NCBI GenBank assembly: GCA_964486505.1
Contig: CAZAMC010000003.1
Coordinates: 139,120-203,119, forward strand
Length of the DNA stretch: 64,000 nucleotides
Reading direction: 5' to 3'
Origin: an uncultured Gammaproteobacteria bacterium
Lineage (GTDB): Bacteria > Patescibacteriota > Patescibacteriia > PEXW01
Shown here one piece after another: positions 1 to 64,000 of the stretch (position 1 is its first letter; each line of letters starts with the position of its first letter). The notes beneath the pieces were generated by a model. The model was not told where the DNA came from, did no database searches, and worked only from the letters and a program-made list of their open reading frames with translations. The translations under genes and the position numbers were made by a program.

Positions 1-3000
1 CAGTGGTTTCAAAACTCTCCACCACCGGGCCGCTAGCCGCGGCTTTCAGCCGGACTTTTACGGACGTGGCGGTGGCCGACGACACGTTGAACCGAATCCC
101 CGCGTGCACCAAGGTGATAGCATCATTCGTACCAATACCTGCGTTCGCCGCGGTCTCAAAATTATTGTCTTCGGTTTGGTTCAGCGTGGAGGAGCCCACC
201 GCATCGGTAGCGTCATTGGGTGTCACTTCATCTACGCACGTGTAATCCACGGCAACGCAGGAAATGCTCACTGCCCAGGCTGTGTTATCACCCGTGGCGT
301 TCGGCTGCATGGCCACCACCGACCCGGGCCCAGGGTAGGAATTCTGGGTCGCACCCAAGCCTTGGTTCAGCGCCGCGTCATCCCAGTACATGTCGGCAGT
401 AGTACTGGTCGTTACCGCCCCCAGCAGCAAACTCTTCACCCCGTTGTCATGGTTCACCGTACCTGAGGCAAACTCCTGATTATCAATGCGAGCGGCAAGT
501 GCAGTGGAGCCTATAGTCGTTGTGTCCACCTTGAGCTCCAACATGTACCACGTATTCGTCGCAATCACCCGGCTAGAGTCTGAACCAACTTGAATTGGCG
601 TACCGCCCGTGCCTTCTTCATCCCAGAGCTCCAAAGTATTGTTGGCGTTGTCATACCGAATACTCGCTTGGTCCGTCCCCGCATTATCTCGGAAGACCAT
701 GATCTTCGTATTGGAATTGGGACGAGTAGCCATGCGCACGTAGGCCCGGGCGTAGAAGTCATCCGTCACATCCCCCGTTCCAAAGTCATTGCTCATTGCC
801 ATGAGGGCACCGGAGGGGTTTGTACGCAAACTTGCAGCCCCGGAACGAAAGGTGCCCGCGGTAGTGCTAATAGCTGGGTTGGTTCCCGCATTCGTGGTGT
901 ATTCAACCCCCGCCGTCACGCTTTGCAGCTCAAAACCGCTGGTCCACAGCCGCCCACCTTCTGCCGGAATGTACTCCACCTCCACCCAAATGGTGTCCAC
1001 GTTCATCACCGGGCTGCAGTCCGTACTGGCAAGACGCACTTGGGCACTATTCACACCCGTGGGCGTCCAGGGTGCCACGGTTGCGCCGGGCTGGTCGTAC
1101 GAAATCATCCCCGTAGTCACGGCACCCGTGGCATCGACGGTGGTCGTCACGTTGCGCGGTGAAGAGTCATCGTTCATGTAGAACGTGGTGTTGTTGTTCT
1201 GAAACGTTACCACAGTAGCGGTATTAAAGGTTGTGCCATCACCTATAACCAGACTGTAATTTCTCCCGAGTGTAGACGAGCCGGCGCCTGCTCGGGCCAT
1301 GGCCATCATCAGGCGAATTTCGTCATTCGCATCAATCCCGCTCGACGTCGCGTCGGTGAGGGTGTAGTCCTCGGTCTGTGAGCCACTACAGGAAACGTAG
1401 AGATCGGTCTGGCTGTTCGTGGTTTCGGGAACCACTTCATCCACACTCTGGTAATCCGCCACACAGCCGGCGCCCGTGCAGTTTGGCCACGCGGTATTCG
1501 TACCGTTGCCGTTCGGGCGCAGGTACACAATGCTCCCTGGGCCCGGGTACCCTTCGCCGGCCACGGAGTTTGTGGAATCCACGTTAATAGCAAAATCGTC
1601 AAGGAACATATCGGCGGAAGTCGAGGTGGTAATAATCCCCGCCTGAAGGGTCATGATGCCGTTCACCCAGTTTCGATTCGTGGAGCTCGCAAACTCAACC
1701 CCATCCAGACGGGCCGCCAAGATGGTATTGCCAGAGGAGCCCGTGCCAAAGTCTACGCGCATTTCTACCCGATACCAGGTATTCGTTGCAATGATTGCGG
1801 AATTCGATCCCACTTGCTCAGCTACGCCATTCGATAAGGTGCCATCGTCATCCCAGAGCTGCAAGACATTACTACTCGACACGAAGCGGACACTAGCCTG
1901 AGTCGAGGGCCCAGAGTCATTGATGGCAATGAGCGTAGTGTTCCCCGCGGGCAATGTGGCAAAACGCATGTACACCCGGAAGTACGTTCCGGTTGCATCG
2001 TTCGACGCGCGGAAATTGTAGCTCATGCCCTGCGTGCTGCTCGAAGGATTGGCACGCAGCGAGTAGGAGCCGCTCCGCACCGTGGTGCCGCTCACCGTGG
2101 GGGAATTCACGTTCGCCGTGTACTCATTGTCCGCGGCTGGCGTGCTCGTGGCGGCTTCCGAACTCTCAAAGCCAGTCATCCATAGCCGAGTTGGCGCCGC
2201 CGCACCAATGGCGTCCGACGCAATCTGCCACTGCCGGCTCTCTTGCACGTCACCAACCTGCAGCGGCCCCAGGCGGAAGAGCTCTGGGCTTATGTCCGGC
2301 GCATCGTACCGGTAGGTTAGCGTCTTCAAGGTGTGATCGGGAATGTCCACCTGCCAGCGAATGGTGGTGCGCTGCTGCCCCTTAATCACCGTGCCGCCGT
2401 CGCTCACTTTGAGAATAGTAAAGGAGGGCGGCACGTATTCTTCCACCGTTCCACGGTACTGCTGCTGGGGCCGCACATCCACCGCCATGGTGTACTGCGC
2501 GGGCGGAAAAATACGCATGCTCCCCCGACGGCCAATGGCAATGGGAATGACCGCGTCCACCACAACGGCGTCCGAAATAGTGTACTCTCCTTCCTGTGTT
2601 TTGGCGGTGAGCGTAACGGTATAGGTTCCCTCATCAAAGGTTTCGTACTCCGCACTGTAGTCGGCAACGTCAGTAACGTTGTCTGGCCCACACGTCGTGG
2701 AACGTTGCACGCCGTCCTCCTGCTCGGTAGTGAGCACTTTTTCAGAACCGTCAGGCGCCACGATACGCAGGGTCAAACTGGCATCGCACACTGTGTGGCC
2801 TTCGGCGTTCACCACGCCCATGCCAAAACTCACCGTCTCTCCCGGCCAGTACACAGACTTATCCATGTTAATCACCAGCACGCCCCACAAGAATTCGCTG
2901 GTGACAATCGCTTCCTTGTTCCCCTCCACAACCGTCAGCTCGGTTGTGTACATGCCGGGTTTGGAAAAACCGTCGGTGTGAATGGCGTACTTGGCCACCA

Positions 3001-4057
3001 CGCCCTTGCTGGTCTGCACGTTCGTAACGTCGTACGTCGCCGCCATAACTTTTCCGTCCGGCCCCGTAACCGCAACGCTCTCCACCGTGCGCGCGGTGTC
3101 TTTCACCCCCAGGAATTTTAGCCGCGAAGGCTTGCTCACCTGCACGCTCACCACCGGCTCATCCGTGGGCTTCACAATCTGCTTATCAATGCTCACCGCG
3201 TCTTTCGGTAGTACCAGAGATTCGCGCTTCACCGTTGGTTTGGCGCCAGCTTCCACTGTAAAACCATCTACGTACACGGCAACACTCGTGTCGGAGGGTA
3301 CGGTAACAAACCGCGCCCGCACCTGCAGCGTGCTCAGCGCATCCCGCGTGAGGGTGGGGAAGGGGAAGCGCCAGTACCCACCGTGGGAAACGTTGCTCAC
3401 ATCTTCGGTGAGGAAAAAAGAGTCCAGCTTTGTCCACTGCTGGCCGTCGAGGCTGGATTCCAAAACAAATGCATCTTCACTGGCCGCATTCCCCTGGGCC
3501 GCCAGCGACACGACGAGCGTGGGATTTGTAAAGTCGGCCTCGGCTGGAAACTCTTCCGGCAAAGAAAAACCTTTACACTTGAGCAAAGGGTCAACGCTTG
3601 ATGCATCCCCAGGCTTCCGGCTAGCCACCGTTGCAGAAATGTCAGCCGTGGGTACGCCGTTACTCAGGACATCAAGGTTCGTCGCACGGTCGGCATTTTC
3701 CCAGCCCGAACAGGCCGCGGGCTGAGCGCGGTAGGCAGCGGTACCGGATGACTGTGCGCGCCCGGTAAGGGCAATGCCCGCAATGAGGAGCAGACTCAGG
3801 AGCCCCGCGGACGTGACCAGGGAATGCCGGAAAAAACGTTGGACACGATTGGCGGCCAAAAGCGCAGCGTGGCGGGCGCGCTTCCGCACACGGGTGGGCC
3901 GGGGACCAACCCGCCCTGGTTTTTTTGTCTGGCTAGCGGCACCACGCACCGATGCCGATACGCCCGACACTCGACGACGCGAAACTGACGATCGGCTGCT
4001 TCGTAAGCCAAACGGTTTTGCTTTGGTATACCGCGTGCGAGATTTTGATGAAGGCAT
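1..4057 (-). CDS. Giant cell-surface protein (partial; C-terminus lies beyond left window edge): N-terminal basic tail + single TM anchor, >1300 aa extracellular beta-rich domains, lectin/LamG-like C-terminal region
   Basis: Minus-strand frame is open from 4057 to position 1 and is missing from the ORF track because it has no in-window stop. ATG at 4057-4055 is preceded by AAGGAGG (4062-4068). N-terminus reads MPSSKSRTRYTKAKPFGLRSS...RFFRHSLVTSAGLLSLLLIAGIALTG (TM helix), then long S/T/G/V-rich extracellular sequence ending ...NTWYRVEMRVDFGTGSSGNTILAARLDGVEF... The overlapping plus-strand ORFs (590..1162, 2333..3121, 2982..3725) are S/T/R-rich antisense artefacts. Confidence 0.6.
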   Translation of the reverse strand, partial: MPSSKSRTRYTKAKPFGLRSSRSSVSRRRVSGVSASVRGAASQTKKPGRVGPRPTRVRKRARHAALLAANRVQRFFRHSLVTSAGLLSLLLIAGIALTGRAQSSGTAAYRAQPAACSGWENADRATNLDVLSNGVPTADISATVASRKPGDASSVDPLLKCKGFSLPEEFPAEADFTNPTLVVSLAAQGNAASEDAFVLESSLDGQQWTKLDSFFLTEDVSNVSHGGYWRFPFPTLTRDALSTLQVRARFVTVPSDTSVAVYVDGFTVEAGAKPTVKRESLVLPKDAVSIDKQIVKPTDEPVVSVQVSKPSRLKFLGVKDTARTVESVAVTGPDGKVMAATYDVTNVQTSKGVVAKYAIHTDGFSKPGMYTTELTVVEGNKEAIVTSEFLWGVLVINMDKSVYWPGETVSFGMGVVNAEGHTVCDASLTLRIVAPDGSEKVLTTEQEDGVQRSTTCGPDNVTDVADYSAEYETFDEGTYTVTLTAKTQEGEYTISDAVVVDAVIPIAIGRRGSMRIFPPAQYTMAVDVRPQQQYRGTVEEYVPPSFTILKVSDGGTVIKGQQRTTIRWQVDIPDHTLKTLTYRYDAPDISPELFRLGPLQVGDVQESRQWQIASDAIGAAAPTRLWMTGFESSEAATSTPAADNEYTANVNSPTVSGTTVRSGSYSLRANPSSSTQGMSYNFRASNDATGTYFRVYMRFATLPAGNTTLIAINDSGPSTQASVRFVSSSNVLQLWDDDGTLSNGVAEQVGSNSAIIATNTWYRVEMRVDFGTGSSGNTILAARLDGVEFASSTNRNWVNGIMTLQAGIITTSTSADMFLDDFAINVDSTNSVAGEGYPGPGSIVYLRPNGNGTNTAWPNCTGAGCVADYQSVDEVVPETTNSQTDLYVSCSGSQTEDYTLTDATSSGIDANDEIRLMMAMARAGAGSSTLGRNYSLVIGDGTTFNTATVVTFQNNNTTFYMNDDSSPRNVTTTVDATGAVTTGMISYDQPGATVAPWTPTGVNSAQVRLASTDCSPVMNVDTIWVEVEYIPAEGGRLWTSGFELQSVTAGVEYTTNAGTNPAISTTAGTFRSGAASLRTNPSGALMAMSNDFGTGDVTDDFYARAYVRMATRPNSNTKIMVFRDNAGTDQASIRYDNANNTLELWDEEGTGGTPIQVGSDSSRVIATNTWYMLELKVDTTTIGSTALAARIDNQEFASGTVNHDNGVKSLLLGAVTTSTTADMYWDDAALNQGLGATQNSYPGPGSVVAMQPNATGDNTAWAVSISCVAVDYTCVDEVTPNDATDAVGSSTLNQTEDNNFETAANAGIGTNDAITLVHAGIRFNVSSATATSVKVRLKAAASGPVVESFETT

Positions 4058-4134
4058 GGTCCTCCTTTTGCGCTCCTTCGGTGAGGTGCTGCACGCACTG
4101 CTGCGCCACCGAGCGAAGCAAAAAACTCCCTATC

Positions 4135-4163
4135 ATTATGCCAAAAAACGCGCGTATTCGCAA
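4135..4163 (-). promoter_or_regulatory. Putative sigma70 promoter with extended -10 for the giant surface-protein gene
   Basis: Minus strand reads TTGCGA (4163-4158), a 17-nt spacer, then TGGCATAAT (extended -10, 4143-4135); about 75 nt leader to the ATG at 4057. Confidence 0.4.
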
Positions 4164-4181
4164 CCCGCGTCATGTATATTT

Positions 4182-4595
4182 TTAGACGCTGGAATTTCCA
4201 GGATGTGCCATCAGCCGCCGTGCCACCATAATGCACGTTCCAGCATCATTCATGATTAGTCCGTGCCGCGCAACCTGCTTGATGATGTCTGCCGATTCCG
4301 CGCCCGGCTGGAACCACATTTTCTGAATGCCCAGGCGTGCGGCTTGCTCCACTACCTGCAACCCCACCGCGGCGGGCACAACGACAATGACGACATCCGG
4401 TTTCCACGGTAGCGAGCCAAGATCGGGGTAGCAGGGAATGCCAGCGACCTCTCTGTACTTTGGATTTACCCCAACCACGGGCATGCCCGCGCCGTGTAAG
4501 TCCTGCAAGACGCGAAACCCATACTTCGATGTGTTGGTCGTGGCGCCGACCACCGCGTACCGGTAACCTGGTTGGAGGAATGCTTGCGCATCCAT
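4182..4595 (-). CDS. CoA-binding domain protein (YccU/YneT family)
   Basis: 137-aa ORF with YRYAVVGATTNTSKYGFRVLQDL...VVIVVVPAAVG, the Rossmann-like CoA_binding_2 pattern. Confidence 0.7.
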   Translation of the reverse strand: MDAQAFLQPGYRYAVVGATTNTSKYGFRVLQDLHGAGMPVVGVNPKYREVAGIPCYPDLGSLPWKPDVVIVVVPAAVGLQVVEQAARLGIQKMWFQPGAESADIIKQVARHGLIMNDAGTCIMVARRLMAHPGNSSV

Positions 4596-4648
4596 AGGCT
4601 TATCGGGTACTATCTGAACTACGTAGCGTAGTATACCTTGTTTTTCCT

Positions 4649-5176
4649 ATGCCTACACCCACCGCGCACGTCGCCACAAAGACGTACCAGACCCAACATC
4701 GACAAGAGTTCATCACGATTACCAAAGACGTCGAAGCGGCGATTGCGGCCTCGGGCGTACACACCGGCACGATTACCATCCAGTCGCACCACACCACGGC
4801 GAGCATTTGGGTAAACGAGGATGAGAAGAATCTCATTGGCCCCCACGAAAAACTCGGATACACACCCGACCTCTCTCGGGTGCTGGATAGGTTTGCGGAT
4901 CCGGAAGAAGACTACGGGCACAACGACGTCCGCGACGTAAATAACCCCAAAGGCAAGCGCGACACGCACCTGTGCACGCCCGACTCCTGCGGCGTGGTGC
5001 ACGAGTGCATCAACGGCCACGCGCATGCCCAGGCGATGATTCTGCCGTGCTCTGTAACAATGGTTGTCGCTGAGGGTAAACTGGTGAAAGGTATTTGGCA
5101 GCAAGTCATGCTGGTGGAGCTGGACCACGACCGCGAGCGCACGGTAACGTTCCTCGTACAAGGAGTAAGTAAGTAA
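4649..5176 (+). CDS. yjbQ: YjbQ/UPF0047 family protein (secondary thiamine-phosphate synthase-like)
   Basis: Matches the YjbQ pattern: ...GTITIQSHHTTASIWVNEDE...Y.HND......KGKRDTHLC..., GKLVKGIWQQVMLVELD, ~175 aa. The overlapping minus ORF 4619..5254 is rejected. Confidence 0.75.
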   Translation: MPTPTAHVATKTYQTQHRQEFITITKDVEAAIAASGVHTGTITIQSHHTTASIWVNEDEKNLIGPHEKLGYTPDLSRVLDRFADPEEDYGHNDVRDVNNPKGKRDTHLCTPDSCGVVHECINGHAHAQAMILPCSVTMVVAEGKLVKGIWQQVMLVELDHDRERTVTFLVQGVSK

Positions 5177-5211
5177 AAGAAAACGGCCGTTCGAATACGA
5201 GCGACCGTTGT

Positions 5212-5796
5212 TTACATTTGCTTCTCTCTCATTCGCAGGAGCCACCGAAGCCACCAGCGGTAGTCCTTGTCTTCCTTGAGGGCGAGATGCCCAACAATGC
5301 TACCAATTGCAAGGACGATGGCGAGCCACAACAGCCAGCTTGCCAGTGCTGGATTTCGCATAAACAGCAAGATGATTGCCGCGCCTTCGCTACAGAGCTT
5401 GGCTTTCCCAAACCAATTCGCGCCAAGTCGCCGTTTCACCCGAAAGAATGCGGCGATACCGGGCAACGCAGCGAGAACCACAGCAAAAGAAAGGACGAGG
5501 ATGAACTGCGGGGCGAGTTCTGGATACTTACTCTGAAACTGGTAGAGCAAGAACAGATGCAGGACCTTGTCGGCTAGCGGATCCAGCAGCTTACCAATGT
5601 CAGTCACTGCATCCAGCCAACGAGCAACCGCGCCATCCAAGTAGTCAGTGAACAGCGCGCCGCAGTACAACCAAAATGCCAAGCTATGATCATCCAGGTT
5701 CAAGGCCCACCACAACGGTAACACCGCGACCATGCGTGCAAATGAGAGGAGGTTTGGAATAAGGTACTTCCACTTCACCTTCACCTCCAATTTCAA
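5212..5796 (-). CDS. CDP-alcohol phosphatidyltransferase (PgsA-like)
   Basis: Carries the D-G-x2-A-R-x8-G-x3-D-x3-D motif (DYLDGAVARWLDAVTDIGKLLDPLADKV) in a multi-TM protein. Confidence 0.75.
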   Translation of the reverse strand: MKLEVKVKWKYLIPNLLSFARMVAVLPLWWALNLDDHSLAFWLYCGALFTDYLDGAVARWLDAVTDIGKLLDPLADKVLHLFLLYQFQSKYPELAPQFILVLSFAVVLAALPGIAAFFRVKRRLGANWFGKAKLCSEGAAIILLFMRNPALASWLLWLAIVLAIGSIVGHLALKEDKDYRWWLRWLLRMREKQM

Positions 5797-5846
5797 AGAT
5801 CTAGGATTGGTGGAATCCTAGGGACAAAAGCAGCCGTCGTCAACAA

Positions 5847-6845
5847 CTACTCGCCAGTGTACTTCCCCTGGTTGGCGGCAACGTTGGCCTGCAGTCGCTT
5901 CATAAACTCGGCCTGCGCGGCTGGGACATTTTCAGCTTTCCCCTTCCAGAGGTCGAGGGGTGGACCTTGCAGGGCGCGGGCGTAGGAGAAGCTAATCGTC
6001 CAGGGCCCCGGGTTTACCTTCGCAATTGCGTTGAGGTTCTCGGTAGCTTGCACTGCGGTCTGCCCACCCGAAAGAAAAACAATACCGGGGACTTCCGCGG
6101 GTACACTGGCGGTGAAACACCGAATCGTTGCCTCGGCGATCTGCTCGGGAGAGGCCTGCGAAGCGCAGGTTATGCCGCTTATGACCATGCTCGATTTCAA
6201 AATGACGCCAGCCAGGTCCACGCTGTGCGCCTGGAGCTGGTTGAAGACTTCTTTCAGGGTCTTCGTAGTTACGGTCTCGCTTATGGCTAGGGTATGGTCA
6301 CCATCAATGAGCACTTCGGGTTCCACGACCGGCACGATCCCGGCCTCCTGGCACAAAGCGGCGTAGCGAGCTAGGGCGTGCGCATTCGCCGTAATGCAGT
6401 AGTCCGTGGGCAAGCCGTTGCCAATGCTAATCACCGCGCGCCACTTCGCAAATTGCACCCCGTGGCTGGCGTAGTCCTTCAACCGCTCACGCAGTTTGTC
6501 TAAACCTTCTGTAACTTTTTCTCCGGGGAAGTTCGCCAGGGGGTGCGCGCCTTCGTCCACCTTAATACCCGGGGCAATGCCTTTCTGCTGCAGGAGGCGG
6601 ACGAACGGCGTGCCGTCATCGGCAGACTGGCCGAGCGTTTCGTGGTGCAAAATCACCCCGCTAATGCCGTGCTCAATGCCGGCCGCGGTAAAGAAAAGGT
6701 TACGGTACTGGCGCCGGTTCTCAGCCGTGTTTTCCAAACCTATGGTGGCTAAACGCTTGCCTGCAGTTGTGGTGCTCTCATCCGCAGCGAGGAAGCCCTT
6801 ATGATCAGCGAGGAGTTTCTTGGCGATGTCGTTGAGGTTGGGCAT
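5847..6845 (-). CDS. fba: Fructose-bisphosphate aldolase, class I
   Basis: 332 aa with IAKKLLADHKGFLAADESTTTAGKRL...IKVDEGAHPL...YARYAALCQEAGIVPVVEPEVLIDGDH...ILKSSMV...FLSGGQ, the class I (Schiff-base) FBA signature. Confidence 0.9.
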   Translation of the reverse strand: MPNLNDIAKKLLADHKGFLAADESTTTAGKRLATIGLENTAENRRQYRNLFFTAAGIEHGISGVILHHETLGQSADDGTPFVRLLQQKGIAPGIKVDEGAHPLANFPGEKVTEGLDKLRERLKDYASHGVQFAKWRAVISIGNGLPTDYCITANAHALARYAALCQEAGIVPVVEPEVLIDGDHTLAISETVTTKTLKEVFNQLQAHSVDLAGVILKSSMVISGITCASQASPEQIAEATIRCFTASVPAEVPGIVFLSGGQTAVQATENLNAIAKVNPGPWTISFSYARALQGPPLDLWKGKAENVPAAQAEFMKRLQANVAANQGKYTGE

Positions 6846-6848
6846 ACA

Positions 6849-7793
6849 TTATTTTTTAAAAGCGTCGTGGTGGGTGGTGATGTAGCGTAGTGTACCAGAC
6901 TGCCCCCGGAGCACCATGGAGTGGGTAATGACCCGATCGTTCTGAAACAGAACACCGGGCAGGAGCGGCCCCTCAATCACCCCCGTGCAGGTGAACGTGA
7001 GCTGCTCGCCTTTTGCCAAGTCAGCCGCGGCCCACACCTTGGTCGCGTCATGGCCGAAAGCCGTAAGCCGCTGTTCTTGCGTCTCACCCTTCGGCGCAAA
7101 GCGGCCAAGCAACTGGCCGCCCATAATTTTTATTGGCACTGCGGCGAGCACACCCTCGGTGCTCCCACCAATGCCCATGAGCGCATCAATTTCATTACCC
7201 GGGGTGCATGCCGCTATGGCGCCGGCAACATCACCATCGGTGATGAGGCGCACGCGTGCGCCGGCCCGCCGGATGTCCTGGATGAGCTGCTCGTGCCGCG
7301 GCCGATCCAGCACAATCACCGTCACCTCGCCCACATCTTTCCCTAAAGCTTTTGCTACCTTCTGGAGGTTGTCTGCAACTGGCGCGTCCAGATCAATGAC
7401 GCCTGCGGCCTCTTTTCCAACGGCAATCTTCTGCATGTACACGTCTGGCGCGGCGAGCAAACTTCCTTCTGCTCCCGCAGCAATGACGGCAATAGCGTTG
7501 TACCGACCGAACGCCACGCTATCTGTACATTCAAGTGGATCAATAGCCAAATCCATCCGCGGGCCGTTGCCGGCGCCAACGTCTTCACCATTGAAGAGCA
7601 TGGGCGCCTTGTCTTTCTCGCCTTCGCCAATCACCACTGTGCCGGTGAAAGCAATCTGGTTAAACCGGCTGCGCATCTGGTCCACTGCAGCTTGGTCAGC
7701 AGCTTTGTCGTCGCCCTTGCCAATCCACTTGGCGGCAGCAATAGCGGCAGCTTCGGTAACGCGGACGAATTCGAGGGCAAGGTTACGGTCCAT
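6849..7793 (-). CDS. glpX: Fructose-1,6-bisphosphatase class II (GlpX)
   Basis: Near full-length similarity to GlpX: LALEFVRVTEAAAIAAAKWIGKGDDKAADQAAVDQMR...VIGEGEKDKAPMLFNGE...DLAIDPLE...MGIGGSTEGVLAAV. Adjacent to fba, forming a gluconeogenic pair. Confidence 0.9.
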   Translation of the reverse strand: MDRNLALEFVRVTEAAAIAAAKWIGKGDDKAADQAAVDQMRSRFNQIAFTGTVVIGEGEKDKAPMLFNGEDVGAGNGPRMDLAIDPLECTDSVAFGRYNAIAVIAAGAEGSLLAAPDVYMQKIAVGKEAAGVIDLDAPVADNLQKVAKALGKDVGEVTVIVLDRPRHEQLIQDIRRAGARVRLITDGDVAGAIAACTPGNEIDALMGIGGSTEGVLAAVPIKIMGGQLLGRFAPKGETQEQRLTAFGHDATKVWAAADLAKGEQLTFTCTGVIEGPLLPGVLFQNDRVITHSMVLRGQSGTLRYITTHHDAFKK

Positions 7794-7858
7794 TAATGTA
7801 TTCTACCCACCTTGACCCCCAAGGGAAAGCGCCCTAGAGTTGCGGCACGAAAACGTAC

Positions 7859-8755
7859 ATGAAAAAAGGAGAAGCTGTGTACACCATTCAGTACGACGAC
7901 ATTCCCTGCTGGTACGAATTGGGCTGGCAGAACCAACCGCCAGCGCTGATTGTGCGCCTGCATAAGGAGATTATCCCGAGCACCCTCTGGCCTGCCGCTG
8001 ATAGCCCGCCCATCCTCGACTTTCAGAAAACCTACGGTTTCAAGAACTTCGAAGTGCAGCTGGAACAGGGGTTCGGGTTTGAACGGGCGTTCACGTTTGT
8101 AGAGCAAGACGCTCACTGGCTCACCCTCCGCGGAGATATCCCAACAATGATCGCGGGAAGCACGACCTGCAGTGAGTGTAACGGAACGGGGACACGCGAA
8201 ATATTCGAAGATACGTGCCCGCGGTGCAAGGGAAGCAAAAAGATGCGCGTAATCAGCTGGCACAAGCTCAATGCGCTTTCCGCGTCGTGCGCTGTCCTCT
8301 TCGGCTACCCGCTGTTCATGTTCCAGGGTAAGACTTCTGCCCACCAGCCGCAATTGCTCACACTCGAGTGCATCCTGCAGTCAGGATGGCATGGTGCCTC
8401 CATGGGTGGGCACATTAGTAAGGCGCTGGCCTTGTGGTGCAAGGCACGTGGCAATGACGTGCTGGATGAACCCACACTGGCAATGCGCACCGCCCTCCGG
8501 CGCCTGCAGGGGAAGCTCGACAAGTACGACGAACGTGAGACGTACCTGCGCATTGACCAAGGCAACATCTTCGCTACGTGCCCGGGCAATGCCACGCAAA
8601 TCCACCCCGCCAGTGGGTACATTGAGAACGTCCAGGAAGGCTTCGAGCTTGGTTGCCATAACCTCGACAGTGCCTGGCAACAGCTAACCTTCTTCGCTGG
8701 CCTCGCCAGCCTACATGACCTTGCTCGTTCGGAAATGCAAAAGCCGTCCGCCTAA
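7859..8755 (+). CDS. Hypothetical protein with DnaJ-like Cys-rich zinc-ribbon (CSECNGTGT...CPRCKGSK)
   Basis: 298-aa ORF with no recognised family. The real start is possibly GTG at 7877 (AAGGAG, 5 nt, then GTG). A CxxCxGxG-x13-CxxCxGxK motif sits at residues ~103-127. The stop lies inside the terminator hairpin. Confidence 0.6.
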   Translation: MKKGEAVYTIQYDDIPCWYELGWQNQPPALIVRLHKEIIPSTLWPAADSPPILDFQKTYGFKNFEVQLEQGFGFERAFTFVEQDAHWLTLRGDIPTMIAGSTTCSECNGTGTREIFEDTCPRCKGSKKMRVISWHKLNALSASCAVLFGYPLFMFQGKTSAHQPQLLTLECILQSGWHGASMGGHISKALALWCKARGNDVLDEPTLAMRTALRRLQGKLDKYDERETYLRIDQGNIFATCPGNATQIHPASGYIENVQEGFELGCHNLDSAWQQLTFFAGLASLHDLARSEMQKPSA

Positions 8756-8770
8756 TTGGACGGCTTTTTC
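8738..8770 (+). terminator. Rho-independent terminator
   Basis: GCCGTCC / GGACGGC stem (8743-8749 / 8758-8764) followed by TTTTT. Confidence 0.5.
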
Positions 8771-8841
8771 TATTGACGGACGCAGTGGGGCGACGTAAGC
8801 TGCACTGAAAATTGAACATGAACAAATGGAAAGGAGACCAT

Positions 8842-9612
8842 ATGAAATGGCCACGAGAGCTCACGCTCATCCGTCACGATACCTCGACCTTCAATGCGTC
8901 GAAAGTCGCAAAGGAGACCGATGAACTCTACCTTCGTTTCCGCAACGCATTCGAGGCAAACCCGGACAGTGAAGAAACTCACGAGCTCGCCCTGCAGGTG
9001 CACGAGAAGTTCAAACCAACAGTCGGTGACTGGAACACGCCGCTGTGGGATGGCGAAAGCCCAAACGCCAGCACGGTGGGCGCGAACCTCGTAGAGCACA
9101 TTGGCCGGCCGGACGTTATCTTCGTCTCACCGTACATTCGTACACAAGCCACGTTAGCCGGCCTCACCCGTGGCTGGCCCGAGCTCGGCACCGTGCGGAC
9201 GTACGTGGATGACCGACTCCGTGAGCAAGAGCACGGCTTGGCAAACTTGTATGGCGACTGGCGGGTATTCCACGCCCTGCATCCCGAGCAGCGGGCCCTC
9301 TACACCATGCACAAGCGGTACTTCTACTGCTTCCCGCAGGGTGAGAGCGTCCCCAACGTCCGCGAACGCATTGCCCTGTGGCTGAACACCATCACCCGCG
9401 ACTTCGCGGACAAACGCATCCTGGTGGTCACCCACCACCTCACCATCCTGTCTATCCGCGCCAGCCTGGAACGCCTGAGCTTTGAACAGTTCATCGAACT
9501 CGATGAACATGAAAAACCCATCAACTGTGGCGTAACCATCTACCGTGGCTACCCCAATATGGGCAGCGATGGCCGCCTCATCCTGGACCAGTACAACGTA
9601 AAGCTGTACTAG
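8842..9612 (+). CDS. Histidine phosphatase superfamily protein (phosphoglycerate-mutase-like)
   Basis: N-terminal LTLIRHDTS (an RHG-type motif variant) and ...VVTHHLTI... RBS AAAGGAGA lies 5 nt upstream of the ATG at 8842; the track start at 8812 lacks an RBS. Confidence 0.65.
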   Translation: MKWPRELTLIRHDTSTFNASKVAKETDELYLRFRNAFEANPDSEETHELALQVHEKFKPTVGDWNTPLWDGESPNASTVGANLVEHIGRPDVIFVSPYIRTQATLAGLTRGWPELGTVRTYVDDRLREQEHGLANLYGDWRVFHALHPEQRALYTMHKRYFYCFPQGESVPNVRERIALWLNTITRDFADKRILVVTHHLTILSIRASLERLSFEQFIELDEHEKPINCGVTIYRGYPNMGSDGRLILDQYNVKLY

Positions 9613-9638
9613 AACCCCACCACCACATTGTCCTCTAC

Positions 9639-9664
9639 GCCGTCCAAGAAATTGGACGGCTTTT
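9639..9664 (+). terminator. Rho-independent terminator (between convergent genes)
   Basis: GCCGTCCA / TGGACGGC stem followed by TTTTG; the stem is nearly identical to the terminator at 8738..8770. Confidence 0.5.
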
Positions 9665-9665
9665 G

Positions 9666-10469
9666 CTACACCAACGTCACGCGATGCAACCGGACGTGTT
9701 TGCCAAACCACGACCAGGCATGCGCACGAACGGCCGGCGTGATGGAAGTGAGCACGATGCGAATGGAACGGTGCCGGCTGAGCGCCTGGGCAATCTCGGG
9801 ATGGTGGTGGAGGTAAGCCTTGAGTTTCGGGGGAACAACGGCATCCTGCGCCAGCAATCTCGTCTGCCGGGGAAAACTCTTCCGAAACGCTGCACGGAGT
9901 ATCCCGTAGTGCGTACAGCCCAAGATGACGACGTTCGGTTTGAGTCGTGCCATGGGCTGCGCGTAGAGGGGCACCAAGGCACGAGCAGTGCGTAACTCAT
10001 CATTTTCCACAAGCGGAACAAGGCGCGGCGCTGCTTGCTGCACGAGCTTCAAGTGCTCGCGCCGCTTGAAGAATTCCTTCACGTACGCGTTGGACTCTAC
10101 GGTGCTCTGCGTGGCCACCACGCCCACGGTTCTGCCAACGGACTTGGCCAGAGCGGCTTCCACGGTGGGGATTATCACCCCGAGCACGCGCCGGTTGGGG
10201 TAGTGCTTCGGCAAGTACCTCCGCTGGATTTTCCGCAACGCCTGGGCCGACGCAGTGTTGCACGCCAGAATAACAAGCACGCATCCACGCTTGAACAAGT
10301 ACTCCACGCCTTGCCGCGTGAATTGGTAAATCTCCGCCTGCGATCGGTTACCGTACGGCACGCGCGCCGTATCGCCCAGGTACACGTAATCGTACTGCGG
10401 CAGCTTCTTCTGAATACTCCGGAGCACAAATAGGCCGCCCAGCCCAGAATCAAAAATGCCAATCTTCAT
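9666..10469 (-). CDS. murI: Glutamate racemase
   Basis: MKIGIFDSGLGGLFVLRSI...YVYLGDTARVPYG...ILACNTAS...GCTHYG are the canonical MurI motifs. The upstream extension in the track ORF (to 10625) overlaps the neighbouring gene and was trimmed. Confidence 0.85.
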   Translation of the reverse strand: MKIGIFDSGLGGLFVLRSIQKKLPQYDYVYLGDTARVPYGNRSQAEIYQFTRQGVEYLFKRGCVLVILACNTASAQALRKIQRRYLPKHYPNRRVLGVIIPTVEAALAKSVGRTVGVVATQSTVESNAYVKEFFKRREHLKLVQQAAPRLVPLVENDELRTARALVPLYAQPMARLKPNVVILGCTHYGILRAAFRKSFPRQTRLLAQDAVVPPKLKAYLHHHPEIAQALSRHRSIRIVLTSITPAVRAHAWSWFGKHVRLHRVTLV

Positions 10470-10480
10470 ACCCTGACTAT

Positions 10481-10512
10481 AGCAAAAGCCATCCAGACAC
10501 CTGGATGGCTTT
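10481..10512 (-). terminator. Rho-independent terminator for the IMPase-family gene
   Basis: AGCCATCCAG / CTGGATGGCT stem with loop ACAC; the minus strand continues with TTTTGC. Confidence 0.45.
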
Positions 10513-10525
10513 GCAAGGTACGTGG

Positions 10526-11299
10526 TCAACGGAACAGATTTAGGAGCTCGTCGTGGACTTTTCCGTTCGAAGCAATGATGCTCGTGGTCTTTACCGAGAT
10601 GGACTCTCCATGAATATCTGTGCACCGCCCACCCGCTGCTTCAATAATTGCGGCGAGCGCGGCGATATCCCAGACTTTTATACCGATCTCCACAACGGCC
10701 TCAATCCGGCCACTCGCCACCAAATGGTACGGCCAGACATCGCCGAAGGCTCGGAGACGCCCCGCAGTACGGATGAGCTGCTCTAGCGCTGCTCCCTGCT
10801 TTCGACCGTAGAACTGCTTCATGCCGGCAATGCTCACCGTGCTCTCGCGAAGCAGCGGAATGTCGGAGACGTTCACCCGTGCGCCGTTCAGGCACGCGCC
10901 TTCGCCCACCTCACCCCATAGCAGCTCCTGCATACCCGGAACGTTCGATACGCCGAGATCGCACATCCCATCGTGCAACAAGCCAATTAAAATTCCGAAG
11001 AGCGGAATGCGACGAATGAAATTCTTCGTCCCGTCAATTGGATCAACGACCCATACGAACGAAGCATCGGCATGTGAAGTCCCCGACTCTTCGCCAAGGA
11101 AGCCATATTCTGGGAATGCCCGGCCGAGTAACTCGCAAATCAAAGCCTCTGCCTCTCGATCGGCAATGGTCACTGGCGTCGCATCTGCTTTGCGCTCCAC
11201 GGCGGCGCCGTGCTGGTAGTAGCGCATCACAAGGTCTGCAGCCCGGCACGAGGCTTCTAGCGCGGCGTGCACTGCTGTTGAAAAATTACTCTGTGTCAT
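10526..11299 (-). CDS. Inositol monophosphatase family protein (SuhB/HisN-like)
   Basis: Carries the IMPase motifs: FLGEE, WVVDPIDGTKNFIRRIP, and a WD..A motif near the C-terminus. Confidence 0.8.
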   Translation of the reverse strand: MTQSNFSTAVHAALEASCRAADLVMRYYQHGAAVERKADATPVTIADREAEALICELLGRAFPEYGFLGEESGTSHADASFVWVVDPIDGTKNFIRRIPLFGILIGLLHDGMCDLGVSNVPGMQELLWGEVGEGACLNGARVNVSDIPLLRESTVSIAGMKQFYGRKQGAALEQLIRTAGRLRAFGDVWPYHLVASGRIEAVVEIGIKVWDIAALAAIIEAAGGRCTDIHGESISVKTTSIIASNGKVHDELLNLFR

Positions 11300-11418
11300 C
11301 AGTTCTCCTTTGTACTTTCTGTGTTCCCTGCACCTTAGGCCGCAGGCGGAGCATTGTCAAAAGCCGCCCAAAATTTTTGGCTGGCTTTTCCCTATCGGTC
11401 ATTGCGAGCCCAGAGGGG

Positions 11419-12051
11419 TTACTTCACCAACCCCGTGACCGCTGTTGCCTCAATGCTCACCCAATGCACATCACGGCGCTTCCCTTGATCCGCAAACATC
11501 CGGGATGATTGAATACTAAAGCCGGCATGCCGAAGCAGGCTTTCCATCTCCTTCTTCGTAAAGTACGTAAAGAATCGGGGGAGTTTAGACAATGTATCGG
11601 TCACCCACCCAGAACCTCTACCAACCTTCACCCGCACATGCAGGCAGCCACCGGGGACAAGAACCTTCTGCAAACGTCGGAGAACGGGGGGAACATCTTG
11701 CCGCTGCAAATGCAGGAGCACGGCGTTCGCCCAAACCGCATCAAAGGACTTCGGCGGAAAGGCCAACTTCCGGACATCCATGAAAATGAATCGCCCTTTC
11801 GGTACTCGCTTCTTTGCAAGCGCCAGGAGGGTTGTACTCGTATCAATACCGGTGACGCGTAGCCCTTCCTTCACAAAATACTGGGCATCACGTCCACCGG
11901 CACAGCCCACTTCCAAAACCCGTGATCCTTTGGCCAACGTCTTTGCAAACGCCTTCCGCTCCTCTGGGACAAGCGGTTCAATGGAGCGCACGTATGCACG
12001 CCCCAACGTGTTGTAGGTCTTCCGCGTCTCCTCGTAAACCGAGGCAGGCAT
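11419..12051 (-). CDS. Class I SAM-dependent methyltransferase
   Basis: Motif I VLEVGCAGGRD, and a Methyltransf_11/25-like layout. Its start overlaps the gdh stop (TAATG). Confidence 0.75.
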   Translation of the reverse strand: MPASVYEETRKTYNTLGRAYVRSIEPLVPEERKAFAKTLAKGSRVLEVGCAGGRDAQYFVKEGLRVTGIDTSTTLLALAKKRVPKGRFIFMDVRKLAFPPKSFDAVWANAVLLHLQRQDVPPVLRRLQKVLVPGGCLHVRVKVGRGSGWVTDTLSKLPRFFTYFTKKEMESLLRHAGFSIQSSRMFADQGKRRDVHWVSIEATAVTGLVK

Positions 12052-13325
12052 TACTTCACTAGCCCCCGCGCCTTCATGGCGTCTTCCACACGCTTCAAGG
12101 CCACAATGTACGCACCAGTGCGCAGGTCAACCTTATGCTTCTCGGCGGCGGCCCACACGTCGTTGAAGCTCGTGGTCATCACCTGCCGTAACTTCGTGAA
12201 CACTTCTTCCTTGGTCCAGTACGCCCCGCCAAGATTCTGCGCCCACTCGAAGTAGCTCACGGTCACACCGCCGGCGTTAGCCAAAATGTCTGGCACTACT
12301 GGAATCTTGCGGCGGAAAAGTTTCTCATCAGCATCCGGCGTGAGCGGGCCGTTGGCCATCTCCACAATTGCCTTCGCCTTAATCTTCCCGACGTTCTTCC
12401 CAGTAATGACGTTCTCCAGCGCGGCAGGAATGAGCACGTCAACCTTCAGCTGCAAGAGTTGATCGTTGGTAATCTGCTTGTAGTTCTCGCAGTCACACAC
12501 CGAGCCAATGCAGTAACACCCGTCAATCATCCCTTTCTCCTTCTTGGCGTGCATCACGTTTCGCGGGTCCATGCCCTTGCCGCGCACATCCAAGATCCCG
12601 CCTTTGGAATCGGAGAGGGCGATAATCTTGTAGCCCAAATCGTGCAGCTTCTCCGCCACGTAGTAGCCCACGTTACCAAAACCTTGCACCGCAATGGTCG
12701 CGCCCTTCTTGAGTTTGAGTTTCTTCGCCAATTCTTCAAAGACCATAGCGCCCCCAAACCCCGTAGCTTCGGTGCGGCCTTGCGAACCGCCAATGGCCAA
12801 GGGTTTGCCGGTAAACACCGCCGGTTCCCACGCGCCCGTCAGCCGTGCATACTCGTCCACCATCCAGCCCATAATCTGCGGTGTGGTGTACACGTCCGGC
12901 GCTGGTACATCGGTGCGCGGTCCCAGGTACTTCACGAACGCCCGTACCCACGCACGGGAGAGCGCTTCAATTTCCCGGGCCGACAACTTTTTCACGTCAA
13001 CGATAATGCCGCCCTTGCCGCCACCCATGGGAATGCCAGCCACGCCCGTCTTCATGGTCATCCAGAAGGCCAGTGCCTTCACTTCGTTGAGGTCAACCTT
13101 GGGATAGTAGCGAATGCCGCCCTTGAACGGTCCGCGCGCGTCGTTGTACTGGACGCGAAAGGCGGTAAAGCTCTTCGTCGAGCCATCATCCATGGTAATG
13201 GTAAGGCTCGCTTCCATAATGCGCTGCGGTTTCTGCAACGATTCAAGAAAGCGTGGATCAAGCTGGGCAACCGCGGCAGCTTTCTTTAGCTGGCGCATTG
13301 CGTTGGCAAAAGGATTCTCGGCCAT
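12051..13325 (-). CDS. gdhA: Glutamate dehydrogenase (Glu/Leu/Phe/Val dehydrogenase family)
   Basis: 424 aa with GPFKGGIRYYP, GIPMGGGKGGIIVD, GFGNVGYY and GGVTVSYFEW, the classic GDH signatures. Confidence 0.9.
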   Translation of the reverse strand: MAENPFANAMRQLKKAAAVAQLDPRFLESLQKPQRIMEASLTITMDDGSTKSFTAFRVQYNDARGPFKGGIRYYPKVDLNEVKALAFWMTMKTGVAGIPMGGGKGGIIVDVKKLSAREIEALSRAWVRAFVKYLGPRTDVPAPDVYTTPQIMGWMVDEYARLTGAWEPAVFTGKPLAIGGSQGRTEATGFGGAMVFEELAKKLKLKKGATIAVQGFGNVGYYVAEKLHDLGYKIIALSDSKGGILDVRGKGMDPRNVMHAKKEKGMIDGCYCIGSVCDCENYKQITNDQLLQLKVDVLIPAALENVITGKNVGKIKAKAIVEMANGPLTPDADEKLFRRKIPVVPDILANAGGVTVSYFEWAQNLGGAYWTKEEVFTKLRQVMTTSFNDVWAAAEKHKVDLRTGAYIVALKRVEDAMKARGLVK

Positions 13326-13358
13326 ATGGTCGTAGGTAGTTGAGGAGGAATAGGATGA

Positions 13359-14327
13359 CTAACGTCTGGACGTGCCCCAGTCGATGCGCGCCCCCCGCTT
13401 GCCCGTAAGTTTGAGCAGGTACTGGTCAGCTTCCAAGGCGGCTTTGGCACCTTCGCCAGCCGAAATAACCACTTGCTTAAACGTAATTGTGGTAATGTCG
13501 CCCGCTGCGAATATGCCCGGTTTTGAGGTTTCGCAGTTGGGGCCAATTTTAATTTGCCCTCGGGGGTCGGTTTCCACAATACCCTTCACCCAGCCGGCTT
13601 TGGCCATGTACCCAATTTCCACAAAGACCACATCGGCAGGGATGTCTTGCAACTCCTGCGTCTTCTTGTTGAGAATCCGAATGCCGGTCACCGAGGTGTC
13701 ACCCAAAACTTCTTTCGTCTCTGCGCTATCGATGACCGAAATGTTCGAATGCTCGGTCATACGCTGGATGACAACCGTTTCCGCGGTGAGGTGTTCGTTC
13801 ACGTTGACGAGCTGCACCGTACTCGCCAGGTGTGCCAATGTAATCGCCGCTTGCACGGCCGATGAGCCGCCACCAATAACGAGAACATTCTTATCTTTGT
13901 AGTAGTGCGCTTCGCAAATTGCACAGTACAGCAAGCCCTTCCCGCTCAGCCGCTCTTCACCCGGTACGTTGAGGTGGCGATGGGAAAGACCAAAGGCGAG
14001 GATGACAACCGGTGCATCATACGACGTCGTTGCTGTGCGCACTGTGTACGTGCCGTCAGCCTTGGGTTCGAGTGCCGTTACCGTGTCAAAGGAGAACAAG
14101 GCACCGTACTTCTCGGCTTGGGCTTTGAACTTCTTCATTAAGTCCAGCCCATCAATGAACTCAATGCCTGGGTAATTCTCAATATCCGGCGTTGTGGCGG
14201 CCTGCCCGCCAACGTCCTGAGAAATGATCATAGTCTTGTACCCTCGACGGGCCGTAAACATGCCAGCCGTTAACCCGGCTGCGCCACCCCCGACGACGAT
14301 GACCTCAAACCCAGTAGGCATTTCCAT
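13359..14327 (-). CDS. Thioredoxin-reductase-like flavoprotein lacking the HRR NADPH motif (atypical CAIC redox motif)
   Basis: FAD motif VIVVGGGAAG and redox motif YCAICEAHYY (canonical is CATCDGFF); GGGSSAVQAA is present, but the HRRD/R NADPH-phosphate motif is replaced by VNVNE. Sits immediately downstream of trxA. Confidence 0.75.
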   Translation of the reverse strand: MEMPTGFEVIVVGGGAAGLTAGMFTARRGYKTMIISQDVGGQAATTPDIENYPGIEFIDGLDLMKKFKAQAEKYGALFSFDTVTALEPKADGTYTVRTATTSYDAPVVILAFGLSHRHLNVPGEERLSGKGLLYCAICEAHYYKDKNVLVIGGGSSAVQAAITLAHLASTVQLVNVNEHLTAETVVIQRMTEHSNISVIDSAETKEVLGDTSVTGIRILNKKTQELQDIPADVVFVEIGYMAKAGWVKGIVETDPRGQIKIGPNCETSKPGIFAAGDITTITFKQVVISAGEGAKAALEADQYLLKLTGKRGARIDWGTSRR

Positions 14328-14336
14328 GGCTCTAGC

Positions 14337-14660
14337 TTACAACGTTTTCTTCAGTTCCTCCATGATGGCTTGCTTCGTCTGTAATCCCGCAACCCGCCAC
14401 ACTGGCTTCCCGCCCTTGAAAATCGCCAAAGTCGGGATGCTCATGATTGCGTGGGCTTGGGCAGTGACCGGATTTTCATCTACATCAAGCTTGCAGACCT
14501 TGGCCTTATCGCCAATCTCTTTTGCAATCTCTTCCACAATTGGGCCCTGCACTTTGCACGGGCCACACCAGGTTGCCCAAAAATCTACAAGGACCGGCTT
14601 GGTGGGTTCATCAACTACCTCTTTTTGGAAGTTCTGGTCATTGAGGATCACTTCGGACAT
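14337..14660 (-). CDS. trxA: Thioredoxin
   Basis: 107 aa with the WCGPC active site (DFWATWCGPCK). Confidence 0.9.
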   Translation of the reverse strand: MSEVILNDQNFQKEVVDEPTKPVLVDFWATWCGPCKVQGPIVEEIAKEIGDKAKVCKLDVDENPVTAQAHAIMSIPTLAIFKGGKPVWRVAGLQTKQAIMEELKKTL

Positions 14661-14705
14661 ACGGGCGCGTGGGGTTAAGGAAGGGAAGGTGAGTATAGGA
14701 ATTGG

Positions 14706-15047
14706 CTACGTACCCGACAATGGTCTTTTCATGGGCAAATAGGTACGGGACCAAGAAGCCATGGCGTGCAGGACCTTCTTGAAGGCTCGCCCGCTGGGTG
14801 TCAAGCTGTATTCTACCCGGGGCGGGGCTTCGCGGAAGGTTTTCCGGCTTATCATGCCGCAGGCCTCCAGCTCGCGGAGGCGCTTGGTAAGGGTACGGCT
14901 GCTCGTCTGCCCTACGTCGGCCATGAGCTCAGAAAAACGACGTGACTTTTTCTCGGCTAAGCGCTGGAGGATAACGAACGCTTCACGATCATTTACGTAC
15001 CCGCATAACCGGTCAACTGGACATGAGCCTGATTTTAATGCTTTCAT
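14706..15047 (-). CDS. HxlR-family winged-helix transcriptional regulator
   Basis: CPVDRLCG...REAFVIL..L....RFSEL......SRTL...LRELEACGMISRK..REAPPRVEYSLTPSG matches the HxlR pattern. Confidence 0.75.
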   Translation of the reverse strand: MKALKSGSCPVDRLCGYVNDREAFVILQRLAEKKSRRFSELMADVGQTSSRTLTKRLRELEACGMISRKTFREAPPRVEYSLTPSGRAFKKVLHAMASWSRTYLPMKRPLSGT

Positions 15048-15160
15048 AAGTAAAGTATTACCTACGCGAAGTTTGTTGTCAAATGGCTGCTTCGTTGTAG
15101 TACTCTATAGGCAGCAACACCTGCTTAGATTCCTACCTTACCTGTGAGAGGAGGTGCGCT

Positions 15161-15892
15161 ATGAAACGAAAATCTATAAGTCTGTCGGTACTCTCGCTTC
15201 TTGCGATGCTCTTCATTGCTCTACCGCAAGGTAGCTTTGCTGCATCCATAGATTCTGACCAGGATGATGTTAGCAACGCTCGTGATCCATTACCCTACGA
15301 CCACGACAACGATGGCATCGTTGATAGTCGTGATACGGATGATGATGACGATGGCATCCGTGATGCACTGGAGGCACTTACGGTACGTCTCGACCACGAT
15401 AACGATGGCATTAAAGACGTTACTGACACGGACGACGACAACGACGGCGACAAAGACAAGAGTGAGCGCCGAAAGCAGTTTGACCATGACAACGATGGTA
15501 CACGAGACCTACTCGACAGCGATGACGACAACGATGGGACTCGTGACACCAGTGAACGTACGCTCACACGTCGGTATGACCATGACAACGACGGCCTCCG
15601 TGACGATCGCGATGTTGACGATGATGAAGATGGGTTAGAAGACGTAGATGATCTCTACGACTTTGACCATGACAACGACGCAGTGCGTGATGATCGCGAT
15701 ACTGACGACGATGAAGATGGAATCGAAGATTCTGAAGACTCACATGACTGGGACCATGACAATGATGGGACAGTTGATGACGAAGACTCAGATGATGATT
15801 CCGACGGCATTAGTGATACAGAGGAGGAAGACGGAGAAGAGTGGGACTATGATAACGATGGCACAGCTGACGACGAGGAAACCTCTTCCTAA
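15161..15892 (+). CDS. Secreted highly acidic repeat protein (seven DxDNDGxxD calcium-loop-like / thrombospondin-type-3-like repeats)
   Basis: RBS GAGGAGG; signal peptide MKRKSISLSVLSLLAMLFIALPQGSFAAS; then DHDNDG(I/T/L)xD...D(T/S)DDD(N/E)DG repeated 7 times, with about 45% D/E content. The coding DNA here is visibly more AT-rich than its flanks. Confidence 0.7.
   Translation: MKRKSISLSVLSLLAMLFIALPQGSFAASIDSDQDDVSNARDPLPYDHDNDGIVDSRDTDDDDDGIRDALEALTVRLDHDNDGIKDVTDTDDDNDGDKDKSERRKQFDHDNDGTRDLLDSDDDNDGTRDTSERTLTRRYDHDNDGLRDDRDVDDDEDGLEDVDDLYDFDHDNDAVRDDRDTDDDEDGIEDSEDSHDWDHDNDGTVDDEDSDDDSDGISDTEEEDGEEWDYDNDGTADDEETSS
15290..15870 (+). repeat. In-frame tandem DNA repeats (~75-90 nt units) encoding the DHDNDG...DDDxDG modules
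   Basis: Recurring gaccatgacaacgatgg...gatgacgatggcat units visible directly in the sequence. Confidence 0.55.
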
Positions 15893-15906
15893 GGAAATAA
15901 ACAATT

Positions 15907-15933
15907 GGCAGCGCAAAGCTGCCTTTTGTTTTT
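15907..15933 (+). terminator. Rho-independent terminator
   Basis: GGCAGCGCAAAGCTGCC hairpin followed by TTTTGTTTTT. Confidence 0.55.
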
Positions 15934-16016
15934 CCTGCCAAGCAGAAAGCATGTGGAGACTAGCTTTGGGAGAAGAATCTATAATCGCAAAACTAGAAGC
16001 TGTTATGGTACTTAAG

Positions 16017-16048
16017 CAAAAAACAGGACCATAGTGCGTCCTGTATTT
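16017..16048 (-). terminator. Terminator ending the minus-strand tRNA operon
   Basis: CAGGAC...GTCCTG hairpin flanked by A and T tracts, immediately 3' of tRNA-Ala(GGC). Confidence 0.5.
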
Positions 16049-16124
16049 TGGTGGACCTCAGGGGACTCGAACCCCTTACCTCTTCCATGCCATGGAAGCG
16101 CTCTACCAGATGAGCTAGAGGCCC
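16049..16124 (-). tRNA. tRNA-Ala (anticodon GGC)
   Basis: Reverse complement is GGGCCTCTAGCTCATCTGGTAGAGCGCTTCCATGGCATGGAAG...TTCGAGTCCCCTGAGGTCCACCA: cloverleaf, G3:U70 Ala identity pair, anticodon loop AT-GGC-AT, encoded CCA. Confidence 0.9.
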
Positions 16125-16150
16125 ATATTTTGCCTAACACTAGCACTTAT

Positions 16151-16178
16151 TTTCAAAATGTTCCACGTGGAACATTCT
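16151..16178. promoter_or_regulatory. Conserved element with perfect 14-bp palindrome GTTCCACGTGGAAC (copy 1), upstream of tRNA-Ala(GGC)
   Basis: ttttcaaaatGTTCCACGTGGAACattc; 27 of 28 nt identical to copy 2. Confidence 0.4.
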
Positions 16179-16285
16179 CAATGCCGGGAACCACAACTTC
16201 AGCTAGGCATAGACTTTCGGTGCACGGAGCGCACGAGTCGCAATCACTTAGGGGCTCTTACTACCTAACAAAGAAACATTCTTCT

Positions 16286-16361
16286 TGGTGGACCAAAGGG
16301 GATTCGAACCCCTGACCTCTGCAATGCGAATGCAGCGCTCTACCAGCTGAGCTATTGGCCC
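16286..16361 (-). tRNA. tRNA-Ala (anticodon CGC)
   Basis: Reverse complement is GGGCCAATAGCTCAGCTGGTAGAGCGCTGCATTCGCATTGCAG...GGTTCGAATCCCCTTTGGTCCACCA: G3:U70, anticodon CGC. Confidence 0.9.
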
Positions 16362-16376
16362 ATGGATACTAGTGAT

Positions 16377-16405
16377 TTTCAAATTGTTCCACGTGGAACA
16401 TTCCT
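16377..16405. promoter_or_regulatory. Conserved palindromic element GTTCCACGTGGAAC (copy 2), upstream of tRNA-Ala(CGC)
   Basis: ttttcaaattGTTCCACGTGGAACattcc. Confidence 0.4.
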
Positions 16406-16630
16406 TTTCATTTTTGTTTCTCAACTGTGCCCCTAACGCAAATCCTACGAGGGGAGTACACATCTGTGTGTCTAAGTGACGGATTCTTTGCCGTACAACG
16501 CGAAGGCGATCTGCCCATAACTATTCGCCCCACACCTCCCTTTGAGGGTATTAAGACACTCGCTATTTTAAGGATGACAAGTCATTACTTTTAGATGGCC
16601 CGCCATGAACCCGTGCATAGCGAGCAGTTC

Positions 16631-16705
16631 ATGGTGCCCCCGGAGGGAATTGAACCCCCATCTCTCCCTTAGGACGGGATAGCTCTATCCTTTGAGCTAC
16701 AGGGG
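16631..16705 (-). tRNA. tRNA-Arg (anticodon CCT)
   Basis: Reverse complement is GCCCCTGTAGCTCAAAGGATAGAGCTATCCCGTCCTAAGGGAG...GGGGGTTCAATTCCCTCCGGGGGCACCA: 75 nt, U33-CCT-A37. Confidence 0.85.
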
Positions 16706-16719
16706 CTAATTCTCTAGTT

Positions 16720-16905
16720 TTAGCTATTATTTAGTGTCGCAAAATATATCCAGTTTGAAACCCTATCAATTACTGTGCTCGTTTTATCGAAGTAGGCTAC
16801 TATACCAAACAGGACAGCGATACCGATAATGAGCAATCCTAACGTGCGAAGGTCGCTCCGGATAAATTTGTTTGCCGCGTGCGGCGCTGGTGAGGGTGTG
16901 TACAT
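16720..16905 (-). CDS. Possible small membrane protein (61 aa)
   Basis: One hydrophobic helix (LGLLIIGIAVLFGIVAYF); no clear RBS. Confidence 0.3.
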   Translation of the reverse strand: MYTPSPAPHAANKFIRSDLRTLGLLIIGIAVLFGIVAYFDKTSTVIDRVSNWIYFATLNNS

Positions 16906-16948
16906 AATCCACGTGAGTGTACCGTAACCAATTCTTCACAGCAATTCC

Positions 16949-16977
16949 TTTGACCACATTTCTGTTCCTAACTACAA
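16949..16977 (+). promoter_or_regulatory. Sigma70-type promoter upstream of the bactofilin gene
   Basis: TTGACC (16949-16954), a 17-nt spacer, then TACAAT (16972-16977). Confidence 0.5.
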
Positions 16978-17007
16978 TACCCTACCTCAGACTTAAACGT
17001 ATACCCT

Positions 17008-17385
17008 ATGGCAATGTTTAAAGGTGACAACTCTTCCGGGCATGAAGTTGGAACGGTTATTGGTGCAGGAGTAAAAGTTGAAGGGAACTTCACGGGCGAA
17101 GGCAACGTGGTCGTTGATGGTCAGCTGCAGGGCTCGTTAAAAACAAAACACAATGTGCAGGTGGGCGCCGGCGCGCTGGTGAAAGCGAATGTTGAGGCCC
17201 ATGACATCCAGTTAGCCGGAGAACTTCATGGAAACGTGAAGGCCACGGGGAAACTCGTCCTCGCGCCCAGCGCAAAACTTACTGGCAACGTTGAGGTAGG
17301 CTCGCTCTCAATTGCCGAAGGCGCTAGCTTCAATGGCAAGTGCGCAATGTTGAGCAGCCAAAATTCTGTCGCCGCTGTGAAGTAG
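17008..17385 (+). CDS. Bactofilin (polymer-forming cytoskeletal protein, DUF583)
   Basis: GEGNVVVDGQLQGSLKTKHNVQVGAGALVKANVEAHDIQLAGELHGNVKATGKLVLAPSAKLTGNVEV is the beta-helical bactofilin repeat pattern. Confidence 0.8.
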   Translation: MAMFKGDNSSGHEVGTVIGAGVKVEGNFTGEGNVVVDGQLQGSLKTKHNVQVGAGALVKANVEAHDIQLAGELHGNVKATGKLVLAPSAKLTGNVEVGSLSIAEGASFNGKCAMLSSQNSVAAVK

Positions 17386-17388
17386 TTC

Positions 17389-18129
17389 ATGTATACGTAC
17401 GTCGTCGAAGCAAGCGCGAACACGAAGAAGCACGAGGTTGAACTTGCGCGAGTAGAATCGCGGCTCATTGCTTTGGAGATCGGCGGCCGAATTGAAAAAC
17501 TTACAATCCTAAAAAGTTTGAAGGAAACCCTCAACGACGCGGCGCGTTCAGCTAGCTCAACGGTTGTACTCATTGGCTCGGATAAACTTGTAAACGAAGC
17601 TATGTCAACGCTGGCAGAGCTTGATGTTACGGTAGGCATTATCCCAATAGGGGAACCAACCGTTATTGCGAACGCTCTGGGCATTCCGTACGGCGTTGCC
17701 GCGTGCGACATTCTCTCCGCTCGCATTACCGCTGCACTCGATCTCGTTCGGGTGAACAACCGTTACTTTCTCTCGACCCTGCACCTGCCGGTGGGCGCAG
17801 CCGTAACGCTAGATTGTGATAATCGCTACCAGGTAACCGCCACTACGCCCGCGGCAATCGATATTGCGAACTTTAGTGAAAGTAGCAACCCCAATGATGG
17901 ACAGCTTGAAGTCATTGTTCGCCCAGAAGAAAAATCGGGACTCTTTTCTTTCGGTCGAAAATTTAGCAAGGCCAGCGTTTTCCCTTTTAAGAAATTAACG
18001 ATCCGGAGCGGCAGCGAGAGTCTGCCCATCATGGCCGATGGGGAAACCGTACTCAAAACCCCGGCGACTATTGAAGTTGCGCCACACCGCCTGAAACTCA
18101 TCGTTGGCAAGCACCGCCACTTCGCGTAA
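17389..18129 (+). CDS. Divergent diacylglycerol-kinase-catalytic-domain-like (YegS/DAGK_cat-like) protein
   Basis: VVLIGSDKLVNEA ... GIIPIGEPTVIANALGIP resemble the GGDGT...GIIPLGTGN motifs of DAGK_cat in degenerate form. Confidence 0.45.
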   Translation: MYTYVVEASANTKKHEVELARVESRLIALEIGGRIEKLTILKSLKETLNDAARSASSTVVLIGSDKLVNEAMSTLAELDVTVGIIPIGEPTVIANALGIPYGVAACDILSARITAALDLVRVNNRYFLSTLHLPVGAAVTLDCDNRYQVTATTPAAIDIANFSESSNPNDGQLEVIVRPEEKSGLFSFGRKFSKASVFPFKKLTIRSGSESLPIMADGETVLKTPATIEVAPHRLKLIVGKHRHFA

Positions 18130-18212
18130 AACCCCGGTAACAAGGGGATATTGCTGCTCCTACTGAAGGGTGCTAGTTTAGGGTTAACCCGAAAAACCAC
18201 AAGGAGTCGTGC

Positions 18213-18341
18213 ATGAAGAAACTGCGCAAGGACAAGGCCCCCAAGCGCCCCGCGCGCAAGCGACCCACCTCACCGGCCGCTAGCTACATTCCTGATCGTG
18301 GACACCTGATCAGCGAGTACGCCCGCACGCGGCACCAGTAG
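18213..18341 (+). CDS. Small basic protein (42 aa) of unknown function
   Basis: RBS CAAGGAG 7 nt upstream of the ATG; a possible promoter TTGCTG-17-TAGTTT sits upstream; sequence MKKLRKDKAPKRPARKRPTSPAASYIPDRGHLISEYARTRHQ. Below the ORF-track length cutoff. Confidence 0.35.
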   Translation: MKKLRKDKAPKRPARKRPTSPAASYIPDRGHLISEYARTRHQ

Positions 18342-18405
18342 CGTTCCGCGCCTGTACTCTGTACCCATCCCGCCCACCAGCCAACTGGTGGGCGCTCTAT
18401 ATGCA

Positions 18406-18434
18406 TTGACGAAAAGGGGTTATTTCCGTAGAAT
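18406..18434 (+). promoter_or_regulatory. Sigma70 promoter for infB (near-leaderless transcript)
   Basis: TTGACG (18406-11), a 17-nt spacer, TAGAAT (18429-34), then only 10 nt to the infB ATG at 18445. Confidence 0.55.
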
Positions 18435-18444
18435 CTACGCACGT

Positions 18445-20439
18445 ATGAACGTTACTGAGCTTGCCCGACGGCTTCGCATTCCGGTTCAGGACCTTCGCAC
18501 AGCGTTGCCGAAGCTCGGGTTTGGCATTGGCTCGAAGGCCCACAAAGTTTCGGACGTGGTTGCACAGGGTATCATTAAGAAACACAAGGAGCAGCCCGAG
18601 CTCTTCGAGCCCGAAAAAGAAGTAGATGAAATTGCCATAGCCGAGAAGACGGCCGTCTCTGGGCCAGTCGAAATTCCATCGCGCATTACGGTGCGTGAAT
18701 TTGCCGCACGCCTTGGCAAGCCGGCACCGCTGGTTATCTCCCACTTGATGAAGAATGGAATCTTAGCAACGCTAAACGAAGAAATTGACTTTGACACCGC
18801 TTCAATTGTGGGTTCGGACTTTGGGGCGAATGTGATGCGCCAGAAAGAGCAGACCACAAGCGAGCGCGAGACCGAACTTGCAGATAAAGTGACGCAGCTC
18901 ATTGCCGCCGATGAGCACAAGACGTACAGTCGCCCGCCCGTTGTCGTGGTCATGGGGCACGTTGACCATGGGAAGACCAGCCTGCTCGATGCTATCCGCA
19001 AAGCAAAGGTTGCTGAAAAAGAACATGGCGGCATCACGCAGCACATCGGTGCATACCAAGTGACCCACGAAGGCAAGCTCATAACCTTCATTGATACACC
19101 GGGCCACGAAGCCTTCACCGCCATGCGCTCCCGCGGGGCGAATGTTGCCGACATTGCTATCGTGGTCATTGCGGCAGACGATGGCATAAAACCCCAAACC
19201 CGAGAAGTACTCAACATCGTGGAGCGCACGAAGCTGCCTTTCGTTGTGGCGATCACAAAGATTGATAAGGACGGCGCGAGCGCTGACAAGGTAAAGACTG
19301 ATCTAGCCTCCATCAACCTGCAGCCAGAAGACTGGGGCGGCAAGGTGATGACGGTGCCAGTTTCGGGTAAAACAGGCGCGGGCATTCCAGACTTACTGGC
19401 CGCAATTAACCTGGTGGCCGACGTTGAAAAAGACAAGCTCCTCTCCAATCCAGAAGGCAAACTTGTTGCTACGGTTATTGAGTCCCACGTGGATCCGGGT
19501 GAAGGCCCCATTGCCACGGTGCTCGTGCAGAACGGCACCCTCCGCCAAAGTGACTTCATCGTTGCGGGGCCGGTGGTGGGGAAAGCCCGCAACCTGAAGA
19601 ACTGGAACAACGAAATTGTGGATGCCGCGGGCCCCTCCATGCCTGTGGTCATCCTGGGCTTGAAAGCGGCGCCCTCGGTGGGCGACATTCTCGAATCTCC
19701 GGAAGACGAAAAGGCGGCTCGGAAGCTCATGAAGCAACAGGAAGCGGCGTTGCGGCTCATGCAAATGAAGGCTCGCGAATCGGCCAAGACTGCGTCGGTC
19801 ATCGCTGGCAAATCGGTAACCGGTGACGTAACAAAACTGCCGCTCTTCCTCAAGGCCGACAAAGTTGGCTCCATGGAAGCAATCATCGAGAGCATGAAGG
19901 CCTTCAGCTTTCCCGAAGTTCGCCCCGAGGTAGTGGGCCAAGGTCTAGGCGACATCACAGAGTCAGACGTGCTGCGGGCCGAACAGGCAGGAGCGTGGCT
20001 GCTGGGCTTTAACGTGAGCGTGAGCCCCAAGGTAGTATCCAATGCCCGAACCAAAGTTGAAACCTTCACCGTCATTTACGAACTTTTGGATGCAGTGAAA
20101 GCTGGCTTGGAAGAAAAAGTAGGCGCCGATGTGGTGGAAGAACCCGTCGGCCAAGCCCGGGTACTCAAGGTCTTCCGGAGCGAAGGGAAAACTGCGATTG
20201 CGGGGGCGAAGGTTACCGAGGGCGTTGCCAAGGCGAAAGCGAAGGTCCGCGTCTTCCGTGCCGGAAAAGTCTTGGCCACGGTGAAGTTGGAGCAACTCCA
20301 GCAGAACAAGCAGAGCGTGGGTGAAGTGGCGACAAACTTGGAGTGCGGACTCAAACTCTCGGGCTTTGCAGGCATTACCGAAGGGGACACCTTGGTGTTC
20401 GTCGAGGAAAAACTTGTGAAGCGCAAACTCGAAGGGTAA
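18445..20439 (+). CDS. infB: Translation initiation factor IF-2
   Basis: IF2_N motif (MNVTELARRLRIP), G-domain VVVMGHVDHGKTSLLD...DTPGHEAF...NKIDK, and IF-2 beta-barrel domains. The track start at 18388 lies inside the promoter; 18445 is preferred. Confidence 0.9.
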   Translation: MNVTELARRLRIPVQDLRTALPKLGFGIGSKAHKVSDVVAQGIIKKHKEQPELFEPEKEVDEIAIAEKTAVSGPVEIPSRITVREFAARLGKPAPLVISHLMKNGILATLNEEIDFDTASIVGSDFGANVMRQKEQTTSERETELADKVTQLIAADEHKTYSRPPVVVVMGHVDHGKTSLLDAIRKAKVAEKEHGGITQHIGAYQVTHEGKLITFIDTPGHEAFTAMRSRGANVADIAIVVIAADDGIKPQTREVLNIVERTKLPFVVAITKIDKDGASADKVKTDLASINLQPEDWGGKVMTVPVSGKTGAGIPDLLAAINLVADVEKDKLLSNPEGKLVATVIESHVDPGEGPIATVLVQNGTLRQSDFIVAGPVVGKARNLKNWNNEIVDAAGPSMPVVILGLKAAPSVGDILESPEDEKAARKLMKQQEAALRLMQMKARESAKTASVIAGKSVTGDVTKLPLFLKADKVGSMEAIIESMKAFSFPEVRPEVVGQGLGDITESDVLRAEQAGAWLLGFNVSVSPKVVSNARTKVETFTVIYELLDAVKAGLEEKVGADVVEEPVGQARVLKVFRSEGKTAIAGAKVTEGVAKAKAKVRVFRAGKVLATVKLEQLQQNKQSVGEVATNLECGLKLSGFAGITEGDTLVFVEEKLVKRKLEG

Positions 20440-20808
20440 ATGCCTTCCAAACGCGTCAACCAACTCAACGCCTTGCTCCAGCAGAAACTGGGGGAAATTT
20501 TTCTCATAGAAATGAACTTCCCCGAAGGCGCTGTGGTCACCATAACCCGCGTCGAAACAACGGGGGATATTCGTCACTGTGTCGTTTTCCTGTCGGTCCT
20601 ACCGGAAAAGTTTGAGGGCGGCGTGCTAACGTTGCTGAACAAGCGCTTGCCCTTCCTGCACCACGAGCTCATGAAGGCGCTCACCCTCTCCCGCATCCCC
20701 ACCCTGCACTTCCGCATTGAAACGCGCGGCAAAGCGGCGGGCGATATTGAAAAGTTACTGGACCAAGTGAAGGCGGATTTGCCGCCGGAGGAACTGCGGC
20801 CGCAATAG
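20440..20808 (+). CDS. rbfA: Ribosome-binding factor A
   Basis: RbfA pattern (RVNQLNALLQQKLGEIF...VTITRVETTGDIRHCVVFLSV) and the conserved infB-rbfA order; stop/start junction TAAATG. Confidence 0.85.
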   Translation: MPSKRVNQLNALLQQKLGEIFLIEMNFPEGAVVTITRVETTGDIRHCVVFLSVLPEKFEGGVLTLLNKRLPFLHHELMKALTLSRIPTLHFRIETRGKAAGDIEKLLDQVKADLPPEELRPQ

Positions 20809-20846
20809 CAAGAAAGGACCGCGCAGAGCACGGTCCTCAAGGATGA

Positions 20847-21080
20847 CTACAACCTCGGGCTAAATTTTTTCGATCCCGATGGTGGGGATGGCGGGCCTCC
20901 ACGTCCAATCCGAGAGATGACGAAGCCGATGACCAGGATGATCACGAAAATGGCCACGGGAGCTCTCAGGTCTCTTAGCATTGCTCCCGGCGTGTCCCAC
21001 GCTTCGGCATCCGGGTTGTTAAGTGCGGCCACGTTTGAACCAATCACGAGCAAAAAACACAACAGAATGAACTTTTTCAC
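20847..21080 (-). CDS. Small secreted/membrane protein (77 aa, GTG start)
   Basis: GGAGG then 8 nt then GTG; signal peptide MKKFILLCFLLVIGSNVAA and a second TM helix (VAIFVIILVIGFVI). Confidence 0.45.
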   Translation of the reverse strand: MKKFILLCFLLVIGSNVAALNNPDAEAWDTPGAMLRDLRAPVAIFVIILVIGFVISRIGRGGPPSPPSGSKKFSPRL

Positions 21081-21186
21081 TTGCAAACCTCCGGTCAACT
21101 TTTGTGCTTACGTCGTACCACACGCCCGGTACCTCCACAAGTTGGAGGCGTAAGTAGAGCGCCCACACGGGAGCGCTCCGAACAGA

Positions 21187-21513
21187 CTACTCATTGGTGT
21201 CCCAGAAAAAGTCCTCTCTGCTGGCGCCGATGCGAATGCTGCTCCCAGCCGTTAACAGCTTTTCAGCTTTTTCGCGTATCTCACTAACTTCCTGTTCCTT
21301 GAATGGCATGCCGAGCATGAGCAGCTCTACAGATGCACGCACCGTACTGCCATAAACATTCGAGTCAGCGACTTGCCAAACGGACACACAGTGGACTTTT
21401 TCAGGATGACCGTGCGCGGTTGCTACAATCAGTGGCAGCGCATCCTGCAGGTCCTGACACTTTTTGAGGTCTGGACCAAACGTGTTAATTTTCATCAGAA
21501 CCACAATGTTCAT
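21187..21513 (-). CDS. Hypothetical protein (108 aa)
   Basis: Strong RBS AAAGAGGAGG 5 nt upstream of the ATG; no recognised family (contains an AHGHPEKVHC segment). Confidence 0.55.
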   Translation of the reverse strand: MNIVVLMKINTFGPDLKKCQDLQDALPLIVATAHGHPEKVHCVSVWQVADSNVYGSTVRASVELLMLGMPFKEQEVSEIREKAEKLLTAGSSIRIGASREDFFWDTNE

Positions 21514-21613
21514 TGTTCCTCCTCTTTCAAATCAATTTGGTTTTGTGCAACAGCCAAGGCTAACACTCTGCGGTTTCCGATGTCAAGGGCGGGAGATGGT
21601 CAAGCTAATCTAC

Positions 21614-21642
21614 AAAAGCCCGACAGTTATTGTCGGGCTTTT
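21614..21642. terminator. Bidirectional rho-independent terminator
   Basis: AAAA-GCCCGACAgttatTGTCGGGC-TTTT. Confidence 0.5.
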
Positions 21643-21662
21643 CATAATGAACGTGGGCAGAC

Positions 21663-21857
21663 TTAGGCGTGGCCACCATTGGGCTGAACCTTGAGCCAGC
21701 GCACTGCCACCACCTCGCGACAGAAAGCGTAGAACGCCGTACCCGCGAGAGCACCGATGATGATGCTCGCCACAGACAGCAGGGCTCCACCCTGCAAAAA
21801 GTACCGTTCAGCGACGAAAGTGACGACCATGCCAAGCGAGGCGTCGACCAAACACAT
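21663..21857 (-). CDS. Possible small membrane protein (64 aa)
   Basis: ORF ends just upstream of the terminator; hydrophobic segment LLSVASIIIGALAGTAFYAF; no RBS found. Confidence 0.3.
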   Translation of the reverse strand: MCLVDASLGMVVTFVAERYFLQGGALLSVASIIIGALAGTAFYAFCREVVAVRWLKVQPNGGHA

Positions 21858-22092
21858 TGCCCGGTCACGACAGTGGACGACACCGCACCGGCTGCGGCGC
21901 CAGCATACATCCTGACGCCAAGGCCCTGGGGCCGCGCACCTGTAAGAAGCAGCATGAAATCCTGTGCCAGAGCGGCTGCGATTTCTGTCCGCACTGCGGC
22001 CAGGACATTAGTTTCTACCGCTTCTTCTTGGTCGCCTAAACTCCCGGCCAACCCCTCCCTTGGGTTGGCCGGCTTTCCATTGCCGTCGTGGT

Positions 22093-22121
22093 CTTGACGC
22101 AGTACGCTGGACGTCGTACAG
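22093..22121 (+). promoter_or_regulatory. Sigma70-type promoter for nrnA
   Basis: TTGACG, a 17-nt spacer, TACAGT, then 14 nt to the ATG at 22136. Confidence 0.45.
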
Positions 22122-22135
22122 TACGTGATCTTCTT

Positions 22136-23110
22136 ATGACTGACCACCTCGCCACCTACGACGCCATTACCCAGGCAATCCGCGACGCTCGGGAAATCCT
22201 GCTCATTGCCCACAAAAAGCCGGATGGCGACACCCTGGGAGCGAACCTCGCCGTAGCCAATTGGCTGCGGGACCAAGGGCGCCACTTCCACATCTACTGC
22301 ACCCATCCCGTGCCCGCCCACTTCCAGTACCTGCCGCTCTGGCAGCACGTGAAAACCACCGATGAAGAACTGGCGGGCATCCCGTTTGACCTGGTGATCG
22401 CCATTGATTCATCCAGCCTGTCGTACTCGGGGGCCGAAGACCTGGTGAGCAAACTCCAGGGCAAACCAAAGATTGTGAACATCGATCACCATGCCACGAA
22501 TCCACACTTCGGCGATCTCAACGTCGTGGATGCTTCCGCGTCCTCGGCCTGCGAGCTGGTGTACCGCTTCCTCACGCATGTGGGCGGGACTGTAACCCGC
22601 GATATTGCTACGTGCTTGCTCACGGGCATCCTCACCGACACCGGCGGCTTCTCCAACATGGCCACAACGTATGAAGCCATGGACATTGCGGGCACGCTCC
22701 TCAAGCGGGGCGCGAAATTCCGGGCTATCACCAACCACACCGTTCGGAACAAATCCGTTACGACGCTCAAACTCTGGGGCCGCGCTTTGGACCGACTCAC
22801 GCGTCACGCGAATGGCGTCGTCAGCACCGTCATAACGCAGGCAGACTTACAAGAGTGCGAAGCCACGGAGGACGACATGGAAGGCATTGCCAACTTCCTC
22901 AACGCGCTCCAGGACGCCAAGATCATCATGGTGCTCAAAGAACAAGATGGAATGGTGAGGGGTAGCCTGCGCACCACCGAGCCCGACGTGGACGTTGCCG
23001 AGCTGGCGAAGCGCTGGTTTGGCGGGGGTGGACATAAGAAAGCCGCGGGCTTCAGCGTGCCGGGCAAACTCGTCCAGACCCCACACGGCTGGCGAATCGA
23101 AAGTGTATAA
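22136..23110 (+). CDS. nrnA: DHH-family phosphoesterase NrnA (oligoribonuclease / pAp phosphatase)
   Basis: DHH motifs (HKKPDGDTLGA, NIDHHATN) and DHHA1 (GGGGHKKAAG). Confidence 0.85.
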   Translation: MTDHLATYDAITQAIRDAREILLIAHKKPDGDTLGANLAVANWLRDQGRHFHIYCTHPVPAHFQYLPLWQHVKTTDEELAGIPFDLVIAIDSSSLSYSGAEDLVSKLQGKPKIVNIDHHATNPHFGDLNVVDASASSACELVYRFLTHVGGTVTRDIATCLLTGILTDTGGFSNMATTYEAMDIAGTLLKRGAKFRAITNHTVRNKSVTTLKLWGRALDRLTRHANGVVSTVITQADLQECEATEDDMEGIANFLNALQDAKIIMVLKEQDGMVRGSLRTTEPDVDVAELAKRWFGGGGHKKAAGFSVPGKLVQTPHGWRIESV

Positions 23111-23150
23111 AAAAGGAGCCGAGATTGTGTCTCGACTCCCGTGAAGAACA

Positions 23151-25970
23151 TTACTTCGATTCCATCTTTACAAGAATCTGGCCGAGCATCTCCAAGCGGC
23201 GTCCAGCTTCGGCAAATTTGCCTTCGCTGTTCAACTGCTTGTACTCGCTGAAGAGCCGGCGCGCTTCGTCAGCAAGGTTGCTGTCTCCGCCCGCCACATT
23301 GTTGGTCAAGCCCCCTGCCAGAACTTCAACGTGGCCACCTTGCCGGTTCAGTAGATCCTGCAAAGCTTCATTGAAGGTTGCGCCGTACCCAAGCGCGGTT
23401 TGACTTGCAACGACAACGCGCTGGAGCTGCGGCATATTGGCGTTCTCTGACTGCAGGTAGATAGGCGCCACGTACAGGAGCTCAAAGTTCGGCAGCGGGA
23501 TGACGAGGACATCACGCTGGATGACATTCGATCCCTTCTGATTCCACAGAGTGAAGTCTTGGGAGATCTTATCATCTTGATTAATGTTGGCGTTCACCTG
23601 CAGGGGCCCGTAGACCAGCCGATCTTTGGGGAAATGGTACACGTACAGTTCCCCGTACGCGTCACCATCGCAACGAGCGGCAATCCACGCCACCATGTTG
23701 TTCTTGGTGTTCGCGGGGTCTTTGGTGTGCGGGGTAAACGGGAGCATACCCACGTACTCTTCAGTCGCATGACCGGGGAGTTGCATGAGCAGGTAATACG
23801 CCGGCATACGACCGACGTTCCCATCACCACTCTGCTGCGCCACATCCCAGGCATCTTCCTGATTGTAGAAGAGCCCAGGGTCGTTCATGTGATACCGGCA
23901 GAGCATGTCCGCTTGAATATTGAGCAAGTCTTCGGGGTAACGAATGTGCTTGCGCAACGAAGCCGGCATTTGCTCCATGGGCGTAAAGAGCGACGGGAAG
24001 ATACGCTCCCAGGTCTGGATCATCGGGTCAGTTGAATCTGACACGTAAAACATGACCCGGCCATTGAAGGCGTCGATCGTGATCTTTACCGAATTGCGGA
24101 TGTAGTTAATGTCCGCCCCGTGCTTTTCTGAGTACGGGTACTTATCGGTCACGGTATATGCGTCCAGCATGTAGTAGAGGGCGCTGTCCGCAACAACACA
24201 GTAGGGATCAAAATCAAGCCTCAGAAATGGAGCAAGCTTCTTTACCCGAGTAATGATGTCGCGATCAAACAGAATGCGACTTTCGGCATGAAGCTCGCTG
24301 GCCATAAACATACGGAAGCCATCAAACGCCCAGGCGAGAGCCAGCTTATGCAGACCGGTACCGAGAGGCACGCCGCCCGTACCGTTATAGGTATACAGTA
24401 CGTTCGTTCCGGAGTCGGATGGGTAATCAAACTCCTTGTGGCTCGTCTGTACTATCACCGTAGAGTTGGTCACCTCGCCGTAGTAGATACGCGGCTGTTT
24501 GATCCCAAGTTCGGGATACTTCGCTTGCGCGGGGATATCCTTCACCCAGTAATCAGGTTCACCACGACCCAGTACGACGTTGGATGGGTTCATGCACACC
24601 CCCATGCCATGGGTGTAGACGAGGCGTAAGTTCTGCCACGTCTGCGCCTGCTCGGTGATGTGGTCACTATAGAGCTCCCGCGGGGCAACCATAAGCTGCA
24701 CCGCTTTGCCCTGCACTTCATACCGGTCAACGTCGACATCGGGGAACCCGTAGTAGGTTCTCAGAGCCTGACGGTTGTGATTGTTTGCAATCAACACCCG
24801 CCAGTCCCATAAACGGATACTCCCCAGCGTCCCGGCACTTACTTGCAGCGTCGAGCTCGTAATACTGTCGTGCAGCGCGAACTCTTTATCGTGGATATGC
24901 GAGAGGTTATAGGCCTCACGCGTGGCCACAATGTTCCGCTCAATGTAGACCTGTTCTTTGGTCAGTTCATTCGGCGCTACGCTGTAGTGCTGAACCAACC
25001 CTGGATACAGAACCATGCCTGAGAGGAAAAATAGCACTGCGCCACCGAAACCGATGATCAACGACCGAACCGTAAACTTCAGGCTCTTATGGAAAGCGCC
25101 TATGAAATTCACGGCGGCGAAAATCACTAGCAGCCACTGCGCCAGCTGGTACATCGGCAGTCGGGCATGTAAGTCTGTGTAGCCAGCACCGACGACGACG
25201 CCGTTGGTGGAGTACACAAGTTCCCACATGTTAAGCCGCGCGCCCCAAGCGAAAAGCAGAAGCATGCATGCGACGAGGAAGGAACCGTGACTGAGTAGCA
25301 AGTACTTCAGCCGGCGGTTGCGTTCCATTACGGCTCTCGATTCATTGCTCCAGGAGTTGTAGTTCCATACGCACTTGGTGAGGTAACCAGCCGCCGTAAG
25401 GGCAGCCGCACACACGATAAGCCCGAAGAAGTACGTCGCAAGATCGTTGAACCACGGGAGAGCGTAAACGTAGAAGCTAATGTCCTTATTGAACACCGCA
25501 TCTACTTTCCCAAACCCCACGTGTGCCCCGTACTGCAAGTACGTTTCCCAGCTAGACGCTGTGAAAAGGCCGGCGATGACTGAAACACCTGCAAAGATCG
25601 ACACCAATTGACCATGGGAGGGGTAGGCAATCCCTTCTGTACGGCCTATGGGGTGAAGATCTTCTTTCCGAACCTTCCACTGGATGAACTTGGCGTTGGC
25701 CCAGAGTACCAGGAAGAACCCGAGCGTACCGAAGATGAATAGCTGGACTTTCGTCCAGAATCCTGTCCAGTACACACTGGCCTGCCCGAGCTCCTCAAAC
25801 CACATTGCATTCACCCACACTCCCGACGCAATAATCGCCAGGATTATGGCTACGTCAGCCGCTATTGCGGACCATACTGCTAGTCCTTTCCACGGACGCT
25901 TGCGTATTGCAGCGAGCACCCAAGGAATGTGCACAGCGACAAAGAGGACGGTGATGAGGAAACCAAACAC
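23151..25970 (-). CDS. UPF0182 family large membrane protein
   Basis: 939 aa: N-terminal ~7 TM helices, then a large extracytoplasmic domain, matching UPF0182 architecture. The coding region is visibly lower in GC than its neighbours. Confidence 0.75.
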   Translation of the reverse strand: MFGFLITVLFVAVHIPWVLAAIRKRPWKGLAVWSAIAADVAIILAIIASGVWVNAMWFEELGQASVYWTGFWTKVQLFIFGTLGFFLVLWANAKFIQWKVRKEDLHPIGRTEGIAYPSHGQLVSIFAGVSVIAGLFTASSWETYLQYGAHVGFGKVDAVFNKDISFYVYALPWFNDLATYFFGLIVCAAALTAAGYLTKCVWNYNSWSNESRAVMERNRRLKYLLLSHGSFLVACMLLLFAWGARLNMWELVYSTNGVVVGAGYTDLHARLPMYQLAQWLLVIFAAVNFIGAFHKSLKFTVRSLIIGFGGAVLFFLSGMVLYPGLVQHYSVAPNELTKEQVYIERNIVATREAYNLSHIHDKEFALHDSITSSTLQVSAGTLGSIRLWDWRVLIANNHNRQALRTYYGFPDVDVDRYEVQGKAVQLMVAPRELYSDHITEQAQTWQNLRLVYTHGMGVCMNPSNVVLGRGEPDYWVKDIPAQAKYPELGIKQPRIYYGEVTNSTVIVQTSHKEFDYPSDSGTNVLYTYNGTGGVPLGTGLHKLALAWAFDGFRMFMASELHAESRILFDRDIITRVKKLAPFLRLDFDPYCVVADSALYYMLDAYTVTDKYPYSEKHGADINYIRNSVKITIDAFNGRVMFYVSDSTDPMIQTWERIFPSLFTPMEQMPASLRKHIRYPEDLLNIQADMLCRYHMNDPGLFYNQEDAWDVAQQSGDGNVGRMPAYYLLMQLPGHATEEYVGMLPFTPHTKDPANTKNNMVAWIAARCDGDAYGELYVYHFPKDRLVYGPLQVNANINQDDKISQDFTLWNQKGSNVIQRDVLVIPLPNFELLYVAPIYLQSENANMPQLQRVVVASQTALGYGATFNEALQDLLNRQGGHVEVLAGGLTNNVAGGDSNLADEARRLFSEYKQLNSEGKFAEAGRRLEMLGQILVKMESK

Positions 25971-26239
25971 ATGAACCTCCTTCTAATAGGTCTTGTATAT
26001 TGAATTTTTACAATTTTTCAACGTGCGCTCCAGGAATCTGGAATCACTATGTTTGCAAAGCTCTAGCTGAGCATTCCAAACGTGCCAGCATAACTCATTT
26101 TTTCAAATTTGTCAAGGTGTGCCACTATTCGGGATCAATATTTTTTCTCTGCAATCACCGGTTGACCGCCCGCACAGATTGACGGAACAGTGCTTTTGCC
26201 ATATACCACTACTACCTACTCCCTAGCCTCATCTCACGT

Positions 26240-26824
26240 ATGTACCTGGTCCCCACCGTTATCGAAAAGACCAACTTCGGCGAGCGCGCCTACGACATTT
26301 ACTCCCGCTTGCTCAAAGACCGAATCATCTTTCTTGGCGACGCCATTGACGATGGCATCGCGAATACGGTCATCGCGCAGATGCTCCTCTTGGCTAGCCA
26401 AGATTCGGACAAAGACATCAAGCTCTACATCAACTCACCCGGCGGCTCGGTGACCTCGGGCATGGCCATTTACGACACCATGCAGTACGTGAAGCCGGAC
26501 GTGAGCACCATCTGCGTGGGCATGGCCGCGAGCATGGCGGCCGTTCTCCTCGCCGGCGGGAAGAAGGGCAAGCGCCTGGCCCTGCCGAATGCCGAAATTC
26601 TCATTCACCAGGTGATGGGTGGCACCGAGGGGCAAGCCTCGGACATAAAAATTCGCGCTGAGCACATCCTGAAGATAAAGGACCGGCTCAACCAGATCCT
26701 CGCCAAGCACACGGGTCAACCTATTCGGAAAGTGGAAGAGGATAGCGACCGGGACAACTACATGAGTGCCGAAGAAGCCCGGAAGTACGGCATCGTGGAC
26801 AAGATAATTACCAAGACTCCGTAA
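26240..26824 (+). CDS. clpP: ATP-dependent Clp protease proteolytic subunit
   Basis: [21 protein letters not shown]...[20 protein letters not shown]...[16 protein letters not shown]...HQ, the Ser-His-Asp ClpP signatures. Confidence 0.92.
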
Positions 26825-26836
26825 ATCCCCGCCCAA

Positions 26837-26861
26837 ACGCGCAGTACCCCTGCGCGTTTTG
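26837..26861 (+). terminator. Rho-independent terminator after clpP
   Basis: CGCGCAG / CTGCGCG stem followed by TTTT. Confidence 0.5.
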
Positions 26862-26950
26862 CATTTCTCAGAGAACATGGTATGGTACGGTCTGCTACGA
26901 AACTGGCGGATTTTCCGCAGTAGCCCTCAAATCCCACATGTTCCTCCCTT

Positions 26951-28507
26951 ATGACACTTTCATCCGTGGACAACTCCCTCGCTATTTGGTTTTGGCTAGG
27001 ATTCTTACCCGTCGGCACGTTCGGCGGGATGCTCGTCGGGTACTTCGCCCGTAAAGTCTGGGCATCGAAACAAGTCGAAGGCGCTGAAGCGAAACTCCAG
27101 AAAGCTCTGGAGGAAGCGAAGAAGCAAGAACAAGAGCTGCTCTACAAAGCAAAAGAGCGGGCTTTGAAGGTGATTGATGAAGCGAAGCGTGAAGAGGCTG
27201 AGCGTCGGAAGGAGCTGCAGCACCTGCAGTCACGTTTGGAGCAGCGCGAAAGCCAGTTCGACGCAAAACTTCTGCAGATTGAGAAGAGCAAACAGCAGGT
27301 GCAGGAGAAGGAAAACCGCTTAGAGAACATTCGCAAAGAGCTGGAACAAGTGCGTGAGCAGCAGGTGGCAAAGTTGGAGAAGATTGCCGGCCTCTCTAAA
27401 GAGGAGGCGCGCCGGGTGCTCATGGATGCAACCGAGCGGGATATGAAAGACGAACTCATGGAACGCATCAAGAGGTTCCAAGAAGAGTCGGCTGAGGAAA
27501 TTGATAAGCAGGCCAAGAACCTCATTGGCCTTGCTATTCAACGCGTGGCTTCCCCACATACGGCCGAAACCACCACGACCATCGTCAACCTGCCGAATGA
27601 GGAAATGAAAGGGCGCATTATTGGAAAAGAAGGCCGGAACATTAAGACGCTGGAACTCATGACCGGCGTGGAAATTATCGTGGATGAAACCCCAGAATCT
27701 ATCGTCGTGTCGGGCTTCTCGCCCGTACGCCGCCAAGTGGCAAAGCGCACGCTGGAGCGCCTCATGGCCGACGGCCGCATCCACCCCGGACGCATCGAGG
27801 ACGCCGTGGACCAAGCGAAGAAAGAAATTCAACAGGACATGAAGAAGGCGGGCGAAGAGGCAGCCTACGAAGTGGGCGTCGCGGGCATGGATCCGAAGCT
27901 GCTGCTCTTACTTGGCCGCCTGAAGTACCGCACGAGCTACGGCCAGAACGTCTTGCGGCACTCGGTGGAGGTTGCCACCTTGGCTGGCCTCTTGGCCGAA
28001 GAGCTGGGCGCCAACGTGAGCGTGTGTAAGAAGGGTGGCCTTTTGCACGACATTGGCAAGGCGCTTGACCACGATATCCAAGGCACGCACCCGGAAATTG
28101 GCTACGACATTCTGCGCCGAAAGTTCAAGATGCCCGAAGAGGTTGCCTACCAGTGCATCTCCCACCACGAAGACAGCCCCAAAACCCTCGAGGGTGCCAT
28201 TGTGAAAGCCGCAGACGCCATCTCTGGCTCCCGCCCCGGCGCACGCAAGGACAGCATCGAGCAGTACATCCAGCGCTTAGAAGAACTGGAAAAACTGGCA
28301 GCGAGCTTCGAAGGCGTGGAGAAAGCCTACGCAATTCAAGCGGGCCGTGAGATCCGCGTGTTTGTCCGGCCGGAAAAGGTGGATGACTACGCCGCCGTGA
28401 AGCTGGCCCGCGAAGTGGCGAACAGTATCGAGAAGGAGCTGCAGTACCCGGGTGAAATTAAAGTTACGGTCATCCGCGAGAAACGAATTATTGAATACGC
28501 AAGGTAA
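26951..28507 (+). CDS. rny: Ribonuclease Y
   Basis: N-terminal TM, coiled-coil, KH domain (GRIIGKEGRNIKTLE) and HD domain (LLHDIGKALDHD...SHHED), near full-length similarity to B. subtilis Rny. Confidence 0.9.
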   Translation: MTLSSVDNSLAIWFWLGFLPVGTFGGMLVGYFARKVWASKQVEGAEAKLQKALEEAKKQEQELLYKAKERALKVIDEAKREEAERRKELQHLQSRLEQRESQFDAKLLQIEKSKQQVQEKENRLENIRKELEQVREQQVAKLEKIAGLSKEEARRVLMDATERDMKDELMERIKRFQEESAEEIDKQAKNLIGLAIQRVASPHTAETTTTIVNLPNEEMKGRIIGKEGRNIKTLELMTGVEIIVDETPESIVVSGFSPVRRQVAKRTLERLMADGRIHPGRIEDAVDQAKKEIQQDMKKAGEEAAYEVGVAGMDPKLLLLLGRLKYRTSYGQNVLRHSVEVATLAGLLAEELGANVSVCKKGGLLHDIGKALDHDIQGTHPEIGYDILRRKFKMPEEVAYQCISHHEDSPKTLEGAIVKAADAISGSRPGARKDSIEQYIQRLEELEKLAASFEGVEKAYAIQAGREIRVFVRPEKVDDYAAVKLAREVANSIEKELQYPGEIKVTVIREKRIIEYAR

Positions 28508-28642
28508 TGTCTGGAGGGGAACCTTGGACGGTTCCCCTTCCAGCGTCCCGCCGTCGCGGGACTGCCTCCCTTCCCTGGCTGTGTCGCGGCGTCAGTCGTC
28601 GGACAAGCCAAGCTTGAACCTCCTTCTTCCTTGCGACGTTCC

Positions 28643-29422
28643 ATGAAAATACTTTTCATTGGGGATATAGTGGGTAAACCTGGGCGCGCCATTGTGGCCC
28701 AGGTCTTACCGAATCTCAAGAAGGAACTCGCAATTGACGTTGTCATCGCCAACGTAGAAAACCTCGCACACGGCAAGGGTGTAACGCAGAAAACGTGGGA
28801 CGAGGTGCGCCGGGCGGGGGTGGATATTGGCACGGGCGGCAACCACACGGTGAGCAAAGATGATGCGCGATCGCTCTTGGCCGATCCTGCACAGCCACTT
28901 GTACGACCCGCGAACTACGCAGACCTACCCGGCACAGGTGACCGCACGATTACTGTGCAAGGAGCAGAGATTCGCGTGCTCAACCTCGTGGGCCAATCCT
29001 TCATGGATGAATCGGTAGCATCACCCTTTACCACCGCCGATACACTCCTCACCGAAAAAGGCGCGCCCGTAACTATCCTGGACATGCACGCCGAAGCGAC
29101 CAGCGAGAAAGTGGCTATGGGCTGGCACGTTGATGGCCGCGTGAGCGCTGTGGTTGGCACGCACACCCACGTACCAACCGCCGACAGCCGCATCCTGCCC
29201 CACGGCACGGCCTACGTGACGGATGCCGGCATGTGTGGCCTGCGCGACAGCATCATCGGCGTGGACCGGGAGGCCATTATGCCGCGCTTCCTGGGCGGGG
29301 AAAAGCGCCGACATGACATTGCTGAGCACGGCCCTGCGGTTTTCAACGCCGTCCTCATCGAAGTGGATGCACATGGCCATGCCACGAGCATCGTTCGGGT
29401 AGACCGGGAAGATGCGGTATAA
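28643..29422 (+). CDS. ymdB: YmdB-like metallophosphoesterase (TIGR00282 family)
   Basis: MKILFIGDIVGKPGR...NVENLAHGKG...GNHT...GTHTHVPTAD. The conserved rny-ymdB gene order supports the call. The TTG at 28631 is the alternative track start. Confidence 0.85.
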   Translation: MKILFIGDIVGKPGRAIVAQVLPNLKKELAIDVVIANVENLAHGKGVTQKTWDEVRRAGVDIGTGGNHTVSKDDARSLLADPAQPLVRPANYADLPGTGDRTITVQGAEIRVLNLVGQSFMDESVASPFTTADTLLTEKGAPVTILDMHAEATSEKVAMGWHVDGRVSAVVGTHTHVPTADSRILPHGTAYVTDAGMCGLRDSIIGVDREAIMPRFLGGEKRRHDIAEHGPAVFNAVLIEVDAHGHATSIVRVDREDAV

Positions 29423-29464
29423 TGGGAAGTGCGCATTCGCACTGACCGAAAGGGGGTGGCACTC

Positions 29465-29743
29465 ATGAATAAAGCTGAACTCATCGATAAGCTCGCGGAA
29501 AAGGCCGGCTTGAATAAGAAGCAGGTAGAAGACCTGCTCCAGGGTTTTGAGGATACCGTTACCGAGACCATCAAAGCCGGCGGTGAAGTGACGCTCACGG
29601 GCTTCGGCACGTTCCTGGCAAAGGAACGCTCGGCCCGCACGGGTGTGAATCCCCAGAATCCCACAGAGAAAATCCAGATCGCCGCGGTCCGCGTGCCGAA
29701 GTTCAAGGCCGGCAAGTCCCTCAAGGACGCGCTGAAGAAGTAA
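29465..29743 (+). CDS. hup: HU family DNA-binding protein
   Basis: MNKAELIDKLAEKAGLNKKQVEDLL...TLTGFGTF...R.ARTGVNPQN...I...VPKFKAGK; RBS AAAGGGGG upstream. Confidence 0.85.
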   Translation: MNKAELIDKLAEKAGLNKKQVEDLLQGFEDTVTETIKAGGEVTLTGFGTFLAKERSARTGVNPQNPTEKIQIAAVRVPKFKAGKSLKDALKK

Positions 29744-29761
29744 ACGAATACTCCAAGCACA

Positions 29762-29787
29762 AGCCCCGACCTATTCGGGGCTTGTTT
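29762..29787 (+). terminator. Rho-independent terminator after hup
   Basis: AGCCCCG / CGGGGCT hairpin followed by TGTTT. Confidence 0.5.
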
Positions 29788-29853
29788 GACATTACCGAGT
29801 GGTGTGGTAAGTTCCGGTGAAATAGCAAATGCCCTTTACCAGAAGGAGTCTGC

Positions 29854-30159
29854 ATGCAAACCTTGATGCAGTACCTGTACCAGAAGTGTGAGTGGCTCGT
29901 GAAGGCGAGGTGGTTTCAATTCCTCATGACCTTCATTATCCTCCTCAACCCAATTGCGATTTTCCCGCAAGTGGTTGTGGTATTTACCGCCCCCAGTGTA
30001 GCCGGAGTGTCAGTCCAAGCCTTTGGGATCTTCGCCGCCATCCAACTCGCCTTCCTCTTTGAAGGTATTCGAACTAAGAATGCCGGCGTGTTTCTGGCTA
30101 TGGTGGTAAGTCTCATGGAGTCAATCACCATTATTACGGTTGTACTTATGCGAAGTTAA
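29854..30159 (+). CDS. SemiSWEET-like PQ-loop (MtN3/saliva) three-TM transporter
   Basis: 101 aa with 3 TM helices; TM1 carries the PQ motif (NPIAIFPQVVVVF), as in bacterial SemiSWEETs. Confidence 0.5.
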   Translation: MQTLMQYLYQKCEWLVKARWFQFLMTFIILLNPIAIFPQVVVVFTAPSVAGVSVQAFGIFAAIQLAFLFEGIRTKNAGVFLAMVVSLMESITIITVVLMRS

Positions 30160-30317
30160 CCACATGGCAATGAAACAGTAAGCCCTCAGGATCATCTGGG
30201 GGTTTTCCATATCCACCCTTGCCTAATCTGTTGCTGCTCTATACAATGCTCACGCATGGGAGCACCACGGAAGAATAGATGCGGATTTGGAAAAATTGAA
30301 TAAACCAGAATTCTTGT

Positions 30318-30393
30318 GGGAGCATAGCTCAGCTGGTAGAGCAGACGCCTCTTAAGCGTACGGTCGGGGGTTCGAACCCCTCTGCTCCCACCA
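30318..30393 (+). tRNA. tRNA-Lys (anticodon CTT)
   Basis: GGGAGCATAGCTCAGCTGGTAGAGCAGACGCCTCTTAAGCGTACGGTCGGGGGTTCGAACCCCTCTGCTCCCACCA: cloverleaf, U33-CTT-A37, encoded CCA. Confidence 0.9.
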
Positions 30394-30545
30394 CCTCATT
30401 TCGCGGTTACAGTTCCGCGTGACGCGCTTTCGCGCATCCCGCTGCACCGTTCCCGCGAAGCCTCGGTCTACCTCGCAAACCCGTGCTCGTCCCGCGAGCG
30501 GGTCTGCGCTTCGTGTTTGCGAGGGCCCCAGAGAAATCTTGAAGT
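30394..30545 (+). repeat. tRNA-linked structured spacer repeat, copy 1
   Basis: ...tttcgcgg...cgaagcctcg...CTCGCAAACccgtgctcg...GTTTGCGAGggcccca; shares blocks with copy 2 and its long hairpin shows compensatory changes between copies. Confidence 0.45.
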
Positions 30546-30576
30546 ACAGTAAGGGGCGTGGTAGGTTTGTTTGTAC

Positions 30577-30652
30577 GCGCCCGTAGCTCAATGGATAGAG
30601 TACATGGCTTCGGACCATGGGGTTGGGGGTTCGAGTCCCTCCGGGCGCACCA
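30577..30652 (+). tRNA. tRNA-Arg (anticodon TCG)
   Basis: GCGCCCGTAGCTCAATGGATAGAGTACATGGCTTCGGACCATGGGGTTGGGGGTTCGAGTCCCTCCGGGCGCACCA: cloverleaf, anticodon TCG. Confidence 0.9.
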
Positions 30653-30800
30653 GCTCGTTTCGTGCTTCACCCTCCGTGACCGCACGGTTGTTTGGTCACT
30701 GCGGGTTTTGCACGAAGCCTCGCTGAACCCCGCAAACCCGTGCTCGCCTTCGGCTCCGCTCCTGCTTTGCGGGGACCCCAATGCTACTTAAGGCACACAT
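30653..30800 (+). repeat. tRNA-linked structured spacer repeat, copy 2
   Basis: ...tttcgtgc...cgaagcctcg...CCCGCAAAcccgtgctcg...TTTGCGGGgacccca. Confidence 0.45.
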
Positions 30801-30850
30801 CCCTCCGGGTGCATTAGCTCGATGAACGAGCATGCGTTTTTACTAGTATT

Positions 30851-30887
30851 TGTAAAAAATAAAACCACCGCCCTGGTTGGGCGGCGG
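30851..30887 (-). terminator. Rho-independent terminator for pilT
   Basis: CCGCCC / GGGCGG hairpin followed on the minus strand by TGGTTTTATTTTTT. Confidence 0.5.
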
Positions 30888-30908
30888 CTGATTGGCGATC
30901 CCGAATAC

Positions 30909-31955
30909 TTAGCCTTTCAAGCTCTCTGGGTTCATCATGTACGCCTTCGCAATGTCTTCAGTTATTTCATTCGCTTCAAAGAGCCGTGTGAGGTCCTGGT
31001 CCATAGTCACCATACCGTCCGACGCCGACGTCTGGAGCACTGTCTTGATTTGCGCAATTTTGTTCTCCCGGATCAGGTTGGAAATTGCTGGTGTATTGAT
31101 GAGAATTTCCCGAGAAGAAATTCGCCCCCCATTCACCCGCGGCAGGAGCTGCTGCGAGATAATGCTTTTCAAGAACAGAGAAAGCTGAATGCGCACCTGG
31201 TCTTGCTGGTAGGGCGGGAAGACGTCGATGATGCGATCAACCGTCTGGGCGGCATTGAACGTGTGCAGGGTGGCGAGCACCAAGTGGCCCGTTTCAGCTA
31301 AGGTGATGGTTGCGGCAATGGTTTCGAGGTCGCGCATTTCCCCAACCATAATCACGTTTGGATCTTGACGGAGCACATGCTTCAAAGCATCCTGGAATGT
31401 CACCATGTCTGTGCCGAGCTGACGTTGCTTGATAATGGACTTCTTTGATTCGTAGAGGAACTCAATGGGATCCTCGAGCGTAATGATGTGCGCCGACCGC
31501 TCGTTGTTAATGAAGTTAATCATGGCGGCGAGCGTGGTTGACTTGCCACACCCCGTTGGCCCGGTAACGAGGATCAAACCCTGCTTCTGCCGCAACATCT
31601 CGTACACCACCTCGGGGAGCATCAAGTCCTCCATCGTGGGGATCTGCTGGGAAATGATACGAGAGACCAGACCAGCGTTATTCCGCTCCCAGTGGCAGTT
31701 CACACGGAAGCGAAAACCACCAGGAATCTCGTACGACATGTCGAGCTCCCGATCGGTGATGAACAGCTGCTTCTGCTTGTCGTTGAGAATGGAGAAGACA
31801 AGTGCCTGCGTATCTTTCGGCGAAAACGGAGGGATGCCTTCCACTTCATTCAGCTCCCCATCAATGCGCAGGATGGGCGGCTTGTTCGCCACGATGTGAA
31901 CGTCCGATGCGCGGCGGTCTACGGCAATCTTGAAAAGGTCGTCAATTTTTATCAT
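30909..31955 (-). CDS. pilT: Type IV pilus retraction ATPase PilT
   Basis: Near full-length similarity to PilT: ASDVHIV...LILVTGPTGCGKSTTLAAMI...ITLEDPIEF...DPNVIMVGEMRDLETI...AETGHLVLATLHT. RBS AGGAGG 7 nt upstream of the ATG at 31955. Confidence 0.9.
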   Translation of the reverse strand: MIKIDDLFKIAVDRRASDVHIVANKPPILRIDGELNEVEGIPPFSPKDTQALVFSILNDKQKQLFITDRELDMSYEIPGGFRFRVNCHWERNNAGLVSRIISQQIPTMEDLMLPEVVYEMLRQKQGLILVTGPTGCGKSTTLAAMINFINNERSAHIITLEDPIEFLYESKKSIIKQRQLGTDMVTFQDALKHVLRQDPNVIMVGEMRDLETIAATITLAETGHLVLATLHTFNAAQTVDRIIDVFPPYQQDQVRIQLSLFLKSIISQQLLPRVNGGRISSREILINTPAISNLIRENKIAQIKTVLQTSASDGMVTMDQDLTRLFEANEITEDIAKAYMMNPESLKG

Positions 31956-32271
31956 ACGCGCAACCTCCTGGGTAAGGCCTACCAACGACGCTTCGGGCGC
32001 CGGGTGAGCAATGACGAAATACCGCGGACAATCCGTCGTCCGAGGCTGGGTGAAGACTTAGCGTAGTACATAGTCTGGCCAAGCATGAGCAAGCTGATTT
32101 GCCCTTGCGGGAATACACTTGGTGCGAGGCGTTTCATAGTGTGGTTTTTCTTTTAGGTTACGAATACAGTGTAGCACTTTTTTCTCATCTCGTCAACGTA
32201 CGCTTGCGAACCTCGGATAAACACGTTAGGGTGCAAAAAACGAAAAACTGCAACTTCGAAAGGTGGTGCAC

Positions 32272-32910
32272 ATGCCTGCGCCTTCAGCTCCAACTCGTTT
32301 GCACCAATTAGCAGCGTCAATCCTGTCGCCGGTGGTTCAGGCTCTCAATGCCGCCCACGTCGAGCCAAATGTGCTAACAGGACTGAGCGTTGGGTTTGCG
32401 ATGCTGGCCGCCTGGGCAATTGCGACGCACGCCTGGTGGTTGGCAATTCTCGCCCTCTTGAGCAATGGCCTCTGCGACATGCTCGATGGTGAGCTCGCGC
32501 GCCGGCAACCCCACCGTGCCGCCTGGCTCGTCCAGCTGGGCGCGTTCCTCGACCCTGCCGTTGATCGCATTGCCGATTCAATCCTCTTCCTCGGCATCAT
32601 TGCCTACCTCGTGCCCTGGGCACCCGAACGGTTCATCCTCATTGTGGTGGGCGCCTGTGCCGCAAACCTCATCTCCAGTTGGTTCCGGGCCAAGATTGAA
32701 TCGCTCAACCGCACGTTCACGGATCGCCGGCCGCTCACCCGCGCGACGTTCCACGTCCAAGTGCTCGCGGCCTGTCTGGGGGAACGGTATATTCCGGGCG
32801 CGTTCATGTGGGTTATGGCCTTCACCTGCGCCTCAACGTACTGGACCTTTGCCAGCCGCTTCCGGCACGCCATTGCCCTGTTCCACAAGCACACCCCGCC
32901 CTTTCCGTAG
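32272..32910 (+). CDS. CDP-alcohol phosphatidyltransferase family protein
   Basis: DMLDGELARR...GAFLDPAVDRIAD motif in a multi-TM protein; RBS AAAGGTGG 5 nt upstream of the ATG at 32272 (the track start at 32263 is a GTG inside the RBS). Confidence 0.7.
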   Translation: MPAPSAPTRLHQLAASILSPVVQALNAAHVEPNVLTGLSVGFAMLAAWAIATHAWWLAILALLSNGLCDMLDGELARRQPHRAAWLVQLGAFLDPAVDRIADSILFLGIIAYLVPWAPERFILIVVGACAANLISSWFRAKIESLNRTFTDRRPLTRATFHVQVLAACLGERYIPGAFMWVMAFTCASTYWTFASRFRHAIALFHKHTPPFP

Positions 32911-32953
32911 ACGCCCCACCTCACAGTGCTGGGCGTCTTGCTATACTAGGACT

Positions 32954-33208
32954 ATGGCAAAACTCCAACGCAAAGTTACGCTGCAGATCATTACGCTGCT
33001 CACCGGTGCGCTTGGCATGGTGGCGGCGCTCGCCTGGAATGAAGCGGTGAAAGCCCTGTTTGAAAAAATCTTCGGCGACGCCAGCAGCCTGGTCGCGAAG
33101 TTTACGTACGCGGTGGTGATTACCGCTATCGTCGTGTGGGTCACCACCCACTTGGCGAAGCTGCAGGATCAGTCGGACGAGGAGAAGAACCAGGACCGCA
33201 AGCCCTGA
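32954..33208 (+). CDS. Small two-TM membrane protein (84 aa), leaderless transcript
   Basis: Extended -10 TGcTATACT (32939-32947) then 6 nt then ATG; only the last 85 codons of the long track ORF 32465..33208 are protein-like. Confidence 0.5.
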   Translation: MAKLQRKVTLQIITLLTGALGMVAALAWNEAVKALFEKIFGDASSLVAKFTYAVVITAIVVWVTTHLAKLQDQSDEEKNQDRKP

Positions 33209-33630
33209 CGCGCTTCGGCCGCTGTCCACACCAAGACTGCCACCGCGAGGATCACAGCCTGCGAGGCGAGGCAGACAATGCAGTAGGCCTGCAGGTCAAA
33301 AGCCTCTACGCCCGTGAGGAAGAGCGCAAACCCGAGGGCGCCGGCACTTGCCAGGGCCATTGCACCCCACGTAAGGGCGCGGAGTTTTTGCGTGATCATC
33401 AACCACACACTCCCCAGAGCAAGCAGCGCATAGCCAACTATGCCGATGAGCGCCACCGGCACGCCGGCAATCTGGCTGGCCCAGCTCTTGTTCACCACGT
33501 CGCAGTTGAAGGTGTCGTTGATATTGCAGAACGTGGATGGGCCCACGGTGTAGTGCAATTTCAACGCATAGGCCGACACGGCAATGCCAACAAGTGACAG
33601 GATGAGGATGGCGATGAGTTTGCGGCGCAT
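33169..33630 (-). CDS. Vitamin K epoxide reductase (VKOR) family protein
   Basis: Four TM helices, a loop Cys pair (CNINDTFNC) and CIVC in the last TM, matching VKOR. Start chosen at MRRKLIAILIL. Confidence 0.6.
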   Translation of the reverse strand: MRRKLIAILILSLVGIAVSAYALKLHYTVGPSTFCNINDTFNCDVVNKSWASQIAGVPVALIGIVGYALLALGSVWLMITQKLRALTWGAMALASAGALGFALFLTGVEAFDLQAYCIVCLASQAVILAVAVLVWTAAEARQGLRSWFFSSSD

Positions 33631-33719
33631 GGTCTGTAGGCTACCAGGTTGACGCGCCCTCGTCGAGGCGGTACCGTAGGCGCACAAACCCATAAATGCC
33701 CTTTGAGAAAGGAGGCTCC

Positions 33720-34922
33720 ATGTACGGAGTCCGCATTGCTGGATTGGGCACGGCCGTGCCTAACTGGCGCATTACAAACGCAATGATCGCGCAGCTCCTC
33801 CAGGATGAACGCGAACGCCTGCGGGTGTTGAAGGTTAAGGTTCCAGCCGATCAAGAAAAAGAGTTCGAGACGAATGATGAGTGGATCCAGTCGCGAACGG
33901 GCATTCGCCAACGCTACTTTTGCCCGCGGGATAACTCCGTGGCGACCAGTGACCTTGCCGTCGAAGCCGCTGGCAATGCCTGGACCGATGCTTACGGCGA
34001 AGCGCTGGATACCTTCCCCGAATTCATCATCATTGCCACGGTGAGTCCGGACCACTTCACCACCCCGCCGACCTCGGTCATAGTGCACCGGAAGTTGGGC
34101 GTGCCGAAAACCCAGGGTGGGCACGTGTGGCCCTGTGTCCTGGCTGACATCACGCTTGCGTGCACGAGCTTCATGGTGGCCTTGCAATACGGCTGCATGC
34201 TCATCGAAACCGGGCGGTGCCAGCGGGGCTTGGTCATTGGCGCGGACCGCATGAGTACCACGATGAGCTGGCAGCGGCGATCCCCCTTCGTCATCCTCGG
34301 TGACGGTGCAGGCGCGCTCGTCCTTGAGCGCACAACTGCGGAGGGATCCTTCATCCAGCCTAACCACTGGATTGTGGCCGGTGATGGTGGCAAGGACGGA
34401 GAAATGGAAAACCTCATTAAGAACTGGGCGGGCGGCTCAGCCCAACCGCTGCAGCCGGAGCACCTTCGTCCGCTCGTCGAAGCGCACCTCATGGCTATGG
34501 ACGGCAACCCCGTCTTCCAGACTGTGGGTCCGCTGGTTACGAAGACGGTCATCCCGGCAATTCTCGAACGCATTGAGCTCACGCTGGAAGACATCGACGT
34601 GCTCGTCCTCCACCAAGCCAACCAGCGGATTACCGACTTCGTGGCGAAGGGCTTACAGAAGTCCAATCCGAAAACGGACATCCGCATCGCCACGCTGGAC
34701 AATCCCGACGGCACATCGGTAGCCCCGAAACCGAACGGCGGGCACATCGTCCGGATATTCTGCAACATCGAACGGTACGGGAACATGACCTCCGCCAGTG
34801 TCCCGACCGCCCTCGCCGAAGCACGGGATGCTGGCGTTATTCAGCCGGGATCGAAAGTGATAATTTCGGCTTTCGGCGGCGGCTTGAGCTGGGCCGCAGC
34901 ATTCGCTACCTGGAGGGAGTAA
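33720..34922 (+). CDS. 3-oxoacyl-ACP synthase III (FabH-like KAS III) with N-terminal insertion
   Basis: RBS AAAGGAGG; EWIQSRTGIRQRY, the active-site Cys in LACTSF, HQANQRI, GNMTSASVP and FGGGLSW; a ~25-aa insertion after the first beta-strand relative to canonical FabH. Confidence 0.8.
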   Translation: MYGVRIAGLGTAVPNWRITNAMIAQLLQDERERLRVLKVKVPADQEKEFETNDEWIQSRTGIRQRYFCPRDNSVATSDLAVEAAGNAWTDAYGEALDTFPEFIIIATVSPDHFTTPPTSVIVHRKLGVPKTQGGHVWPCVLADITLACTSFMVALQYGCMLIETGRCQRGLVIGADRMSTTMSWQRRSPFVILGDGAGALVLERTTAEGSFIQPNHWIVAGDGGKDGEMENLIKNWAGGSAQPLQPEHLRPLVEAHLMAMDGNPVFQTVGPLVTKTVIPAILERIELTLEDIDVLVLHQANQRITDFVAKGLQKSNPKTDIRIATLDNPDGTSVAPKPNGGHIVRIFCNIERYGNMTSASVPTALAEARDAGVIQPGSKVIISAFGGGLSWAAAFATWRE

Positions 34923-35061
34923 GCACTTTGTATGAAACGCACCGTACGCCACCGGTGTGTTTTTCAATACGGCGGAAACAAAACCTGCATTGACAATGGG
35001 GACGGTTGTTGGTAATACACCTTCACCAAGAAATCAAAAACCCTTTGACAAGGAGGAATGC

Positions 35062-35979
35062 TTGAACGGTTTCAAAGCGGTGCTCAAGAGAGCCCAGGAG
35101 ATTGAGGCGGCGCGCTACGTACCAGTTCCAACGCAGACGTCGGTGGTGCTCCCCATCGTGGGCGCAGTCCGCATCACCGAAGAAAAGCTCGGTGGCGACG
35201 CGCGCTGGAGGGCGACAAATCCAGAGCAGGAAATATTCCTGCGGGACTACTACGGGTCAACGATTTCGCTGCTGGCAAGGGTGCCGGAGCTCGTATCGAG
35301 TGCCGAGGTACTCAAGGCTGCTGACCGGTATGAAGTGCGGGCGAAGAGCGTGCTGGATGTCACCGTCGAGTGGCCCGAGCTGGGTGATCAGACGGACATT
35401 GAGCACGCAATTACCAAGCAGCGCTTCGCGGGTGTTCGCATGAAGAGTGCGTACGTGACCTTCTTCCGCACTGCGGACCACCCGTACCCCGTAGCCTGTG
35501 TGAAGACGAAAACTGGTGACACTGTGTATATGGCTATGTGCCCAGAAGCACGGGGCCTGAAAGATCGGGAACTCGACCGGCTCATTGCCAAGTGCTTCTC
35601 CAGTGCCCAGCTTCGCCCCACATTTCGTGAATTCGGTGGCCTGCGCTTCCCCATGGTCAAGCACGAGCGCCTAGAGAACATCACCTGGCTCGTGGGCATG
35701 CGCGGCCAGGATGCCGAAGAGTGGCCCGCGGAAATCGTGGAGGCAACGCAGGAGACGAAGCTCCGTATGAACTGCAAAGGAGCACGCGTGCGCTCCGAGG
35801 TGCGACTCCGCACAGTGGTGTTACTCAGCGCCGGTCCCATGGACATGCCCCCGCCTGACCACACCATCGACCTCCCGTTCCTCATCTGGTTCACCCGACC
35901 GTCGCTCCCGGTCCCGTACGCCATTGCGCTCATTGGCGAAGCTGACTGGCGCGACCCCGGTGACCTCGAAAACATCTAG
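35062..35979 (+). CDS. Hypothetical protein (~305 aa)
   Basis: Frame is open from 34957; the preferred start is TTG at 35062 (AAGGAGG then 5 nt) downstream of a TTGACA-17-TAATAC promoter at 34990-35018. Alternative ATG starts are at 34957 and 34996. No recognised family. Confidence 0.5.
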   Translation: MNGFKAVLKRAQEIEAARYVPVPTQTSVVLPIVGAVRITEEKLGGDARWRATNPEQEIFLRDYYGSTISLLARVPELVSSAEVLKAADRYEVRAKSVLDVTVEWPELGDQTDIEHAITKQRFAGVRMKSAYVTFFRTADHPYPVACVKTKTGDTVYMAMCPEARGLKDRELDRLIAKCFSSAQLRPTFREFGGLRFPMVKHERLENITWLVGMRGQDAEEWPAEIVEATQETKLRMNCKGARVRSEVRLRTVVLLSAGPMDMPPPDHTIDLPFLIWFTRPSLPVPYAIALIGEADWRDPGDLENI

Positions 35980-35988
35980 CTCACTTGC

Positions 35989-36020
35989 AAAAGCCATCCA
36001 CGGTATCGTGGATGGCTTTT
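35989..36020. terminator. Bidirectional terminator between convergent genes
   Basis: AAAAGCCATCCACGgtatCGTGGATGGCTTTT. Confidence 0.55.
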
Positions 36021-36041
36021 CCTTACAATCGATATGTTGAA

Positions 36042-36959
36042 CTAGCCCGCTGACATGGCCAGAAACTTCTCTGCATCCAGCAGCGCCATCACACCGAAAC
36101 CCGCGGCTACCGAAGCCTGCCGGTAGCGGGGATCGTGCACGTCGCCGGCGGCAAAAACCCCCTCCACGTTTGTCTTGGTGAAGTCCTTCACCACAATGAA
36201 GCCGTGGCTATCAACCTCGAGCTGGTCTTTAAAAATATCAGTTGCGGGTTTGTGGCCAATGGCGAGGAACAGCCCTTGGCAAGCGTAGTCCCGCACCTCA
36301 CCCGTCTGCGCATCCTTCAGCTTCACCCCAGCTACCGCTTGCTCACCAAGCACATCAACAACCTCACTTTTCCACTGCACGGAAATTTTCGGATTTGCAA
36401 GAACACGATCCTGCATAATCTTGCTGGCGTTGAATGAATCTTTCCGATGGACAATTGTCACTTTTGTAGCAAACTTTGTAAGAAAATTTGCTTCTTCCAT
36501 TGCCGTGTCGCCGCCACCGACGATTACGACTTCCTTGCCCTTGAAGAAGAATCCGTCACACGTGGCGCACGCCGATACGCCAGCGCCCCGCAGGCGCTGC
36601 TCATTGGGTAAACCCAGCCACTTCGCCTGCGCGCCCGTGGCGACAATGACGGTCTGCGCTTGTAGCGCTTGATCACCCACCCACAGCCGAAAAGGCCGTT
36701 GGGAAAAATCGACCTTTGTAACGTTCCCATCAATGAACTGCGTACCAAAATGCGCCGCTTGATCGCGCAGCTTCTGCATGAGCTCTGGCCCCTTGATGCT
36801 CACGTAACCGGGGAAATTTTCTACGTCTGTCGTATCCATGAGCTGGCCGCCCGGCTTCATACCAGCAATGACTAGGGGCTGGAGCTCGGCCCGGGCACCG
36901 TAAATTGCCGCCGATAAACCCGCCGGACCAGAACCAATGATAATGAGTTTATGAGCCAT
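36042..36959 (-). CDS. trxB: Thioredoxin reductase (canonical, NADPH-dependent)
   Basis: IIIGSGPAGL...GVSACATCDGFFFKGKEVVIVGGGDTAMEEANFLTKFATKVTIVHRKD: the CATC redox motif and HRKD NADPH motif are both present. Start chosen at MAHKLIIIG. Confidence 0.9.
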   Translation of the reverse strand: MAHKLIIIGSGPAGLSAAIYGARAELQPLVIAGMKPGGQLMDTTDVENFPGYVSIKGPELMQKLRDQAAHFGTQFIDGNVTKVDFSQRPFRLWVGDQALQAQTVIVATGAQAKWLGLPNEQRLRGAGVSACATCDGFFFKGKEVVIVGGGDTAMEEANFLTKFATKVTIVHRKDSFNASKIMQDRVLANPKISVQWKSEVVDVLGEQAVAGVKLKDAQTGEVRDYACQGLFLAIGHKPATDIFKDQLEVDSHGFIVVKDFTKTNVEGVFAAGDVHDPRYRQASVAAGFGVMALLDAEKFLAMSAG

Positions 36960-37110
36960 AGGGGTGAGGAATGTGGAAGCCCCCGCATCATAGCAATATC
37001 CTTCGACCCATCGCAAGGAACTCGCGAGAGAGAAAATCTCGTCACGAGGAAGGACGAGGATTCCCGCGGCGCGGGATCCGTGTCCTGACAAAGTTACACC
37101 AGCCCCGATA

Positions 37111-39231
37111 TTATTGCTCCTCCCAGCTCAACGTCTCGTACTGCCCCGTGGTGGGGAAATCAGGCGGCGGGGCGTAACTCAAGTTCGCATCGAAGATAAG
37201 GTCACGCAAGCAGTACCCCGAATTGTTATACTGGCCACCCCCACAATCAAACAGATTGTAGCCGGTCCAGGCAAAACCGTACCGTTGGTTCGTTGCAATC
37301 GCTCCAAAGTTCGTTAGCTGGGCGCGCTTGCGGTACTCCTGGCACGTTGTCCCGCCATCTGGATTTTGGCTCTGCGTGCAGGTGTCGGTGGTCACGCAGG
37401 TATCACCGGACGTACAGGGCCCCGTACTCGTCGTCACGCAGGTGTCGGTGGTCACGCACGGCCCAACGTCAGGCGCGCTCGAATCACACGTCCCAAAACC
37501 GGTACAGTGCGAATTCTGGGAGCACCCCCGATTATGGTCACCGGTACACCAACCGTTGCACCGCGCGTTCGTCGTGCACGAACGAGTTGGATCATTCTGG
37601 CAGTAGTTGCGGCAGTTGGTGTTCGTCGTGCACGCGCGCGTGGGAAACGCGTTGCAGTAGTTAATGCAGTCCCCGGTGACCGTGCAGGCGCGGTCGGTGT
37701 CCGTGCTGCACTTGTTGTTGCACTGAGCGTCGGCCGTGCAGTTGAGCGTGGGCGTGGCTTGGCAGTAGTTTGTACAGTCGCCATTCACGGCACAGGATCG
37801 TGCGGGGTTGCCCACGCAAATGCCGCCGGTGGGGTAGAGTTGGAAGTTCGCATTGTTCGTCGAGGTCGTGAAGCCTGCCCCGTAGTACGGTCGGCCCACC
37901 CGCCCGTTCTGAGCAATGAGGGCGGCGTCAATGCGAATGTCATTCTCGCTAAAGTACCCAACGAGAATGTTGTCCTGCGCGATGAGCCCAATAACGTCGC
38001 CACCGCTCGTATCGCCAACCGGCGTATACGTGAGGTCCTCGTTCAAGTAGATGTTTGCGCGGCCCGATGCAAGCGGCTCACGAGCGGCCACGATAGTGAG
38101 CCGAGAATTATCAACAGCCCCGTCAACCCAGAGATCGTCTTCCACGAAGATAATGCCATTTGCGGGCAGGTCTACGCCCAGGGAAGAGCCGCCGTTGTAG
38201 GTAAAGGCCGCCTGGTCATTCGCCCGGGTGCCCACGGAGTGTGACGACTGCACGCAGGTTGCCCCCGACGAACACTGGCTACTCTGTGTACAGCTGGTGT
38301 TGAAATCATTTGAACAGTACCCAAAGTCACGCCACGTCCCGCTGGCGTTGTACTGGCAGCGTAGCTGCGCATTCACCACGCGCATGTCAACCTTGCCATC
38401 GGTACGGAGCGTGAGGTGGTACCCTTGCCCACCGGATGGGAGCAGACGTATGCCGCTGGCAATAGCTTTGGTCTGCAACGCCTGCAAGTCCGCGGTGATA
38501 TTGGCGAAATCTACGTAGTCAGCCTGTACCTGCCGGCCCGCTTCAAAAACGTCGGGGCGGCTAGCAATTGTGGCCGGCGGCGCGGCGGGTGGAATGGGGT
38601 CGGTGGGGGCTATGTGTGTATGTACGCCCAGCTCGTTGCTGCCGGTGTGGTCAGGATCGTCGTAGCTATACCGGTACGACGTGACGAGATTATGTGCCAA
38701 ACCGTCAAACCGGATGCCGCCATTGCTGTGTATAGGACCAAATACTTCGGTACCGACGCCGAAGCGCATATCGGCATTCGCCACGACCGCCCACTTGGTG
38801 AATGAGGGGATCCCTTGCCGCACAACCACGGTGCGTGCGCTCGCCGGCCGATTGGTGAGCTGTCCAGTGGAGGTAATGGTTACAACCGTTGACCCCGAAG
38901 GGGGTGGCGCGATATCCAGGGTAAACGTGCCAATCACATTCCCGGTGGTGTCACGGTACTGGTGCACGTAGGGTCCCGTCGTACCCGTGCCATCTTGGAA
39001 ATCATCGGGCACGTGGGCAAGGTGCCACCGGTAGTACTCTACGCCTGCTTCGGCAATCTGAAATGCGCGCTCGCGTTCTACCCGAAATTTACTCGCCGCG
39101 TTCTGGGTGATGATGAACTGGAGGGCCAGCATACCGAGTGTGACGAAAAGTCCGGTGATAACCAGAATGCTCACGAGCATCGAGCCGGAGGACTGATTCG
39201 TTCGCGGTGAATTGGCGCGCGCACGACTCAT
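37111..39231 (-). CDS. Large prepilin-like protein (GspK/minor-pilin-like N-terminus lacking Glu+5) with Cys-rich tandem repeats
   Basis: N-terminus ...QSSGSMLVSILVITGLFVTLGMLALQ is a class-III-signal-like hydrophobic segment. C-terminal region holds 7-8 repeats of C-x5-C-x3-C (...CTNYCQATPTLNCTADAQCNNKCSTDTDRACTVTGDCINYC...). 706 aa; last gene of a three-gene operon. Confidence 0.6.
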   Translation of the reverse strand: MSRARANSPRTNQSSGSMLVSILVITGLFVTLGMLALQFIITQNAASKFRVERERAFQIAEAGVEYYRWHLAHVPDDFQDGTGTTGPYVHQYRDTTGNVIGTFTLDIAPPPSGSTVVTITSTGQLTNRPASARTVVVRQGIPSFTKWAVVANADMRFGVGTEVFGPIHSNGGIRFDGLAHNLVTSYRYSYDDPDHTGSNELGVHTHIAPTDPIPPAAPPATIASRPDVFEAGRQVQADYVDFANITADLQALQTKAIASGIRLLPSGGQGYHLTLRTDGKVDMRVVNAQLRCQYNASGTWRDFGYCSNDFNTSCTQSSQCSSGATCVQSSHSVGTRANDQAAFTYNGGSSLGVDLPANGIIFVEDDLWVDGAVDNSRLTIVAAREPLASGRANIYLNEDLTYTPVGDTSGGDVIGLIAQDNILVGYFSENDIRIDAALIAQNGRVGRPYYGAGFTTSTNNANFQLYPTGGICVGNPARSCAVNGDCTNYCQATPTLNCTADAQCNNKCSTDTDRACTVTGDCINYCNAFPTRACTTNTNCRNYCQNDPTRSCTTNARCNGWCTGDHNRGCSQNSHCTGFGTCDSSAPDVGPCVTTDTCVTTSTGPCTSGDTCVTTDTCTQSQNPDGGTTCQEYRKRAQLTNFGAIATNQRYGFAWTGYNLFDCGGGQYNNSGYCLRDLIFDANLSYAPPPDFPTTGQYETLSWEEQ
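37366..37700. repeat. Direct DNA repeats encoding the Cys-rich modules
   Basis: cacgcaggtgtcggtggtcacgca occurs twice (about 37375 and 37436), with many related copies (gtcaccaccgacacctgcgtgac family). Confidence 0.5.
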
Positions 39232-39830
39232 AGGTTGTCTTTGAGGTTACGGAAGGCCACGCTGGTTTGCAAATCAATAGCGGCCGGGGTTTGGCTGGGG
39301 TCGGCATCAATACTGAGCAGGACGGTGACTAACCGAACGTCCTGCAGAGTTACTGGGAAGGTGAGCGCGGCTTCCGATCCGGTGTATGACGTATCGAAGT
39401 ACTGGAAGATGGGTGCCGCGCCATTGCGCACGCCAGTTACCAACGTGCTCACCGCTTCGCTACCCGCTGGGTACGACGCCGGTTGGCCAACGGGCTGGAT
39501 GAAGCCGAGCTTCAAATCAGAACCCTGGAGAAAGAAGCGAACCTGCTCCCGATCCGCATCTGCATCTGCATTCGCGTAGAAAGTTAATGACTGCGCGGCC
39601 GCCGCAGCAATGGGGTAGCTCCCGTTATTCGAGGGCTGCGCTTCCCGCACAAGCCGTGTAATGCGCGCCAAAGCCGTCCGGGCTTGCTCCTGCGCGTCAA
39701 CTTGCTCTCGATTCTGGTTCCACGTCCGCAAACCAAAAGCCGCAAAGGTGCCTAGCATCGTTGCCACAATTGCAAAGATGCTCGCGGTCACAATGACTTC
39801 AACTAGAGTGAATCCTGAGGGGCGATGCAT
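39228..39830 (-). CDS. Type IV pilin-like / pseudopilin (GspJ/PilV-like minor pilin)
   Basis: Prepilin-peptidase motif MHRPSG|FTLVEVIVTASIFAIVA (G-F-T-L-V-E with Glu at +5); 200 aa; 4-nt overlap with the upstream gene. Confidence 0.75.
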   Translation of the reverse strand: MHRPSGFTLVEVIVTASIFAIVATMLGTFAAFGLRTWNQNREQVDAQEQARTALARITRLVREAQPSNNGSYPIAAAAAQSLTFYANADADADREQVRFFLQGSDLKLGFIQPVGQPASYPAGSEAVSTLVTGVRNGAAPIFQYFDTSYTGSEAALTFPVTLQDVRLVTVLLSIDADPSQTPAAIDLQTSVAFRNLKDNL

Positions 39831-39833
39831 AGC

Positions 39834-41996
39834 TTAGGCCGGAACGAGTGAGAAGGTGTTCTGAACATGACCGCTCACATCCACATCAACCGTCAGAGGG
39901 GTGTAGCCGTCTTTCGTCAACGTCACGCTATAGGTTTGCGCCGAAAGACTGGGGAAGAATGCTTGGCCCGGGGGGGTGCACCCCGTGGTAAATCCAATAC
40001 GCACATCAGTAATACCGGGCGTCACCTTCTGGTCTGCCGTCTGCAAGAAGAGCTTGTACCGGATATAGCGCTTCGACTGAATACTGGCTGGCAATGCATC
40101 ACCGCTTGTGGTGAAGTACGTAGCGTTCGTGCCATCTGGCCCCACGAAATTCCACGTTGCATTATCGTCATTCGTTGCGAGCTGGAAACGGGCCGCCTCA
40201 GACCCTGCCTCGGCGGTCTGGCTTTGCGGTTCCCACGTGAGCCCAAAGAACGTGCTCGCCGTACCCGTGTCATAGGACGACGACGTGAGCGTCCCGTTGC
40301 TGGCGTACGTCTCTATAGTCAAGTCAATGGAGACATCCTGCACGACGGGCGTCACATTGGGGTCGGCGGTTTCGAGTTCAATACGGAAGCGCAGGACGTC
40401 ACCCGCCGAAACAAAGGCATGGGTCACATCGGGGGTAACTTCTTCAAACGTCGTGCCATCGGCCGACAGGTAGTAGCGAATAACCTGGCCATTCTCATTC
40501 CGCGCCGAACTCAGCGTGGCATCCACAATCTTCCCGGCGGGTGTGGGGATCTGCAAAGTCTGGGCTATCGCGCTAGCATCGTATAGCCCCGCGGTCTGAG
40601 ACAGGCGGAGCTCGCCCGCCCCGGTATCCCAGGTCGCCGTCGTAGAAGGATCACGGTTGGTAGTGGTATCAAAACTTTCGGATACCGCATCGGCACTCGA
40701 TGACTTCGTGAGCGTTACCTGGCCCGGCGTAGAGGTGACGTCAATTCCGCCGGTCTCGCTGTCGTACTTCGTCGCGTCTGTAAAATCTGCTTGGCCACTC
40801 CCGCCCGACCAGTTGGTTTGTGCCCATGTGCCCTGGCCGGTTGTCTTCGTCCCTACCCCGCTTACGTCAACGGTCGCCCCCGAGATGGGTGCGCCCGTGT
40901 TGGCATCCTTCACGCTCGCCAAAAGGGAGTTGGCCGAGTAGCTGGTCGTGAGGACCAAGGTAACTTGCGCATTCGTATCCGGCAGCACGTTCAAGCTCGC
41001 GGGCGGGATTATGCCAGCAATATTTCGCGTCAGCCCACCGAGCGTCAGGGCGTAGTTATCCCAAACCAAGCTACTCGCGGTCGCTTGGCCGCTACCATTG
41101 GTGGTGAAGCTCTGATCATACGCCAGCACCGGCGAGGGCGGTGGGTTGCCTTTCAACCGTTGGCCGCTGAGCTGGAAGTCAACTCCGGATTGCACTGCGC
41201 ACGTCTCGTTCACGGTGGTGAACGCCAAGCTGCTCAGGTGATCGATAGCAAAAGTGATGTCGAGCACGCCGCCGGCGGTAATCGAAAGGTTCGGGCGCAC
41301 GGGGTTGGGGAGTGCTACGGAAACTGCAAAGGTTTGATCTGTCGTGAATCCCGCTTTTGTTACGCGAACATTGTAGTTGTCTACGTCAGGCAGCAGGCTC
41401 AACAGTTGTAGCTTGCCGTTCACGTCCGTCTTCGAAGAAATGTCGACATCCGGATCCAGATTAGTATTCGTCACGTACACGTCTGCTTCCGAGACAGGCA
41501 GCCCCGACGCATCAATAACCGAAACCAGGAGCGAACCGGTATTCGATGGCGACTCCAGGCCCGCCGGCATAATAGATGTAGTGAGTTTAACCGCCTCGTC
41601 GCCTCCTGCCCACGTAACAGACACCTCGACCAGCTTGTAGTCCGTGGGCACCGTATCGGGTGGCGTGTCGGTGACCAGCTTATCGAACGTATCATCTACC
41701 CACTTCACACACGTATCCACCGTGAAGGTGACGTTGGAACGGACGGCGGTCATGGAGCGGGCGAATGGTCCGGTCACTTCGCACGTTGGCGCTTGCGTCC
41801 CGACGTCGCTAAACGGCGCATTGCGGAGCACCTCAATGCGCTCATTGGCTAGTGCGGTTGCGAGGACGCGAACCTTAGAACGGGCCAACTTCTCGGCGCT
41901 TAAGCTAAACATCCCTAACGCAAATGTCACCACGAGGCCAATAATTGCGACCCCAATGAGTGTCTCCACAAGTGTCGTGCCCTTCCTCCGTAGCAT
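39834..41996 (-). CDS. Giant prepilin-like protein (720 aa) with Ig-like/carboxypeptidase-regulatory-like extracellular domains
   Basis: N-terminus MLRRKG|TTLVETLIGVAIIGLVV is a type IV pilin class III signal with Glu+5, followed by a long S/T/V/D-rich beta domain. Confidence 0.7.
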   Translation of the reverse strand: MLRRKGTTLVETLIGVAIIGLVVTFALGMFSLSAEKLARSKVRVLATALANERIEVLRNAPFSDVGTQAPTCEVTGPFARSMTAVRSNVTFTVDTCVKWVDDTFDKLVTDTPPDTVPTDYKLVEVSVTWAGGDEAVKLTTSIMPAGLESPSNTGSLLVSVIDASGLPVSEADVYVTNTNLDPDVDISSKTDVNGKLQLLSLLPDVDNYNVRVTKAGFTTDQTFAVSVALPNPVRPNLSITAGGVLDITFAIDHLSSLAFTTVNETCAVQSGVDFQLSGQRLKGNPPPSPVLAYDQSFTTNGSGQATASSLVWDNYALTLGGLTRNIAGIIPPASLNVLPDTNAQVTLVLTTSYSANSLLASVKDANTGAPISGATVDVSGVGTKTTGQGTWAQTNWSGGSGQADFTDATKYDSETGGIDVTSTPGQVTLTKSSSADAVSESFDTTTNRDPSTTATWDTGAGELRLSQTAGLYDASAIAQTLQIPTPAGKIVDATLSSARNENGQVIRYYLSADGTTFEEVTPDVTHAFVSAGDVLRFRIELETADPNVTPVVQDVSIDLTIETYASNGTLTSSSYDTGTASTFFGLTWEPQSQTAEAGSEAARFQLATNDDNATWNFVGPDGTNATYFTTSGDALPASIQSKRYIRYKLFLQTADQKVTPGITDVRIGFTTGCTPPGQAFFPSLSAQTYSVTLTKDGYTPLTVDVDVSGHVQNTFSLVPA

Positions 41997-42069
41997 AGGT
42001 AGTAGTATAGCGTACTTCCACGGAGGGCAGTGCTATACTAAGGGGCGACTCGCTCTAACCCAAAGGCTT

Positions 42070-45000
42070 ATGACCCGTCGACACTACCTGAAGTTCACGA
42101 GTGGACTTCTCCTATTCACTGTGCTCTGGTCATTCCCGGGAATGATGAGCCCAGCGCGGGCTGTGACCAACGTCGTTGCTGGCACCGTTACTACCAGCGC
42201 CGGGGCGCCCATGGCGGGTGTCACCATGGAGCTGCACACGCCGGACGGTGTTTTCACGACAAATACCACGACCGCGGCGGATGGTACGTATCACTTTGAC
42301 AACGACCTTACGGTGGGTACGAACTACGTGGTGGAACCGCGGACGCCCGCAGGCTACAACCGCGTAAATACCAGCGCGAACAACAATAACTTTACCTACG
42401 ATGGGGTTTCTCGCTCAGGGGTGAACTTCCAGTTTGTTGCCACGAGCAAAACCATCAGCGGCCGCGTGACGGACACGAACGGCGTTGCCATTACCGATGC
42501 CGACATTAACATCACGCCCTACAACAACCCCAATGCCAGTAACGCCGCCGCCCGAACCGACGGCACCGGCGCCTACTCGGCCACGGTCGTGGGCGGCACG
42601 TGGTTTGCCCAGCCTGTGGTCAACCTCTCCGAATACACACAGCGCTGGATTAGCGAGACGCCTCCACAGCGCATCGACTTTGCGAACGACGCTACTGCCG
42701 AAACGGCAACCCTCAACTTCCAGGTAACCCCCGCCACTGGGAAGGTAACCGTAACCTTGCTCAACAGCGACGGGAGCAAGCTCACGACGAGCAACTTCGT
42801 AGCCGACATTAACTTCCGCCGGGCCGATGGCGTAGGCACCATGCGCAAAGTGCAAGCGGCCACCTCCACTGTGAGCGTGTACCTCACCCCGGGCATCTAC
42901 ACCATCTCGGCGTTCCACAACGATCTTCGCGGTAAGTCATTCGATCCCGCCGCAACGACCTTTGTAATGACAGAGAACGGGAACGTAGACCTCGGGACAG
43001 TGCAAGCCCAAGTCGATAGCGCCCACCTGACAGGCAAGGTGACGAATACCAGTGGCCAAGCCCTACCGAATGTGCACATCCAGGCCATCCGCGAAGGCGG
43101 ACAGGAGCGGCCGAGTGGGAATACTGACCCGAATGGAAACTTTGATCTCACGGTTGGTGCAGGCACCTGGGTGATTGGCCTGGATACGAACGATACCTCG
43201 CACACCCTGGTTGCTCCAGTGAGCGCAACGGTGACGAACGGGCAAACCACGACGGGCCTCAATTTGCAGGTCAAGGACCTCGACCGAACGGTTTCCGGAC
43301 GGGTGCTGAACGCGAACGGCGCGGTGGTCACTGACTTCGTGGGCAGCGTGTACGTCCGAACACTATCGAACAGCGCCCGGGTGAGCGCCCCGGTCGTTGA
43401 TGGCACGTTTAGTGTAAAGTTCGCATCCAAAGAGATAACGGGCAGCAAAATTGTCGTTGGAACCCAAGCCGCCCCCGGCACGGCCTATGCGGGCGGCAAT
43501 GAAAAGCAGGTAACGTCGGGAAATACTGTGGCTACCGATCTTACCCTCCGAGCATACGATGCCACGCTCACGGGTACACTCCGCTTGCCGGATGCCACGG
43601 TAGTCACCAATGCGGGTTCGGACCTACAGGTCGTGGCTGTAGATGCCAGCGGTAACTTTGCCAGCACCACAGTTGGGGCTGATGGCTCGTACTCTCTGCC
43701 CCTTGCCGCCGGCACTTGGCTCTTCGACTACGACATTGAAGACCCTGAGGATACCAGTGGGTTGCTCAACCGCCCCTCGGGCCAGAGCAGCGTCACCATC
43801 AAGGCCGGCCAAACGCTCACGCGCAATCTCACGGTTCGGCTCGGCACGAATACCATCACCGGCACAGTGCGCGACTCCAGTGGTGCTGCCGTTGGGAGCG
43901 TAAAAGTGACCATCGACAACCGCCCCTCGCTGGAGAGCAATGCGGCCACAAATCCAAACGACATTGTCACGCAGACCGTGGAGACGGATGTGAACGGCGT
44001 GTACACCACAAAAGTCCCGAATGGTACGTACCTCATCACTGTGGGCGAGACCCCAGCAGTTGCCGACACCCAGATCCAACCCGATGGCAAGGCGGTAAAA
44101 GTGAGCGGCGGCTCAACCACGACCGTGAACCTCACCTTTGAGGCAAGCAACGCCGTAGTGAAAGGCAAGGTCCTCCTCAACGGCAAGGGCGAGGGTGGCG
44201 GTACCATTACCGCGTACTCCGCCGATGGCGCGCAGGCAACGGCCACCGTGAACAGCTCGGGCAACTACACCCTGAACCTAAACAAGAACGAGAAGTGGAC
44301 CCTGGTCGCCACTGACCTCAAGGGTCAGCGCTTGGTGGCAAGCGACGCTGCCGAAATTACGCCGAAAGCAAACACGACGACCAAGAACCTCACGGTAAAA
44401 GACACGGGACTTGCTGTTCCCGGCCCGGTCACCAAGACCGGCAACGCCGATGATAGCGTGAGCGTGAGCCTGGCCGATGGCACGAACGTCACGGTTCCGC
44501 CCTTCGCCCTCGATATTTCGGGCACTGTGGAAGTAACCGTTACCCCCACCATCGATATTGACCCCACGACGCTGGATCGCCCGGCTTCTCTCGCCTATGA
44601 AGTAAGCGCATTCGATGCAACAGGCCGCGAGGTGAAAGCGCTCAACACTCCGGCGACGATAACCTTGCCGTACAAAGAGAGCACGGTGGTGAATAACGGG
44701 TTGCGGGAGAAGGCGCTGGCGACCAAGTACTGGGACTCGCAAACCGAATCCTGGTCCACCGATGGCGCCGCCGGACTTGTGAATACCACCAAGAACACGG
44801 CGACACTCACTACGACTCACCTTTCAAAATTCTCGGTTACCGGCACGGCCCGGGCGACACCAAAACTGACGGCGAGCAAGTTGGTGAGCCGCAATAGCAC
44901 CAGCCTGGTCATCGAAGTAAGCGGCAGCAACATGAAGGGCAAAGCCACAGCAAAACTTGGCACGGTGAAAGCCACAAAAGTAGAGGTGCGCAGTAGCAGC

Positions 45001-45153
45001 GTTGCCCGCCTCACCTTCCCGACCAAGTCGGTGAAGAACGGCACGTACGACCTCACCTACACCAATGCCGATGGCCGCTCGACAATCAAACGGACTACGG
45101 TAAGTACCGGCCGCGTGCTTGGCGAGAGCGTGGCGCGGATTATTCCCCGATAA
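42070..45153 (+). CDS. Large secreted multi-domain protein (repeated CarboxypepD_reg/Cna-B-like Ig-fold modules, C-terminal IPT-like domain)
   Basis: Start chosen at MTRRHYLKFTSGLLLFTVLWSFPGMMSPARA (signal peptide). Recurring ...G.V.D..G.....A.V........TDA.G.Y.....G.Y modules; 1027 aa; divergent from the pilin-like operon. Confidence 0.7.
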   Translation: MTRRHYLKFTSGLLLFTVLWSFPGMMSPARAVTNVVAGTVTTSAGAPMAGVTMELHTPDGVFTTNTTTAADGTYHFDNDLTVGTNYVVEPRTPAGYNRVNTSANNNNFTYDGVSRSGVNFQFVATSKTISGRVTDTNGVAITDADINITPYNNPNASNAAARTDGTGAYSATVVGGTWFAQPVVNLSEYTQRWISETPPQRIDFANDATAETATLNFQVTPATGKVTVTLLNSDGSKLTTSNFVADINFRRADGVGTMRKVQAATSTVSVYLTPGIYTISAFHNDLRGKSFDPAATTFVMTENGNVDLGTVQAQVDSAHLTGKVTNTSGQALPNVHIQAIREGGQERPSGNTDPNGNFDLTVGAGTWVIGLDTNDTSHTLVAPVSATVTNGQTTTGLNLQVKDLDRTVSGRVLNANGAVVTDFVGSVYVRTLSNSARVSAPVVDGTFSVKFASKEITGSKIVVGTQAAPGTAYAGGNEKQVTSGNTVATDLTLRAYDATLTGTLRLPDATVVTNAGSDLQVVAVDASGNFASTTVGADGSYSLPLAAGTWLFDYDIEDPEDTSGLLNRPSGQSSVTIKAGQTLTRNLTVRLGTNTITGTVRDSSGAAVGSVKVTIDNRPSLESNAATNPNDIVTQTVETDVNGVYTTKVPNGTYLITVGETPAVADTQIQPDGKAVKVSGGSTTTVNLTFEASNAVVKGKVLLNGKGEGGGTITAYSADGAQATATVNSSGNYTLNLNKNEKWTLVATDLKGQRLVASDAAEITPKANTTTKNLTVKDTGLAVPGPVTKTGNADDSVSVSLADGTNVTVPPFALDISGTVEVTVTPTIDIDPTTLDRPASLAYEVSAFDATGREVKALNTPATITLPYKESTVVNNGLREKALATKYWDSQTESWSTDGAAGLVNTTKNTATLTTTHLSKFSVTGTARATPKLTASKLVSRNSTSLVIEVSGSNMKGKATAKLGTVKATKVEVRSSSVARLTFPTKSVKNGTYDLTYTNADGRSTIKRTTVSTGRVLGESVARIIPR

Positions 45154-45170
45154 CTTCTCGCTCGCAATGG

Positions 45171-45198
45171 AAAAGCCTCGCTTCAGCGAGGCTTTTTT
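45171..45198. terminator. Bidirectional terminator between convergent genes
   Basis: AAAAGCCTCGCttcaGCGAGGCTTTTTT. Confidence 0.55.
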
Positions 45199-45202
45199 GT
45201 AC

Positions 45203-45748
45203 CTACGCTGCCAATGACGCAATAATGAAAATTCCGAGCCCGTTGAGGAGAAAGGAGAGTGGCAAGAAGTACTTTTGGGGCATGTGCGAGAGCCCCAGGA
45301 GACCACTGCCGAGCTCATCAGGCAACGGAGAGGCGATGACCAGCGCACCCACTGCGGCGAGCGCCCACGCAATTGCCGGCTTACCAAAGTACTTCTCACG
45401 AAGCGTGGCGAAAAATGGACGCGTCGTTGTCTGTCGGACGAAGGCAAAGATGAGGGCATCGTAGAGCATGGCCCCCAACCCGCCCAGTAGTGCCAAGGAC
45501 CACGGTGACATGGTGGGTGCCGCATCAATGATCATGGCTGTAGCAAGCGGCGCGGTGAAACCAATGGTATAGAGCACGCCCGTAATGAACGCGCCGAGCG
45601 GCCCGCTCTCGGCAATGCCAAAGACCACGGACCGTAAGCCGGGCACCAGGAGGACCACCGCAACGAAGGCAAGGCCAAAAATGAAGAGGGTGAGCGGCAG
45701 CTGGTTTCGTACCACGCTCTTCTGTACCGGCTGAATAATGTCGACCAT
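45203..45748 (-). CDS. Hypothetical polytopic membrane protein
   Basis: Start chosen at MVDIIQPV; 5-6 hydrophobic helices; no recognised family. Confidence 0.5.
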   Translation of the reverse strand: MVDIIQPVQKSVVRNQLPLTLFIFGLAFVAVVLLVPGLRSVVFGIAESGPLGAFITGVLYTIGFTAPLATAMIIDAAPTMSPWSLALLGGLGAMLYDALIFAFVRQTTTRPFFATLREKYFGKPAIAWALAAVGALVIASPLPDELGSGLLGLSHMPQKYFLPLSFLLNGLGIFIIASLAA

Positions 45749-45816
45749 GAGAGTAGTGTAGCAAACGAAACCAGCCCCGCATTTGCGGGGCTGGTGCGGT
45801 GCGTTCAACTATTCTG

Positions 45817-46983
45817 CTAGTCGTCGTCTTCGACGCTGGCGTCCTGGGCTTCTTTAAAGAATACTCGTTCTGCGGTGAGCTTCTTCGTGTTGGACGTGTA
45901 CGTGCCCAGAACCTTCAGCTTGTCGCCCACAGTAATGTCGGCGAAGGTTCGCAAGCCGTTCTCATCCACGTACTTTGTCGCAGCGGTCACGATGACGGTA
46001 ATGTCACCGTAGCTCTTCTCCTTGGTGCGGAGTGTAAACGACGTTCCGTCGGTACCCAAGGCGAGAACCGTCCCCTGGACATCACCCCGCTTGATCTTCA
46101 AGCTGGAATTGCGTACGGACTTCGCGTTCATCGTGTTCGTGTCTGTAAGCGTGCCCCGAGCCTCTACCTTATCGCCGACCAAAAACTCTTCAATGGTCGC
46201 CGTCTTCAAGTAATGACGGTAGAGCTTCGTGCTGGAGGTCACGTTGACAGTCCAAGACGTTGTGGGCGTGGAGCTATTCTCCGAGGTACTGGCCTTCACC
46301 CCTTTCGAGCTCTTTCCCTTCACGGTAACGGTGAGAGTCGCGGGCAAACCGCCGTCCGTCAGGGTGATGGCACTCACGGTACCGCTAATCGTGCGCAGGT
46401 CAACGATGACCCGATCGGCATCAATGCGGCTGTCGGCTTTACGCCAAATCCCAATGACCTTCATGCGCTCACCATTCGTCAAGCTGGCACAGCCAATCTT
46501 TTCGCCCCCGCGAGTGAACTTGGTCGCAGTGGTGAAATACACGGTCTGCTGCGCCCGTTCGTCCGGCTTAAACGTGAATGAGTTGCTATCGCAATTCTTC
46601 TCAAGGAGCTTGCCCTTAAAGGTGCCCCCAATTCGCTGGATTGATACGTTCTTAATCCGCGTGGCATTTATGGTATTCGCGACGTCATTTGAGGGTGTGC
46701 CGCGAACTTCTACGCTGTCCCCAACCAAAAACTCACCGAGGTCGGATGTACCATTGTACTTCCGCACAACTGTGGTCGAACTCGTTATCTCTACTGTGTA
46801 GATTGTCGCCCCAGACTTCACTGTCATGGTGGCAGGAATGGTCGTGCCACTCATCGCTTGGATGGTGCCAACCACCCGCAAGGTGCTGCTACTAGTGTCC
46901 TCCGCTCGAACGGGCACGGCCGCTCCAAGCATAGCGGCGAGGGCGATAGCGCTCACGCCCGCTGTGAGAATGCGTTTTCGCAT
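45817..46983 (-). CDS. Secreted repeat protein (three related beta-rich modules)
   Basis: Signal peptide MRKRILTAGVSAIALAAMLGAAVPVRA; internal repeats ...EFLVGDSVEVRGT..., ...EFLVGDKVEARGT..., ...ITVGDKLKVLGT... Confidence 0.6.
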   Translation of the reverse strand: MRKRILTAGVSAIALAAMLGAAVPVRAEDTSSSTLRVVGTIQAMSGTTIPATMTVKSGATIYTVEITSSTTVVRKYNGTSDLGEFLVGDSVEVRGTPSNDVANTINATRIKNVSIQRIGGTFKGKLLEKNCDSNSFTFKPDERAQQTVYFTTATKFTRGGEKIGCASLTNGERMKVIGIWRKADSRIDADRVIVDLRTISGTVSAITLTDGGLPATLTVTVKGKSSKGVKASTSENSSTPTTSWTVNVTSSTKLYRHYLKTATIEEFLVGDKVEARGTLTDTNTMNAKSVRNSSLKIKRGDVQGTVLALGTDGTSFTLRTKEKSYGDITVIVTAATKYVDENGLRTFADITVGDKLKVLGTYTSNTKKLTAERVFFKEAQDASVEDDD

Positions 46984-47121
46984 AGTGCGTACATGGGTTA
47001 GGGAACGAGTGTTGCGAAGTATAGAATACGGACCAGCGTATAGGCAACCTTGCCGGACGCTATAACCTAGTACACTCGAACACAAAAAAACTTTCACGTC
47101 TACCGTGCCAATGTGCGAAAA

Positions 47122-48777
47122 CTAGGAAATTTCCTCGCGCTTTTCCTTAAGGTAACTAAACCACTCGTCAACGGCCTCCACGAACATCTTGAACGGTGCT
47201 TCGATAATGAAATCCAGGAAGAAAACAATGAAATTCACTTTCGGCACCTTCTTGGAGAACCACTGCCCTAAACGCAGGATCGGCAGGGAGAATGACGAGA
47301 GGAGAAGCAAAAATAAGTTCTCCCGACGATCGCGAAGGGTGAGCTCTTGAGCGAGACCCCGCACGCGCGTGCCAAACAGTGAGATAACCGAGAGGAAGAA
47401 AATAAAGACGACGATGGAAAGCCAGTTGAACTGCAAGGCGGTGAGGCCCCAGACAATGGCGCCAAAGGTGACAACGAAAGTCGCCAGGTAGAACAGGTAA
47501 AAGAAGAACGAGCGCAGTTTGCCCCGGGGCCGGGGTCGGAGCCGAGCGCCGAAGATTTCTCGCGGCGTGGTGGGACTCACAATTTCCTGCACAGCTTTTA
47601 CCACGAGCGCCGTATTCTCCTTACCAGGCAAGCGGGCGGAGAGAGCAATGGTGAACATGAGCACCGGGTGGAAAATGCTGTTGATGTAGATTGGCATGAG
47701 CGCCCGCTCACGCAGCACGAAGACTTCGTACGGCAACTCTATCGCCAGCGCCAGCATCATCTTGGTGATGAAGATGTAGATAATGCTCCGAACCGAGGTG
47801 CGGCGTAGGCGCGTCCGGGCCGTCTTCAGCTTGCTCTTCATGGCCTCCTCAACCGCTTCCTGCAGGGTAGCGGGATTCTGCAGGATGGCGTTGGCTTCCT
47901 GGGCGCCTTTCTCGCGAACTATGTCAGCCAAAATGAGAAACGGGATTGTGTACCGACGACAGATGACGAGCAGGCGTTCGGAGAGAGGATGGTTAATGCG
48001 CTCTTCAATGGACTCAACAAGCTTTGGAAATTTCTCTCGCACCTGTTCGGTAACGGCGTGATTGGGGTGCTCCCACTCGGGGAAGGCCCACTTGAAAAGG
48101 TGGTAACGGAGCACAGCGTCATCGCTCTTTATGAGCGCTCGGTGAATTGCCAAGTACACGAGTACATCTTGCTCCTGGCCAGCCGGCACGCTTTCGGGAA
48201 GTACGAGATTTGAACGAATCGTAGCGTACATGACTTCCACCAGGGCATCTTGCCGCGTACTGGGTGACAGCCGTTCTTCTAAATCGGCAGAAGCCACGCT
48301 GAGAATCCAACGAATATGCCGGCGGTCTTCCGGGTTCGTGCGCCGAAGCTGAAGGTGGTCCAGGAGCGCCAGGTACCGGTCCACGTAATTTTGGACGACG
48401 GCCACAAGTGTCTCAGGCAAAGCATTGTTGGGCAGGTACCGGCCACGAATGAGTTCGTAGATGAGCAGCCGAGCATCGACCATGGAACGATTCTCAACCA
48501 AGTACCGCCGCCGGAGAATGCGCTCAATGGCGTTCCGCCGCAACAGGTGCTCCTCATTGAACTCAATACTGTTGCGCAGCTTCTCGTAGAAGTACGCCAT
48601 CTTGCCAATGACTTCGTTGAGCTTAATGCGGGGCAAGCCTGGCGGCGCCTCCAAGTTCGGCAAAGGCTCTGCATAGCTCTGGAGGAGCTTCAGGGCGCTT
48701 TTCGGGAATGGGGAGCCTTCGGTCATATGGGTATCTCTATTGTAGCCGAAACCTACCACGTCGACGATGGATGACAA
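47122..48777 (-). CDS. Hypothetical protein, N-terminal ~330-aa helical domain + C-terminal multi-TM domain (551 aa)
   Basis: Long ORF with good coding composition but no RBS; 5-6 TM helices in the last 220 aa; no family recognised. Confidence 0.5.
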   Translation of the reverse strand: MSSIVDVVGFGYNRDTHMTEGSPFPKSALKLLQSYAEPLPNLEAPPGLPRIKLNEVIGKMAYFYEKLRNSIEFNEEHLLRRNAIERILRRRYLVENRSMVDARLLIYELIRGRYLPNNALPETLVAVVQNYVDRYLALLDHLQLRRTNPEDRRHIRWILSVASADLEERLSPSTRQDALVEVMYATIRSNLVLPESVPAGQEQDVLVYLAIHRALIKSDDAVLRYHLFKWAFPEWEHPNHAVTEQVREKFPKLVESIEERINHPLSERLLVICRRYTIPFLILADIVREKGAQEANAILQNPATLQEAVEEAMKSKLKTARTRLRRTSVRSIIYIFITKMMLALAIELPYEVFVLRERALMPIYINSIFHPVLMFTIALSARLPGKENTALVVKAVQEIVSPTTPREIFGARLRPRPRGKLRSFFFYLFYLATFVVTFGAIVWGLTALQFNWLSIVVFIFFLSVISLFGTRVRGLAQELTLRDRRENLFLLLLSSFSLPILRLGQWFSKKVPKVNFIVFFLDFIIEAPFKMFVEAVDEWFSYLKEKREEIS

Positions 48778-48799
48778 AATTGAGGCATGTTCGGCGTAC

Positions 48800-48875
48800 T
48801 GGGGTGGCCAATGGGATTTGAACCCACAACCACTGGTACCACAAACCAGTGCTCTACCATTGAGCTATGGCCACC
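48800..48875 (-). tRNA. tRNA-His (anticodon GTG) with genome-encoded G-1
   Basis: Reverse complement is G-GTGGCCATAGCTCAATGGTAGAGCACTGGTTTGTGGTACCAGTGGTTGTGGGTTCAAATCCCATTGGCCACCCCA: the extra 5' G pairs with discriminator C73. Confidence 0.9.
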
Positions 48876-48987
48876 CCAGCACGTCCAACCAAAGGAAAAA
48901 CAAAGAACGCGAATGCGTGCGCAGTGTACGATGAAACCCCGCTCACGTCAACGGAAAGGCTGCTCGGGGAGAGCAGCCTTCAAGGTA

Positions 48988-49389
48988 CTAGTAGCACTCG
49001 AGCTCGGCGTACGTGGCGTGGGGGTCCCACCGGGCATGACTCCGATACCGTTCAATCTCGGGCGGCGGTGTGAAGCCAAGCCGTCGCGCTAGGGAATCCA
49101 GCGTATTCAGCCGCGTGTGCAGCGAGTCGTAGCGGCACTCCAGGGCGTAGTTGTCGGTGGGAAACACCTGCCACTGCTTGGCGGTTTCGCACGCTTCATC
49201 GAGAAGCGAGCGTAAAACATTGGTCACCGCCTCCTGCGCCACTTGCGGGCGGTCGGGGGAGCAGGCAAAGGCTTCGGTGAATGCCGTAACGTCAGCTGGC
49301 GTGTGGAAGATGCTGTAGAACAGCAACCCACAACCGATGAGGAAAATAACCGCACACACGCTGGTAAGGGTTTTCGATCTGCCGAACAC
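48988..49389 (-). CDS. Hypothetical membrane-anchored protein (133 aa)
   Basis: N-terminal TM (VCAVIFLIGCGLLFYSIF) and several Cys residues; no family recognised. Confidence 0.45.
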   Translation of the reverse strand: MFGRSKTLTSVCAVIFLIGCGLLFYSIFHTPADVTAFTEAFACSPDRPQVAQEAVTNVLRSLLDEACETAKQWQVFPTDNYALECRYDSLHTRLNTLDSLARRLGFTPPPEIERYRSHARWDPHATYAELECY

Positions 49390-49467
49390 TGTTTACCTCC
49401 GGGTAATTGGTTTTAGGAAGTTTCCGGCTACGCTACCAAACCCACCCCTCCCTGTCAACCCGAGGCG

Positions 49468-49496
49468 TTGACACCCCCCGCCCGCTCTGGTACAGT
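49468..49496 (+). promoter_or_regulatory. Sigma70 promoter upstream of sigA
   Basis: TTGACA (49468-73), a 17-nt spacer, TACAGT (49491-96). Confidence 0.5.
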
Positions 49497-49547
49497 CCAC
49501 CGCTACAACAACAACCATTAACCGCTCGTTGAAAGGAGGTGAGCAGC

Positions 49548-50441
49548 GTGAGCAAGCTCCCCGACCATACGACTCGTGCAAAATTTACGCGCGAGACCGA
49601 TCCTAGTCTGGACCGCTACCTGAAGGAGATTGGCGAAACGCCGCTCATCACCCAGGACGAAGAGGTCCGCCTCGCCCGCAAAATAAAAGCGGGTGACAAG
49701 AAGGCGCTCGAAAAACTCACCAAGGCAAACTTGCGCTTTGTCGTGAGTGTCGCGAAGCAGTACCAGAACCAGGGCCTGCCCCTTCCAGACCTCATTAGCG
49801 AAGGGAACATCGGACTCATCAAAGCCGCACGTCGATTCGATGAAACGCGGGGCTACAAGTTTATTAGCTACGCAGTGTGGTGGATTCGCCAGGCAATATT
49901 GCAAGCCCTGGCGGAGCAAAGCCGCATTGTGCGCTTGCCGTTAAACCGCGTGGGCGTCCTGCACAAGATTGGCAAGGCTTCAACAAAGCTGCAACAGAAC
50001 TTGGGCCGGGCCCCTTCGGACGAGGAGCTCGCTGAGGAGCTCGACCTGAGCCTGCACGAAGTCGATGAAACGCGGCGGATCCAGAGCTCACACCTTTCGC
50101 TCGATGCGCCGTTCAGCGTCGGAGAGGAGAATTCCCTCATCGATGTTCTCGAGGATGCTCATGCGCTACCTGCCGACAAGATGCTGGACATGGAAGATCT
50201 GCGGAACTTGCTCGATAAAGCGCTGGAGTCGCTCAAAGGGCGAGAAGCCGAGGTGATTACCATGTACTTTGGCTTGAACGGCGAAAAGCCTATGACCCTG
50301 GAAGAAATCGGGGCTCACTTCAGCCTCACGCGTGAACGGGTACGGCAAATTAAAGAGAAAGCAATCCGCCGACTCAAGTTTGCCGCTCGCCGCCACGGGC
50401 TGGAAGACTACCTCGACCGCCTGAACCATCGCTCATCCTAA
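49548..50441 (+). CDS. sigA: RNA polymerase sigma factor, sigma-70 family (RpoD/SigA-like, short form)
   Basis: Regions 1.2 to 4: [19 protein letters not shown], region 2 ([37 protein letters not shown]...[10 protein letters not shown]), regions 3 and 4 ([26 protein letters not shown]). Preferred start is GTG at 49548 (GGAGG then 8 nt); the track start at 49539 overlaps the RBS. Confidence 0.9.
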
Positions 50442-50480
50442 AAGCCGTCCCCAATACCTGGAGACGGCTTTTCTTTTTTC
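50441..50480. terminator. Bidirectional terminator (sigA / anti-sigma convergent pair)
   Basis: AAAAGCCGTC...GACGGCTTTTCTTTTTT. Confidence 0.55.
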
Positions 50481-50487
50481 TCGTGTG

Positions 50488-51957
50488 TTACCGACTGTCA
50501 GGAGCAACCGCTGGGGCGTCCACTGCGGCCGATCCTTCGCGGGCGGGCAGAATGGTAGTCTGCTGATCTAGCACCGCCGTGACGAGCGGCACCACGATTG
50601 CGGTGCGGTAGAGTTGCTCACCCTGTGGCGCTTTGGTAATGGGGAAGACGAGCGCAGGAATGAGGTACTCGGTATTCGTCTGCTCTATCTGGTAACGGCT
50701 GGGGTAGTAGCCCAGGGTGGGTGTACCGACCTCCACCTGTACCTTCTGCACGTTCTGATCGGTGATGGTCGAGCCGTACATCCCGCCTCGCTTCACCACG
50801 TCCAGCACCTGTGCTGTATCACTAATCAATGGGTACGCCGACGACTCGTACTGCAAACTCGTGAGGTTATTCACCGATGTCACCCGGTTGAGCGTCAGGT
50901 CAATGTCCACCGTGAGGCCCATGGGGTAGCCATTCTCGTTGACGACCGCCGTACCATTGACAACCAGCGGGTATACCACCTGCACGCTCTGCACGTACCC
51001 CAGACCGGCCTTCACCGACGTTTCACCGTAGCCCAAGAAGTACTTCGGCACTGCCGGCGCGCCATATGCGCTCCGAGGAATACCGTACTGATCCAAGAAG
51101 GCGTTCGCTGTGGCAATCAGCTGGTCGTCGCTCGGCAGCGTCGGCCCGCTGTTTACATTCGCCACCGCCTCGCGCAGCGGCTGCGTCCAGCGCTCCCAAT
51201 TCTGGTAGAGCCCAATGGATCCGTCCCGCAGGTCAATGCTCACTGCGTACCCTTGGTCCTTGTCCTCGGCGAGCGCAATTTGCTGCACCGTAAGCTGAGA
51301 GAACTTCTCCAAGTCCACGAGCCCGAGGTTCGCGCTCTGCACAATTGCATTGAGCGTGCTGCTCGGCAGCTGATTGGTGCGCTTCAGTACGGAAGCCGTG
51401 GGAATGGCGAACTGCGAACCGGTGTACACGTACACGTAGGTTTTGGCCGGCACCGGCGCAATGAGCGATGACGGAGCACTAGAGTCAGCCATGGACTTAA
51501 CGGACGACGTGCTGCCACCTGAGCCCAGCCCTTCCCCTAAGCGTGCTGATTCCTGCGCCACCGGGTTGCTACTGAAATTTCCAAAAGCGCCGGCGTCACG
51601 ACTCGTCACCGCTACCCGTGGGGCAGTGGCACCGTCGTCGGTCGCGATGGATGCTGGCTCAGTGCGCGTGACGTATGCGTAGGTACCAATACCCACAACG
51701 GCCAAAGCGAACACGCTGAAGAGGGCGTAAGAAAACTTGCGCATAGTGAAGAAGGGTGAAGAGTGAGCGGGGGAATGGCGCGCCTCACGCGCTGCAAGCT
51801 GCTGACGCATCTGGTCACGAAATGCGGGGTCCAGGTGCGCGTCGGGTTTGGTTGCCAAGAGTTTCTGGATGATAGGCACGAGCTCGGCCTCGCGCTCGCG
51901 GAGTGACGGCTCCACGGCGTAGAGGTCGGCGAGGATGTCTTGCAGGAGATCAGGCAT
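50488..51957 (-). CDS. Putative anti-sigma factor (N-terminal cytoplasmic domain, single TM, large extracytoplasmic domain)
   Basis: 8-nt overlap with the upstream ECF sigma gene; TM at KFSYALFSVFALAVVGIGTYAYV; about 390-aa extracellular domain. Confidence 0.6.
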   Translation of the reverse strand: MPDLLQDILADLYAVEPSLREREAELVPIIQKLLATKPDAHLDPAFRDQMRQQLAAREARHSPAHSSPFFTMRKFSYALFSVFALAVVGIGTYAYVTRTEPASIATDDGATAPRVAVTSRDAGAFGNFSSNPVAQESARLGEGLGSGGSTSSVKSMADSSAPSSLIAPVPAKTYVYVYTGSQFAIPTASVLKRTNQLPSSTLNAIVQSANLGLVDLEKFSQLTVQQIALAEDKDQGYAVSIDLRDGSIGLYQNWERWTQPLREAVANVNSGPTLPSDDQLIATANAFLDQYGIPRSAYGAPAVPKYFLGYGETSVKAGLGYVQSVQVVYPLVVNGTAVVNENGYPMGLTVDIDLTLNRVTSVNNLTSLQYESSAYPLISDTAQVLDVVKRGGMYGSTITDQNVQKVQVEVGTPTLGYYPSRYQIEQTNTEYLIPALVFPITKAPQGEQLYRTAIVVPLVTAVLDQQTTILPAREGSAAVDAPAVAPDSR

Positions 51958-52480
51958 AGGGGTGGGTGGTGAAAAAAATGAGAAGAGCTACAAGGGGGAG
52001 GCTGGCGTGCAATGTGCGCACACTTCGCGAGAAAGCCATTTTTACACTCGCCTCAGTCTTGCCAAGAATTTCGGCGATTTCGGCATGCGTGAGTCCATCC
52101 CATACCCGCATGAGCACAATGTCACGCTGCTCGCTTGGAAGTTTCTCCAGCTCAACCAGAACCTTTTCAAGCTGGATACGGCGCGCTGCATCCTGCGCGG
52201 GGTTGCTTGTGCTGGCCACGTCGCTCGCGTGGTCCAGATCGACGTGTGGCCGGTGTGTGCGGTAGTGGTCGGTGATGGTATTGCGTGCAATGCGGTACAA
52301 CCACGCCCGCACGTTCCCACCGTCGAAGCTGGCATACTTATCCAGTGCCTTCAAGAATGTCGTACTCGTAAGGTCTTCGGCAATTTCACGGTGCTGCACG
52401 CGGTAGTAGACGAAGGCGTAGATCTTCTCCACGTACGCGTCGTACACCTCGGCAAAGCCCATAGATGCATCAGTGGCCAT
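51950..52480 (-). CDS. ECF (extracytoplasmic function) sigma-70 family sigma factor
   Basis: Region 2 (VYYRVQHREIAEDLTSTTFLKA...LYRIARNTITDHYR) and region 4 (EQRDIVLMRVWDGLTHAEIAEILGKTEASVKMAFSR). Confidence 0.85.
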   Translation of the reverse strand: MATDASMGFAEVYDAYVEKIYAFVYYRVQHREIAEDLTSTTFLKALDKYASFDGGNVRAWLYRIARNTITDHYRTHRPHVDLDHASDVASTSNPAQDAARRIQLEKVLVELEKLPSEQRDIVLMRVWDGLTHAEIAEILGKTEASVKMAFSRSVRTLHASLPLVALLIFFTTHPYA

Positions 52481-52565
52481 GCTATTAGGTTGTCAGGTAG
52501 AAGCTTCCTGTACTATACAACGATAAAAACCGGCAATGGTAACCGGCCGGGTTGAGCAAACATGT

Positions 52566-53375
52566 CTACCGTGCTTGCCGCCGGAAAATTGACGTGGTAG
52601 CAGTGAGCCCGACCACGAGAATGATGAGGCTCCACACCACAGTCCACCAGACGTGGTTTTCGACTGGTGTGCCAACCAGTAATCCGCGGATAGACTCAAT
52701 GAGGTGCGTGAGGGGCTGGTTCTCGGCAAAGACGCGCAGCCACGATGGCATGGTTTCGACCGGTACAAAGGCGCTGCTGACAAACGTGAGGGGGAAAATG
52801 AGGATGAAGCCGAATTGCTGGACGAACTGAATAGACTTGCCAATGAGTGCCACGATGACGAACAGCCACGAAAGCGCGAACGAGAAGAGCAGCAGCAGGC
52901 CAATGGCCAGCGCCCACTCGGCCAGGTTCGCTTCGGGACGGAAGCCCACGGCCAAACCCGCACCAATCATAACCGCCATGGCCAGGAGGTTGCGAAACAA
53001 GTCGGCGACGACGTGGCCGGTGAGCACGGCGCTCTTCACCATAGGCAACGATCGGAAGCGGTCCATAATCCCTTTCTCCAAATCAATAGCCACGCTGTAG
53101 CTCGAAATGGTTGAACCAAAGGCTGCGGTTTGCACGAAGATGCCAGCCATGAGGAAGTTGACGTAGCTCACGCCCCCGGTATCAATCGCCCCACCAAAGA
53201 CGAAACGGAATAGCACAACAAACATAATCGGCTGGATCGTGAGGCCCAGGAGCTGCTCTGGGTCTTGCCGGATTTGCAGCAGGCTGCGCTTCACCATCAC
53301 CCAGCTGTCGGTGAAGAACCAAGCTAGGCTAGATCGTTTGAGTTGCGGGATCTTGCTGGCAATTGTCGTAGCCAT
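52566..53375 (-). CDS. ABC-2 type transporter permease
   Basis: Six TM helices, ABC2_membrane-like; RBS GGAGGAG; its start overlaps the stop of the ATPase gene (TAATG). Confidence 0.8.
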   Translation of the reverse strand: MATTIASKIPQLKRSSLAWFFTDSWVMVKRSLLQIRQDPEQLLGLTIQPIMFVVLFRFVFGGAIDTGGVSYVNFLMAGIFVQTAAFGSTISSYSVAIDLEKGIMDRFRSLPMVKSAVLTGHVVADLFRNLLAMAVMIGAGLAVGFRPEANLAEWALAIGLLLLFSFALSWLFVIVALIGKSIQFVQQFGFILIFPLTFVSSAFVPVETMPSWLRVFAENQPLTHLIESIRGLLVGTPVENHVWWTVVWSLIILVVGLTATTSIFRRQAR

Positions 53376-54328
53376 TATGTAGTCTCCTCCGTTTTTATCT
53401 CCGCTTCATGGCCGGTAAGCTTCAAGAAAACGTCATCCAGTGTTGGTCGGTGGGTGGCAATGCTCTTCACGTTGACGTGCGCTTCATCAAACTGGTCCAG
53501 TATCGAGCGGAGTTGGTGCACGCCGTGCTCAACCGGAAATTGTAGGGTTTGGGTTGCTGCATTGCGCAAGCTCGCTTGCTGGCCGAGTACAGTCAACGCT
53601 TTGGCATAGTCGGCGTCGGTTTCCATAACCACCTCCAGCTGTTCGCGGCCAACCTTGTCTTTGAGCTCGTCGGCCGTGCCCATGGCAATGACAACCCCTT
53701 TGTCGATAACCGCGATTGTGTCGGCCAGCTGGTCCGCTTCTTCTAGGTACTGCGTAGTGAGCAGAATGGTGGTGCCCCTTTCCACAAGCTCCTCGATAAT
53801 CGCCCACATGGTGTTGCGGCTGTGCGGATCCAGACCGGTCGTCGGTTCGTCTAAGAAAATAATGGGCGGCGTGACAATGAGGCTGGCCGCCAAATCAAGG
53901 CGGCGGCGCATCCCGCCGGAATATTTTTTAACCGCCCGGCCCGCTGCATCCAGCAGTTCAAAACGCTCAAGCAGCTCTTGCGCCCGGCGCTTCGCGTCGG
54001 CGGCGCTAATGTGGTAGAGCCGACCAATGATTTCCAGATTTTCCCGCCCAGTGAGCTTTTCATCCACTGCGGCAAATTGACCGGTGAGACCGATGATGCC
54101 GCGAACGTCGTTGGCTTGTTTCACGACGTCAAAACGACCAACCGTTGCGGTGCCGCTATCGAGCTTGAGGAGGGTGGTGAGAATGCGAACAATCGTGGTC
54201 TTGCCAGCACCGTTGGGGCCGAGCAGGGCAAAAACCGTTCCAGTAGGAACTTCCAGATTTACGCCTTTAAGGACTTTCGTATCCCCAAAAGACTTGTGGA
54301 GGTTGCTTACGGTGATCGCGGGGGTCAT
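53375..54328 (-). CDS. ABC transporter ATP-binding protein (DrrA-like)
   Basis: Walker A GPNGAGKTT, signature YSGGMRRRL, Walker B IIFLDEPTTGLD and the H-loop. Confidence 0.9.
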   Translation of the reverse strand: MTPAITVSNLHKSFGDTKVLKGVNLEVPTGTVFALLGPNGAGKTTIVRILTTLLKLDSGTATVGRFDVVKQANDVRGIIGLTGQFAAVDEKLTGRENLEIIGRLYHISAADAKRRAQELLERFELLDAAGRAVKKYSGGMRRRLDLAASLIVTPPIIFLDEPTTGLDPHSRNTMWAIIEELVERGTTILLTTQYLEEADQLADTIAVIDKGVVIAMGTADELKDKVGREQLEVVMETDADYAKALTVLGQQASLRNAATQTLQFPVEHGVHQLRSILDQFDEAHVNVKSIATHRPTLDDVFLKLTGHEAEIKTEETT

Positions 54329-54422
54329 GGTGAACTCCGATGGTTAGAGTATGAGTATAGCAAATGCCAGGGAAGCGATGAAGTCTCCCGCTCTAATCCA
54401 TGGGCATCGCAGTCCCCGGTGG

Positions 54423-54821
54423 CTAACGAATCCGCACTAATTTCCCTTTACGTTTGATAATATTCTTGTAATCCCACTGGATGGTTTTGGCTTTGCGTAA
54501 CCAGCGTTTGATCTCTGCGCGTTTCAGTTCTCTGCTGGTCGTGTAGGTAATGCCAGCGGCCTTAAATTTTTTAACGTTGCCAACTGGAAAAAGATGTGGC
54601 TCAGAAAACGACATACCGCTCCAGAACATCAGCTGCACGCCCTGCTTACGCAGCGAATAGCCAACAATTGGGTTCCCGGCTAGGAACCACACGGGCCCGC
54701 CGTGCCACACTTTACTCTCAGCTTTTGGGAGTGAGGCATCAATCACCCGACGTAAGGCATTGCAAATGCTCTGCACATTCTTTGTTTGCGAGCGGTTGTA
54801 GGTAGTAATTGCGTTGGTCAT
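54423..54821 (-). CDS. DUF1801 (YdhG-like) domain protein
   Basis: Start chosen at MTNAITTYNRSQ...; ...ESKVWHGGPVWFLAGNPIVGYSLRKQGVQLMFW... matches the DUF1801 pattern. The track ORF's N-terminal extension overlaps tRNA-Ala and was trimmed. Confidence 0.65.
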   Translation of the reverse strand: MTNAITTYNRSQTKNVQSICNALRRVIDASLPKAESKVWHGGPVWFLAGNPIVGYSLRKQGVQLMFWSGMSFSEPHLFPVGNVKKFKAAGITYTTSRELKRAEIKRWLRKAKTIQWDYKNIIKRKGKLVRIR

Positions 54822-54924
54822 AGCTGGATCGTAGCAAGTGCAAGCACCTCGTTGCAATGCGTTAGCAATTCTTATGAAAAATACTGCACTTGTAAAACAG
54901 GGAGTGCGCTTCGTATAGTGTTCC

Positions 54925-54999
54925 TGGTGGACCGTAGCGGATTTGAACCGCTGACCCCCGCATTGCAAATGCGGTGCTCTACCGCTGAGCTAACGGCCC
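54925..54999 (-). tRNA. tRNA-Ala (anticodon TGC)
   Basis: Reverse complement is GGGCCGTTAGCTCAGCGGTAGAGCACCGCATTTGCAATGCGGGGGTCAGCGGTTCAAATCCGCTACGGTCCACCA: G3:U70, anticodon TGC. Confidence 0.9.
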
Positions 55000-55275
55000 T
55001 TAGAGGGAATCAGTCGTTTCTTCCTGCGGCGTAACCGTAGGCTCGTTCGGATTGAACACCTTTTGCAAGCCTTTGCCAAGCCCACCGCTCATGAGCAGGA
55101 AGGCCAGGATGATAAGGAAAACGCCGACAAGCTTGTACATGAGACGCGTACCGCCATCACTGCCCAGGTGTTGCTCGGCCCACTCAATGCGGCCCAGGTT
55201 GTTCATGAGCCATTCCGACTTCCAGATGATGACGAAGCCAATGGCGATGACGATGATACCAACGAGGTATTTCAT
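55000..55275 (-). CDS. Small two-TM membrane protein (91 aa)
   Basis: Start chosen at MKYLVGIIVIAIGFVII; second TM at LVGVFLIILAFLLM. Confidence 0.4.
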   Translation of the reverse strand: MKYLVGIIVIAIGFVIIWKSEWLMNNLGRIEWAEQHLGSDGGTRLMYKLVGVFLIILAFLLMSGGLGKGLQKVFNPNEPTVTPQEETTDSL

Positions 55276-55419
55276 ACAGTTGATTCTACCACGAGGGGTC
55301 CCCGCAAAGTTGGCACGGAACAAAGTGAGCACGACTTTGCGGGGCAAAGCGAGGCTTCGTCCGTAGGACGGTGGGGGTCTGCGAACGCGGACACGCGGAA
55401 CTCGATGGACGAAACGAGC

Positions 55420-55496
55420 TGGTGGGCAACGTAGGAGTCGAACCTACGACCTTCTCGGTGTAAACGAGACGCTCTAACCAACTGAGCTAGTTGCCC
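55420..55496 (-). tRNA. tRNA-Val (anticodon TAC)
   Basis: Reverse complement is GGGCAACTAGCTCAGTTGGTTAGAGCGTCTCGTTTACACCGAGAAGGTCGTAGGTTCGACTCCTACGTTGCCCACCA: 77 nt. Confidence 0.9.
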
Positions 55497-55685
55497 AAAA
55501 TACTGCTGCCTTCGATGTAAACCCGCCTCGACTCGCGGCTTTTTCGACGCGAGGCGGGCGAGACGCTCTATCCGGGGCAGCGCCGGACGCTACGCACACT
55601 CGCGTCCGTCGGCGCTCTCCCGCCGTACGGCGGGATCGCTGCTGCCCGTTCCACCTTCGGTGAAACCCAACTGAGCTAGTTGCCC
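55497..55685 (-). pseudogene. Decayed tRNA-Val-derived pseudo-copy (5' acceptor/D-arm fragment + D-stem/anticodon-loop fragment with inserted hairpins, no T-arm)
   Basis: Minus strand reads GGGCAACTAGCTCAGTTGGGTT-(~95 nt)-ATAGAGCGTCTCG-CCCGCCTCGCGTCGAAAAAGCCGCGAGTCGAGGCGGG-TTTACAT..., directly abutting the intact tRNA-Val 5' end. Confidence 0.4.
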
Positions 55686-55807
55686 GCATCGGGAGTATAC
55701 TCGCACTTGGCCTGAAACCCTAGCATTTGTAGCACTTTTTTGGCTAGAGGTGTAGGGTAGGGGGTGCCCTTCAGCAAAAGTTCAGGTAGCCAGAACACCC
55801 TGGAAAC

Positions 55808-56485
55808 ATGCGCATTCTCCTCATTGAAGACGAGCACAAGATAGCCAACGCCCTGAAGAAAGGCTTGGAGCAGGAAGCCTATGCCGTGGACGTCCTCTAC
55901 GAAGGCAGGCAAGGGCTGGCCCGCGCACTCCGGGGGAACTACGACCTCCTTATCCTGGATCGCATGCTCCCTGGCATTTCAGATGGTTTGGTCATTGGCC
56001 AGGAAATTCGCAAAGCTGGACTCCACCAGCCCATCCTCGTCCTCACTGCTCGGGATGCAACCGCAGATCGCGTGCATGGTTTAGACAGCGGTGCTGATGA
56101 CTACCTGGTAAAGCCATTCTCTTTCGAAGAGCTCCTCGCGCGCGTCCGCGCCTTACTGCGACGTCCCAACCAAGTGATGAGCACGACGCTGCGGGTGGGC
56201 GACCTCGAACTGCACCCCGATACCTTCAAAGTTTCCCGAGCGGGGAAGACGATTGACCTCTCGAACAAGGAATTTGCGCTCCTGGAGTACCTCATGCGCA
56301 ATCCCAACCGCATTCTGACGAAAGATCAGATCATCCAGCACGTGTGGGACTTCGACGCCGACATCTTGCCGAACACGGTGGAAGCGTTCATCGCCAGCCT
56401 GCGGCAAAAAGTTGACCGGCCCTTCAACCCGCCGCTCATCCACACCGTGCGGGGCTTCGGCTACAAATTCACCACTACCCCATGA
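55808..56485 (+). CDS. OmpR-family response regulator
   Basis: Receiver domain (MRILLIEDE...LLILDRMLPG...DDYLVKPF) and winged-helix output domain (...LLEYLMRNPNRILTKDQIIQHVW...). Confidence 0.9.
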   Translation: MRILLIEDEHKIANALKKGLEQEAYAVDVLYEGRQGLARALRGNYDLLILDRMLPGISDGLVIGQEIRKAGLHQPILVLTARDATADRVHGLDSGADDYLVKPFSFEELLARVRALLRRPNQVMSTTLRVGDLELHPDTFKVSRAGKTIDLSNKEFALLEYLMRNPNRILTKDQIIQHVWDFDADILPNTVEAFIASLRQKVDRPFNPPLIHTVRGFGYKFTTTP

Positions 56486-57519
56486 GCTTCGTCCTTCAAC
56501 TACAGAAATTTTTCCGCGCCCCCGTCACCCGGCTCACGCTCTGGTACGTCCTCATCGTCATGGTGATTAGCGTTGGCTTTAGTGCCATCATCTACCGGCA
56601 AACGGCGGCGCAGCTTAAGGTAGACTTCATTCCACGTGGACGCGTGATGATGGACTTCGGTGACCCATTCACTGAACCAATCCGCACACGCGTTCAAGAA
56701 CTTTTCGAGCAGCAGTACGACCTCGCCACTGGCCACCTTCGCAATCAACTCATCATTATCAACCTCGTCGTGCTCGGCGCGGCGAGTTTAGCCAGCTACT
56801 TCCTAGCAAAGCGCACGCTCCGCCCAATTGAGGAGTCGCTGGAAGAGCAGCGACGCTTCACGGCCGACGCCTCGCACGAGCTGCGCACGCCGCTCACGGC
56901 CATGCGCTCGGAAATTGAAGTTGCACTGCGTAACGCAAATACAAAGCCCGGAGAGCACGTCGACATTCTCCGCAGTAATTTGGAAGAAATTCACCGCTTA
57001 GAACAGCTCTCCCGTGGCTTGCTCCGCTTAGCGCGCAGTGAAGTAGATGCGAAAGGTGTGGCCTGGGAGGTCACGCCGGTGAGTGCCATCGTTGACGATG
57101 CCGTGCGACAAGTGACGCCCCATGCGGAGAAAAAGCACATCACCCTCGACCGTGTAGACATTGGCGGTTCGTGGCGCGGGGACAAGCATAGCTTCGTGGA
57201 GCTCCTCGTCATCTTGCTCGACAACGCCATCAAGTACAGCGATGAGAAAACGACGGTGCGCGTCGCAGGGAACGCGAGCAGCCGACACGTGAGTCTACGC
57301 GTGCAAGATCACGGCATTGGCATGAAAGCGTCTGATATCCCCCACATCTTCGACCGCTTCTACCGCGCCGATTCCTCACGCACGAAGAACACTGTGGATG
57401 GCTACGGCTTGGGTCTGCCTATCGCCAAGCAAATTGTGGAGCGGTTCAACGGGAAAATCTCCGTAATGAGCACCATTGGCGAAGGTTCGACGTTCACAGT
57501 GACATTCCCGAGGGCGTAA
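56482..57519 (+). CDS. Sensor histidine kinase (two TM helices, short periplasmic loop)
   Basis: HisKA H-box ADASHELRTPLTAM and HATPase_c N/G boxes (LLDNAIKYS, DHGIGM, GYGLGL); 4-nt overlap with the regulator gene. Confidence 0.85.
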   Translation: MSFVLQLQKFFRAPVTRLTLWYVLIVMVISVGFSAIIYRQTAAQLKVDFIPRGRVMMDFGDPFTEPIRTRVQELFEQQYDLATGHLRNQLIIINLVVLGAASLASYFLAKRTLRPIEESLEEQRRFTADASHELRTPLTAMRSEIEVALRNANTKPGEHVDILRSNLEEIHRLEQLSRGLLRLARSEVDAKGVAWEVTPVSAIVDDAVRQVTPHAEKKHITLDRVDIGGSWRGDKHSFVELLVILLDNAIKYSDEKTTVRVAGNASSRHVSLRVQDHGIGMKASDIPHIFDRFYRADSSRTKNTVDGYGLGLPIAKQIVERFNGKISVMSTIGEGSTFTVTFPRA

Positions 57520-57692
57520 TGCTTCTGTCATTCTGAGTCCCGTCCTCGAACGGGACGAAGAATCTCATCAGCTTGAAAGCCTTGTGAGATCCTTCGCCCG
57601 CCAGTAGGCGTGCTCAGGATGACAAGGATTCTTTCAGCCTCCTTTCAGCCACCGAGCGTACGGTTGGCCTATTCACCCTTTTCTGGTCACCT

Positions 57693-59054
57693 ATGAACGC
57701 CCTTACCCGCGGGGTACGCAATGCCTTCCGTAACCCGCTCCGCACGCTCGCTGTCACCGCTATCCTGGGCATTAGTTTGGGGCTGGTTGTCGTCATGCTG
57801 GCGGCGCGCAGTGCCGTGACTGCCCGTATTACCGAGGTGAAAGAATCAATTGGCAACACGGTGACGGTTACGCCAGCTGGTGCCCGCGGGTTCATTGGCG
57901 GTGGTGAGCCGCTCACCCAAGCGAAGGTGGATGGGCTGGCGAGCATTGCAAACGTGACGAGTGTGGATGCGACCATTGATGCCATGCTCCGTGCCAATGA
58001 TGACACCTCATTGGAATCGGCTGTGGAAGCCGGCAGCCTAGGCGGCCGGCAGCAGCGGGTATTTGTTGGCAGTGATGAGCGTTCGGGCACCGTGCAGTCG
58101 GCACCGGATGGTGGAACATTCACGCCGCCCATTTTTGCCATTGGCACCAACAATCCATCATACGCTGGGGAAATGGTCGGCGCGTCGGTGAACATTTCGG
58201 ATGGCTCCGCGTTCGAAGCAGGCACCGATGCCAACGTGGCGATCATTGGCAAAACCTTAGCCGAAAAGAATAGCGTAAGCGTTGGGAAAACCTTCAAAGC
58301 GTATGACACGGATACCACCGTTGTGGGTATCTACGACGCCGGCAACCAGTTCGCTAACAATGCAGTGGTCTTCCCGCTCAAGACCTTGCAGAAGCTATCG
58401 GATCAAGTGGACGACGTGACCTCGGCAGTCGTCCACGTGAACTCGTCGGATAACCTGGCTAGTGTGACGAGCGCCGTGCAGGAGAACATGGGGGATACGG
58501 CCGACGTGAGCTCATCGGAAGAGTCGGTCAAAGCCGCCATCACGCCCCTGGAGAACATCCACAGCATTGCCACCACCAGCCTCATCGGTGCGCTCATTGC
58601 CGCCACAGTCATCTCCCTGCTGGCCATGGTCATGATCGTCCGCGAGCGCCGCAAGGAAATTGCCGTGCTCAAAGCCATTGGCGCCAGTGAGCCGACCATC
58701 ATAACGCAGTTCGTTTCGGAGTCGGTCATCCTGTCGTTGCTCGGCAGCGTCGTCGGCATTGTCCTCGGCTTCATCTTGAGCAACCCAATCTTGCGCGCCC
58801 TGCTCAACTCCAGCACGAGTACGACGGGTGCGCCGAGTGTCAGTGCTGGTGAAGGTCCAGGACGAGGCATCCGCGTGGCGATCGGCGGTTTTCGTGCCGT
58901 ACGTGGAGCAGTGCAGGATCTCACCGCGGTCGTGGACTGGCACCTGATTGTCTACGGCGTGCTGGCGGCCATTGTTGTCGCCATCGTTGGCGCGGCGTTC
59001 CCCGCCTGGCTTATTGGCAAAGTGCGGCCGGCTGAAGTTCTCCGGAGCGAATAA
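57693..59054 (+). CDS. ABC transporter permease, FtsX/MacB-like (one N-terminal TM, large extracytoplasmic domain, three C-terminal TMs)
   Basis: MacB_PCD-like topology and a C-terminal FtsX domain (...ERRKEIAVLKAIGASEPTIITQFVSESVILSLLGSVVGIVLG...). Confidence 0.8.
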   Translation: MNALTRGVRNAFRNPLRTLAVTAILGISLGLVVVMLAARSAVTARITEVKESIGNTVTVTPAGARGFIGGGEPLTQAKVDGLASIANVTSVDATIDAMLRANDDTSLESAVEAGSLGGRQQRVFVGSDERSGTVQSAPDGGTFTPPIFAIGTNNPSYAGEMVGASVNISDGSAFEAGTDANVAIIGKTLAEKNSVSVGKTFKAYDTDTTVVGIYDAGNQFANNAVVFPLKTLQKLSDQVDDVTSAVVHVNSSDNLASVTSAVQENMGDTADVSSSEESVKAAITPLENIHSIATTSLIGALIAATVISLLAMVMIVRERRKEIAVLKAIGASEPTIITQFVSESVILSLLGSVVGIVLGFILSNPILRALLNSSTSTTGAPSVSAGEGPGRGIRVAIGGFRAVRGAVQDLTAVVDWHLIVYGVLAAIVVAIVGAAFPAWLIGKVRPAEVLRSE

Positions 59055-59065
59055 TCCTTAACTCT

Positions 59066-59737
59066 ATGATTACTGTCCAAAAACTCTCAAAATCATTTAC
59101 CAGTGCGGGGAGCAAGGTGCACGCCCTCCGTGATGTAAGCTTCCAAGTAGAGCCCGGTCAGCTGGTTGCAGTCATTGGCAAGAGCGGCAGCGGCAAGAGC
59201 ACCTTGCTGGCGCTCCTCGGCGCACTCGATGCGCCAACCGACGGCGCCGTAATGGTCGGGCAAGATGATGTCACGCAATACCGTGGCCGCAAACTCCTGG
59301 CGTACCGCCGTGACACGATTGGCTTCGTCTTCCAGAACTACAACCTGGTGCCAAACCTTTCCGCACTCGAGAACGTCATGCTCCCCATGGAGTTTGCCGG
59401 AAAAGCCGCCAAGGAGCGCCACCGCCGCGCCACCCACCTCCTCAACCAAGTGGGTCTCACGGGCGACAAGCTCAAGCGCACCCCGGGCCGGCTCTCCGGC
59501 GGTGAGCAGCAGCGCGTGGCCATTGCCCGGGCGCTTGCCAACCAACCCAAACTCATCCTGGCCGATGAGCCAACCGGCAACCTGGACACGGCCACCAGCC
59601 AGCACATCGTGGAACTGCTGCGCTCGCTCGCGCGCTCCGAACAGACTACCATCATCACCGTCACCCACGATCCAGCCGTTGCCCAGCACGCCGACGTCAC
59701 CTACCAACTGCAGGATGGAAAACTCGTGAAAACGTAA
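59066..59737 (+). CDS. ABC transporter ATP-binding protein (MacB/LolD-like)
   Basis: Walker A GKSGSGKSTLL, signature LSGGEQQRVAIARAL, Walker B ILADEPTGNLD. Confidence 0.9.
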   Translation: MITVQKLSKSFTSAGSKVHALRDVSFQVEPGQLVAVIGKSGSGKSTLLALLGALDAPTDGAVMVGQDDVTQYRGRKLLAYRRDTIGFVFQNYNLVPNLSALENVMLPMEFAGKAAKERHRRATHLLNQVGLTGDKLKRTPGRLSGGEQQRVAIARALANQPKLILADEPTGNLDTATSQHIVELLRSLARSEQTTIITVTHDPAVAQHADVTYQLQDGKLVKT

Positions 59738-59753
59738 AACTGTTCAAGCACTA

Positions 59754-59777
59754 AGCCGGTGGTTAGCCCGGCTTTTT
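59754..59777 (+). terminator. Rho-independent terminator
   Basis: AGCCGG / CCGGCT stem followed by TTTTT. Confidence 0.5.
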
Positions 59778-59831
59778 GCTATATGAAAAGCCCGGCTTGG
59801 AAAGTCGGACTTAACGTACTCAAGAAATGTG

Positions 59832-60062
59832 CTACTTCACGATTACGCCGCGATCCCGGAGAAGAGCCTCCAATTTGCGGATGTACTTTGCGGTTGTCAG
59901 GTAGAACAACAAGAGCACTGCACCTTCAAACCACATATGCTCAAAAGCGGCTTTCCAGTTAGCCGGAGGGACTAATGCTTGGTATGCATATGAACCAATA
60001 GCGAAACCAAGAAATGTGCCCAACGCAGCCCTTTTGTACCACCACATTTTGCTAAACCACAT
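59832..60062 (-). CDS. Possible small membrane protein (76 aa)
   Basis: Two hydrophobic helices; Trp-rich N-terminus; no RBS identified. Confidence 0.35.
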   Translation of the reverse strand: MWFSKMWWYKRAALGTFLGFAIGSYAYQALVPPANWKAAFEHMWFEGAVLLLFYLTTAKYIRKLEALLRDRGVIVK

Positions 60063-60215
60063 GTTGTCTCCTTGCCCACAGAGTTTTGTTTTCTTTACTG
60101 GGTGTACAACGCTAAGCCAGCCATGTCAAGCAAGGTCGCATCTATATTCCACCACTCCCCATCAACGTTGGTATCGTCCCGCTCACACCTAGTAAAATCT
60201 GGGTATACTACGAAC

Positions 60216-60842
60216 ATGCCGAATCATGAGGTGGAAAAACCGAACGAGCATACCACTGGCTTGTTATGCCTCATGAGCATGCTGGGCTTGTATATCGTGC
60301 TCATCCTCCTGCTGGATGGCAGCCGTGTGAGCCGGAGCCTAATCTCGGCCGCTCTTGTCCTCACAGCAGCGGGCTGGGGGCTGCTCAATGCTCGACGAAG
60401 TGAATTTTTGCTCCAAGCACTCGGAGCAAAACCGCGCTGGCGGGCAACTATTGTGTTCACCATTATCACGTTCGTCCTCGTCCGGCTGGCAGGTTACGGG
60501 TTCGCCGCTGCATTCCCTGCTCAGGCGATTTCCCTGCGGCATGACGTAGTGTCGTGGCCGTTCCTGGCCTTCTACTTCCTAGTGAGCATCCCGCTGCAGG
60601 AATTCGTGTTCCGCGGGTACGCACTCACCGCACTGGAGCGCTGGACCAAAAACTGGGTTGCTCCCGTCATCATCAGCTCTGGCATCTACGCCTTCTTCCA
60701 CCTCCACTACGGCTGGAAGCTCGCCCTCGCCGTTTTCCCGCTGGGTTTGCTCTTCGGGTACATCAAACACCACACCCACTCGCTAGTGTACGCCACTATC
60801 ACGCACGCTATTGTCGCTTTGGTGTTCTACTACCTCATCTAA
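60216..60842 (+). CDS. CPBP family intramembrane metalloprotease (CAAX protease / Abi-like)
   Basis: Motif 1 QEFVFRGY (EExxxR-type), FxxxH (AFFHLHYG) and HxxxN/D-type (ITHAIVA). Start chosen at MPNHEVEK, 6 nt after TATACT, so likely leaderless. Confidence 0.75.
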   Translation: MPNHEVEKPNEHTTGLLCLMSMLGLYIVLILLLDGSRVSRSLISAALVLTAAGWGLLNARRSEFLLQALGAKPRWRATIVFTIITFVLVRLAGYGFAAAFPAQAISLRHDVVSWPFLAFYFLVSIPLQEFVFRGYALTALERWTKNWVAPVIISSGIYAFFHLHYGWKLALAVFPLGLLFGYIKHHTHSLVYATITHAIVALVFYYLI

Positions 60843-61375
60843 CCCGCCTTCGCCTGCAGCCGCTGCAGCCCTGCGCGGGCCTTTTCTAACTCCATGAGAA
60901 ACGATGGCACGTACTGCTCGGGGTGAGCCTGAATTTTTTGTACAAGCTCGTCCACTGGTACGGCCATAAATTCTTCCACTTCCTCATTCACCTGCGGAAT
61001 TTTATCACTCATGCCCACGAAAAGGTGTGAAAGCCGTCGGCGCAGCGAACCGTCTTCCCCCGGGAATTCGTTGAGGAAGGCTTCGACGAAGTGAAGGTCG
61101 CAGGTAAAACCCATTTCCTCTGCCATTTCCCGCTGGGCGCTCTCTTCGGGTTTCTCGCTGTGCACAATCCCGCCACATGCTGAAATATCCCACATACCGG
61201 GAAAGTGCTTCTTGGTCTTGGCGCGCTTCTGCGCCCACACTTCACCCTTGGGCGTAAAAATGAAGATGATGGCGTTGGGTGTAATGTGGTTGTCACGCTC
61301 GGCTTCTTCCCGCGTCACCGTACGCACGACATTGCCTTGCTCATCCATGACGTTGAGAACTTCGGTGTTGGACAT
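60839..61375 (-). CDS. NUDIX hydrolase (Idi-like subgroup)
   Basis: Nudix box GGIVHSEKPEESAQREMAEEMG; high-GC coding. Confidence 0.8.
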   Translation of the reverse strand: MSNTEVLNVMDEQGNVVRTVTREEAERDNHITPNAIIFIFTPKGEVWAQKRAKTKKHFPGMWDISACGGIVHSEKPEESAQREMAEEMGFTCDLHFVEAFLNEFPGEDGSLRRRLSHLFVGMSDKIPQVNEEVEEFMAVPVDELVQKIQAHPEQYVPSFLMELEKARAGLQRLQAKAG

Positions 61376-61392
61376 AATTTTTAAAGCTAACC

Positions 61393-61944
61393 TTAAATGA
61401 GTGTTTTAATTTTGCGAAACACTTCCAAAATATCTGGAACGAAAATCGAGGAAATGAAACGTTTTTTATCTTCCACGGAAATATTCAGTATCGTAGCAAT
61501 CGGCCATGCTTCGAAACCAGCTCCCTTGCCCTGTTCAACCTTTAATTTCTCAACTGGACCGTCATACTTATAGGCAAAGACTGCCCGTAAAACATTGTTG
61601 GTTCTGTTGGTAACTGAATCATAGGACTTATTCCTATGCGTCTTAATGTGCATCAATTTCTCTGACGAAACTTTAAGCCCCGTTTCTTCTTCAATTTCCT
61701 TAACTGCAGTAGTGACGTAATCATCGCCATTCTCTACGTGCCCACCAACTGTGGCATCGAGCAAGTCAGGAAAAGTGTCCTTATCTTTTGCCCGATGCTG
61801 AAAAATGATCTTGCCATCCGGGGTATAAAACCAAACATGAATCTCTTGATGCAAGAGCCCCTGAGCGTGCACATTCGCACGCGAATCTTCACCCAGGATA
61901 TTCCCATGTTCGTCTACAACATTGATATTGGGTTGGTCGGTCAT
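61393..61944 (-). CDS. NUDIX hydrolase paralog (low-GC)
   Basis: Nudix box GGHVENGDDYVTTAVKEIEEETG; N-terminus homologous to the neighbouring NUDIX (V.DE.GN...R...H..GLLH); coding DNA conspicuously AT-rich relative to flanks. Confidence 0.8.
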   Translation of the reverse strand: MTDQPNINVVDEHGNILGEDSRANVHAQGLLHQEIHVWFYTPDGKIIFQHRAKDKDTFPDLLDATVGGHVENGDDYVTTAVKEIEEETGLKVSSEKLMHIKTHRNKSYDSVTNRTNNVLRAVFAYKYDGPVEKLKVEQGKGAGFEAWPIATILNISVEDKKRFISSIFVPDILEVFRKIKTLI

Positions 61945-61956
61945 ATATAAATGGTC

Positions 61957-62031
61957 TGGTACCCCCGGCAGGAGTCGAACCTACATCTTGGGCTTAGAAG
62001 TCCCTTGCACTATCCGTTGTGCTACGGGGGC
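61957..62031 (-). tRNA. tRNA-Arg (anticodon TCT)
   Basis: Reverse complement is GCCCCCGTAGCACAACGGATAGTGCAAGGGACTTCTAAGCCCAAGATGTAGGTTCGACTCCTGCCGGGGGTACCA: cloverleaf with a weak anticodon stem (two non-canonical pairs), U33-TCT-A37. Confidence 0.8.
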
Positions 62032-62066
62032 GTAGCGAGAAACTGTACGAGCTTACTGGCGGAGCG

Positions 62067-63041
62067 TCAATCTTCGTCCTTCTTCTCTTTCTTCCCTCTC
62101 CTATTGTGGAAGGCTTTGTACACCTCACGCAGCTGCTGGTTGGTGACGTGCGTGTAGATCTGCGTGGTGGTGATACTCGCGTGGCCGAGCATGGATTGCA
62201 CGGATCGAATATCCGCGCCGTTCATCAATAAATCGGTGGCGTAGCTGTGGCGCAACGTGTGCGGCGTGATGCGCTTGGTAATCCCTGCGGCTTTGGCGTA
62301 GTGCTGCACGATGCGCTGAATAGACCGCGGCGTGAGGGGCTTGAAATTCTCGGCCGAGCGTTTCATAGCCCGGTCGTGACGCAAAAACATCCACTCCTCA
62401 TCATCACTGCGCTGCTTGAGGTACTCGCCCACCCAGTGCCGCGCGTTGTGGCTGAGGAATACCACACGCAGTTTGCTGCCTTTGCCACGCACGGTGAACT
62501 CATCTTTCTCTAGGTTCACCTGGTCCTTCTTCAATCCTGCCAGCTCCGACACGCGCAAACCGGTGGAGAAGAGCAGCTCCAGAATTGCCTTATCACGAAT
62601 CTGGACGAGGTTCGGTTGATCGGTTTTCATTGGCGCTTCCAAGAAGCGCTCCAAGTCCGCCCCTTCCATAAAACTCACCTGTCGTTCTTGTTGCTTGGCG
62701 AGCTCTACTTTCTCGGATGAGAGCGTCGTAACGTCCCGTTTGGCTAGGTACTTCAGGAAGGCGCGCAGGGCAATGAGGTGGTAGTTGCGCGTGCTCGCTT
62801 TGAGCAGCTCCTTCTGCGGGTTGACCAGGCGATTAAGGTACAAACGGTACTGCCGAACTTTCTCCGAAGTAATGTCTTTTGGATCCTGCAACTTGCCCCA
62901 CGCCAAGAACCGGCGGAGGTAAAAGTCGTAATTCTTCACCGTGAGCGGGGAAACGTTCTTCTCGATTTCCAAGTACTCCAAAAATTCGGTGAGGAGCTTG
63001 GAGAGTTGGGGAACAGCCATAGCGCGGATATTGTACGACAC
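62067..63041 (-). CDS. Tyrosine site-specific recombinase, XerC/XerD family
   Basis: N-terminal SAM-like domain (LTVKNYDFYLRRFLAWG) and catalytic R...HxxR...Y motifs (GLRVSEL, HTLRHSYATDLL, GHASITTTQIYTHV). Confidence 0.85.
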   Translation of the reverse strand: MSYNIRAMAVPQLSKLLTEFLEYLEIEKNVSPLTVKNYDFYLRRFLAWGKLQDPKDITSEKVRQYRLYLNRLVNPQKELLKASTRNYHLIALRAFLKYLAKRDVTTLSSEKVELAKQQERQVSFMEGADLERFLEAPMKTDQPNLVQIRDKAILELLFSTGLRVSELAGLKKDQVNLEKDEFTVRGKGSKLRVVFLSHNARHWVGEYLKQRSDDEEWMFLRHDRAMKRSAENFKPLTPRSIQRIVQHYAKAAGITKRITPHTLRHSYATDLLMNGADIRSVQSMLGHASITTTQIYTHVTNQQLREVYKAFHNRRGKKEKKDED

Positions 63042-63239
63042 TTTCCACTGACTGCCTAGCGGTTGGGAAAAGGCTCATTTGACGCTCTGCCCTGTACGCC
63101 GTACTCTGGAGGCTCAACGGTCAGTTTGTAGTTCTTTCGCCGGTTCCATTCCGGCCCGCTGATCAACGGTCTTGATCATGATTTCCTCCACGAAGCCCCC
63201 GGCTGCTACCCACAGCCGGGGTTATTCTTTTCATAAGCC

Positions 63240-63268
63240 TTGACATTGGCGCCTTTCCCCGCTATAGT
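63240..63268 (+). promoter_or_regulatory. Sigma70 promoter for rpsO
   Basis: TTGACA (63240-45), a 17-nt spacer, TATAGT (63263-68), followed by an ~80-nt leader. Confidence 0.55.
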
Positions 63269-63347
63269 CTTGGCGACTCAATTCTCTAAGGTACGGCAGC
63301 TTGGTTCGGGACTTTCCCCGCTCTCGGCTCCCGCGAAAGGTCACGCT

Positions 63348-63647
63348 ATGCTCGACAAGACTGCGAAGGATAGGATTATCAAGAAGTTCAAGACCCACGA
63401 AGGGGACACGGGCTCACCCGAGGTCCAAATTGCCATACTCTCCCACGAAATCGAGCAGCTCACCGAGCACTTGAAGACCCACAAGAAGGACTTCAGCTCC
63501 CGCCGTGGCCTGCTGAAAAAAGTTGGCCAACGCCGCCGACTCCTCGTGTACCTCCAGCGCGAAGACAACACCCGGTTTGAGGAGCTCACCAAAAAGTTGA
63601 AACTCAAAGCCCAGACGTACATCATTCCCACCGCTCCCGCTGAATAA
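63348..63647 (+). CDS. rpsO: 30S ribosomal protein S15
   Basis: [70 protein letters not shown] matches S15. The track ORF start at 63240 is a TTG inside the promoter. Confidence 0.9.
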
Positions 63648-64000
63648 TGATCTCCATAGCAGACCAACGCATTGGTGTCTTCGTAGACCTCTCTAACCTC
63701 TACCATTCGGCCCGACGGCTCCACGGCGGTCGGCCAAATTTTGGCGCTATCCTGGAGAAGGGTGTGGGGGATCGAAAACTTATTCGCGCGTTTGCCTACG
63801 GCATAACCAACCAAACACCGGAAGAGGAAAAGTTCTTCGAGACTCTCACCAAGCAGGGCTACGAACTCCGGATGAAAGAGCTTCAGGTGTTCGGCGACGG
63901 TACGAAAAAGGGCGACTGGGACATTGGTATCGCCATCGACGCTCTGCGGTACGCCAAGAAAGTCGACGTGGTCATCCTGGTGACTGGTGACGGCGACTTC
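63647..64000 (+). CDS. NYN-domain (LabA-like, PIN-fold) protein, partial; runs off right edge
   Basis: [25 protein letters not shown]...KLIRAFAYG...DWDIGIAIDAL...VDVVILVTGDGDF is the NYN/LabA pattern; its ATG overlaps the rpsO TAA (TAATG). Confidence 0.7.
   Translation, partial: MISIADQRIGVFVDLSNLYHSARRLHGGRPNFGAILEKGVGDRKLIRAFAYGITNQTPEEEKFFETLTKQGYELRMKELQVFGDGTKKGDWDIGIAIDALRYAKKVDVVILVTGDGDF

Follow-up and report, generated by a model that had tools for sequence, protein, structure and literature searches.

A probable Sec-exported, disulfide-free array of thrombospondin type 3-like calcium loops in an uncultured Patescibacteria bacterium

Introduction

A short open reading frame in a 64,000-nucleotide stretch of DNA from an uncultured bacterium, referred to here as the window, is predicted to encode a protein that consists, beyond its N-terminus, of little other than aspartate-rich loops, and it raises the question of what kind of protein this is and what it might do for the cell. 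We address (i) whether the open reading frame is a gene and its product is likely to be exported; (ii) how the repeats are built and which of the known calcium loops they resemble most closely; and (iii) which function is best compatible with these properties.

Results

The acidic repeat gene

The gene and its signals comprise the following features.

15146..15154, + strand: ribosome-binding site GAGAGGAGG, GGAGG core 6 nt 5' of the ATG; read from the sequence
15161..15892, + strand: coding sequence of the acidic repeat protein, 243 aa plus stop; from the list of open reading frames and the translation
15161..15241, + strand: predicted Sec signal peptide MKRKSISLSVLSLLAMLFIALPQGSFA, aa 1-27, cleavage after SFA; read by eye
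15907..15933, + strand: intrinsic-terminator-like hairpin GGCAGCGCAAAGCTGCC, then TTTTGTTTTT; read from the sequence

The open reading frame at 15161-15892 is a real, conserved gene of an uncultured Patescibacteria (CPR) bacterium. Consistent with an earlier note on this DNA, it has a ribosome-binding site and a terminator of its own: the sequence GAGGAGG (15148-15154) lies 6 nt from the ATG, and the stem-loop of the terminator-like hairpin (15907-15923) is followed by a tail that runs to 15933. Gene calls on two independent Logan assemblies include an identical copy of the protein. The protein and two of its neighbours are absent by exact-sequence look-up from a collection of 15 billion proteins. 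The alternative, that a chance open reading frame happens to span a GAY-rich simple repeat, could invoke the open reading frames of 50-128 aa found in other frames and on the opposite strand, which are expected for repetitive GAY DNA. We give this alternative virtually no probability, as the frame has a strong ribosome-binding site, a signal peptide and a terminator, and as it is refuted by the pattern of conservation: orthologs are conserved with synteny, their linkers correspond unit by unit, and homologs number in the thousands.

The genomic context is without a functional clue. The gene is monocistronic, the HxlR gene upstream being divergent and the tRNA genes downstream convergent. The region between the HxlR gene and the acidic repeat gene is weakly conserved, and a search of it for an operator or inverted repeat revealed no inverted repeat. 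No adhesion, pili or mineralisation genes lie beside the gene. We also considered whether synteny with the genes for HxlR, Trx, TrxB and GDH might signify functional coupling, and rejected this, since the GDH-TrxB-Trx-HxlR neighbourhood is kept in the orthologous loci L003 and L004 and missing from L083, L008 and L011.

The N-terminus of the protein has a positive n-region (MKRK) and a hydrophobic stretch of some 15 aa, followed by SFA and, after the predicted cleavage point, AS; the A-x-A pattern with A after it is kept in the orthologs, and an AlphaFold2 (AF2) model places a helix at aa 8-19, inside the predicted signal peptide. This supports a probable extracellular location. The predicted mature protein has 216 aa, 81 of which are Asp (37.5%), with a calculated pI of 3.3-3.7 and a net charge of about -77, which bears out the extreme acidity described in the earlier note. 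By composition it has no Cys, and it contains nothing beyond the repeats: neither Pfam domains nor a cell-attachment signal were found.

Anatomy of the repeats

The repeat array is composed of the following elements.

15251..15286, + strand: degenerate N-terminal loop DSDQDDVSNARD, aa 31-42
15299..15364, + strand: unit 1 core DHDNDGIVDSRDTDDDDDGIRD, aa 47-68
15392..15457, + strand: unit 2 core DHDNDGIKDVTDTDDDNDGDKD, aa 78-99
15482..15547, + strand: unit 3 core DHDNDGTRDLLDSDDDNDGTRD, aa 108-129; the unit nearest to thrombospondin-2
15578..15643, + strand: unit 4 core DHDNDGLRDDRDVDDDEDGLED, aa 140-161
15665..15730, + strand: unit 5 core DHDNDAVRDDRDTDDDEDGIED, aa 169-190; Ala for Gly in the first loop
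15752..15817, + strand: unit 6 core DHDNDGTVDDEDSDDDSDGISD, aa 198-219
15845..15871, + strand: terminal half unit DYDNDGTAD, aa 229-237; the protein stops 6 aa on

Instead of the seven two-loop units proposed in the earlier note, we count six full units, which begin at aa 47, 78, 108, 140, 169 and 198, and besides these a half unit at the C-terminal end (aa 229-237) and a degenerate loop at the N-terminal end (aa 31-42), whose counterpart in the orthologs reads DSDQDGVSNxRD. The L004 and L003 orthologs extend about one unit past the terminal half unit of the window protein. The consensus, DHDNDGxxDxxDxDDDxDGxxD, covers 22 aa and two loops; within each unit the two loops are always 2 residues apart, not 3 to 8 as put forward earlier, and it is the linker between units that varies (7-10 aa). 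Twelve exact D.D.DG..D loops are present, as compared to 0.24 +/- 0.49 (maximum 4) in 20,000 composition-preserving shuffles. The Dx[DN]xDG motifs comprise 12 exact copies, each with Asp at position 9, and one with Ala in place of Gly; combining the motif with a downstream acidic residue, the loops fit, in sequence, the definition of the Dx[DN]xDG class of calcium-binding linear motifs (Rigden et al. 2011, PMC3123361). In a six-frame scan of the window, we detected no other D.D.DG..[DEN] motif and no paralogs.

The impression that the gene is AT-rich and repetitive at the DNA level is correct only in part. Its GC content is indeed below that of the window (0.497 versus 0.563; GC2 of the coding sequence, 0.317), but this is merely an effect of its Asp codons, and the tRNA region downstream is equally low. 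A foreign origin as the source of the low GC was ruled out, as Asp codon choice matches that of most neighbours (GAC share of Asp codons 0.53, inside the range of most neighbouring genes). Tandem Repeats Finder (TRF) does report a period, of 87 nt, but it is the only one and modest in extent (2.1 copies, 77% identity). Nucleotide identity between unit cores spans 56-82% and is highest for units 4 and 5 (87-nt period, 82% identity between cores).

Orthologs and wider homologs

Homologs in related genomes, which the earlier note had proposed to look for, were found: orthologs from Patescibacteria metagenome-assembled genomes (MAGs) have 59-66% identity. Those in L003, L004, L083, L008 and L011 have no part other than the repeat array. 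All relatives keep the repeats, and the number of full units varies among them from 4 to 7, the copy-number variation that had also been asked about. P0001 and L083 differ by an indel of three units, which may be a true polymorphism or a collapsed assembly. The relatives originate from groundwater and subsurface MAGs. Compared to the ortholog in L004, a Patescibacteria MAG, the window protein is 62% identical, whereas neighbouring genes reach 76-91% (GDH, 91%); the source organism was placed through this relative. When 54 units of the window protein and of its homologs are compared, seven Asp (positions 1, 3, 12, 14, 15, 16 and 18) and Asn 4 never vary; conservation of His 2 and of Asp 5, Asp 9 and Asp 22 is at least 90%. 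Taken together, the invariant Asp and Asn positions and a divergence faster than that of the neighbours make it appear that selection acts on the putative ligand positions.

The earlier note did not recognise this architecture. The two-loop unit, however, recurs in 3,209 cluster representatives (E <= 1e-3 in comparison with the window protein), and several Patescibacteria MAGs encode stand-alone homologs. The window protein is thus a member of a very common repeat class and no new kind of protein. Repeat-only proteins are nevertheless few, just 5 of the 120 listed homologs, as most others carry further domains; in CPR bacteria fusions of the repeat module with cupredoxin, DUF5666 or GDPD domains are frequent, and about 17 of the 120 listed homologs have cupredoxin domains. 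The DHDNDG form of the loop occurs in 98 of the 120 homologs of the first search versus 3 of 149 new library-wide representatives (P0121-P0269, mostly very large proteins), and this His variant is found equally in DUF5666 fusions, GDPD fusions and archaeal proteins. Our search of the literature on bacterial or Patescibacteria TSP3 proteins retrieved no study of, or experiment on, a close homolog.

Similarity to thrombospondin type 3 repeats

Of the two readings offered by the earlier note for the loops, thrombospondin type 3-like and EF-hand-like, the former is favoured by profile, family and structure searches. Against the PDB, a profile of the unit matched the type 3 repeats of thrombospondin-2 (E 0.0023) and thrombospondin-1 (E 0.0056) in a gapless alignment of 27 aa, in which all Asp are in register and the collinear pattern DxDxDGxxDxxD plus DxDDDNDGxxD is present; lanmodulin and an EF-hand protein came next (E about 0.08). 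With the whole protein as query, phmmer ranked thrombospondin-2 first. Whole-protein searches of Pfam and NCBIfam produced no match even at E <= 10, probably because of the correction for composition bias, and, conversely, all similarity scores given here rest on a strongly biased composition. For single units, the best Pfam family is TSP_3 (PF02412), at 11.0 and 11.4 bits, which does not reach the cut-off of 25 (ortholog L004, 14.3 bits). Also below their cut-offs are TSP3_bac (PF18884; 6.6 bits for a fragment of the window protein versus 25), which homologs P0002 (28.9 bits) and P0122 (40.9 bits) do pass, and Excalibur (PF05901; 10.2 bits over 10 residues versus 22). EF-hand families yielded no match at E <= 10, for either the whole protein or single units. 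Of the three families suggested for comparison in the earlier note, TSP_3 is the closest, albeit sub-threshold like Excalibur, and EF-hand is without a match at this limit.

An initial AF2 model had a pLDDT of 65. A model based on an alignment of 116 sequences reached a pLDDT of 75.6 and a pTM of 0.58, with values of 84-89 over units 2-5. Both models have almost no regular secondary structure and no helices flanking the loops. As there is neither a helix-loop-helix nor an EF-hand family match, an EF-hand identity was ruled out. When the better model was compared to the PDB using Foldseek, the only matches at E < 0.1 were to thrombospondin-2 (2.5e-4 and 4.8e-4), COMP (3.7e-3) and thrombospondin-1 (0.059). 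The superpositions have TM-scores of only 0.13-0.14 and rmsd values of 12-18 A, and therefore only local similarity is supported.

Discussion

Comparison with known calcium-loop proteins

The type 3 repeats of thrombospondins and COMP (PF02412; PDB 1UX6, 1YO8, 2RHP and 3FBY) share with the window protein the two-loop segment DxDxDGxxDxxDxDDDNDGxxD and its spacing, including the His; both are irregular, without regular secondary structure, and both are extracellular, as predicted in the case of the window protein. However, thrombospondin type 3 repeats are held by disulfides, while the mature window protein is without Cys, the position of the thrombospondin Cys (DAC-D) being variable in its units. 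The thrombospondin linker CPxxxNxxQ is missing and the linkers are unrelated; the thrombospondin chain wraps flanking EGF and L-lectin domains, neither of which the window protein has, and the latter is bacterial, stand-alone and only 216 aa long. The likeness need not mean common descent, because, as Rigden et al. (2011, PMC3123361) emphasise, the Dx[DN]xDG motif readily arises by convergent evolution.

A second group for comparison are the bacterial TSP3-type proteins (PF18884; e.g., P0081, a 'thrombospondin type 3 repeat-containing protein'), some of them very large surface proteins. These share the Asp-rich Dx[DN]xDG double loop (e.g., LDTDNDGTPNATDTDDDGDGILD in P0129 and P0122), and are secreted or at the surface, as predicted for the window protein, but have Thr or Asp rather than His at loop position 2. 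Units of the form seen in the window protein, DHDNDGxxDxxDxDDDNDGxxD, make up repeat stalks in cupredoxin, DUF5666 and GDPD proteins of Patescibacteria (e.g., P0002, P0007 'Blue copper protein', P0016 and P0004), which belong to the same phylum-level group, have an N-terminal export signal and are 40-55% identical over the repeat region. These fusion proteins bear a domain with catalytic or redox function, which is lacking in the repeat-only window protein and its orthologs. EF-hand proteins, lanmodulin and Excalibur share the chemistry of the Dx[DN]xDG loop, with matches limited to single loops of about 10-13 aa.

A putative calcium-loop array

We consider it probable, at roughly 60%, that the gene product is a Sec-exported, disulfide-free calcium-loop array of the thrombospondin type 3 kind. 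In 16 structural contexts, Dx[DN]xDG motifs are reported to bind Ca2+ with near-identical geometry, always with an extra acidic ligand downstream, and the thrombospondin sites are binuclear (PMC3123361). Calcium binding, its stoichiometry, calcium-dependent folding and the biological role, all putative in the window protein, would then be as follows. Removal of the signal peptide would release a strong polyanion of 216 aa (about -77) that could not fold alone. Each 22-aa unit would offer two Dx[DN]xDG loops for Ca2+, with Asp at loop positions 1, 3 and 5, the backbone carbonyl of position 7 and the downstream Asp at 9 and 12 as predicted ligands, so that the 13 usable loops might hold about 13 Ca2+ as mononuclear sites, or about 26 as binuclear sites like those of thrombospondin. 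Uptake of Ca2+ would condense the chain into an irregular, metal-cored form without regular secondary structure. A calcium-folded polyanionic envelope or extracellular protein is the most likely product, and outside the Patescibacteria cell the loaded protein would most likely be a calcium-dependent structural or adhesive, or a cation-holding, part of the envelope or matrix. The attachment of the module to cupredoxin, DUF5666 and GDPD domains suggests that the module itself may be an envelope-associated, calcium-stiffened segment.

Alternative interpretations

It is rather unlikely that the protein is a generic, intrinsically disordered polyanion that acts by charge only, without discrete calcium sites, serving as a cation-exchange, hydration or anti-adhesion layer or as an entropic spacer, functionally like teichoic acids. 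The Asp content of 37.5%, the net charge of about -77, the lack of regular secondary structure in both AF2 models, the pLDDT of only 65 in the first of them and the quick divergence at non-Asp positions are what such a polyanion would exhibit. Charge alone, however, leaves the strict register among units unexplained; the invariant Asn 4, near-invariant His 2, frequent Gly 6 and Gly 19 and fixed two-residue spacer point to a defined loop geometry, and the deeper alignment lifts AF2 confidence to 84-89 in units 2-5. We regard as improbable a role in the binding or buffering of some other metal (such as Cu, Zn, Mn, Fe or lanthanides), with the His of each DHDNDG loop as a ligand, by which the protein would possibly serve extracytoplasmic metalloproteins such as the cupredoxins often fused to the module. 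The conservation of this His (at least 90% in the 54 units), the prevalence of DHDNDG among the first-search homologs (98/120 versus 3/149 library-wide), the cupredoxin domains on about 17 of the 120 listed homologs, and the lanmodulin and EF-hand matches that follow thrombospondin in the PDB (E about 0.08) might be read in this way. Yet the thrombospondin-1 and -2 repeats that match best have this His as well (DHDKDG and DHDRDG) and bind calcium, position 2 of Dx[DN]xDG sites is not a ligand position (PMC3123361), and the lanmodulin match spans only one 13-aa loop; moreover, the His variant is equally present in DUF5666 fusions, GDPD fusions and archaeal proteins and therefore does not track with cupredoxin.

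Calcium binding might also serve a more specific role, either control of mineral nucleation, by which carbonate or phosphate scale on the cell would be promoted or inhibited, or host-directed, calcium-dependent adhesion, to which we assign a low probability. Patescibacteria are episymbionts, and the secreted, repeat-only architecture without an anchor, the fast evolution outside the ligand positions and the variation between 4 and 7 full units, as often in surface proteins, as well as the groundwater and subsurface origin of the relatives, would suit such a role. Against it, the protein has no recognisable binding domain and no adhesion, pili or mineralisation genes adjoin, and for an adhesin the lack of a cell-attachment signal is awkward. 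Finally, as a speculation that we think has little chance of being correct, the disulfide-free DHDNDG variant might constitute a distinct functional module in Patescibacteria and in marine group II archaea: a protein-based envelope polyanion whose conserved His would tune calcium or transition-metal loading to pH or metal, storing or handing over cations at the surface and acting as an envelope-attachment stalk for extracytoplasmic enzymes (e.g., cupredoxins), with the window protein as the free form of the stalk.

Significance

The window protein opens no new class of systems and settles no standing question. What it contributes is modest, namely one more example of the thrombospondin type 3-like calcium-loop class that is compact, free of cysteines and made of repeats only. 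With its 216 aa, it might be tractable as a model of how loop arrays fold around calcium, a question that bears on the COMP type 3 repeat mutations in pseudoachondroplasia. The module to which it belongs is widely used on secreted proteins of uncultured Patescibacteria, including blue-copper proteins, and of marine group II archaea.

Repeat anatomy of the acidic protein

The ORF at 15161-15892 (+) encodes an acidic protein of 243 aa, the repeating core of which is 22 aa long (DHDNDGxxDxxDxDDDxDGxxD) and includes a pair of Dx[DN]xDG loops with a spacer of exactly two residues between them. After each core comes a linker of 7–10 aa, whose last residue before the next DHDNDG is Leu, Phe, Tyr or Trp. 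The repeats are arranged as follows:

aa 31-42: degenerate loop DSDQDDVSNARD, with Gly at the sixth position in the orthologs
aa 47, 78, 108, 140, 169 and 198: starts of the six full units
aa 229-237: terminal half unit

The earlier note had counted seven units, with a spacer of three to eight residues between loops; both figures are inexact. The observation itself is real and statistically robust: the mature sequence contains 12 exact D.D.DG..D loops, while 20,000 composition-preserving shuffles gave a mean of 0.24 and a maximum of 4, so a high Asp content on its own falls far short of explaining the pattern. The repetitiveness also claimed at the DNA level is modest, consisting of a single 87-nt period detected by TRF (units 4-5, 2.1 copies, 77% identity) and unit cores sharing 56–82% nucleotide identity. 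Further ORFs that cross the gene, on its opposite strand or in another frame, are by-products of the GAY repeat, and we rejected the possibility that the acidic ORF is a non-gene.

Judged from the sequence, the N-terminus, MKRKSISLSVLSLLAMLFIALPQGSFA|AS, looks like a cleavable signal peptide of the Sec type, and its A-x-A|A pattern is retained in the orthologs. The predicted mature chain of 216 aa contains 81 Asp (37.5%), 16 Glu and no Cys, with a calculated pI of 3.3–3.7 (three pKa sets; Biopython's 4.05 is the lower bound at which its search stops, not a real estimate). GC is 0.497 in the gene versus 0.563 in the window, and GC2 is as low as 0.317 because one third of the codons are GAY. The GAC share of Asp codons (0.53) lies within the range of most neighboring genes, and the tRNA region 3' of the gene is equally low in GC. 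What had been taken for an AT-rich gene is thus a composition effect, and a foreign origin based on low GC was rejected.

Gene surroundings and orthologs

The acidic gene stands alone between a divergent HxlR gene and convergent tRNA genes:

12051-15047 (-): GDH-TrxB-Trx-HxlR block (glutamate dehydrogenase, thioredoxin reductase, thioredoxin, regulator); L003 2818-5788, L004 1423-5930
14706-15047: HxlR-family regulator gene, divergent to the acidic gene
15146-15154 (+): RBS GAGAGGAGG, 6 nt before the ATG
15907-15923 (+): GC-rich hairpin, then TTTTGTTTTT, reaching 15933
16049-16706 (-): tRNA-Ala/Ala/Arg cluster of three genes, convergent to the acidic gene

Between the acidic gene and the tRNA cluster, the hairpins at 15907-15923 and 16023-16044 are bordered on one side by T-runs and on the other by A-runs, and look like terminators working in both directions. 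Adjoining the HxlR start codon is AAGTAAAGTATTAC (15051-15064), which includes GTAA-N4-TTAC and is partly kept in the L003 intergenic region as GGTAAAGTATTGTAC; the element may act as an operator for the divergent promoters. In this intergenic region we found no inverted repeat of greater length. The HxlR protein carries N-terminal Cys residues (SCPVDRLC), a pattern that resembles thiol-sensing members of the family and suggests that the trx operon is under redox control.

An identical protein, with the same neighbors, occurs on two Logan assemblies. The best matches in species-representative genomes come from MAGs labeled Candidatus Parcubacteria (L003, 66%) and Patescibacteria group (L004, 61%), both of which keep the block in divergent orientation to the acidic gene. 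Of the genomes seen, L004 is the closest, with identities to the window of 91% (GDH), 86% (HxlR), 77% (TrxB) and 76% (Trx). The acidic protein, however, is just 62% identical, though invariant Asp makes up a third of it, and therefore evolves fast outside the ligand positions. Linkers pair unit by unit across orthologs (ALEALTVRL/AAELLKLRL; KSERRKQF/TKERKKQF; EEEDGEEW/DEDNGEEW), which argues against ongoing repeat homogenization.

Full units number six in the window protein, seven in those of L003, L004 and a further locus, L083, and four in the homolog P0001. The latter shares 99.2% identity with the L083 protein (125-1159) except for a clean in-frame indel of 88 aa, or three units, flanked on both sides by the same DHDNDGLGD segment, which reflects either a real repeat-number polymorphism within a population or the collapse of repeats in short-read assembly. 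In the Kerfeldbacteria MAGs L008 and L011, the repeat-only proteins have more units and lie in unrelated gene contexts. The block is not conserved at L083, which lacks an HxlR neighbor, or at L008 and L011; synteny is therefore lineage-specific, and we draw no functional conclusion from it. The L008 (956-1846) and L011 (5794-6855) homologs share the sequence DANAL(S/N)R(F)IR as a C-terminal tail; the window protein lacks this tail, which could be a sorting or interaction motif.

Resemblance to thrombospondin type 3 repeats

The whole acidic protein had no match in Pfam or NCBIfam. For single units the best family was TSP_3, at 11–11.4 bits (14.3 for the L004 ortholog) against a cut-off of 25, with Excalibur and TSP3_bac scoring lower. 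Thrombospondin-2 and thrombospondin-1 topped a phmmer search of PDB sequences (E 0.066–0.15) and were matched by A3, a profile of 54 units, at E 0.0023 and 0.0056, respectively; the remaining A3 matches, lanmodulin and an EF-hand protein, covered one loop each (E ~0.08). The alignment of both thrombospondins with the unit runs over 27 aa without a gap and keeps each Asp, both Gly, the Asn and the His in register.

AF2 gave a pLDDT of 65 with a 35-sequence alignment and 75.6 (pTM 0.58; units 2-5 at 84–89) with 116 sequences, the latter model being essentially devoid of regular secondary structure. Its Foldseek matches in the PDB were thrombospondin-2 (2.5e-4, 4.8e-4), COMP (3.7e-3) and thrombospondin-1 (0.059), plus one marginal match. 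Superposition yielded a TM of only 0.13–0.14; the loops are therefore alike locally while the overall path differs. The marginal match, 9n2d_D (E 1.7, 78 columns), a subunit in a cryo-EM structure of the Flavobacterium johnsoniae BAM complex, is the sole one outside the thrombospondin family and may be a solved structure carrying bacterial TSP3-type loops.

Motif, profile and local structure thus back the thrombospondin-type-3-like reading proposed earlier: the unit corresponds to a specific two-loop segment of these repeats, at scores below formal family thresholds. Unlike the thrombospondins, the acidic protein has neither their defining cysteines nor the flanking EGF and lectin domains. Since Dx[DN]xDG motifs readily arise by convergence (Rigden et al., PMC3123361), we claim that the unit works like thrombospondin repeats, not that it shares their descent.

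Distribution and fused domains

A word-indexed search with the acidic protein returned 184 matches, many of them Patescibacteria proteins in which a DHDNDG array is joined to another domain. Among the 120 matches listed, about 17 contain a cupredoxin (PF00127 / PF13473), one of which is named 'Blue copper protein'; other partners are DUF5666 (PF18914), GDPD phosphodiesterase (P0004) and Fn3, and only 5 are repeat-only like the window protein. In the Patescibacteria blue-copper proteins (P0002, P0003, P0007, P0008, P0010, P0029, P0101 and others), an N-terminal export signal is followed by several DHDNDG units and then the cupredoxin, an order in which the array looks like a stalk between membrane and redox domain.

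An exhaustive search of 1.84 billion representatives identified 3,209 proteins at E <= 1e-3, of which 914 reached E <= 1e-10. Leading the list are very large proteins, thousands of residues long, in which the two-loop unit recurs in many stretches but has Thr or Asp in place of His at position 2 (e.g., LDTDNDGTPNATDTDDDGDGILD). Marine group II archaea (Poseidoniales) commonly have the His variant too: dozens of their genomes (many loci within L009-L082; P0061, P0109) encode membrane-anchored proteins with DHDNDGxxDxxDxDDDNDGxxD, and the variant is thus common to Patescibacteria and these archaea. Also recovered as homologs were claudin/PMP22-family (PF00822) membrane proteins, presumably eukaryotic, with long DDDDNDG arrays in a loop (P0021, P0031, P0043, P0082, P0117).

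Proposed role

Dx[DN]xDG sites bind the metal through side chains 1, 3 and 5 and the carbonyl of residue 7, a further acidic ligand always follows the motif, and the sites of thrombospondin are binuclear (PMC3123361). Exactly those side-chain and carbonyl positions are invariant or nearly so across the 54 units of A3, as are Asp 9, 12 and 22. We infer that the protein would be exported as a polyanion, unfolded without counter-ions, and would take up about 13 Ca2+ if its sites are mononuclear, or about 26 if binuclear, condensing into an irregular chain with a metal core.

A net charge of about -77 at pH 7 would suit a disordered polyanion acting by charge alone, the first of three less likely readings. 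In the second, the protein would bind another metal by way of the conserved His. A specific role in mineral control or host adhesion is the third.

The acidic protein is an uncharacterized member, of modest significance, of a known and abundant repeat class that public annotation already names (P0081, for example, is a 'thrombospondin type 3 repeat-containing protein'). The use of the DHDNDG module beside cupredoxin, DUF5666 and GDPD domains suggests an envelope-associated segment, and the acidic protein most likely, though with low certainty, depends on calcium and serves the envelope or matrix as a structural, adhesive or cation-holding component.

Follow-up and report, generated by a model that had tools for sequence, protein, structure and literature searches.

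Two palindromes in the spacers of a putative tRNA operon are probable chromosomal parS sites in an uncultured Patescibacterium

We analyzed a 64-kb stretch of DNA (hereafter the window; GC ~56%) in which three minus-strand tRNA genes lie between a GDH-TrxR-Trx-HxlR gene group and a bactofilin-DAGK-IF2 group, with the bactofilin gene directly adjoining the tRNA cluster (Table 1). The best homologues of the window's IF-2 were found in Patescibacteria/Parcubacteria MAGs. The three tRNA genes are bracketed by one promoter-like site upstream (TTGATA-17-TATTTT), which overlaps the clade-conserved motif TATATTTTRCGACAC ahead of tRNA-Arg, and by one minus-strand terminator-like site downstream. Together with their spacers, each of which carries a palindromic element identified below as probable parS, they probably form one transcription unit, and their arrangement is consistent with co-transcription. 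The putative tricistronic order is promoter, tRNA-Arg(CCT), parS, tRNA-Ala(CGC), parS, tRNA-Ala(GGC), terminator. No RNA family besides tRNA reached the Rfam gathering score in the region, and the sub-threshold matches all overlapped tRNA genes. The motif TATATTTT(A/G)CGACAC (window 16734-16745, minus strand) recurs upstream of tRNA-Arg(CCT)/parS clusters in divergent Patescibacteria and is also present in loci L003, L006, L008, L132, L134, L135-137, L144, and L145, making it a candidate promoter of the tRNA operon.

Three further features of the window concern other genes. A 243-aa aspartate-rich repeat protein of the D-x-D-x-D-G-x-x-D type, encoded with its own terminator (15907-15923), had no Pfam match. 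At three other tRNA genes, tRNA-Lys(CTT), tRNA-Arg(TCG), and tRNA-Val(TAC), a conserved trailer of ~95 nt abuts the CCA end and is laid out as GCTCGTTTCG, a variable GC-rich hairpin, and CGAAGCCTCGCT..CCCCGCAAACCCGTGCTCGCC; the trailer decamer GAAGCCTCGS was found three times versus 0.5 expected. Immediately upstream of tRNA-Arg(TCT) lies a gene for a XerC/D-type tyrosine recombinase with Phage_integrase and SAM-like N-terminal domains.

Table 1. Positions of the features discussed, in window coordinates unless a related locus is named.
Feature	Position	Strand	Description
HxlR regulator gene	14706-15047		neighbor of the tRNA cluster
243-aa aspartate-rich repeat protein	15161-15892	+	D-x-D-x-D-G-x-x-D type
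Intrinsic-terminator-like hairpin and T-run	16023..16044	-	directly 3' of tRNA-Ala(GGC)
tRNA-Ala(GGC)	16049..16124	-	last gene of putative tRNA operon (ARAGORN, Rfam)
Flank common to both copies	16150..16158	-	minus-strand TTTTGAAAA; copy-2 equivalent 16376-16384 = ATTTGAAAA
parS-1 (probable)	16159..16174	.	perfect 16-bp palindrome TGTTCCACGTGGAACA; tRNA-Ala(GGC) 34 nt downstream
tRNA-Ala(CGC)	16286..16361	-	middle gene of putative operon (ARAGORN, Rfam)
parS-2 (probable)	16385..16400	.	perfect 16-bp palindrome TGTTCCACGTGGAACA; tRNA-Ala(CGC) 23 nt downstream
tRNA-Arg(CCT)	16632..16706	-	first gene of putative operon (ARAGORN, Rfam)
Candidate operon promoter	16734..16769	-	TTGATA-17-TATTTT overlapping clade-conserved motif ATTTTGCGACAC; predicted
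Bactofilin gene	17008-17385	+	adjoins the parS/tRNA cluster
IF-2 gene	18388-20439
tRNA trailers	30394-30490; 30653-30750; 55325-55419	+; +; -	window
XerC/D-type tyrosine recombinase	61957-63041	-	upstream of tRNA-Arg(TCT)
Split parS-like sites	L008 2085-3905; L003 1-1130	-	relatives
Pseudo-tRNA/hairpin regions	L003 about 160-420; L004 5290-5760; L008 2400-3130		relatives

The two palindromic elements reported in the first-pass annotation are real: in the whole 64-kb window the 14-mer GTTCCACGTGGAAC has two exact matches, at 16160-16173 and 16386-16399. The one further match, at 19482-19495 within the IF-2 gene, has two mismatches and is at chance level (0.37 expected per window at ≤2 mismatches). 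The palindrome, first described as 14 bp, is indeed perfect but longer, extending over 16 bp in both copies and, with the flanks AATG...CATT, over 20 bp in copy 1 (AATGTTCCACGTGGAACATT). The elements of 28/29 nt that contain it are identical at 27 of 28 positions, as annotated, but their coordinates are 16150-16177 and 16376-16404, one base lower than originally given. Likeness between the copies stops at the edges of the 28-nt element, and a longer flank, ATTTGAAAAT on the tRNA strand, is common only to closer relatives.

Because the tRNAs lie on the minus strand, the elements are upstream of both tRNA-Ala genes, in agreement with the first-pass annotation, which also held up in its estimate that these genes are ~82% identical (63/76, 83%) and in its observation that the 28-nt elements are more alike than the tRNAs they precede. 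The two 16-mers are 226 bp apart, and their distances to the tRNA, measured from the end of the 16-mer to the tRNA 5' end, differ between copies by the ~11 nt that had been noted (34 versus 23 nt). The motif is absent upstream of all six other tRNA genes in the window, tRNA-Ala(TGC) included. Isolated half-sites are near chance level in the window, with 15 occurrences of GTTCCAC (4 inside the two full sites) versus ~8 expected.

We compared the 16-mer with characterized centromere sites and found that TGTTCCACGTGGAACA matches P. aeruginosa parS2 and parS3 at 16 of 16 positions at both window sites (PMC4368675, Table 1) and is also the parS of P. putida, while the M. xanthus parS consensus is 1 nt off the 16-mer (...AACG; PMC7022226, Table 1). 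Both window sites fit the parS consensus tGTTNCACGTGAAACa as a 16-bp inverted repeat, and for genome scans we propose the pattern TGTTNCACGTGNAACA with ≤2 mismatches. An exact 16-mer scan of 185,579 species genomes, one genome per species, returned at least 120 loci, and the matches listed include Bacteroidota, Acidobacteriota, Proteobacteria, Verrucomicrobiota, Planctomycetota, Nitrospirota, Myxococcota, Firmicutes, and Actinobacteria. When ORFs lying up to 1.2 kb from the motif were clustered, six families recurred, which Pfam identified (ParB by ParB_N and HTH_ParB); among the matches listed MnmG/GidA, RsmG/GidB, ParB, RecF, GyrB, or DnaN lay within 1.2 kb at 88 of 120 loci. Among the matches listed, 34 of the 120 loci carried the 16-mer at least twice within 8 kb. 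Together, these six origin and par families and the multiple copies are the signature of a chromosomal centromere parS. parS sites usually occur clustered, and related Patescibacterial loci carry 2-4 sites within ~1.5 kb, alongside the closely spaced pair in the window.

Both palindromes are thus very probably, judging from their sequence and its distribution, chromosomal parS sites at which ParB (Spo0J) would load. The element is of a known kind, in a lineage where it is uncharacterized. It resembles the chromosomal parS of B. subtilis, P. aeruginosa, P. putida, M. xanthus, and C. crescentus in being a perfect inverted repeat, in forming a small cluster, and in its strong conservation. The sites here differ in that they lie in what sequence indicates are tRNA-operon spacers and not in or beside parB, gidA/B, or dnaN-recF-gyrB. 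The half-site sequence is shared with the half-parS sites bound by P. aeruginosa ParB (GTTCCAC/GTTTCAC), but here both halves are present and form the full palindrome.

To follow the element in close relatives independently of the motif, we picked genomes by their IF-2 protein, at 88% (L003-L005), 84% (L006), and 74% (L008/L009) identity. All of these loci share the window's synteny, with GDH-TrxR-Trx-HxlR, the tRNA cluster, and bactofilin-DAGK-IF2, and each carries exactly two 16-mers, one upstream of each tRNA-Ala gene at the same intergenic positions. Conservation does not extend to the DNA between palindrome and tRNA, where insertions of GC-rich hairpins and pseudo-tRNA fragments stretch the 23-34 nt to 131-254 nt. 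Distant relatives chosen through IF-2 alone (L144-L146; 47-48% identity, GC 33-48%) kept the synteny in three of three cases, with parS at 0-2 mismatches in the same tRNA cluster (for example TGTTCCACGTGGAACG, TGTTCCACGTAGAACA, and the symmetric variant TGTTCTACGTAGAACA). Every IF-2-chosen relative, from 88% down to 47% identity, therefore retains a parS or near-parS in the tRNA-Arg(CCT)/tRNA-Ala/tRNA-Ala cluster. The first-pass annotation had argued for function over neutral duplication, and this is borne out by the motif, which precedes the orthologous tRNAs in all relatives examined; because the element is conserved in relatives, neutral recent duplication is refuted. The shared gene order is long, running in the window (12051-29422) and in L144-L146, down to 47% IF-2 identity, as GDH-TrxR-Trx-(HxlR or CsoR-like regulator)-tRNA/parS-bactofilin-DAGK-IF2-RbfA-DHH-ClpP-RNase Y-YmdB-HU. 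The bactofilin gene stays adjacent in genomes of 27-56% GC and at bactofilin identities as low as 42-49%.

The sites in L011-L143 were fetched by exact pattern, so the invariance of the 16-mer among them is circular, and the unbiased loci are only L003-L009 and L144-L146. Over 32 unique Patescibacterial sites, the flanks hold almost no information beyond 3 nt per side, and the three informative positions are symmetric (AAW...WTT), as expected for a dimeric DNA binder. The first-pass annotation had read the palindrome as a dyad-symmetric protein-binding site, which fits both its identity with the parS sequence and this apparent preference for symmetric flanks.

The tRNA surroundings of the relatives also contain signs of rearrangement. 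An insert of ~100 bp has seemingly split an older parS-like site (CACGTG|GAAC) at one position in L003 and at both in L008; the insert has imperfect terminal inverted repeats (CCTGCCCGCC...GGCAGGCGGG) and an intact parS inside, giving a nested parS-in-parS. Pseudo-tRNA 5' fragments (GGGCCGTTAGCTC..., GGGCCTGTGGTT...) and GC-rich hairpins occur around the relatives' tRNA-Ala genes, a 13-bp inverted repeat (TGGAAAAGTCGCC/GGCGACTTTTCCA) flanks tRNA-Ala(GGC) in L003, and L008 has a serine recombinase (5581-7065) just upstream of tRNA-Arg(CCT) (7015-7089). These fragments, hairpins, the repeat, and the recombinase suggest repeated insertions at the relatives' tRNAs.

We then considered where parS sits in Patescibacteria more broadly. 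Both Patescibacterial loci among the matches listed have parS clusters that adjoin tRNAs: L130 (Kerfeldbacteria) reads [Val-cac]-18-[parS]-4-[Ala-ggc], with a 38-nt spacer and three further parS sites, and of the three parS sites in L036, one precedes tRNA-Arg(GCG) by 87 nt. In both loci the 16-mer also occurs without a neighboring tRNA, between protein-coding genes or at the 3' end of a class-I aminoacyl-tRNA synthetase ORF. A metagenome scan with the pattern parS-N(4-34)-GGGCCNNTAGCTCA gave 13 loci (GC 27-53%), a sample biased because it was selected for tRNA adjacency; 9 of the 13 contain tRNA-Arg(CCT) with tRNA-Ala(CGC) and/or tRNA-Ala(GGC), interleaved with 1-3 perfect parS, and the other four have parS beside tRNA-Ala(GGC) alone. 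In these loci the gap between parS and the tRNA is often just 4-5 nt. Across loci, the parS-tRNA distance is 4, 5, 11, 23, 24, 31-34, 131, 137, 200, or 254 nt. Among the matches listed, the 118 loci from outside Patescibacteria all lack a tRNA within 1 kb of the 16-mer. The element itself is ordinary; its setting, conserved within a tRNA-Arg/Ala operon and next to a bactofilin gene, is new.

This context raises the possibility of dual use, in which the sites are parS and also serve some purpose through lying within the tRNA operon: tRNA transcription could be tuned by ParB bound at the sites, the spread of ParB or SMC could be limited by tRNA transcription, or processing of the pre-tRNA could be influenced by the transcribed hairpin. 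In its favor, the parS/tRNA-Arg(CCT)/tRNA-Ala linkage is retained from 27% to 56% GC and down to 47% IF-2 identity, parS comes within 4-5 nt of the mature tRNA 5' end in L130, L131, L133, L140, and L141, and in L130 it lies within the short tRNA-Val/tRNA-Ala spacer; the absence of nearby tRNAs at the 118 loci of other phyla among the matches listed and the one promoter-like and one terminator-like site bracketing the window's three tRNAs point the same way. However, the linkage could be historical contingency, with tRNA spacers among the few stable non-coding stretches in compact genomes, and tRNA order and spacing vary freely. Moreover, L036 and L130 also carry parS away from tRNAs, and the metagenome sample is biased by its selection for tRNA adjacency. 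We give dual use little chance. The bolder proposal that the placement was selected, with the Patescibacterial centromere built into a tRNA-Arg(CCT)/tRNA-Ala(CGC)/tRNA-Ala(GGC) operon beside bactofilin and mechanically coupled to tRNA transcription or processing, is tentative, and we consider it unlikely. If such coupling were true, ParB clamps could, for example, be confined or reset by passing RNA polymerases, or tRNA-Ala output could be gated by bound ParB.

The first-pass annotation had instead proposed a regulator operator, a UP/-35 surrogate, or a tRNA processing signal, readings that give way to the identity of the 16-mer with canonical parS and its occurrence without an adjacent tRNA. 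That a dimeric transcription factor, or a -35 or UP surrogate, controls both tRNA-Ala genes from these sites is highly improbable, even though the palindrome precedes both genes, its 28-nt surroundings are more similar than the tRNAs, and some copies have -10-like hexamers (TAGTAT, TAGTGT, TAATAT) 15-18 nt downstream of the palindrome. Like transcription-factor operators and UP elements, the window element is palindromic, has A/T-rich flanks, and precedes tRNA genes; unlike them, it lacks a fixed spacing to the tRNA or -10, and its sequence is shared among phyla in settings that have nothing to do with tRNAs. Relatives place it anywhere from 4 to 254 nt from the tRNA, so that a fixed geometry of promoter or operator is ruled out and the 'one helical turn' once read into the spacing difference is incidental. 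The 16-mer is also found off tRNAs in Patescibacteria and beside parB or gidA in many phyla, and it is missing upstream of the window's six other tRNAs.

Candidate -35 hexamers fared no better. TTGAAA is separated from the -10-like TAGTAT/TAATAT hexamers by no more than 5-8 nt, the spacers of 14-18 nt that TGGAAC or CACGTG would have do not agree between copies, the single scanner match (TTGAAA-18-CAAAAT) is in copy 1 only, and hexamers of the right parS arm at normal -35 distance match TTGACA at ≤3 of 6 positions. No canonical sigma-70 geometry fits both copies, and no reading combines a -35-like hexamer with a normal -35/-10 spacer at both. We also considered and rejected an operator of the neighboring HxlR regulator; in relatives, HxlR moves together with the trx genes, and this reading is unnecessary because the motif is spread across phyla.

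An RNA-level element, whether an intrinsic terminator or a pre-tRNA processing hairpin, is scarcely plausible: the minus-strand hairpin (-6.3 kcal/mol for the 16-mer, -12.6 for copy 1 with flanks, -7.5 for copy 2), the UUUU after it in copy 1, and a terminator-like flag on the plus strand at 16385-16400 would fit one, but the stem is weak, the U-tract is weak and variable (3-4 U; AUUUUG, AAUUUG, AUAUUG, AUUUGC), all 16 positions, including the ACGT 'loop', are invariant in L003-L009 with no covariation, only tRNAs reach the Rfam threshold, and a terminator 4-30 nt upstream of the next co-oriented tRNA would block that tRNA's expression.

Returning to the parS reading, we searched for par and origin genes using tblastn and Pfam on ~40 ORFs, and found no parB, parA, smc, dnaA, dnaN, or gidA/B in the 64-kb window; the same genes were likewise absent from ~250 kb of related Patescibacterial loci. 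Neither a DnaA-box cluster nor a GC-skew turn occurs within the 64-kb window. Two ORFs evaluated as divergent ParB, a 294-aa ORF between two parS sites in L036 and a 298-aa window ORF with no Pfam hits, do not look like one. A literature search for ParB or parS in Patescibacteria/CPR found nothing relevant.

A ParB dimer reads the 16-bp parS inverted repeat via its helix-turn-helix domains, and parS-stimulated CTP binding shuts ParB into a clamp that slides onto adjacent DNA. Repeated ParB loading builds a partition complex, which is moved by ParA and recruits SMC. The two parS sites of the window would, at their separation of 226 bp, make up one small ParB loading cluster, with the loading sites sitting in the spacers of the probable tricistronic tRNA unit. 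In M. xanthus, bactofilins position ParB-parS complexes (bioRxiv 10.1101/2020.06.17.156356). Compared with the bactofilin/PadC scaffold of Myxococcus xanthus, the window locus offers adjacency of the bactofilin gene alone, with no PadC or ParA seen, and a functional link between bactofilin and parS here is speculative.

Palindromes of this sequence upstream of tRNA genes should therefore be recognized as parS and not as a new regulatory element. The tRNA-operon placement, absent from the 118 loci of other phyla among the matches listed, is a modest and testable oddity. At the level of sequence, the sites suggest that uncultured, reduced-genome Patescibacteria use canonical ParB/parS segregation, and they would pin the Patescibacterial centromere to one conserved locus comprising the trx genes, the tRNA/parS cluster, and bactofilin-DAGK-IF2. 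This trx-tRNA/parS-bactofilin-DAGK-IF2 locus could mark the origin region in fragmented MAGs.

Follow-up and report, generated by a model that had tools for sequence, protein, structure and literature searches.

A structured repeat family that begins directly behind the CCA ends of tRNA genes in Patescibacteria, a possible CCA-specific insertion element

We describe a new RNA or repeat family, absent from Rfam and from the literature that we found, whose copies start at the base following the CCA end of tRNA genes and share a covarying fold of two hairpins. As to its nature, we judge the chances to be about even that it is a family of non-autonomous, CCA-end-specific insertion elements, which would be transcribed as a tRNA 3' trailer and cut off at the CCA/G junction.

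Copies in the window and their position at tRNA ends

Nine tRNAs, all with CCA, are encoded in the window, i.e. the whole stretch of 64,000 nt that was analysed (ARAGORN and Rfam), and three of the nine, for Lys, Arg and Val, carry the element; the Ala-Ala-Arg tRNA operon at 16 kb is without it, according to a covariance-model search of the window. The covariance model, R1, was built from 25 full copies aligned with MAFFT, full copies being the 31 that score above 100 bits. A preliminary description had reported two copies of a spacer element of ~150 nt, behind tRNA-Lys and tRNA-Arg, between 30394 and 30800. Both copies are real, and their aligned ~130 nt hold the shared ordered blocks that had been noticed (TTTCG, TCCG.G, CGAAGCCTCG, CGCAAACCCGTGCTCG and TTTGCG.GG.CCCCA); the range does contain them but also spans the tRNA-Arg gene, the window elements are shorter than had been claimed, at about 128-137 nt each, and a third copy, on the minus strand after tRNA-Val, had been missed. 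The features are the following.

30219..30247, plus strand: promoter-like site upstream of tRNA-Lys (TTGCCT, 17-nt spacer, TACAAT), by consensus match alone
30318-30393, plus strand: tRNA-Lys(CUU) with encoded CCA (ARAGORN, Rfam)
30394-30530, plus strand: copy 1 of the element, after tRNA-Lys (model R1, 113.6 bits; fold z = -3.7)
30393-30467, plus strand: hairpin 1 of copy 1, including A76 of the tRNA and the conserved TCATTTCG / CGAAGCCTCGG junction
30468-30470, plus strand: linker of copy 1
30471-30524, plus strand: hairpin 2 of copy 1, CCTCGCAAA.../...TTTGCGAGG
30525-30530, plus strand: tail of copy 1, GCCCCA
30577-30652, plus strand: tRNA-Arg(UCG) with encoded CCA (ARAGORN, Rfam)
30653-30780, plus strand: copy 2, after tRNA-Arg (model R1, 124.3 bits; fold z = -4.1)
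30652-30724, plus strand: hairpin 1 of copy 2
30725-30727, plus strand: linker of copy 2
30728-30774, plus strand: hairpin 2 of copy 2, CCCCGCAAA.../...TTTGCGGGG
30775-30780, plus strand: tail of copy 2, ACCCCA
30800-30813, plus strand: degenerate repeat of the tRNA-Arg 3' end, 20 nt past copy 2 (TCCCTCCGGGTGCA matches TCCCTCCGGGCGCA in the gene)
30817-30841, plus strand: terminator-like hairpin and T-run, GCTCGATGAACGAGC ATGCGTTTTT
55420-55496, minus strand: tRNA-Val(UAC) with encoded CCA, a lone tRNA (ARAGORN, Rfam)
55294-55419, minus strand: copy 3, after tRNA-Val (model R1, 123 bits; core-pattern match)
55420-55348, minus strand: hairpin 1 of copy 3
55344-55300, minus strand: hairpin 2 of copy 3
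55299-55294, minus strand: tail of copy 3, ACCCCT

Judging by its match to consensus, the promoter-like site is likely the start of a transcript with copies 1 and 2, and the terminator-like hairpin is likely the end of that tRNA-Lys/Arg transcript, so that the elements would not be its terminator. Intrinsic termination was rejected on the anatomy of the element too, hairpin 2 being followed by ACCCC and a purine tract with no U-tract, and the terminator-like site lying further downstream. The tract following copy 1 (GAGAAATCTTGAAG...) is also present in a relative that has no element there, and is therefore pre-existing spacer and not part of the element. Past copy 2, the degenerate repeat at 30800-30813, whose score of 11 was equalled by 1 of 32 controls, is a displaced tRNA 3' fragment or a target duplication. 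Copy 3 folds only weakly better than its shuffles (z = -1.9), and a small ORF with its start at 55275 comes after it. A 33-nt core pattern (CGAAGCCTCG N6 CNCGCAAA NN CGTGCTC) has three matches in the window, against 0.00 expected from shuffles.

Across the family, CCA directly precedes 30 of the 31 full copies. Twenty-two of the 31 begin 0 nt past the CCA of an intact tRNA, all in tRNA orientation, and their host tRNAs (Lys, Ala, Val, Gly, Asn, Ser, Glu, Arg, Leu, Met and Asp) comprise ~15 anticodons or identities; the remaining full copies mostly lie behind a tRNA 3'-end fragment of 10-23 nt or behind another sequence ending in CCA. The last base of the tRNA takes part in the fold, A76 of tRNA-Lys pairing into the base of the element's first helix. 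In a tRNA array at locus L009 the spacer is taken up by the element but for ~10 nt ahead of the next tRNA, and in each of the four genomes examined the tRNA-Arg(UCG) gene beside pilT is occupied by a family member.

Several other features of the window were recorded. A cluster of rny (RNase Y), ymdB and hup (26951-29743) lies just upstream of tRNA-Lys/Arg, in an order kept in L031, L033 and L034, and one candidate for the nuclease acting on the trailers is RNase Y. A perfect palindrome, GTTCCACGTGGAAC, stands at 16160-16173 and at 16386-16399, ~35 nt upstream of each tRNA-Ala gene (0.01 expected by chance), occurs three times in the syntenic locus L014 and may serve tRNA genes as operator or promoter element. 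A gene for a XerC/D-like tyrosine recombinase (62067-63041, minus strand) lies directly upstream of tRNA-Arg(UCU) (61957-62031), with no visible link to the element. Three large ORFs have no Pfam match (37111-39231, 47122-48777 and 50488-51957, all on the minus strand; 706, 551 and 489 aa).

Fold, family and hosts

The consensus fold was obtained with RNAalifold on the MAFFT alignment, an alignment not fitted to structure, and comprises 36 pairs in two hairpins. Standard pairs fill 94.7% of the cells, against 35-48% with slid partners, 20 of the 36 pairs change on both sides and none of 500 shuffles reaches the covariation score, which bears out the earlier proposal of selection on RNA structure. 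The compensatory change that had prompted this proposal, in the closing hairpin, is present (CCTCGCAAA/TTTGCGAGG versus CCCCGCAAA/TTTGCGGGG, U-A versus C-G) and recurs family-wide, with C-G in 19 copies and U-A in six. At the base of hairpin 1, A76, G+1 and C+2 are paired with a conserved GCU, followed by a conserved UC/CUC internal loop and by the helix GUUUCG/CGAAGC, which is invariant and has a U-G wobble in 25 of 25 aligned copies; in the distal part, three pairs and the distal stem covary freely. Beyond a linker of 3-4 bases, hairpin 2 consists of a stem, CCYCRYRAA/UUYRYGRGG, with two further covarying pairs; its internal loop (CGURCUC opposite YCCGYKCC) is conserved and its tip variable, and on its 3' side come a single-stranded ACCCC and then a purine tract of 5-7 nt.

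The invariant U-G wobble is a pair on the tRNA-sense strand alone and points to that strand, which is rich in C and poor in A (C 38.6%, G 26.4%, A 12.5%), with conserved unpaired positions that are mostly pyrimidines. Apart from this wobble, the count of A-C mismatches (25 stem cells) against G-U pairs (15 cells) is ambiguous as to the functional strand, and the excess of A-C suggests that many copies may be drifting. The presence of invariant blocks beside covarying stems points to a sequence-specific function, more than a selfish repeat alone would explain.

The preliminary description had proposed a covariance-model search of relatives, and in this search model R1 detected 45 real copies in loci from related Patescibacteria, with lengths of 125-150 nt across the family and just the three copies in the window; covariation holds on the alignment of 25 copies. 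Of the two identities suggested at that time, a small ncRNA family agrees with these copies and with the lack of any element match in Rfam 15, at the gathering score or at E up to 10, in the window and three related loci, where tRNAs were the only matches of substance. The other, a spacer or processing module of a poly-tRNA transcript, proved too narrow, the element being found also behind the lone tRNA-Val, behind tRNA 3' fragments and behind the end of a protein gene, and is probably not the main story. The minus-strand ORFs overlapping the element (30407-30781 and 30352-30618) had been suspected to be artefacts and are so, because they cross tRNA-Arg and the lengths of the copies ignore codon frame; model R1 is usable for annotation and would keep gene callers from false ORFs there. 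Our search of the literature found no described tRNA-trailer repeat in Patescibacteria.

The core pattern identified three loci (L001-L003), from one MAG, plus one chance coding match in a set of species-representative genomes, and 24 loci in metagenomes, mostly in a single one of groundwater type (Ga0172379), plus a Hainich groundwater assembly. L004, in an Acidimicrobiales coding sequence, and L027 were chance pattern matches and were dropped after inspection. Two pattern scans of IMG/VR returned no copy, and a phage origin was rejected on these empty scans. The copies come from separate assemblies (NCBI MAGs, JGI, ENA), and the PilT homologues of the window gene are labelled Parcubacteria, Kerfeldbacteria or Patescibacteria by their sources; the host lineage of the family is Patescibacteria, Kerfeldbacteria/Parcubacteria-like. 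The gene content of the window is ordinary chromosomal (infB, rny, ymdB, hup, pilT, fabH-like, sigma-70 and ABC transporters).

Other repeats occur at tRNA genes in the same loci. A sister family starts with CGCGTCATC directly after CCA (L005 811-939, L014 2374-2514, and L024/L034 3714-3870 and 4459-4571); it has a different hairpin 1 and the same ending (linker, CCCC...GGGG hairpin, ACCCC), and in some of its copies hairpin 2 is plain and AT-rich, without the conserved internal loop. Directly upstream of the real tRNA-Val gene lies a degenerate partial duplicate of it (55497-55685, minus strand), in which nt 1-19 are found at 55685-55667, the D-stem 3' and anticodon-stem 5' strands at 55570-55559 and the anticodon loop TTTACA at 55521-55516; it is interrupted by a hairpin (55666-55648), by a 73-nt GC-rich element (55647-55575) and by a 37-nt hairpin (55558-55522). 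The GC-rich element, GGGCAGCAG...GCGCTGCCC, recurs at L023 916-993 and L025 139-214 and has no Rfam match; in L023 and L025 it is enclosed by a hairpin, the stem of which is formed by a tRNA 3' fragment pairing with the reverse complement of a tRNA T-loop/T-stem. Repeats of yet another, third type, GGGTGCGACCCATCGRGAGCA...CGGCCCCGNAGGGGC, are represented in the T-loop of a duplicated, CCA-ending tRNA 3' fragment (L031 3998-4127, minus strand); this type stands in the position of copy 1 behind the tRNA-Lys of L031 and also occurs after copies in L025, L015, L016 and L026. At L034 4104-4460, an AT-rich ORF of 88 aa with a GIY-YIG nuclease domain (4175-4441) stands between tRNA-Lys(CUU) and a 17-nt repeat of its 3' end, after which comes a variant of the element; such a nuclease cassette, lying at the same CCA junction, is a possible clue to how these sites are opened.

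Dispersal, turnover and competing explanations

The most similar copies sit behind different tRNAs. A Lys-CUU/Ala-UGC pair is 97.7% identical, another pair 95.6% and an Asn/Glu pair 93.4%; identity between copies that share a tRNA but not a genome is 58-81%, the median over all pairs is 64%, and each window copy is nearest (74-78%) to a copy behind another tRNA elsewhere. Within the nearest pairs, similarity extends from directly after CCA to ACCCC and is then lost, and subtypes of hairpin 1 and hairpin 2 are found in differing, recombined combinations. In the closest relative, L031 (PilT 96%, coding flanks 78-83% nucleotide identity, tRNAs 88-97%), an unrelated unit and no element follows the orthologous tRNA-Lys, and behind tRNA-Arg stand 117 nt of other sequence and next a variant or degenerate copy, its hairpin 1 intact and its hairpin 2 reduced. 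Two further relatives have, at the tRNA-Arg(UCG) beside pilT, other subtypes or the variant starting with CGCGTCATC.

Some copies are flanked by direct repeats of the upstream sequence (22 nt in L006, 12 nt at L010 992 and 14 nt at the window tRNA-Arg), although clear flanking duplications are limited to 4-5 copies, vary from 12 to ~31 nt and are in some cases entangled with other repeat types. In L006 the copies are stacked, in the order tRNA-Arg, copy, 21 nt, 22-nt repeat of the tRNA-Arg 3' end, copy. The 5' half is missing from four to five copies, against 0-1, and no clear case, shortened at the 3' end; the shortened ones are all distal in stacks. One copy (L010 3606-3746) occupies a non-tRNA site, 10 nt beyond the stop codon of an 826-aa ORF on the opposite strand, and is flanked by an imperfect repeat of 23 or more to ~31 nt that ends in ACCA, both repeats encoding the C-terminus of the ORF (GQAEKKAKRK and IGQAERKARR, each followed by the stop). 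Three flanking repeats at +19 to +22 suggested a fixed element end ~20 nt beyond ACCCC; this was rejected as a general rule because near-identical copies diverge at ACCCC and part of the 20 nt in L006 is another repeat type. These properties are those of a dispersed, mobile repeat, which fits better than a fixed host module.

Thus, in the explanation to which we give about even chances, the element would be co-transcribed from the tRNA promoter as a 3' trailer, as its tRNA orientation and its start at the base after CCA indicate. The base of hairpin 1 would stack across the UC/CUC loop onto the GUUUCG/CGAAGC helix and clamp the CCA/G junction, and the conservation of this junction helix, including A76, suggests a cut exactly there. 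Such an endonucleolytic cut would leave the tRNA with its CCA end already in place, so that the insertion would be harmless, and would also set free a stable RNA of two hairpins. Mini-III-type cleavage, or RNase P mimicry through hairpin 2 and ACC, is conceivable too. Spread and turnover would reflect recurrent insertion at CCA ends together with recombination or gene conversion among the copies; in the process, older copies and the duplicated 3' fragments of tRNAs would be pushed downstream. A scan of ~40 of the ~66 window ORFs found no transposase, reverse transcriptase or nuclease gene linked to a copy; near-identical copies at different tRNAs could reflect gene conversion between fixed copies instead of new insertion, and a family member at tRNA-Arg(UCG)/pilT in four genomes would also fit a retained function.

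A function of this kind is the core of the first alternative, which we regard as rather unlikely, namely a cis-acting module beneficial to the host, in which the trailer would direct or protect tRNA 3' maturation, with a nuclease reading the junction helix and cutting after CCA, or would insulate the tRNAs of an operon. Many copies would then exist as many tRNA genes need the module, and gene conversion would keep them alike. The position fixed at CCA+1 in tRNA orientation, the pairing of A76 into the first helix, junction sequences that stay invariant while distal stems covary, the filled spacer of the L009 array, the occupancy of tRNA-Arg(UCG) by pilT in all four genomes, and a window with RNase Y and no obvious RNase E would all suit such a module. 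However, only three of the nine window tRNAs carry it and the Ala-Ala-Arg operon does without, as does the orthologous tRNA-Lys of the nearest relative; copies also stand behind tRNA fragments and the end of a protein gene, stacked and shortened copies occur, and, outside the invariant wobble, A-C mismatches outnumber G-U pairs, which suggests drift in many copies.

By analogy with ribozymes found next to tRNAs, the element might instead represent a new class of self-cleaving ribozyme that would cut at CCA/G, freeing the tRNA 3' end and defining the 5' end of the element RNA, a reading that could coexist with mobility and that we consider unlikely. It would account for an element that starts exactly at the tRNA end, theta ribozymes lying within 5 nt (PMC10879173), for the invariant junction nucleotides (UC/CUC loop, GUUUCG/CGAAGC with its U-G wobble, GCU to A76-G-C) and for the second conserved internal loop, in hairpin 2, through which two loop-bearing domains could dock. 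It sits poorly with the lack of a match to known ribozyme families even at E up to 10, with the failure of an HDV-like topology, the 3' ACCCC strand having no partner and the helices being all nested, with shortened copies that retain the 3' half without the junction strand, and with variants that have a different hairpin 1 or a simple hairpin 2.

A family of trans-acting sRNAs that exploits tRNA promoters and processing is improbable in our view. The C-rich, A-poor sense strand with its mostly pyrimidine conserved unpaired positions would allow the C-rich CUC loop, the CCGCGCC loop and the 3' ACCCC to pair with G-rich targets (e.g. ribosome-binding sites) or to bind a protein, the fold is stable and tRNA processing could set the ends; dozens of diverged paralogues per lineage are nevertheless unusual for a regulatory sRNA, and turnover at orthologous loci, together with copies in non-expressed contexts, argues against a fixed regulator.

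Equally doubtful to us is an RNA-mediated route of mobility, drawn by analogy, in which the element would be a bacterial counterpart of SINE/R2-type elements, co-transcribed with the tRNA, released at CCA/G, possibly by its own junction, and recopied into DNA by a reverse transcriptase priming or switching templates at CCA 3' ends. Retroposition would explain why the junction at CCA is exact to a single base, why duplicated fragments of tRNA 3' ends begin in the T-loop, why target duplications vary in length and some copies are shortened at the 5' end, and why terminal inverted repeats are lacking and the RNA fold is strand-specific. Measured against SINEs, the family has variable duplications in 4-5 copies, four to five 5'-shortened copies, all distal, and a purine tract of 5-7 nt with no long A-tail; variable duplications, 5'-shortened copies and absent terminal repeats are compatible with retroposition without demonstrating it.

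Integration targeted to tRNA genes classically leaves direct repeats of tRNA 3' ends. We nonetheless hold it highly improbable that the elements are scars or att-site remnants of integrases targeting tRNA gene 3' ends, since, although such repeats (T-loop to CCA) do occur and the tyrosine recombinase gene at 62067-63041 adjoins tRNA-Arg(UCU), neither cargo nor an integrase is present at any of the three window copies, the recombinase gene lies ~6.6 kb from the nearest one, ~15 tRNA species and one protein gene precede the element where one attP would fit one target, and covarying helices are not expected of att scars.

If the reading as CCA-end-specific insertion elements is true, small structured elements use the 3' ends of tRNA genes in this Patescibacteria lineage as landing pads, and at least three families of them appear to ride tRNA transcripts. 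It would add a new target specificity for bacterial repeats and a clean natural case in which a host RNA-processing site renders insertions harmless. The maturation of tRNA 3' ends in these reduced genomes is poorly understood, and the invariant CCA/G junction is a well-defined candidate for a new self-cleaving ribozyme or for a tRNA 3'-end nuclease recognition site.

Relation to known systems

Theta ribozymes are minimal HDV-like ribozymes that adjoin phage tRNAs in gut Caudoviricetes, and a role in the removal of 3' trailers has been proposed for them (PMC10879173). Like the element, they are structured RNAs that start a few nt from a tRNA 3' end in tRNA orientation, and at 0 nt the 22 of 31 strong copies lie inside the ~5 nt from the tRNA 3' end that applies to theta ribozymes. 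In contrast to these short double-pseudoknot RNAs, the element has ~130 nt and two nested hairpins and resides on Patescibacteria chromosomes. An HDV-like or theta fold, a nested double pseudoknot of P1, P1.1, P2, P3 and P4 whose 3'-terminal strand pairs immediately behind the 5' strand of P1, was rejected, as every supported helix is nested within one of two separate hairpins; the 31-copy alignment offers the 3' ACCCC no conserved G-rich counterpart, and HDV-type covariance models gave no match to the element at E up to 10.

A second likeness is to R2 and its non-autonomous derivatives, which sit in 28S rRNA genes and are transcribed along with the host RNA gene, self-cleavage at the junction having been shown for the R2 5' ribozyme (PMC3414825). 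The two would have in common site-specific insertion in a highly expressed RNA gene, a co-transcript, a 5' end defined by the junction, an important 3' structure and shortened non-autonomous copies. R2 is eukaryotic, uses target-primed reverse transcription and has an HDV-like 5' ribozyme, whereas for the element neither a reverse transcriptase partner, among the ~40 window ORFs scanned, nor a match to a ribozyme family was found. The reverse transcriptase of the Neurospora mitochondrial retroplasmid prefers 3' CCA ends for initiation and template switching (10.1101/792986). This comparison is one of mechanism by analogy, the host here being bacterial and the ~40 window ORFs scanned including no reverse transcriptase, and it provides a known route to an exact junction between an RNA ending in CCA and the 5' end of another RNA, as seen in 30 of 31 copies.

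Classification as a MITE was rejected: the longest terminal inverted match has a mean length of 4.1 nt in the copies and 4.3 nt in shuffles, and instead of a short target duplication of fixed length a few copies have flanking repeats of 12, 14, 22, 23 to ~31 nt. With MITEs, REP/BIME, ERIC, Correia and RUP repeats the element shares that it is short, non-coding, multi-copy and foldable, as are these repeats, which are often co-transcribed with adjacent genes and, like the element, vary in presence among relatives (PMC2229807, PMC3184786). Unlike them, it combines strict orientation and single-base precision at tRNA CCA with an asymmetric two-hairpin fold and a strand-specific wobble. The family belongs with the bacterial structured dispersed repeats and the tRNA-linked RNAs, and is set apart by its unusual single-base target at tRNA CCA ends.
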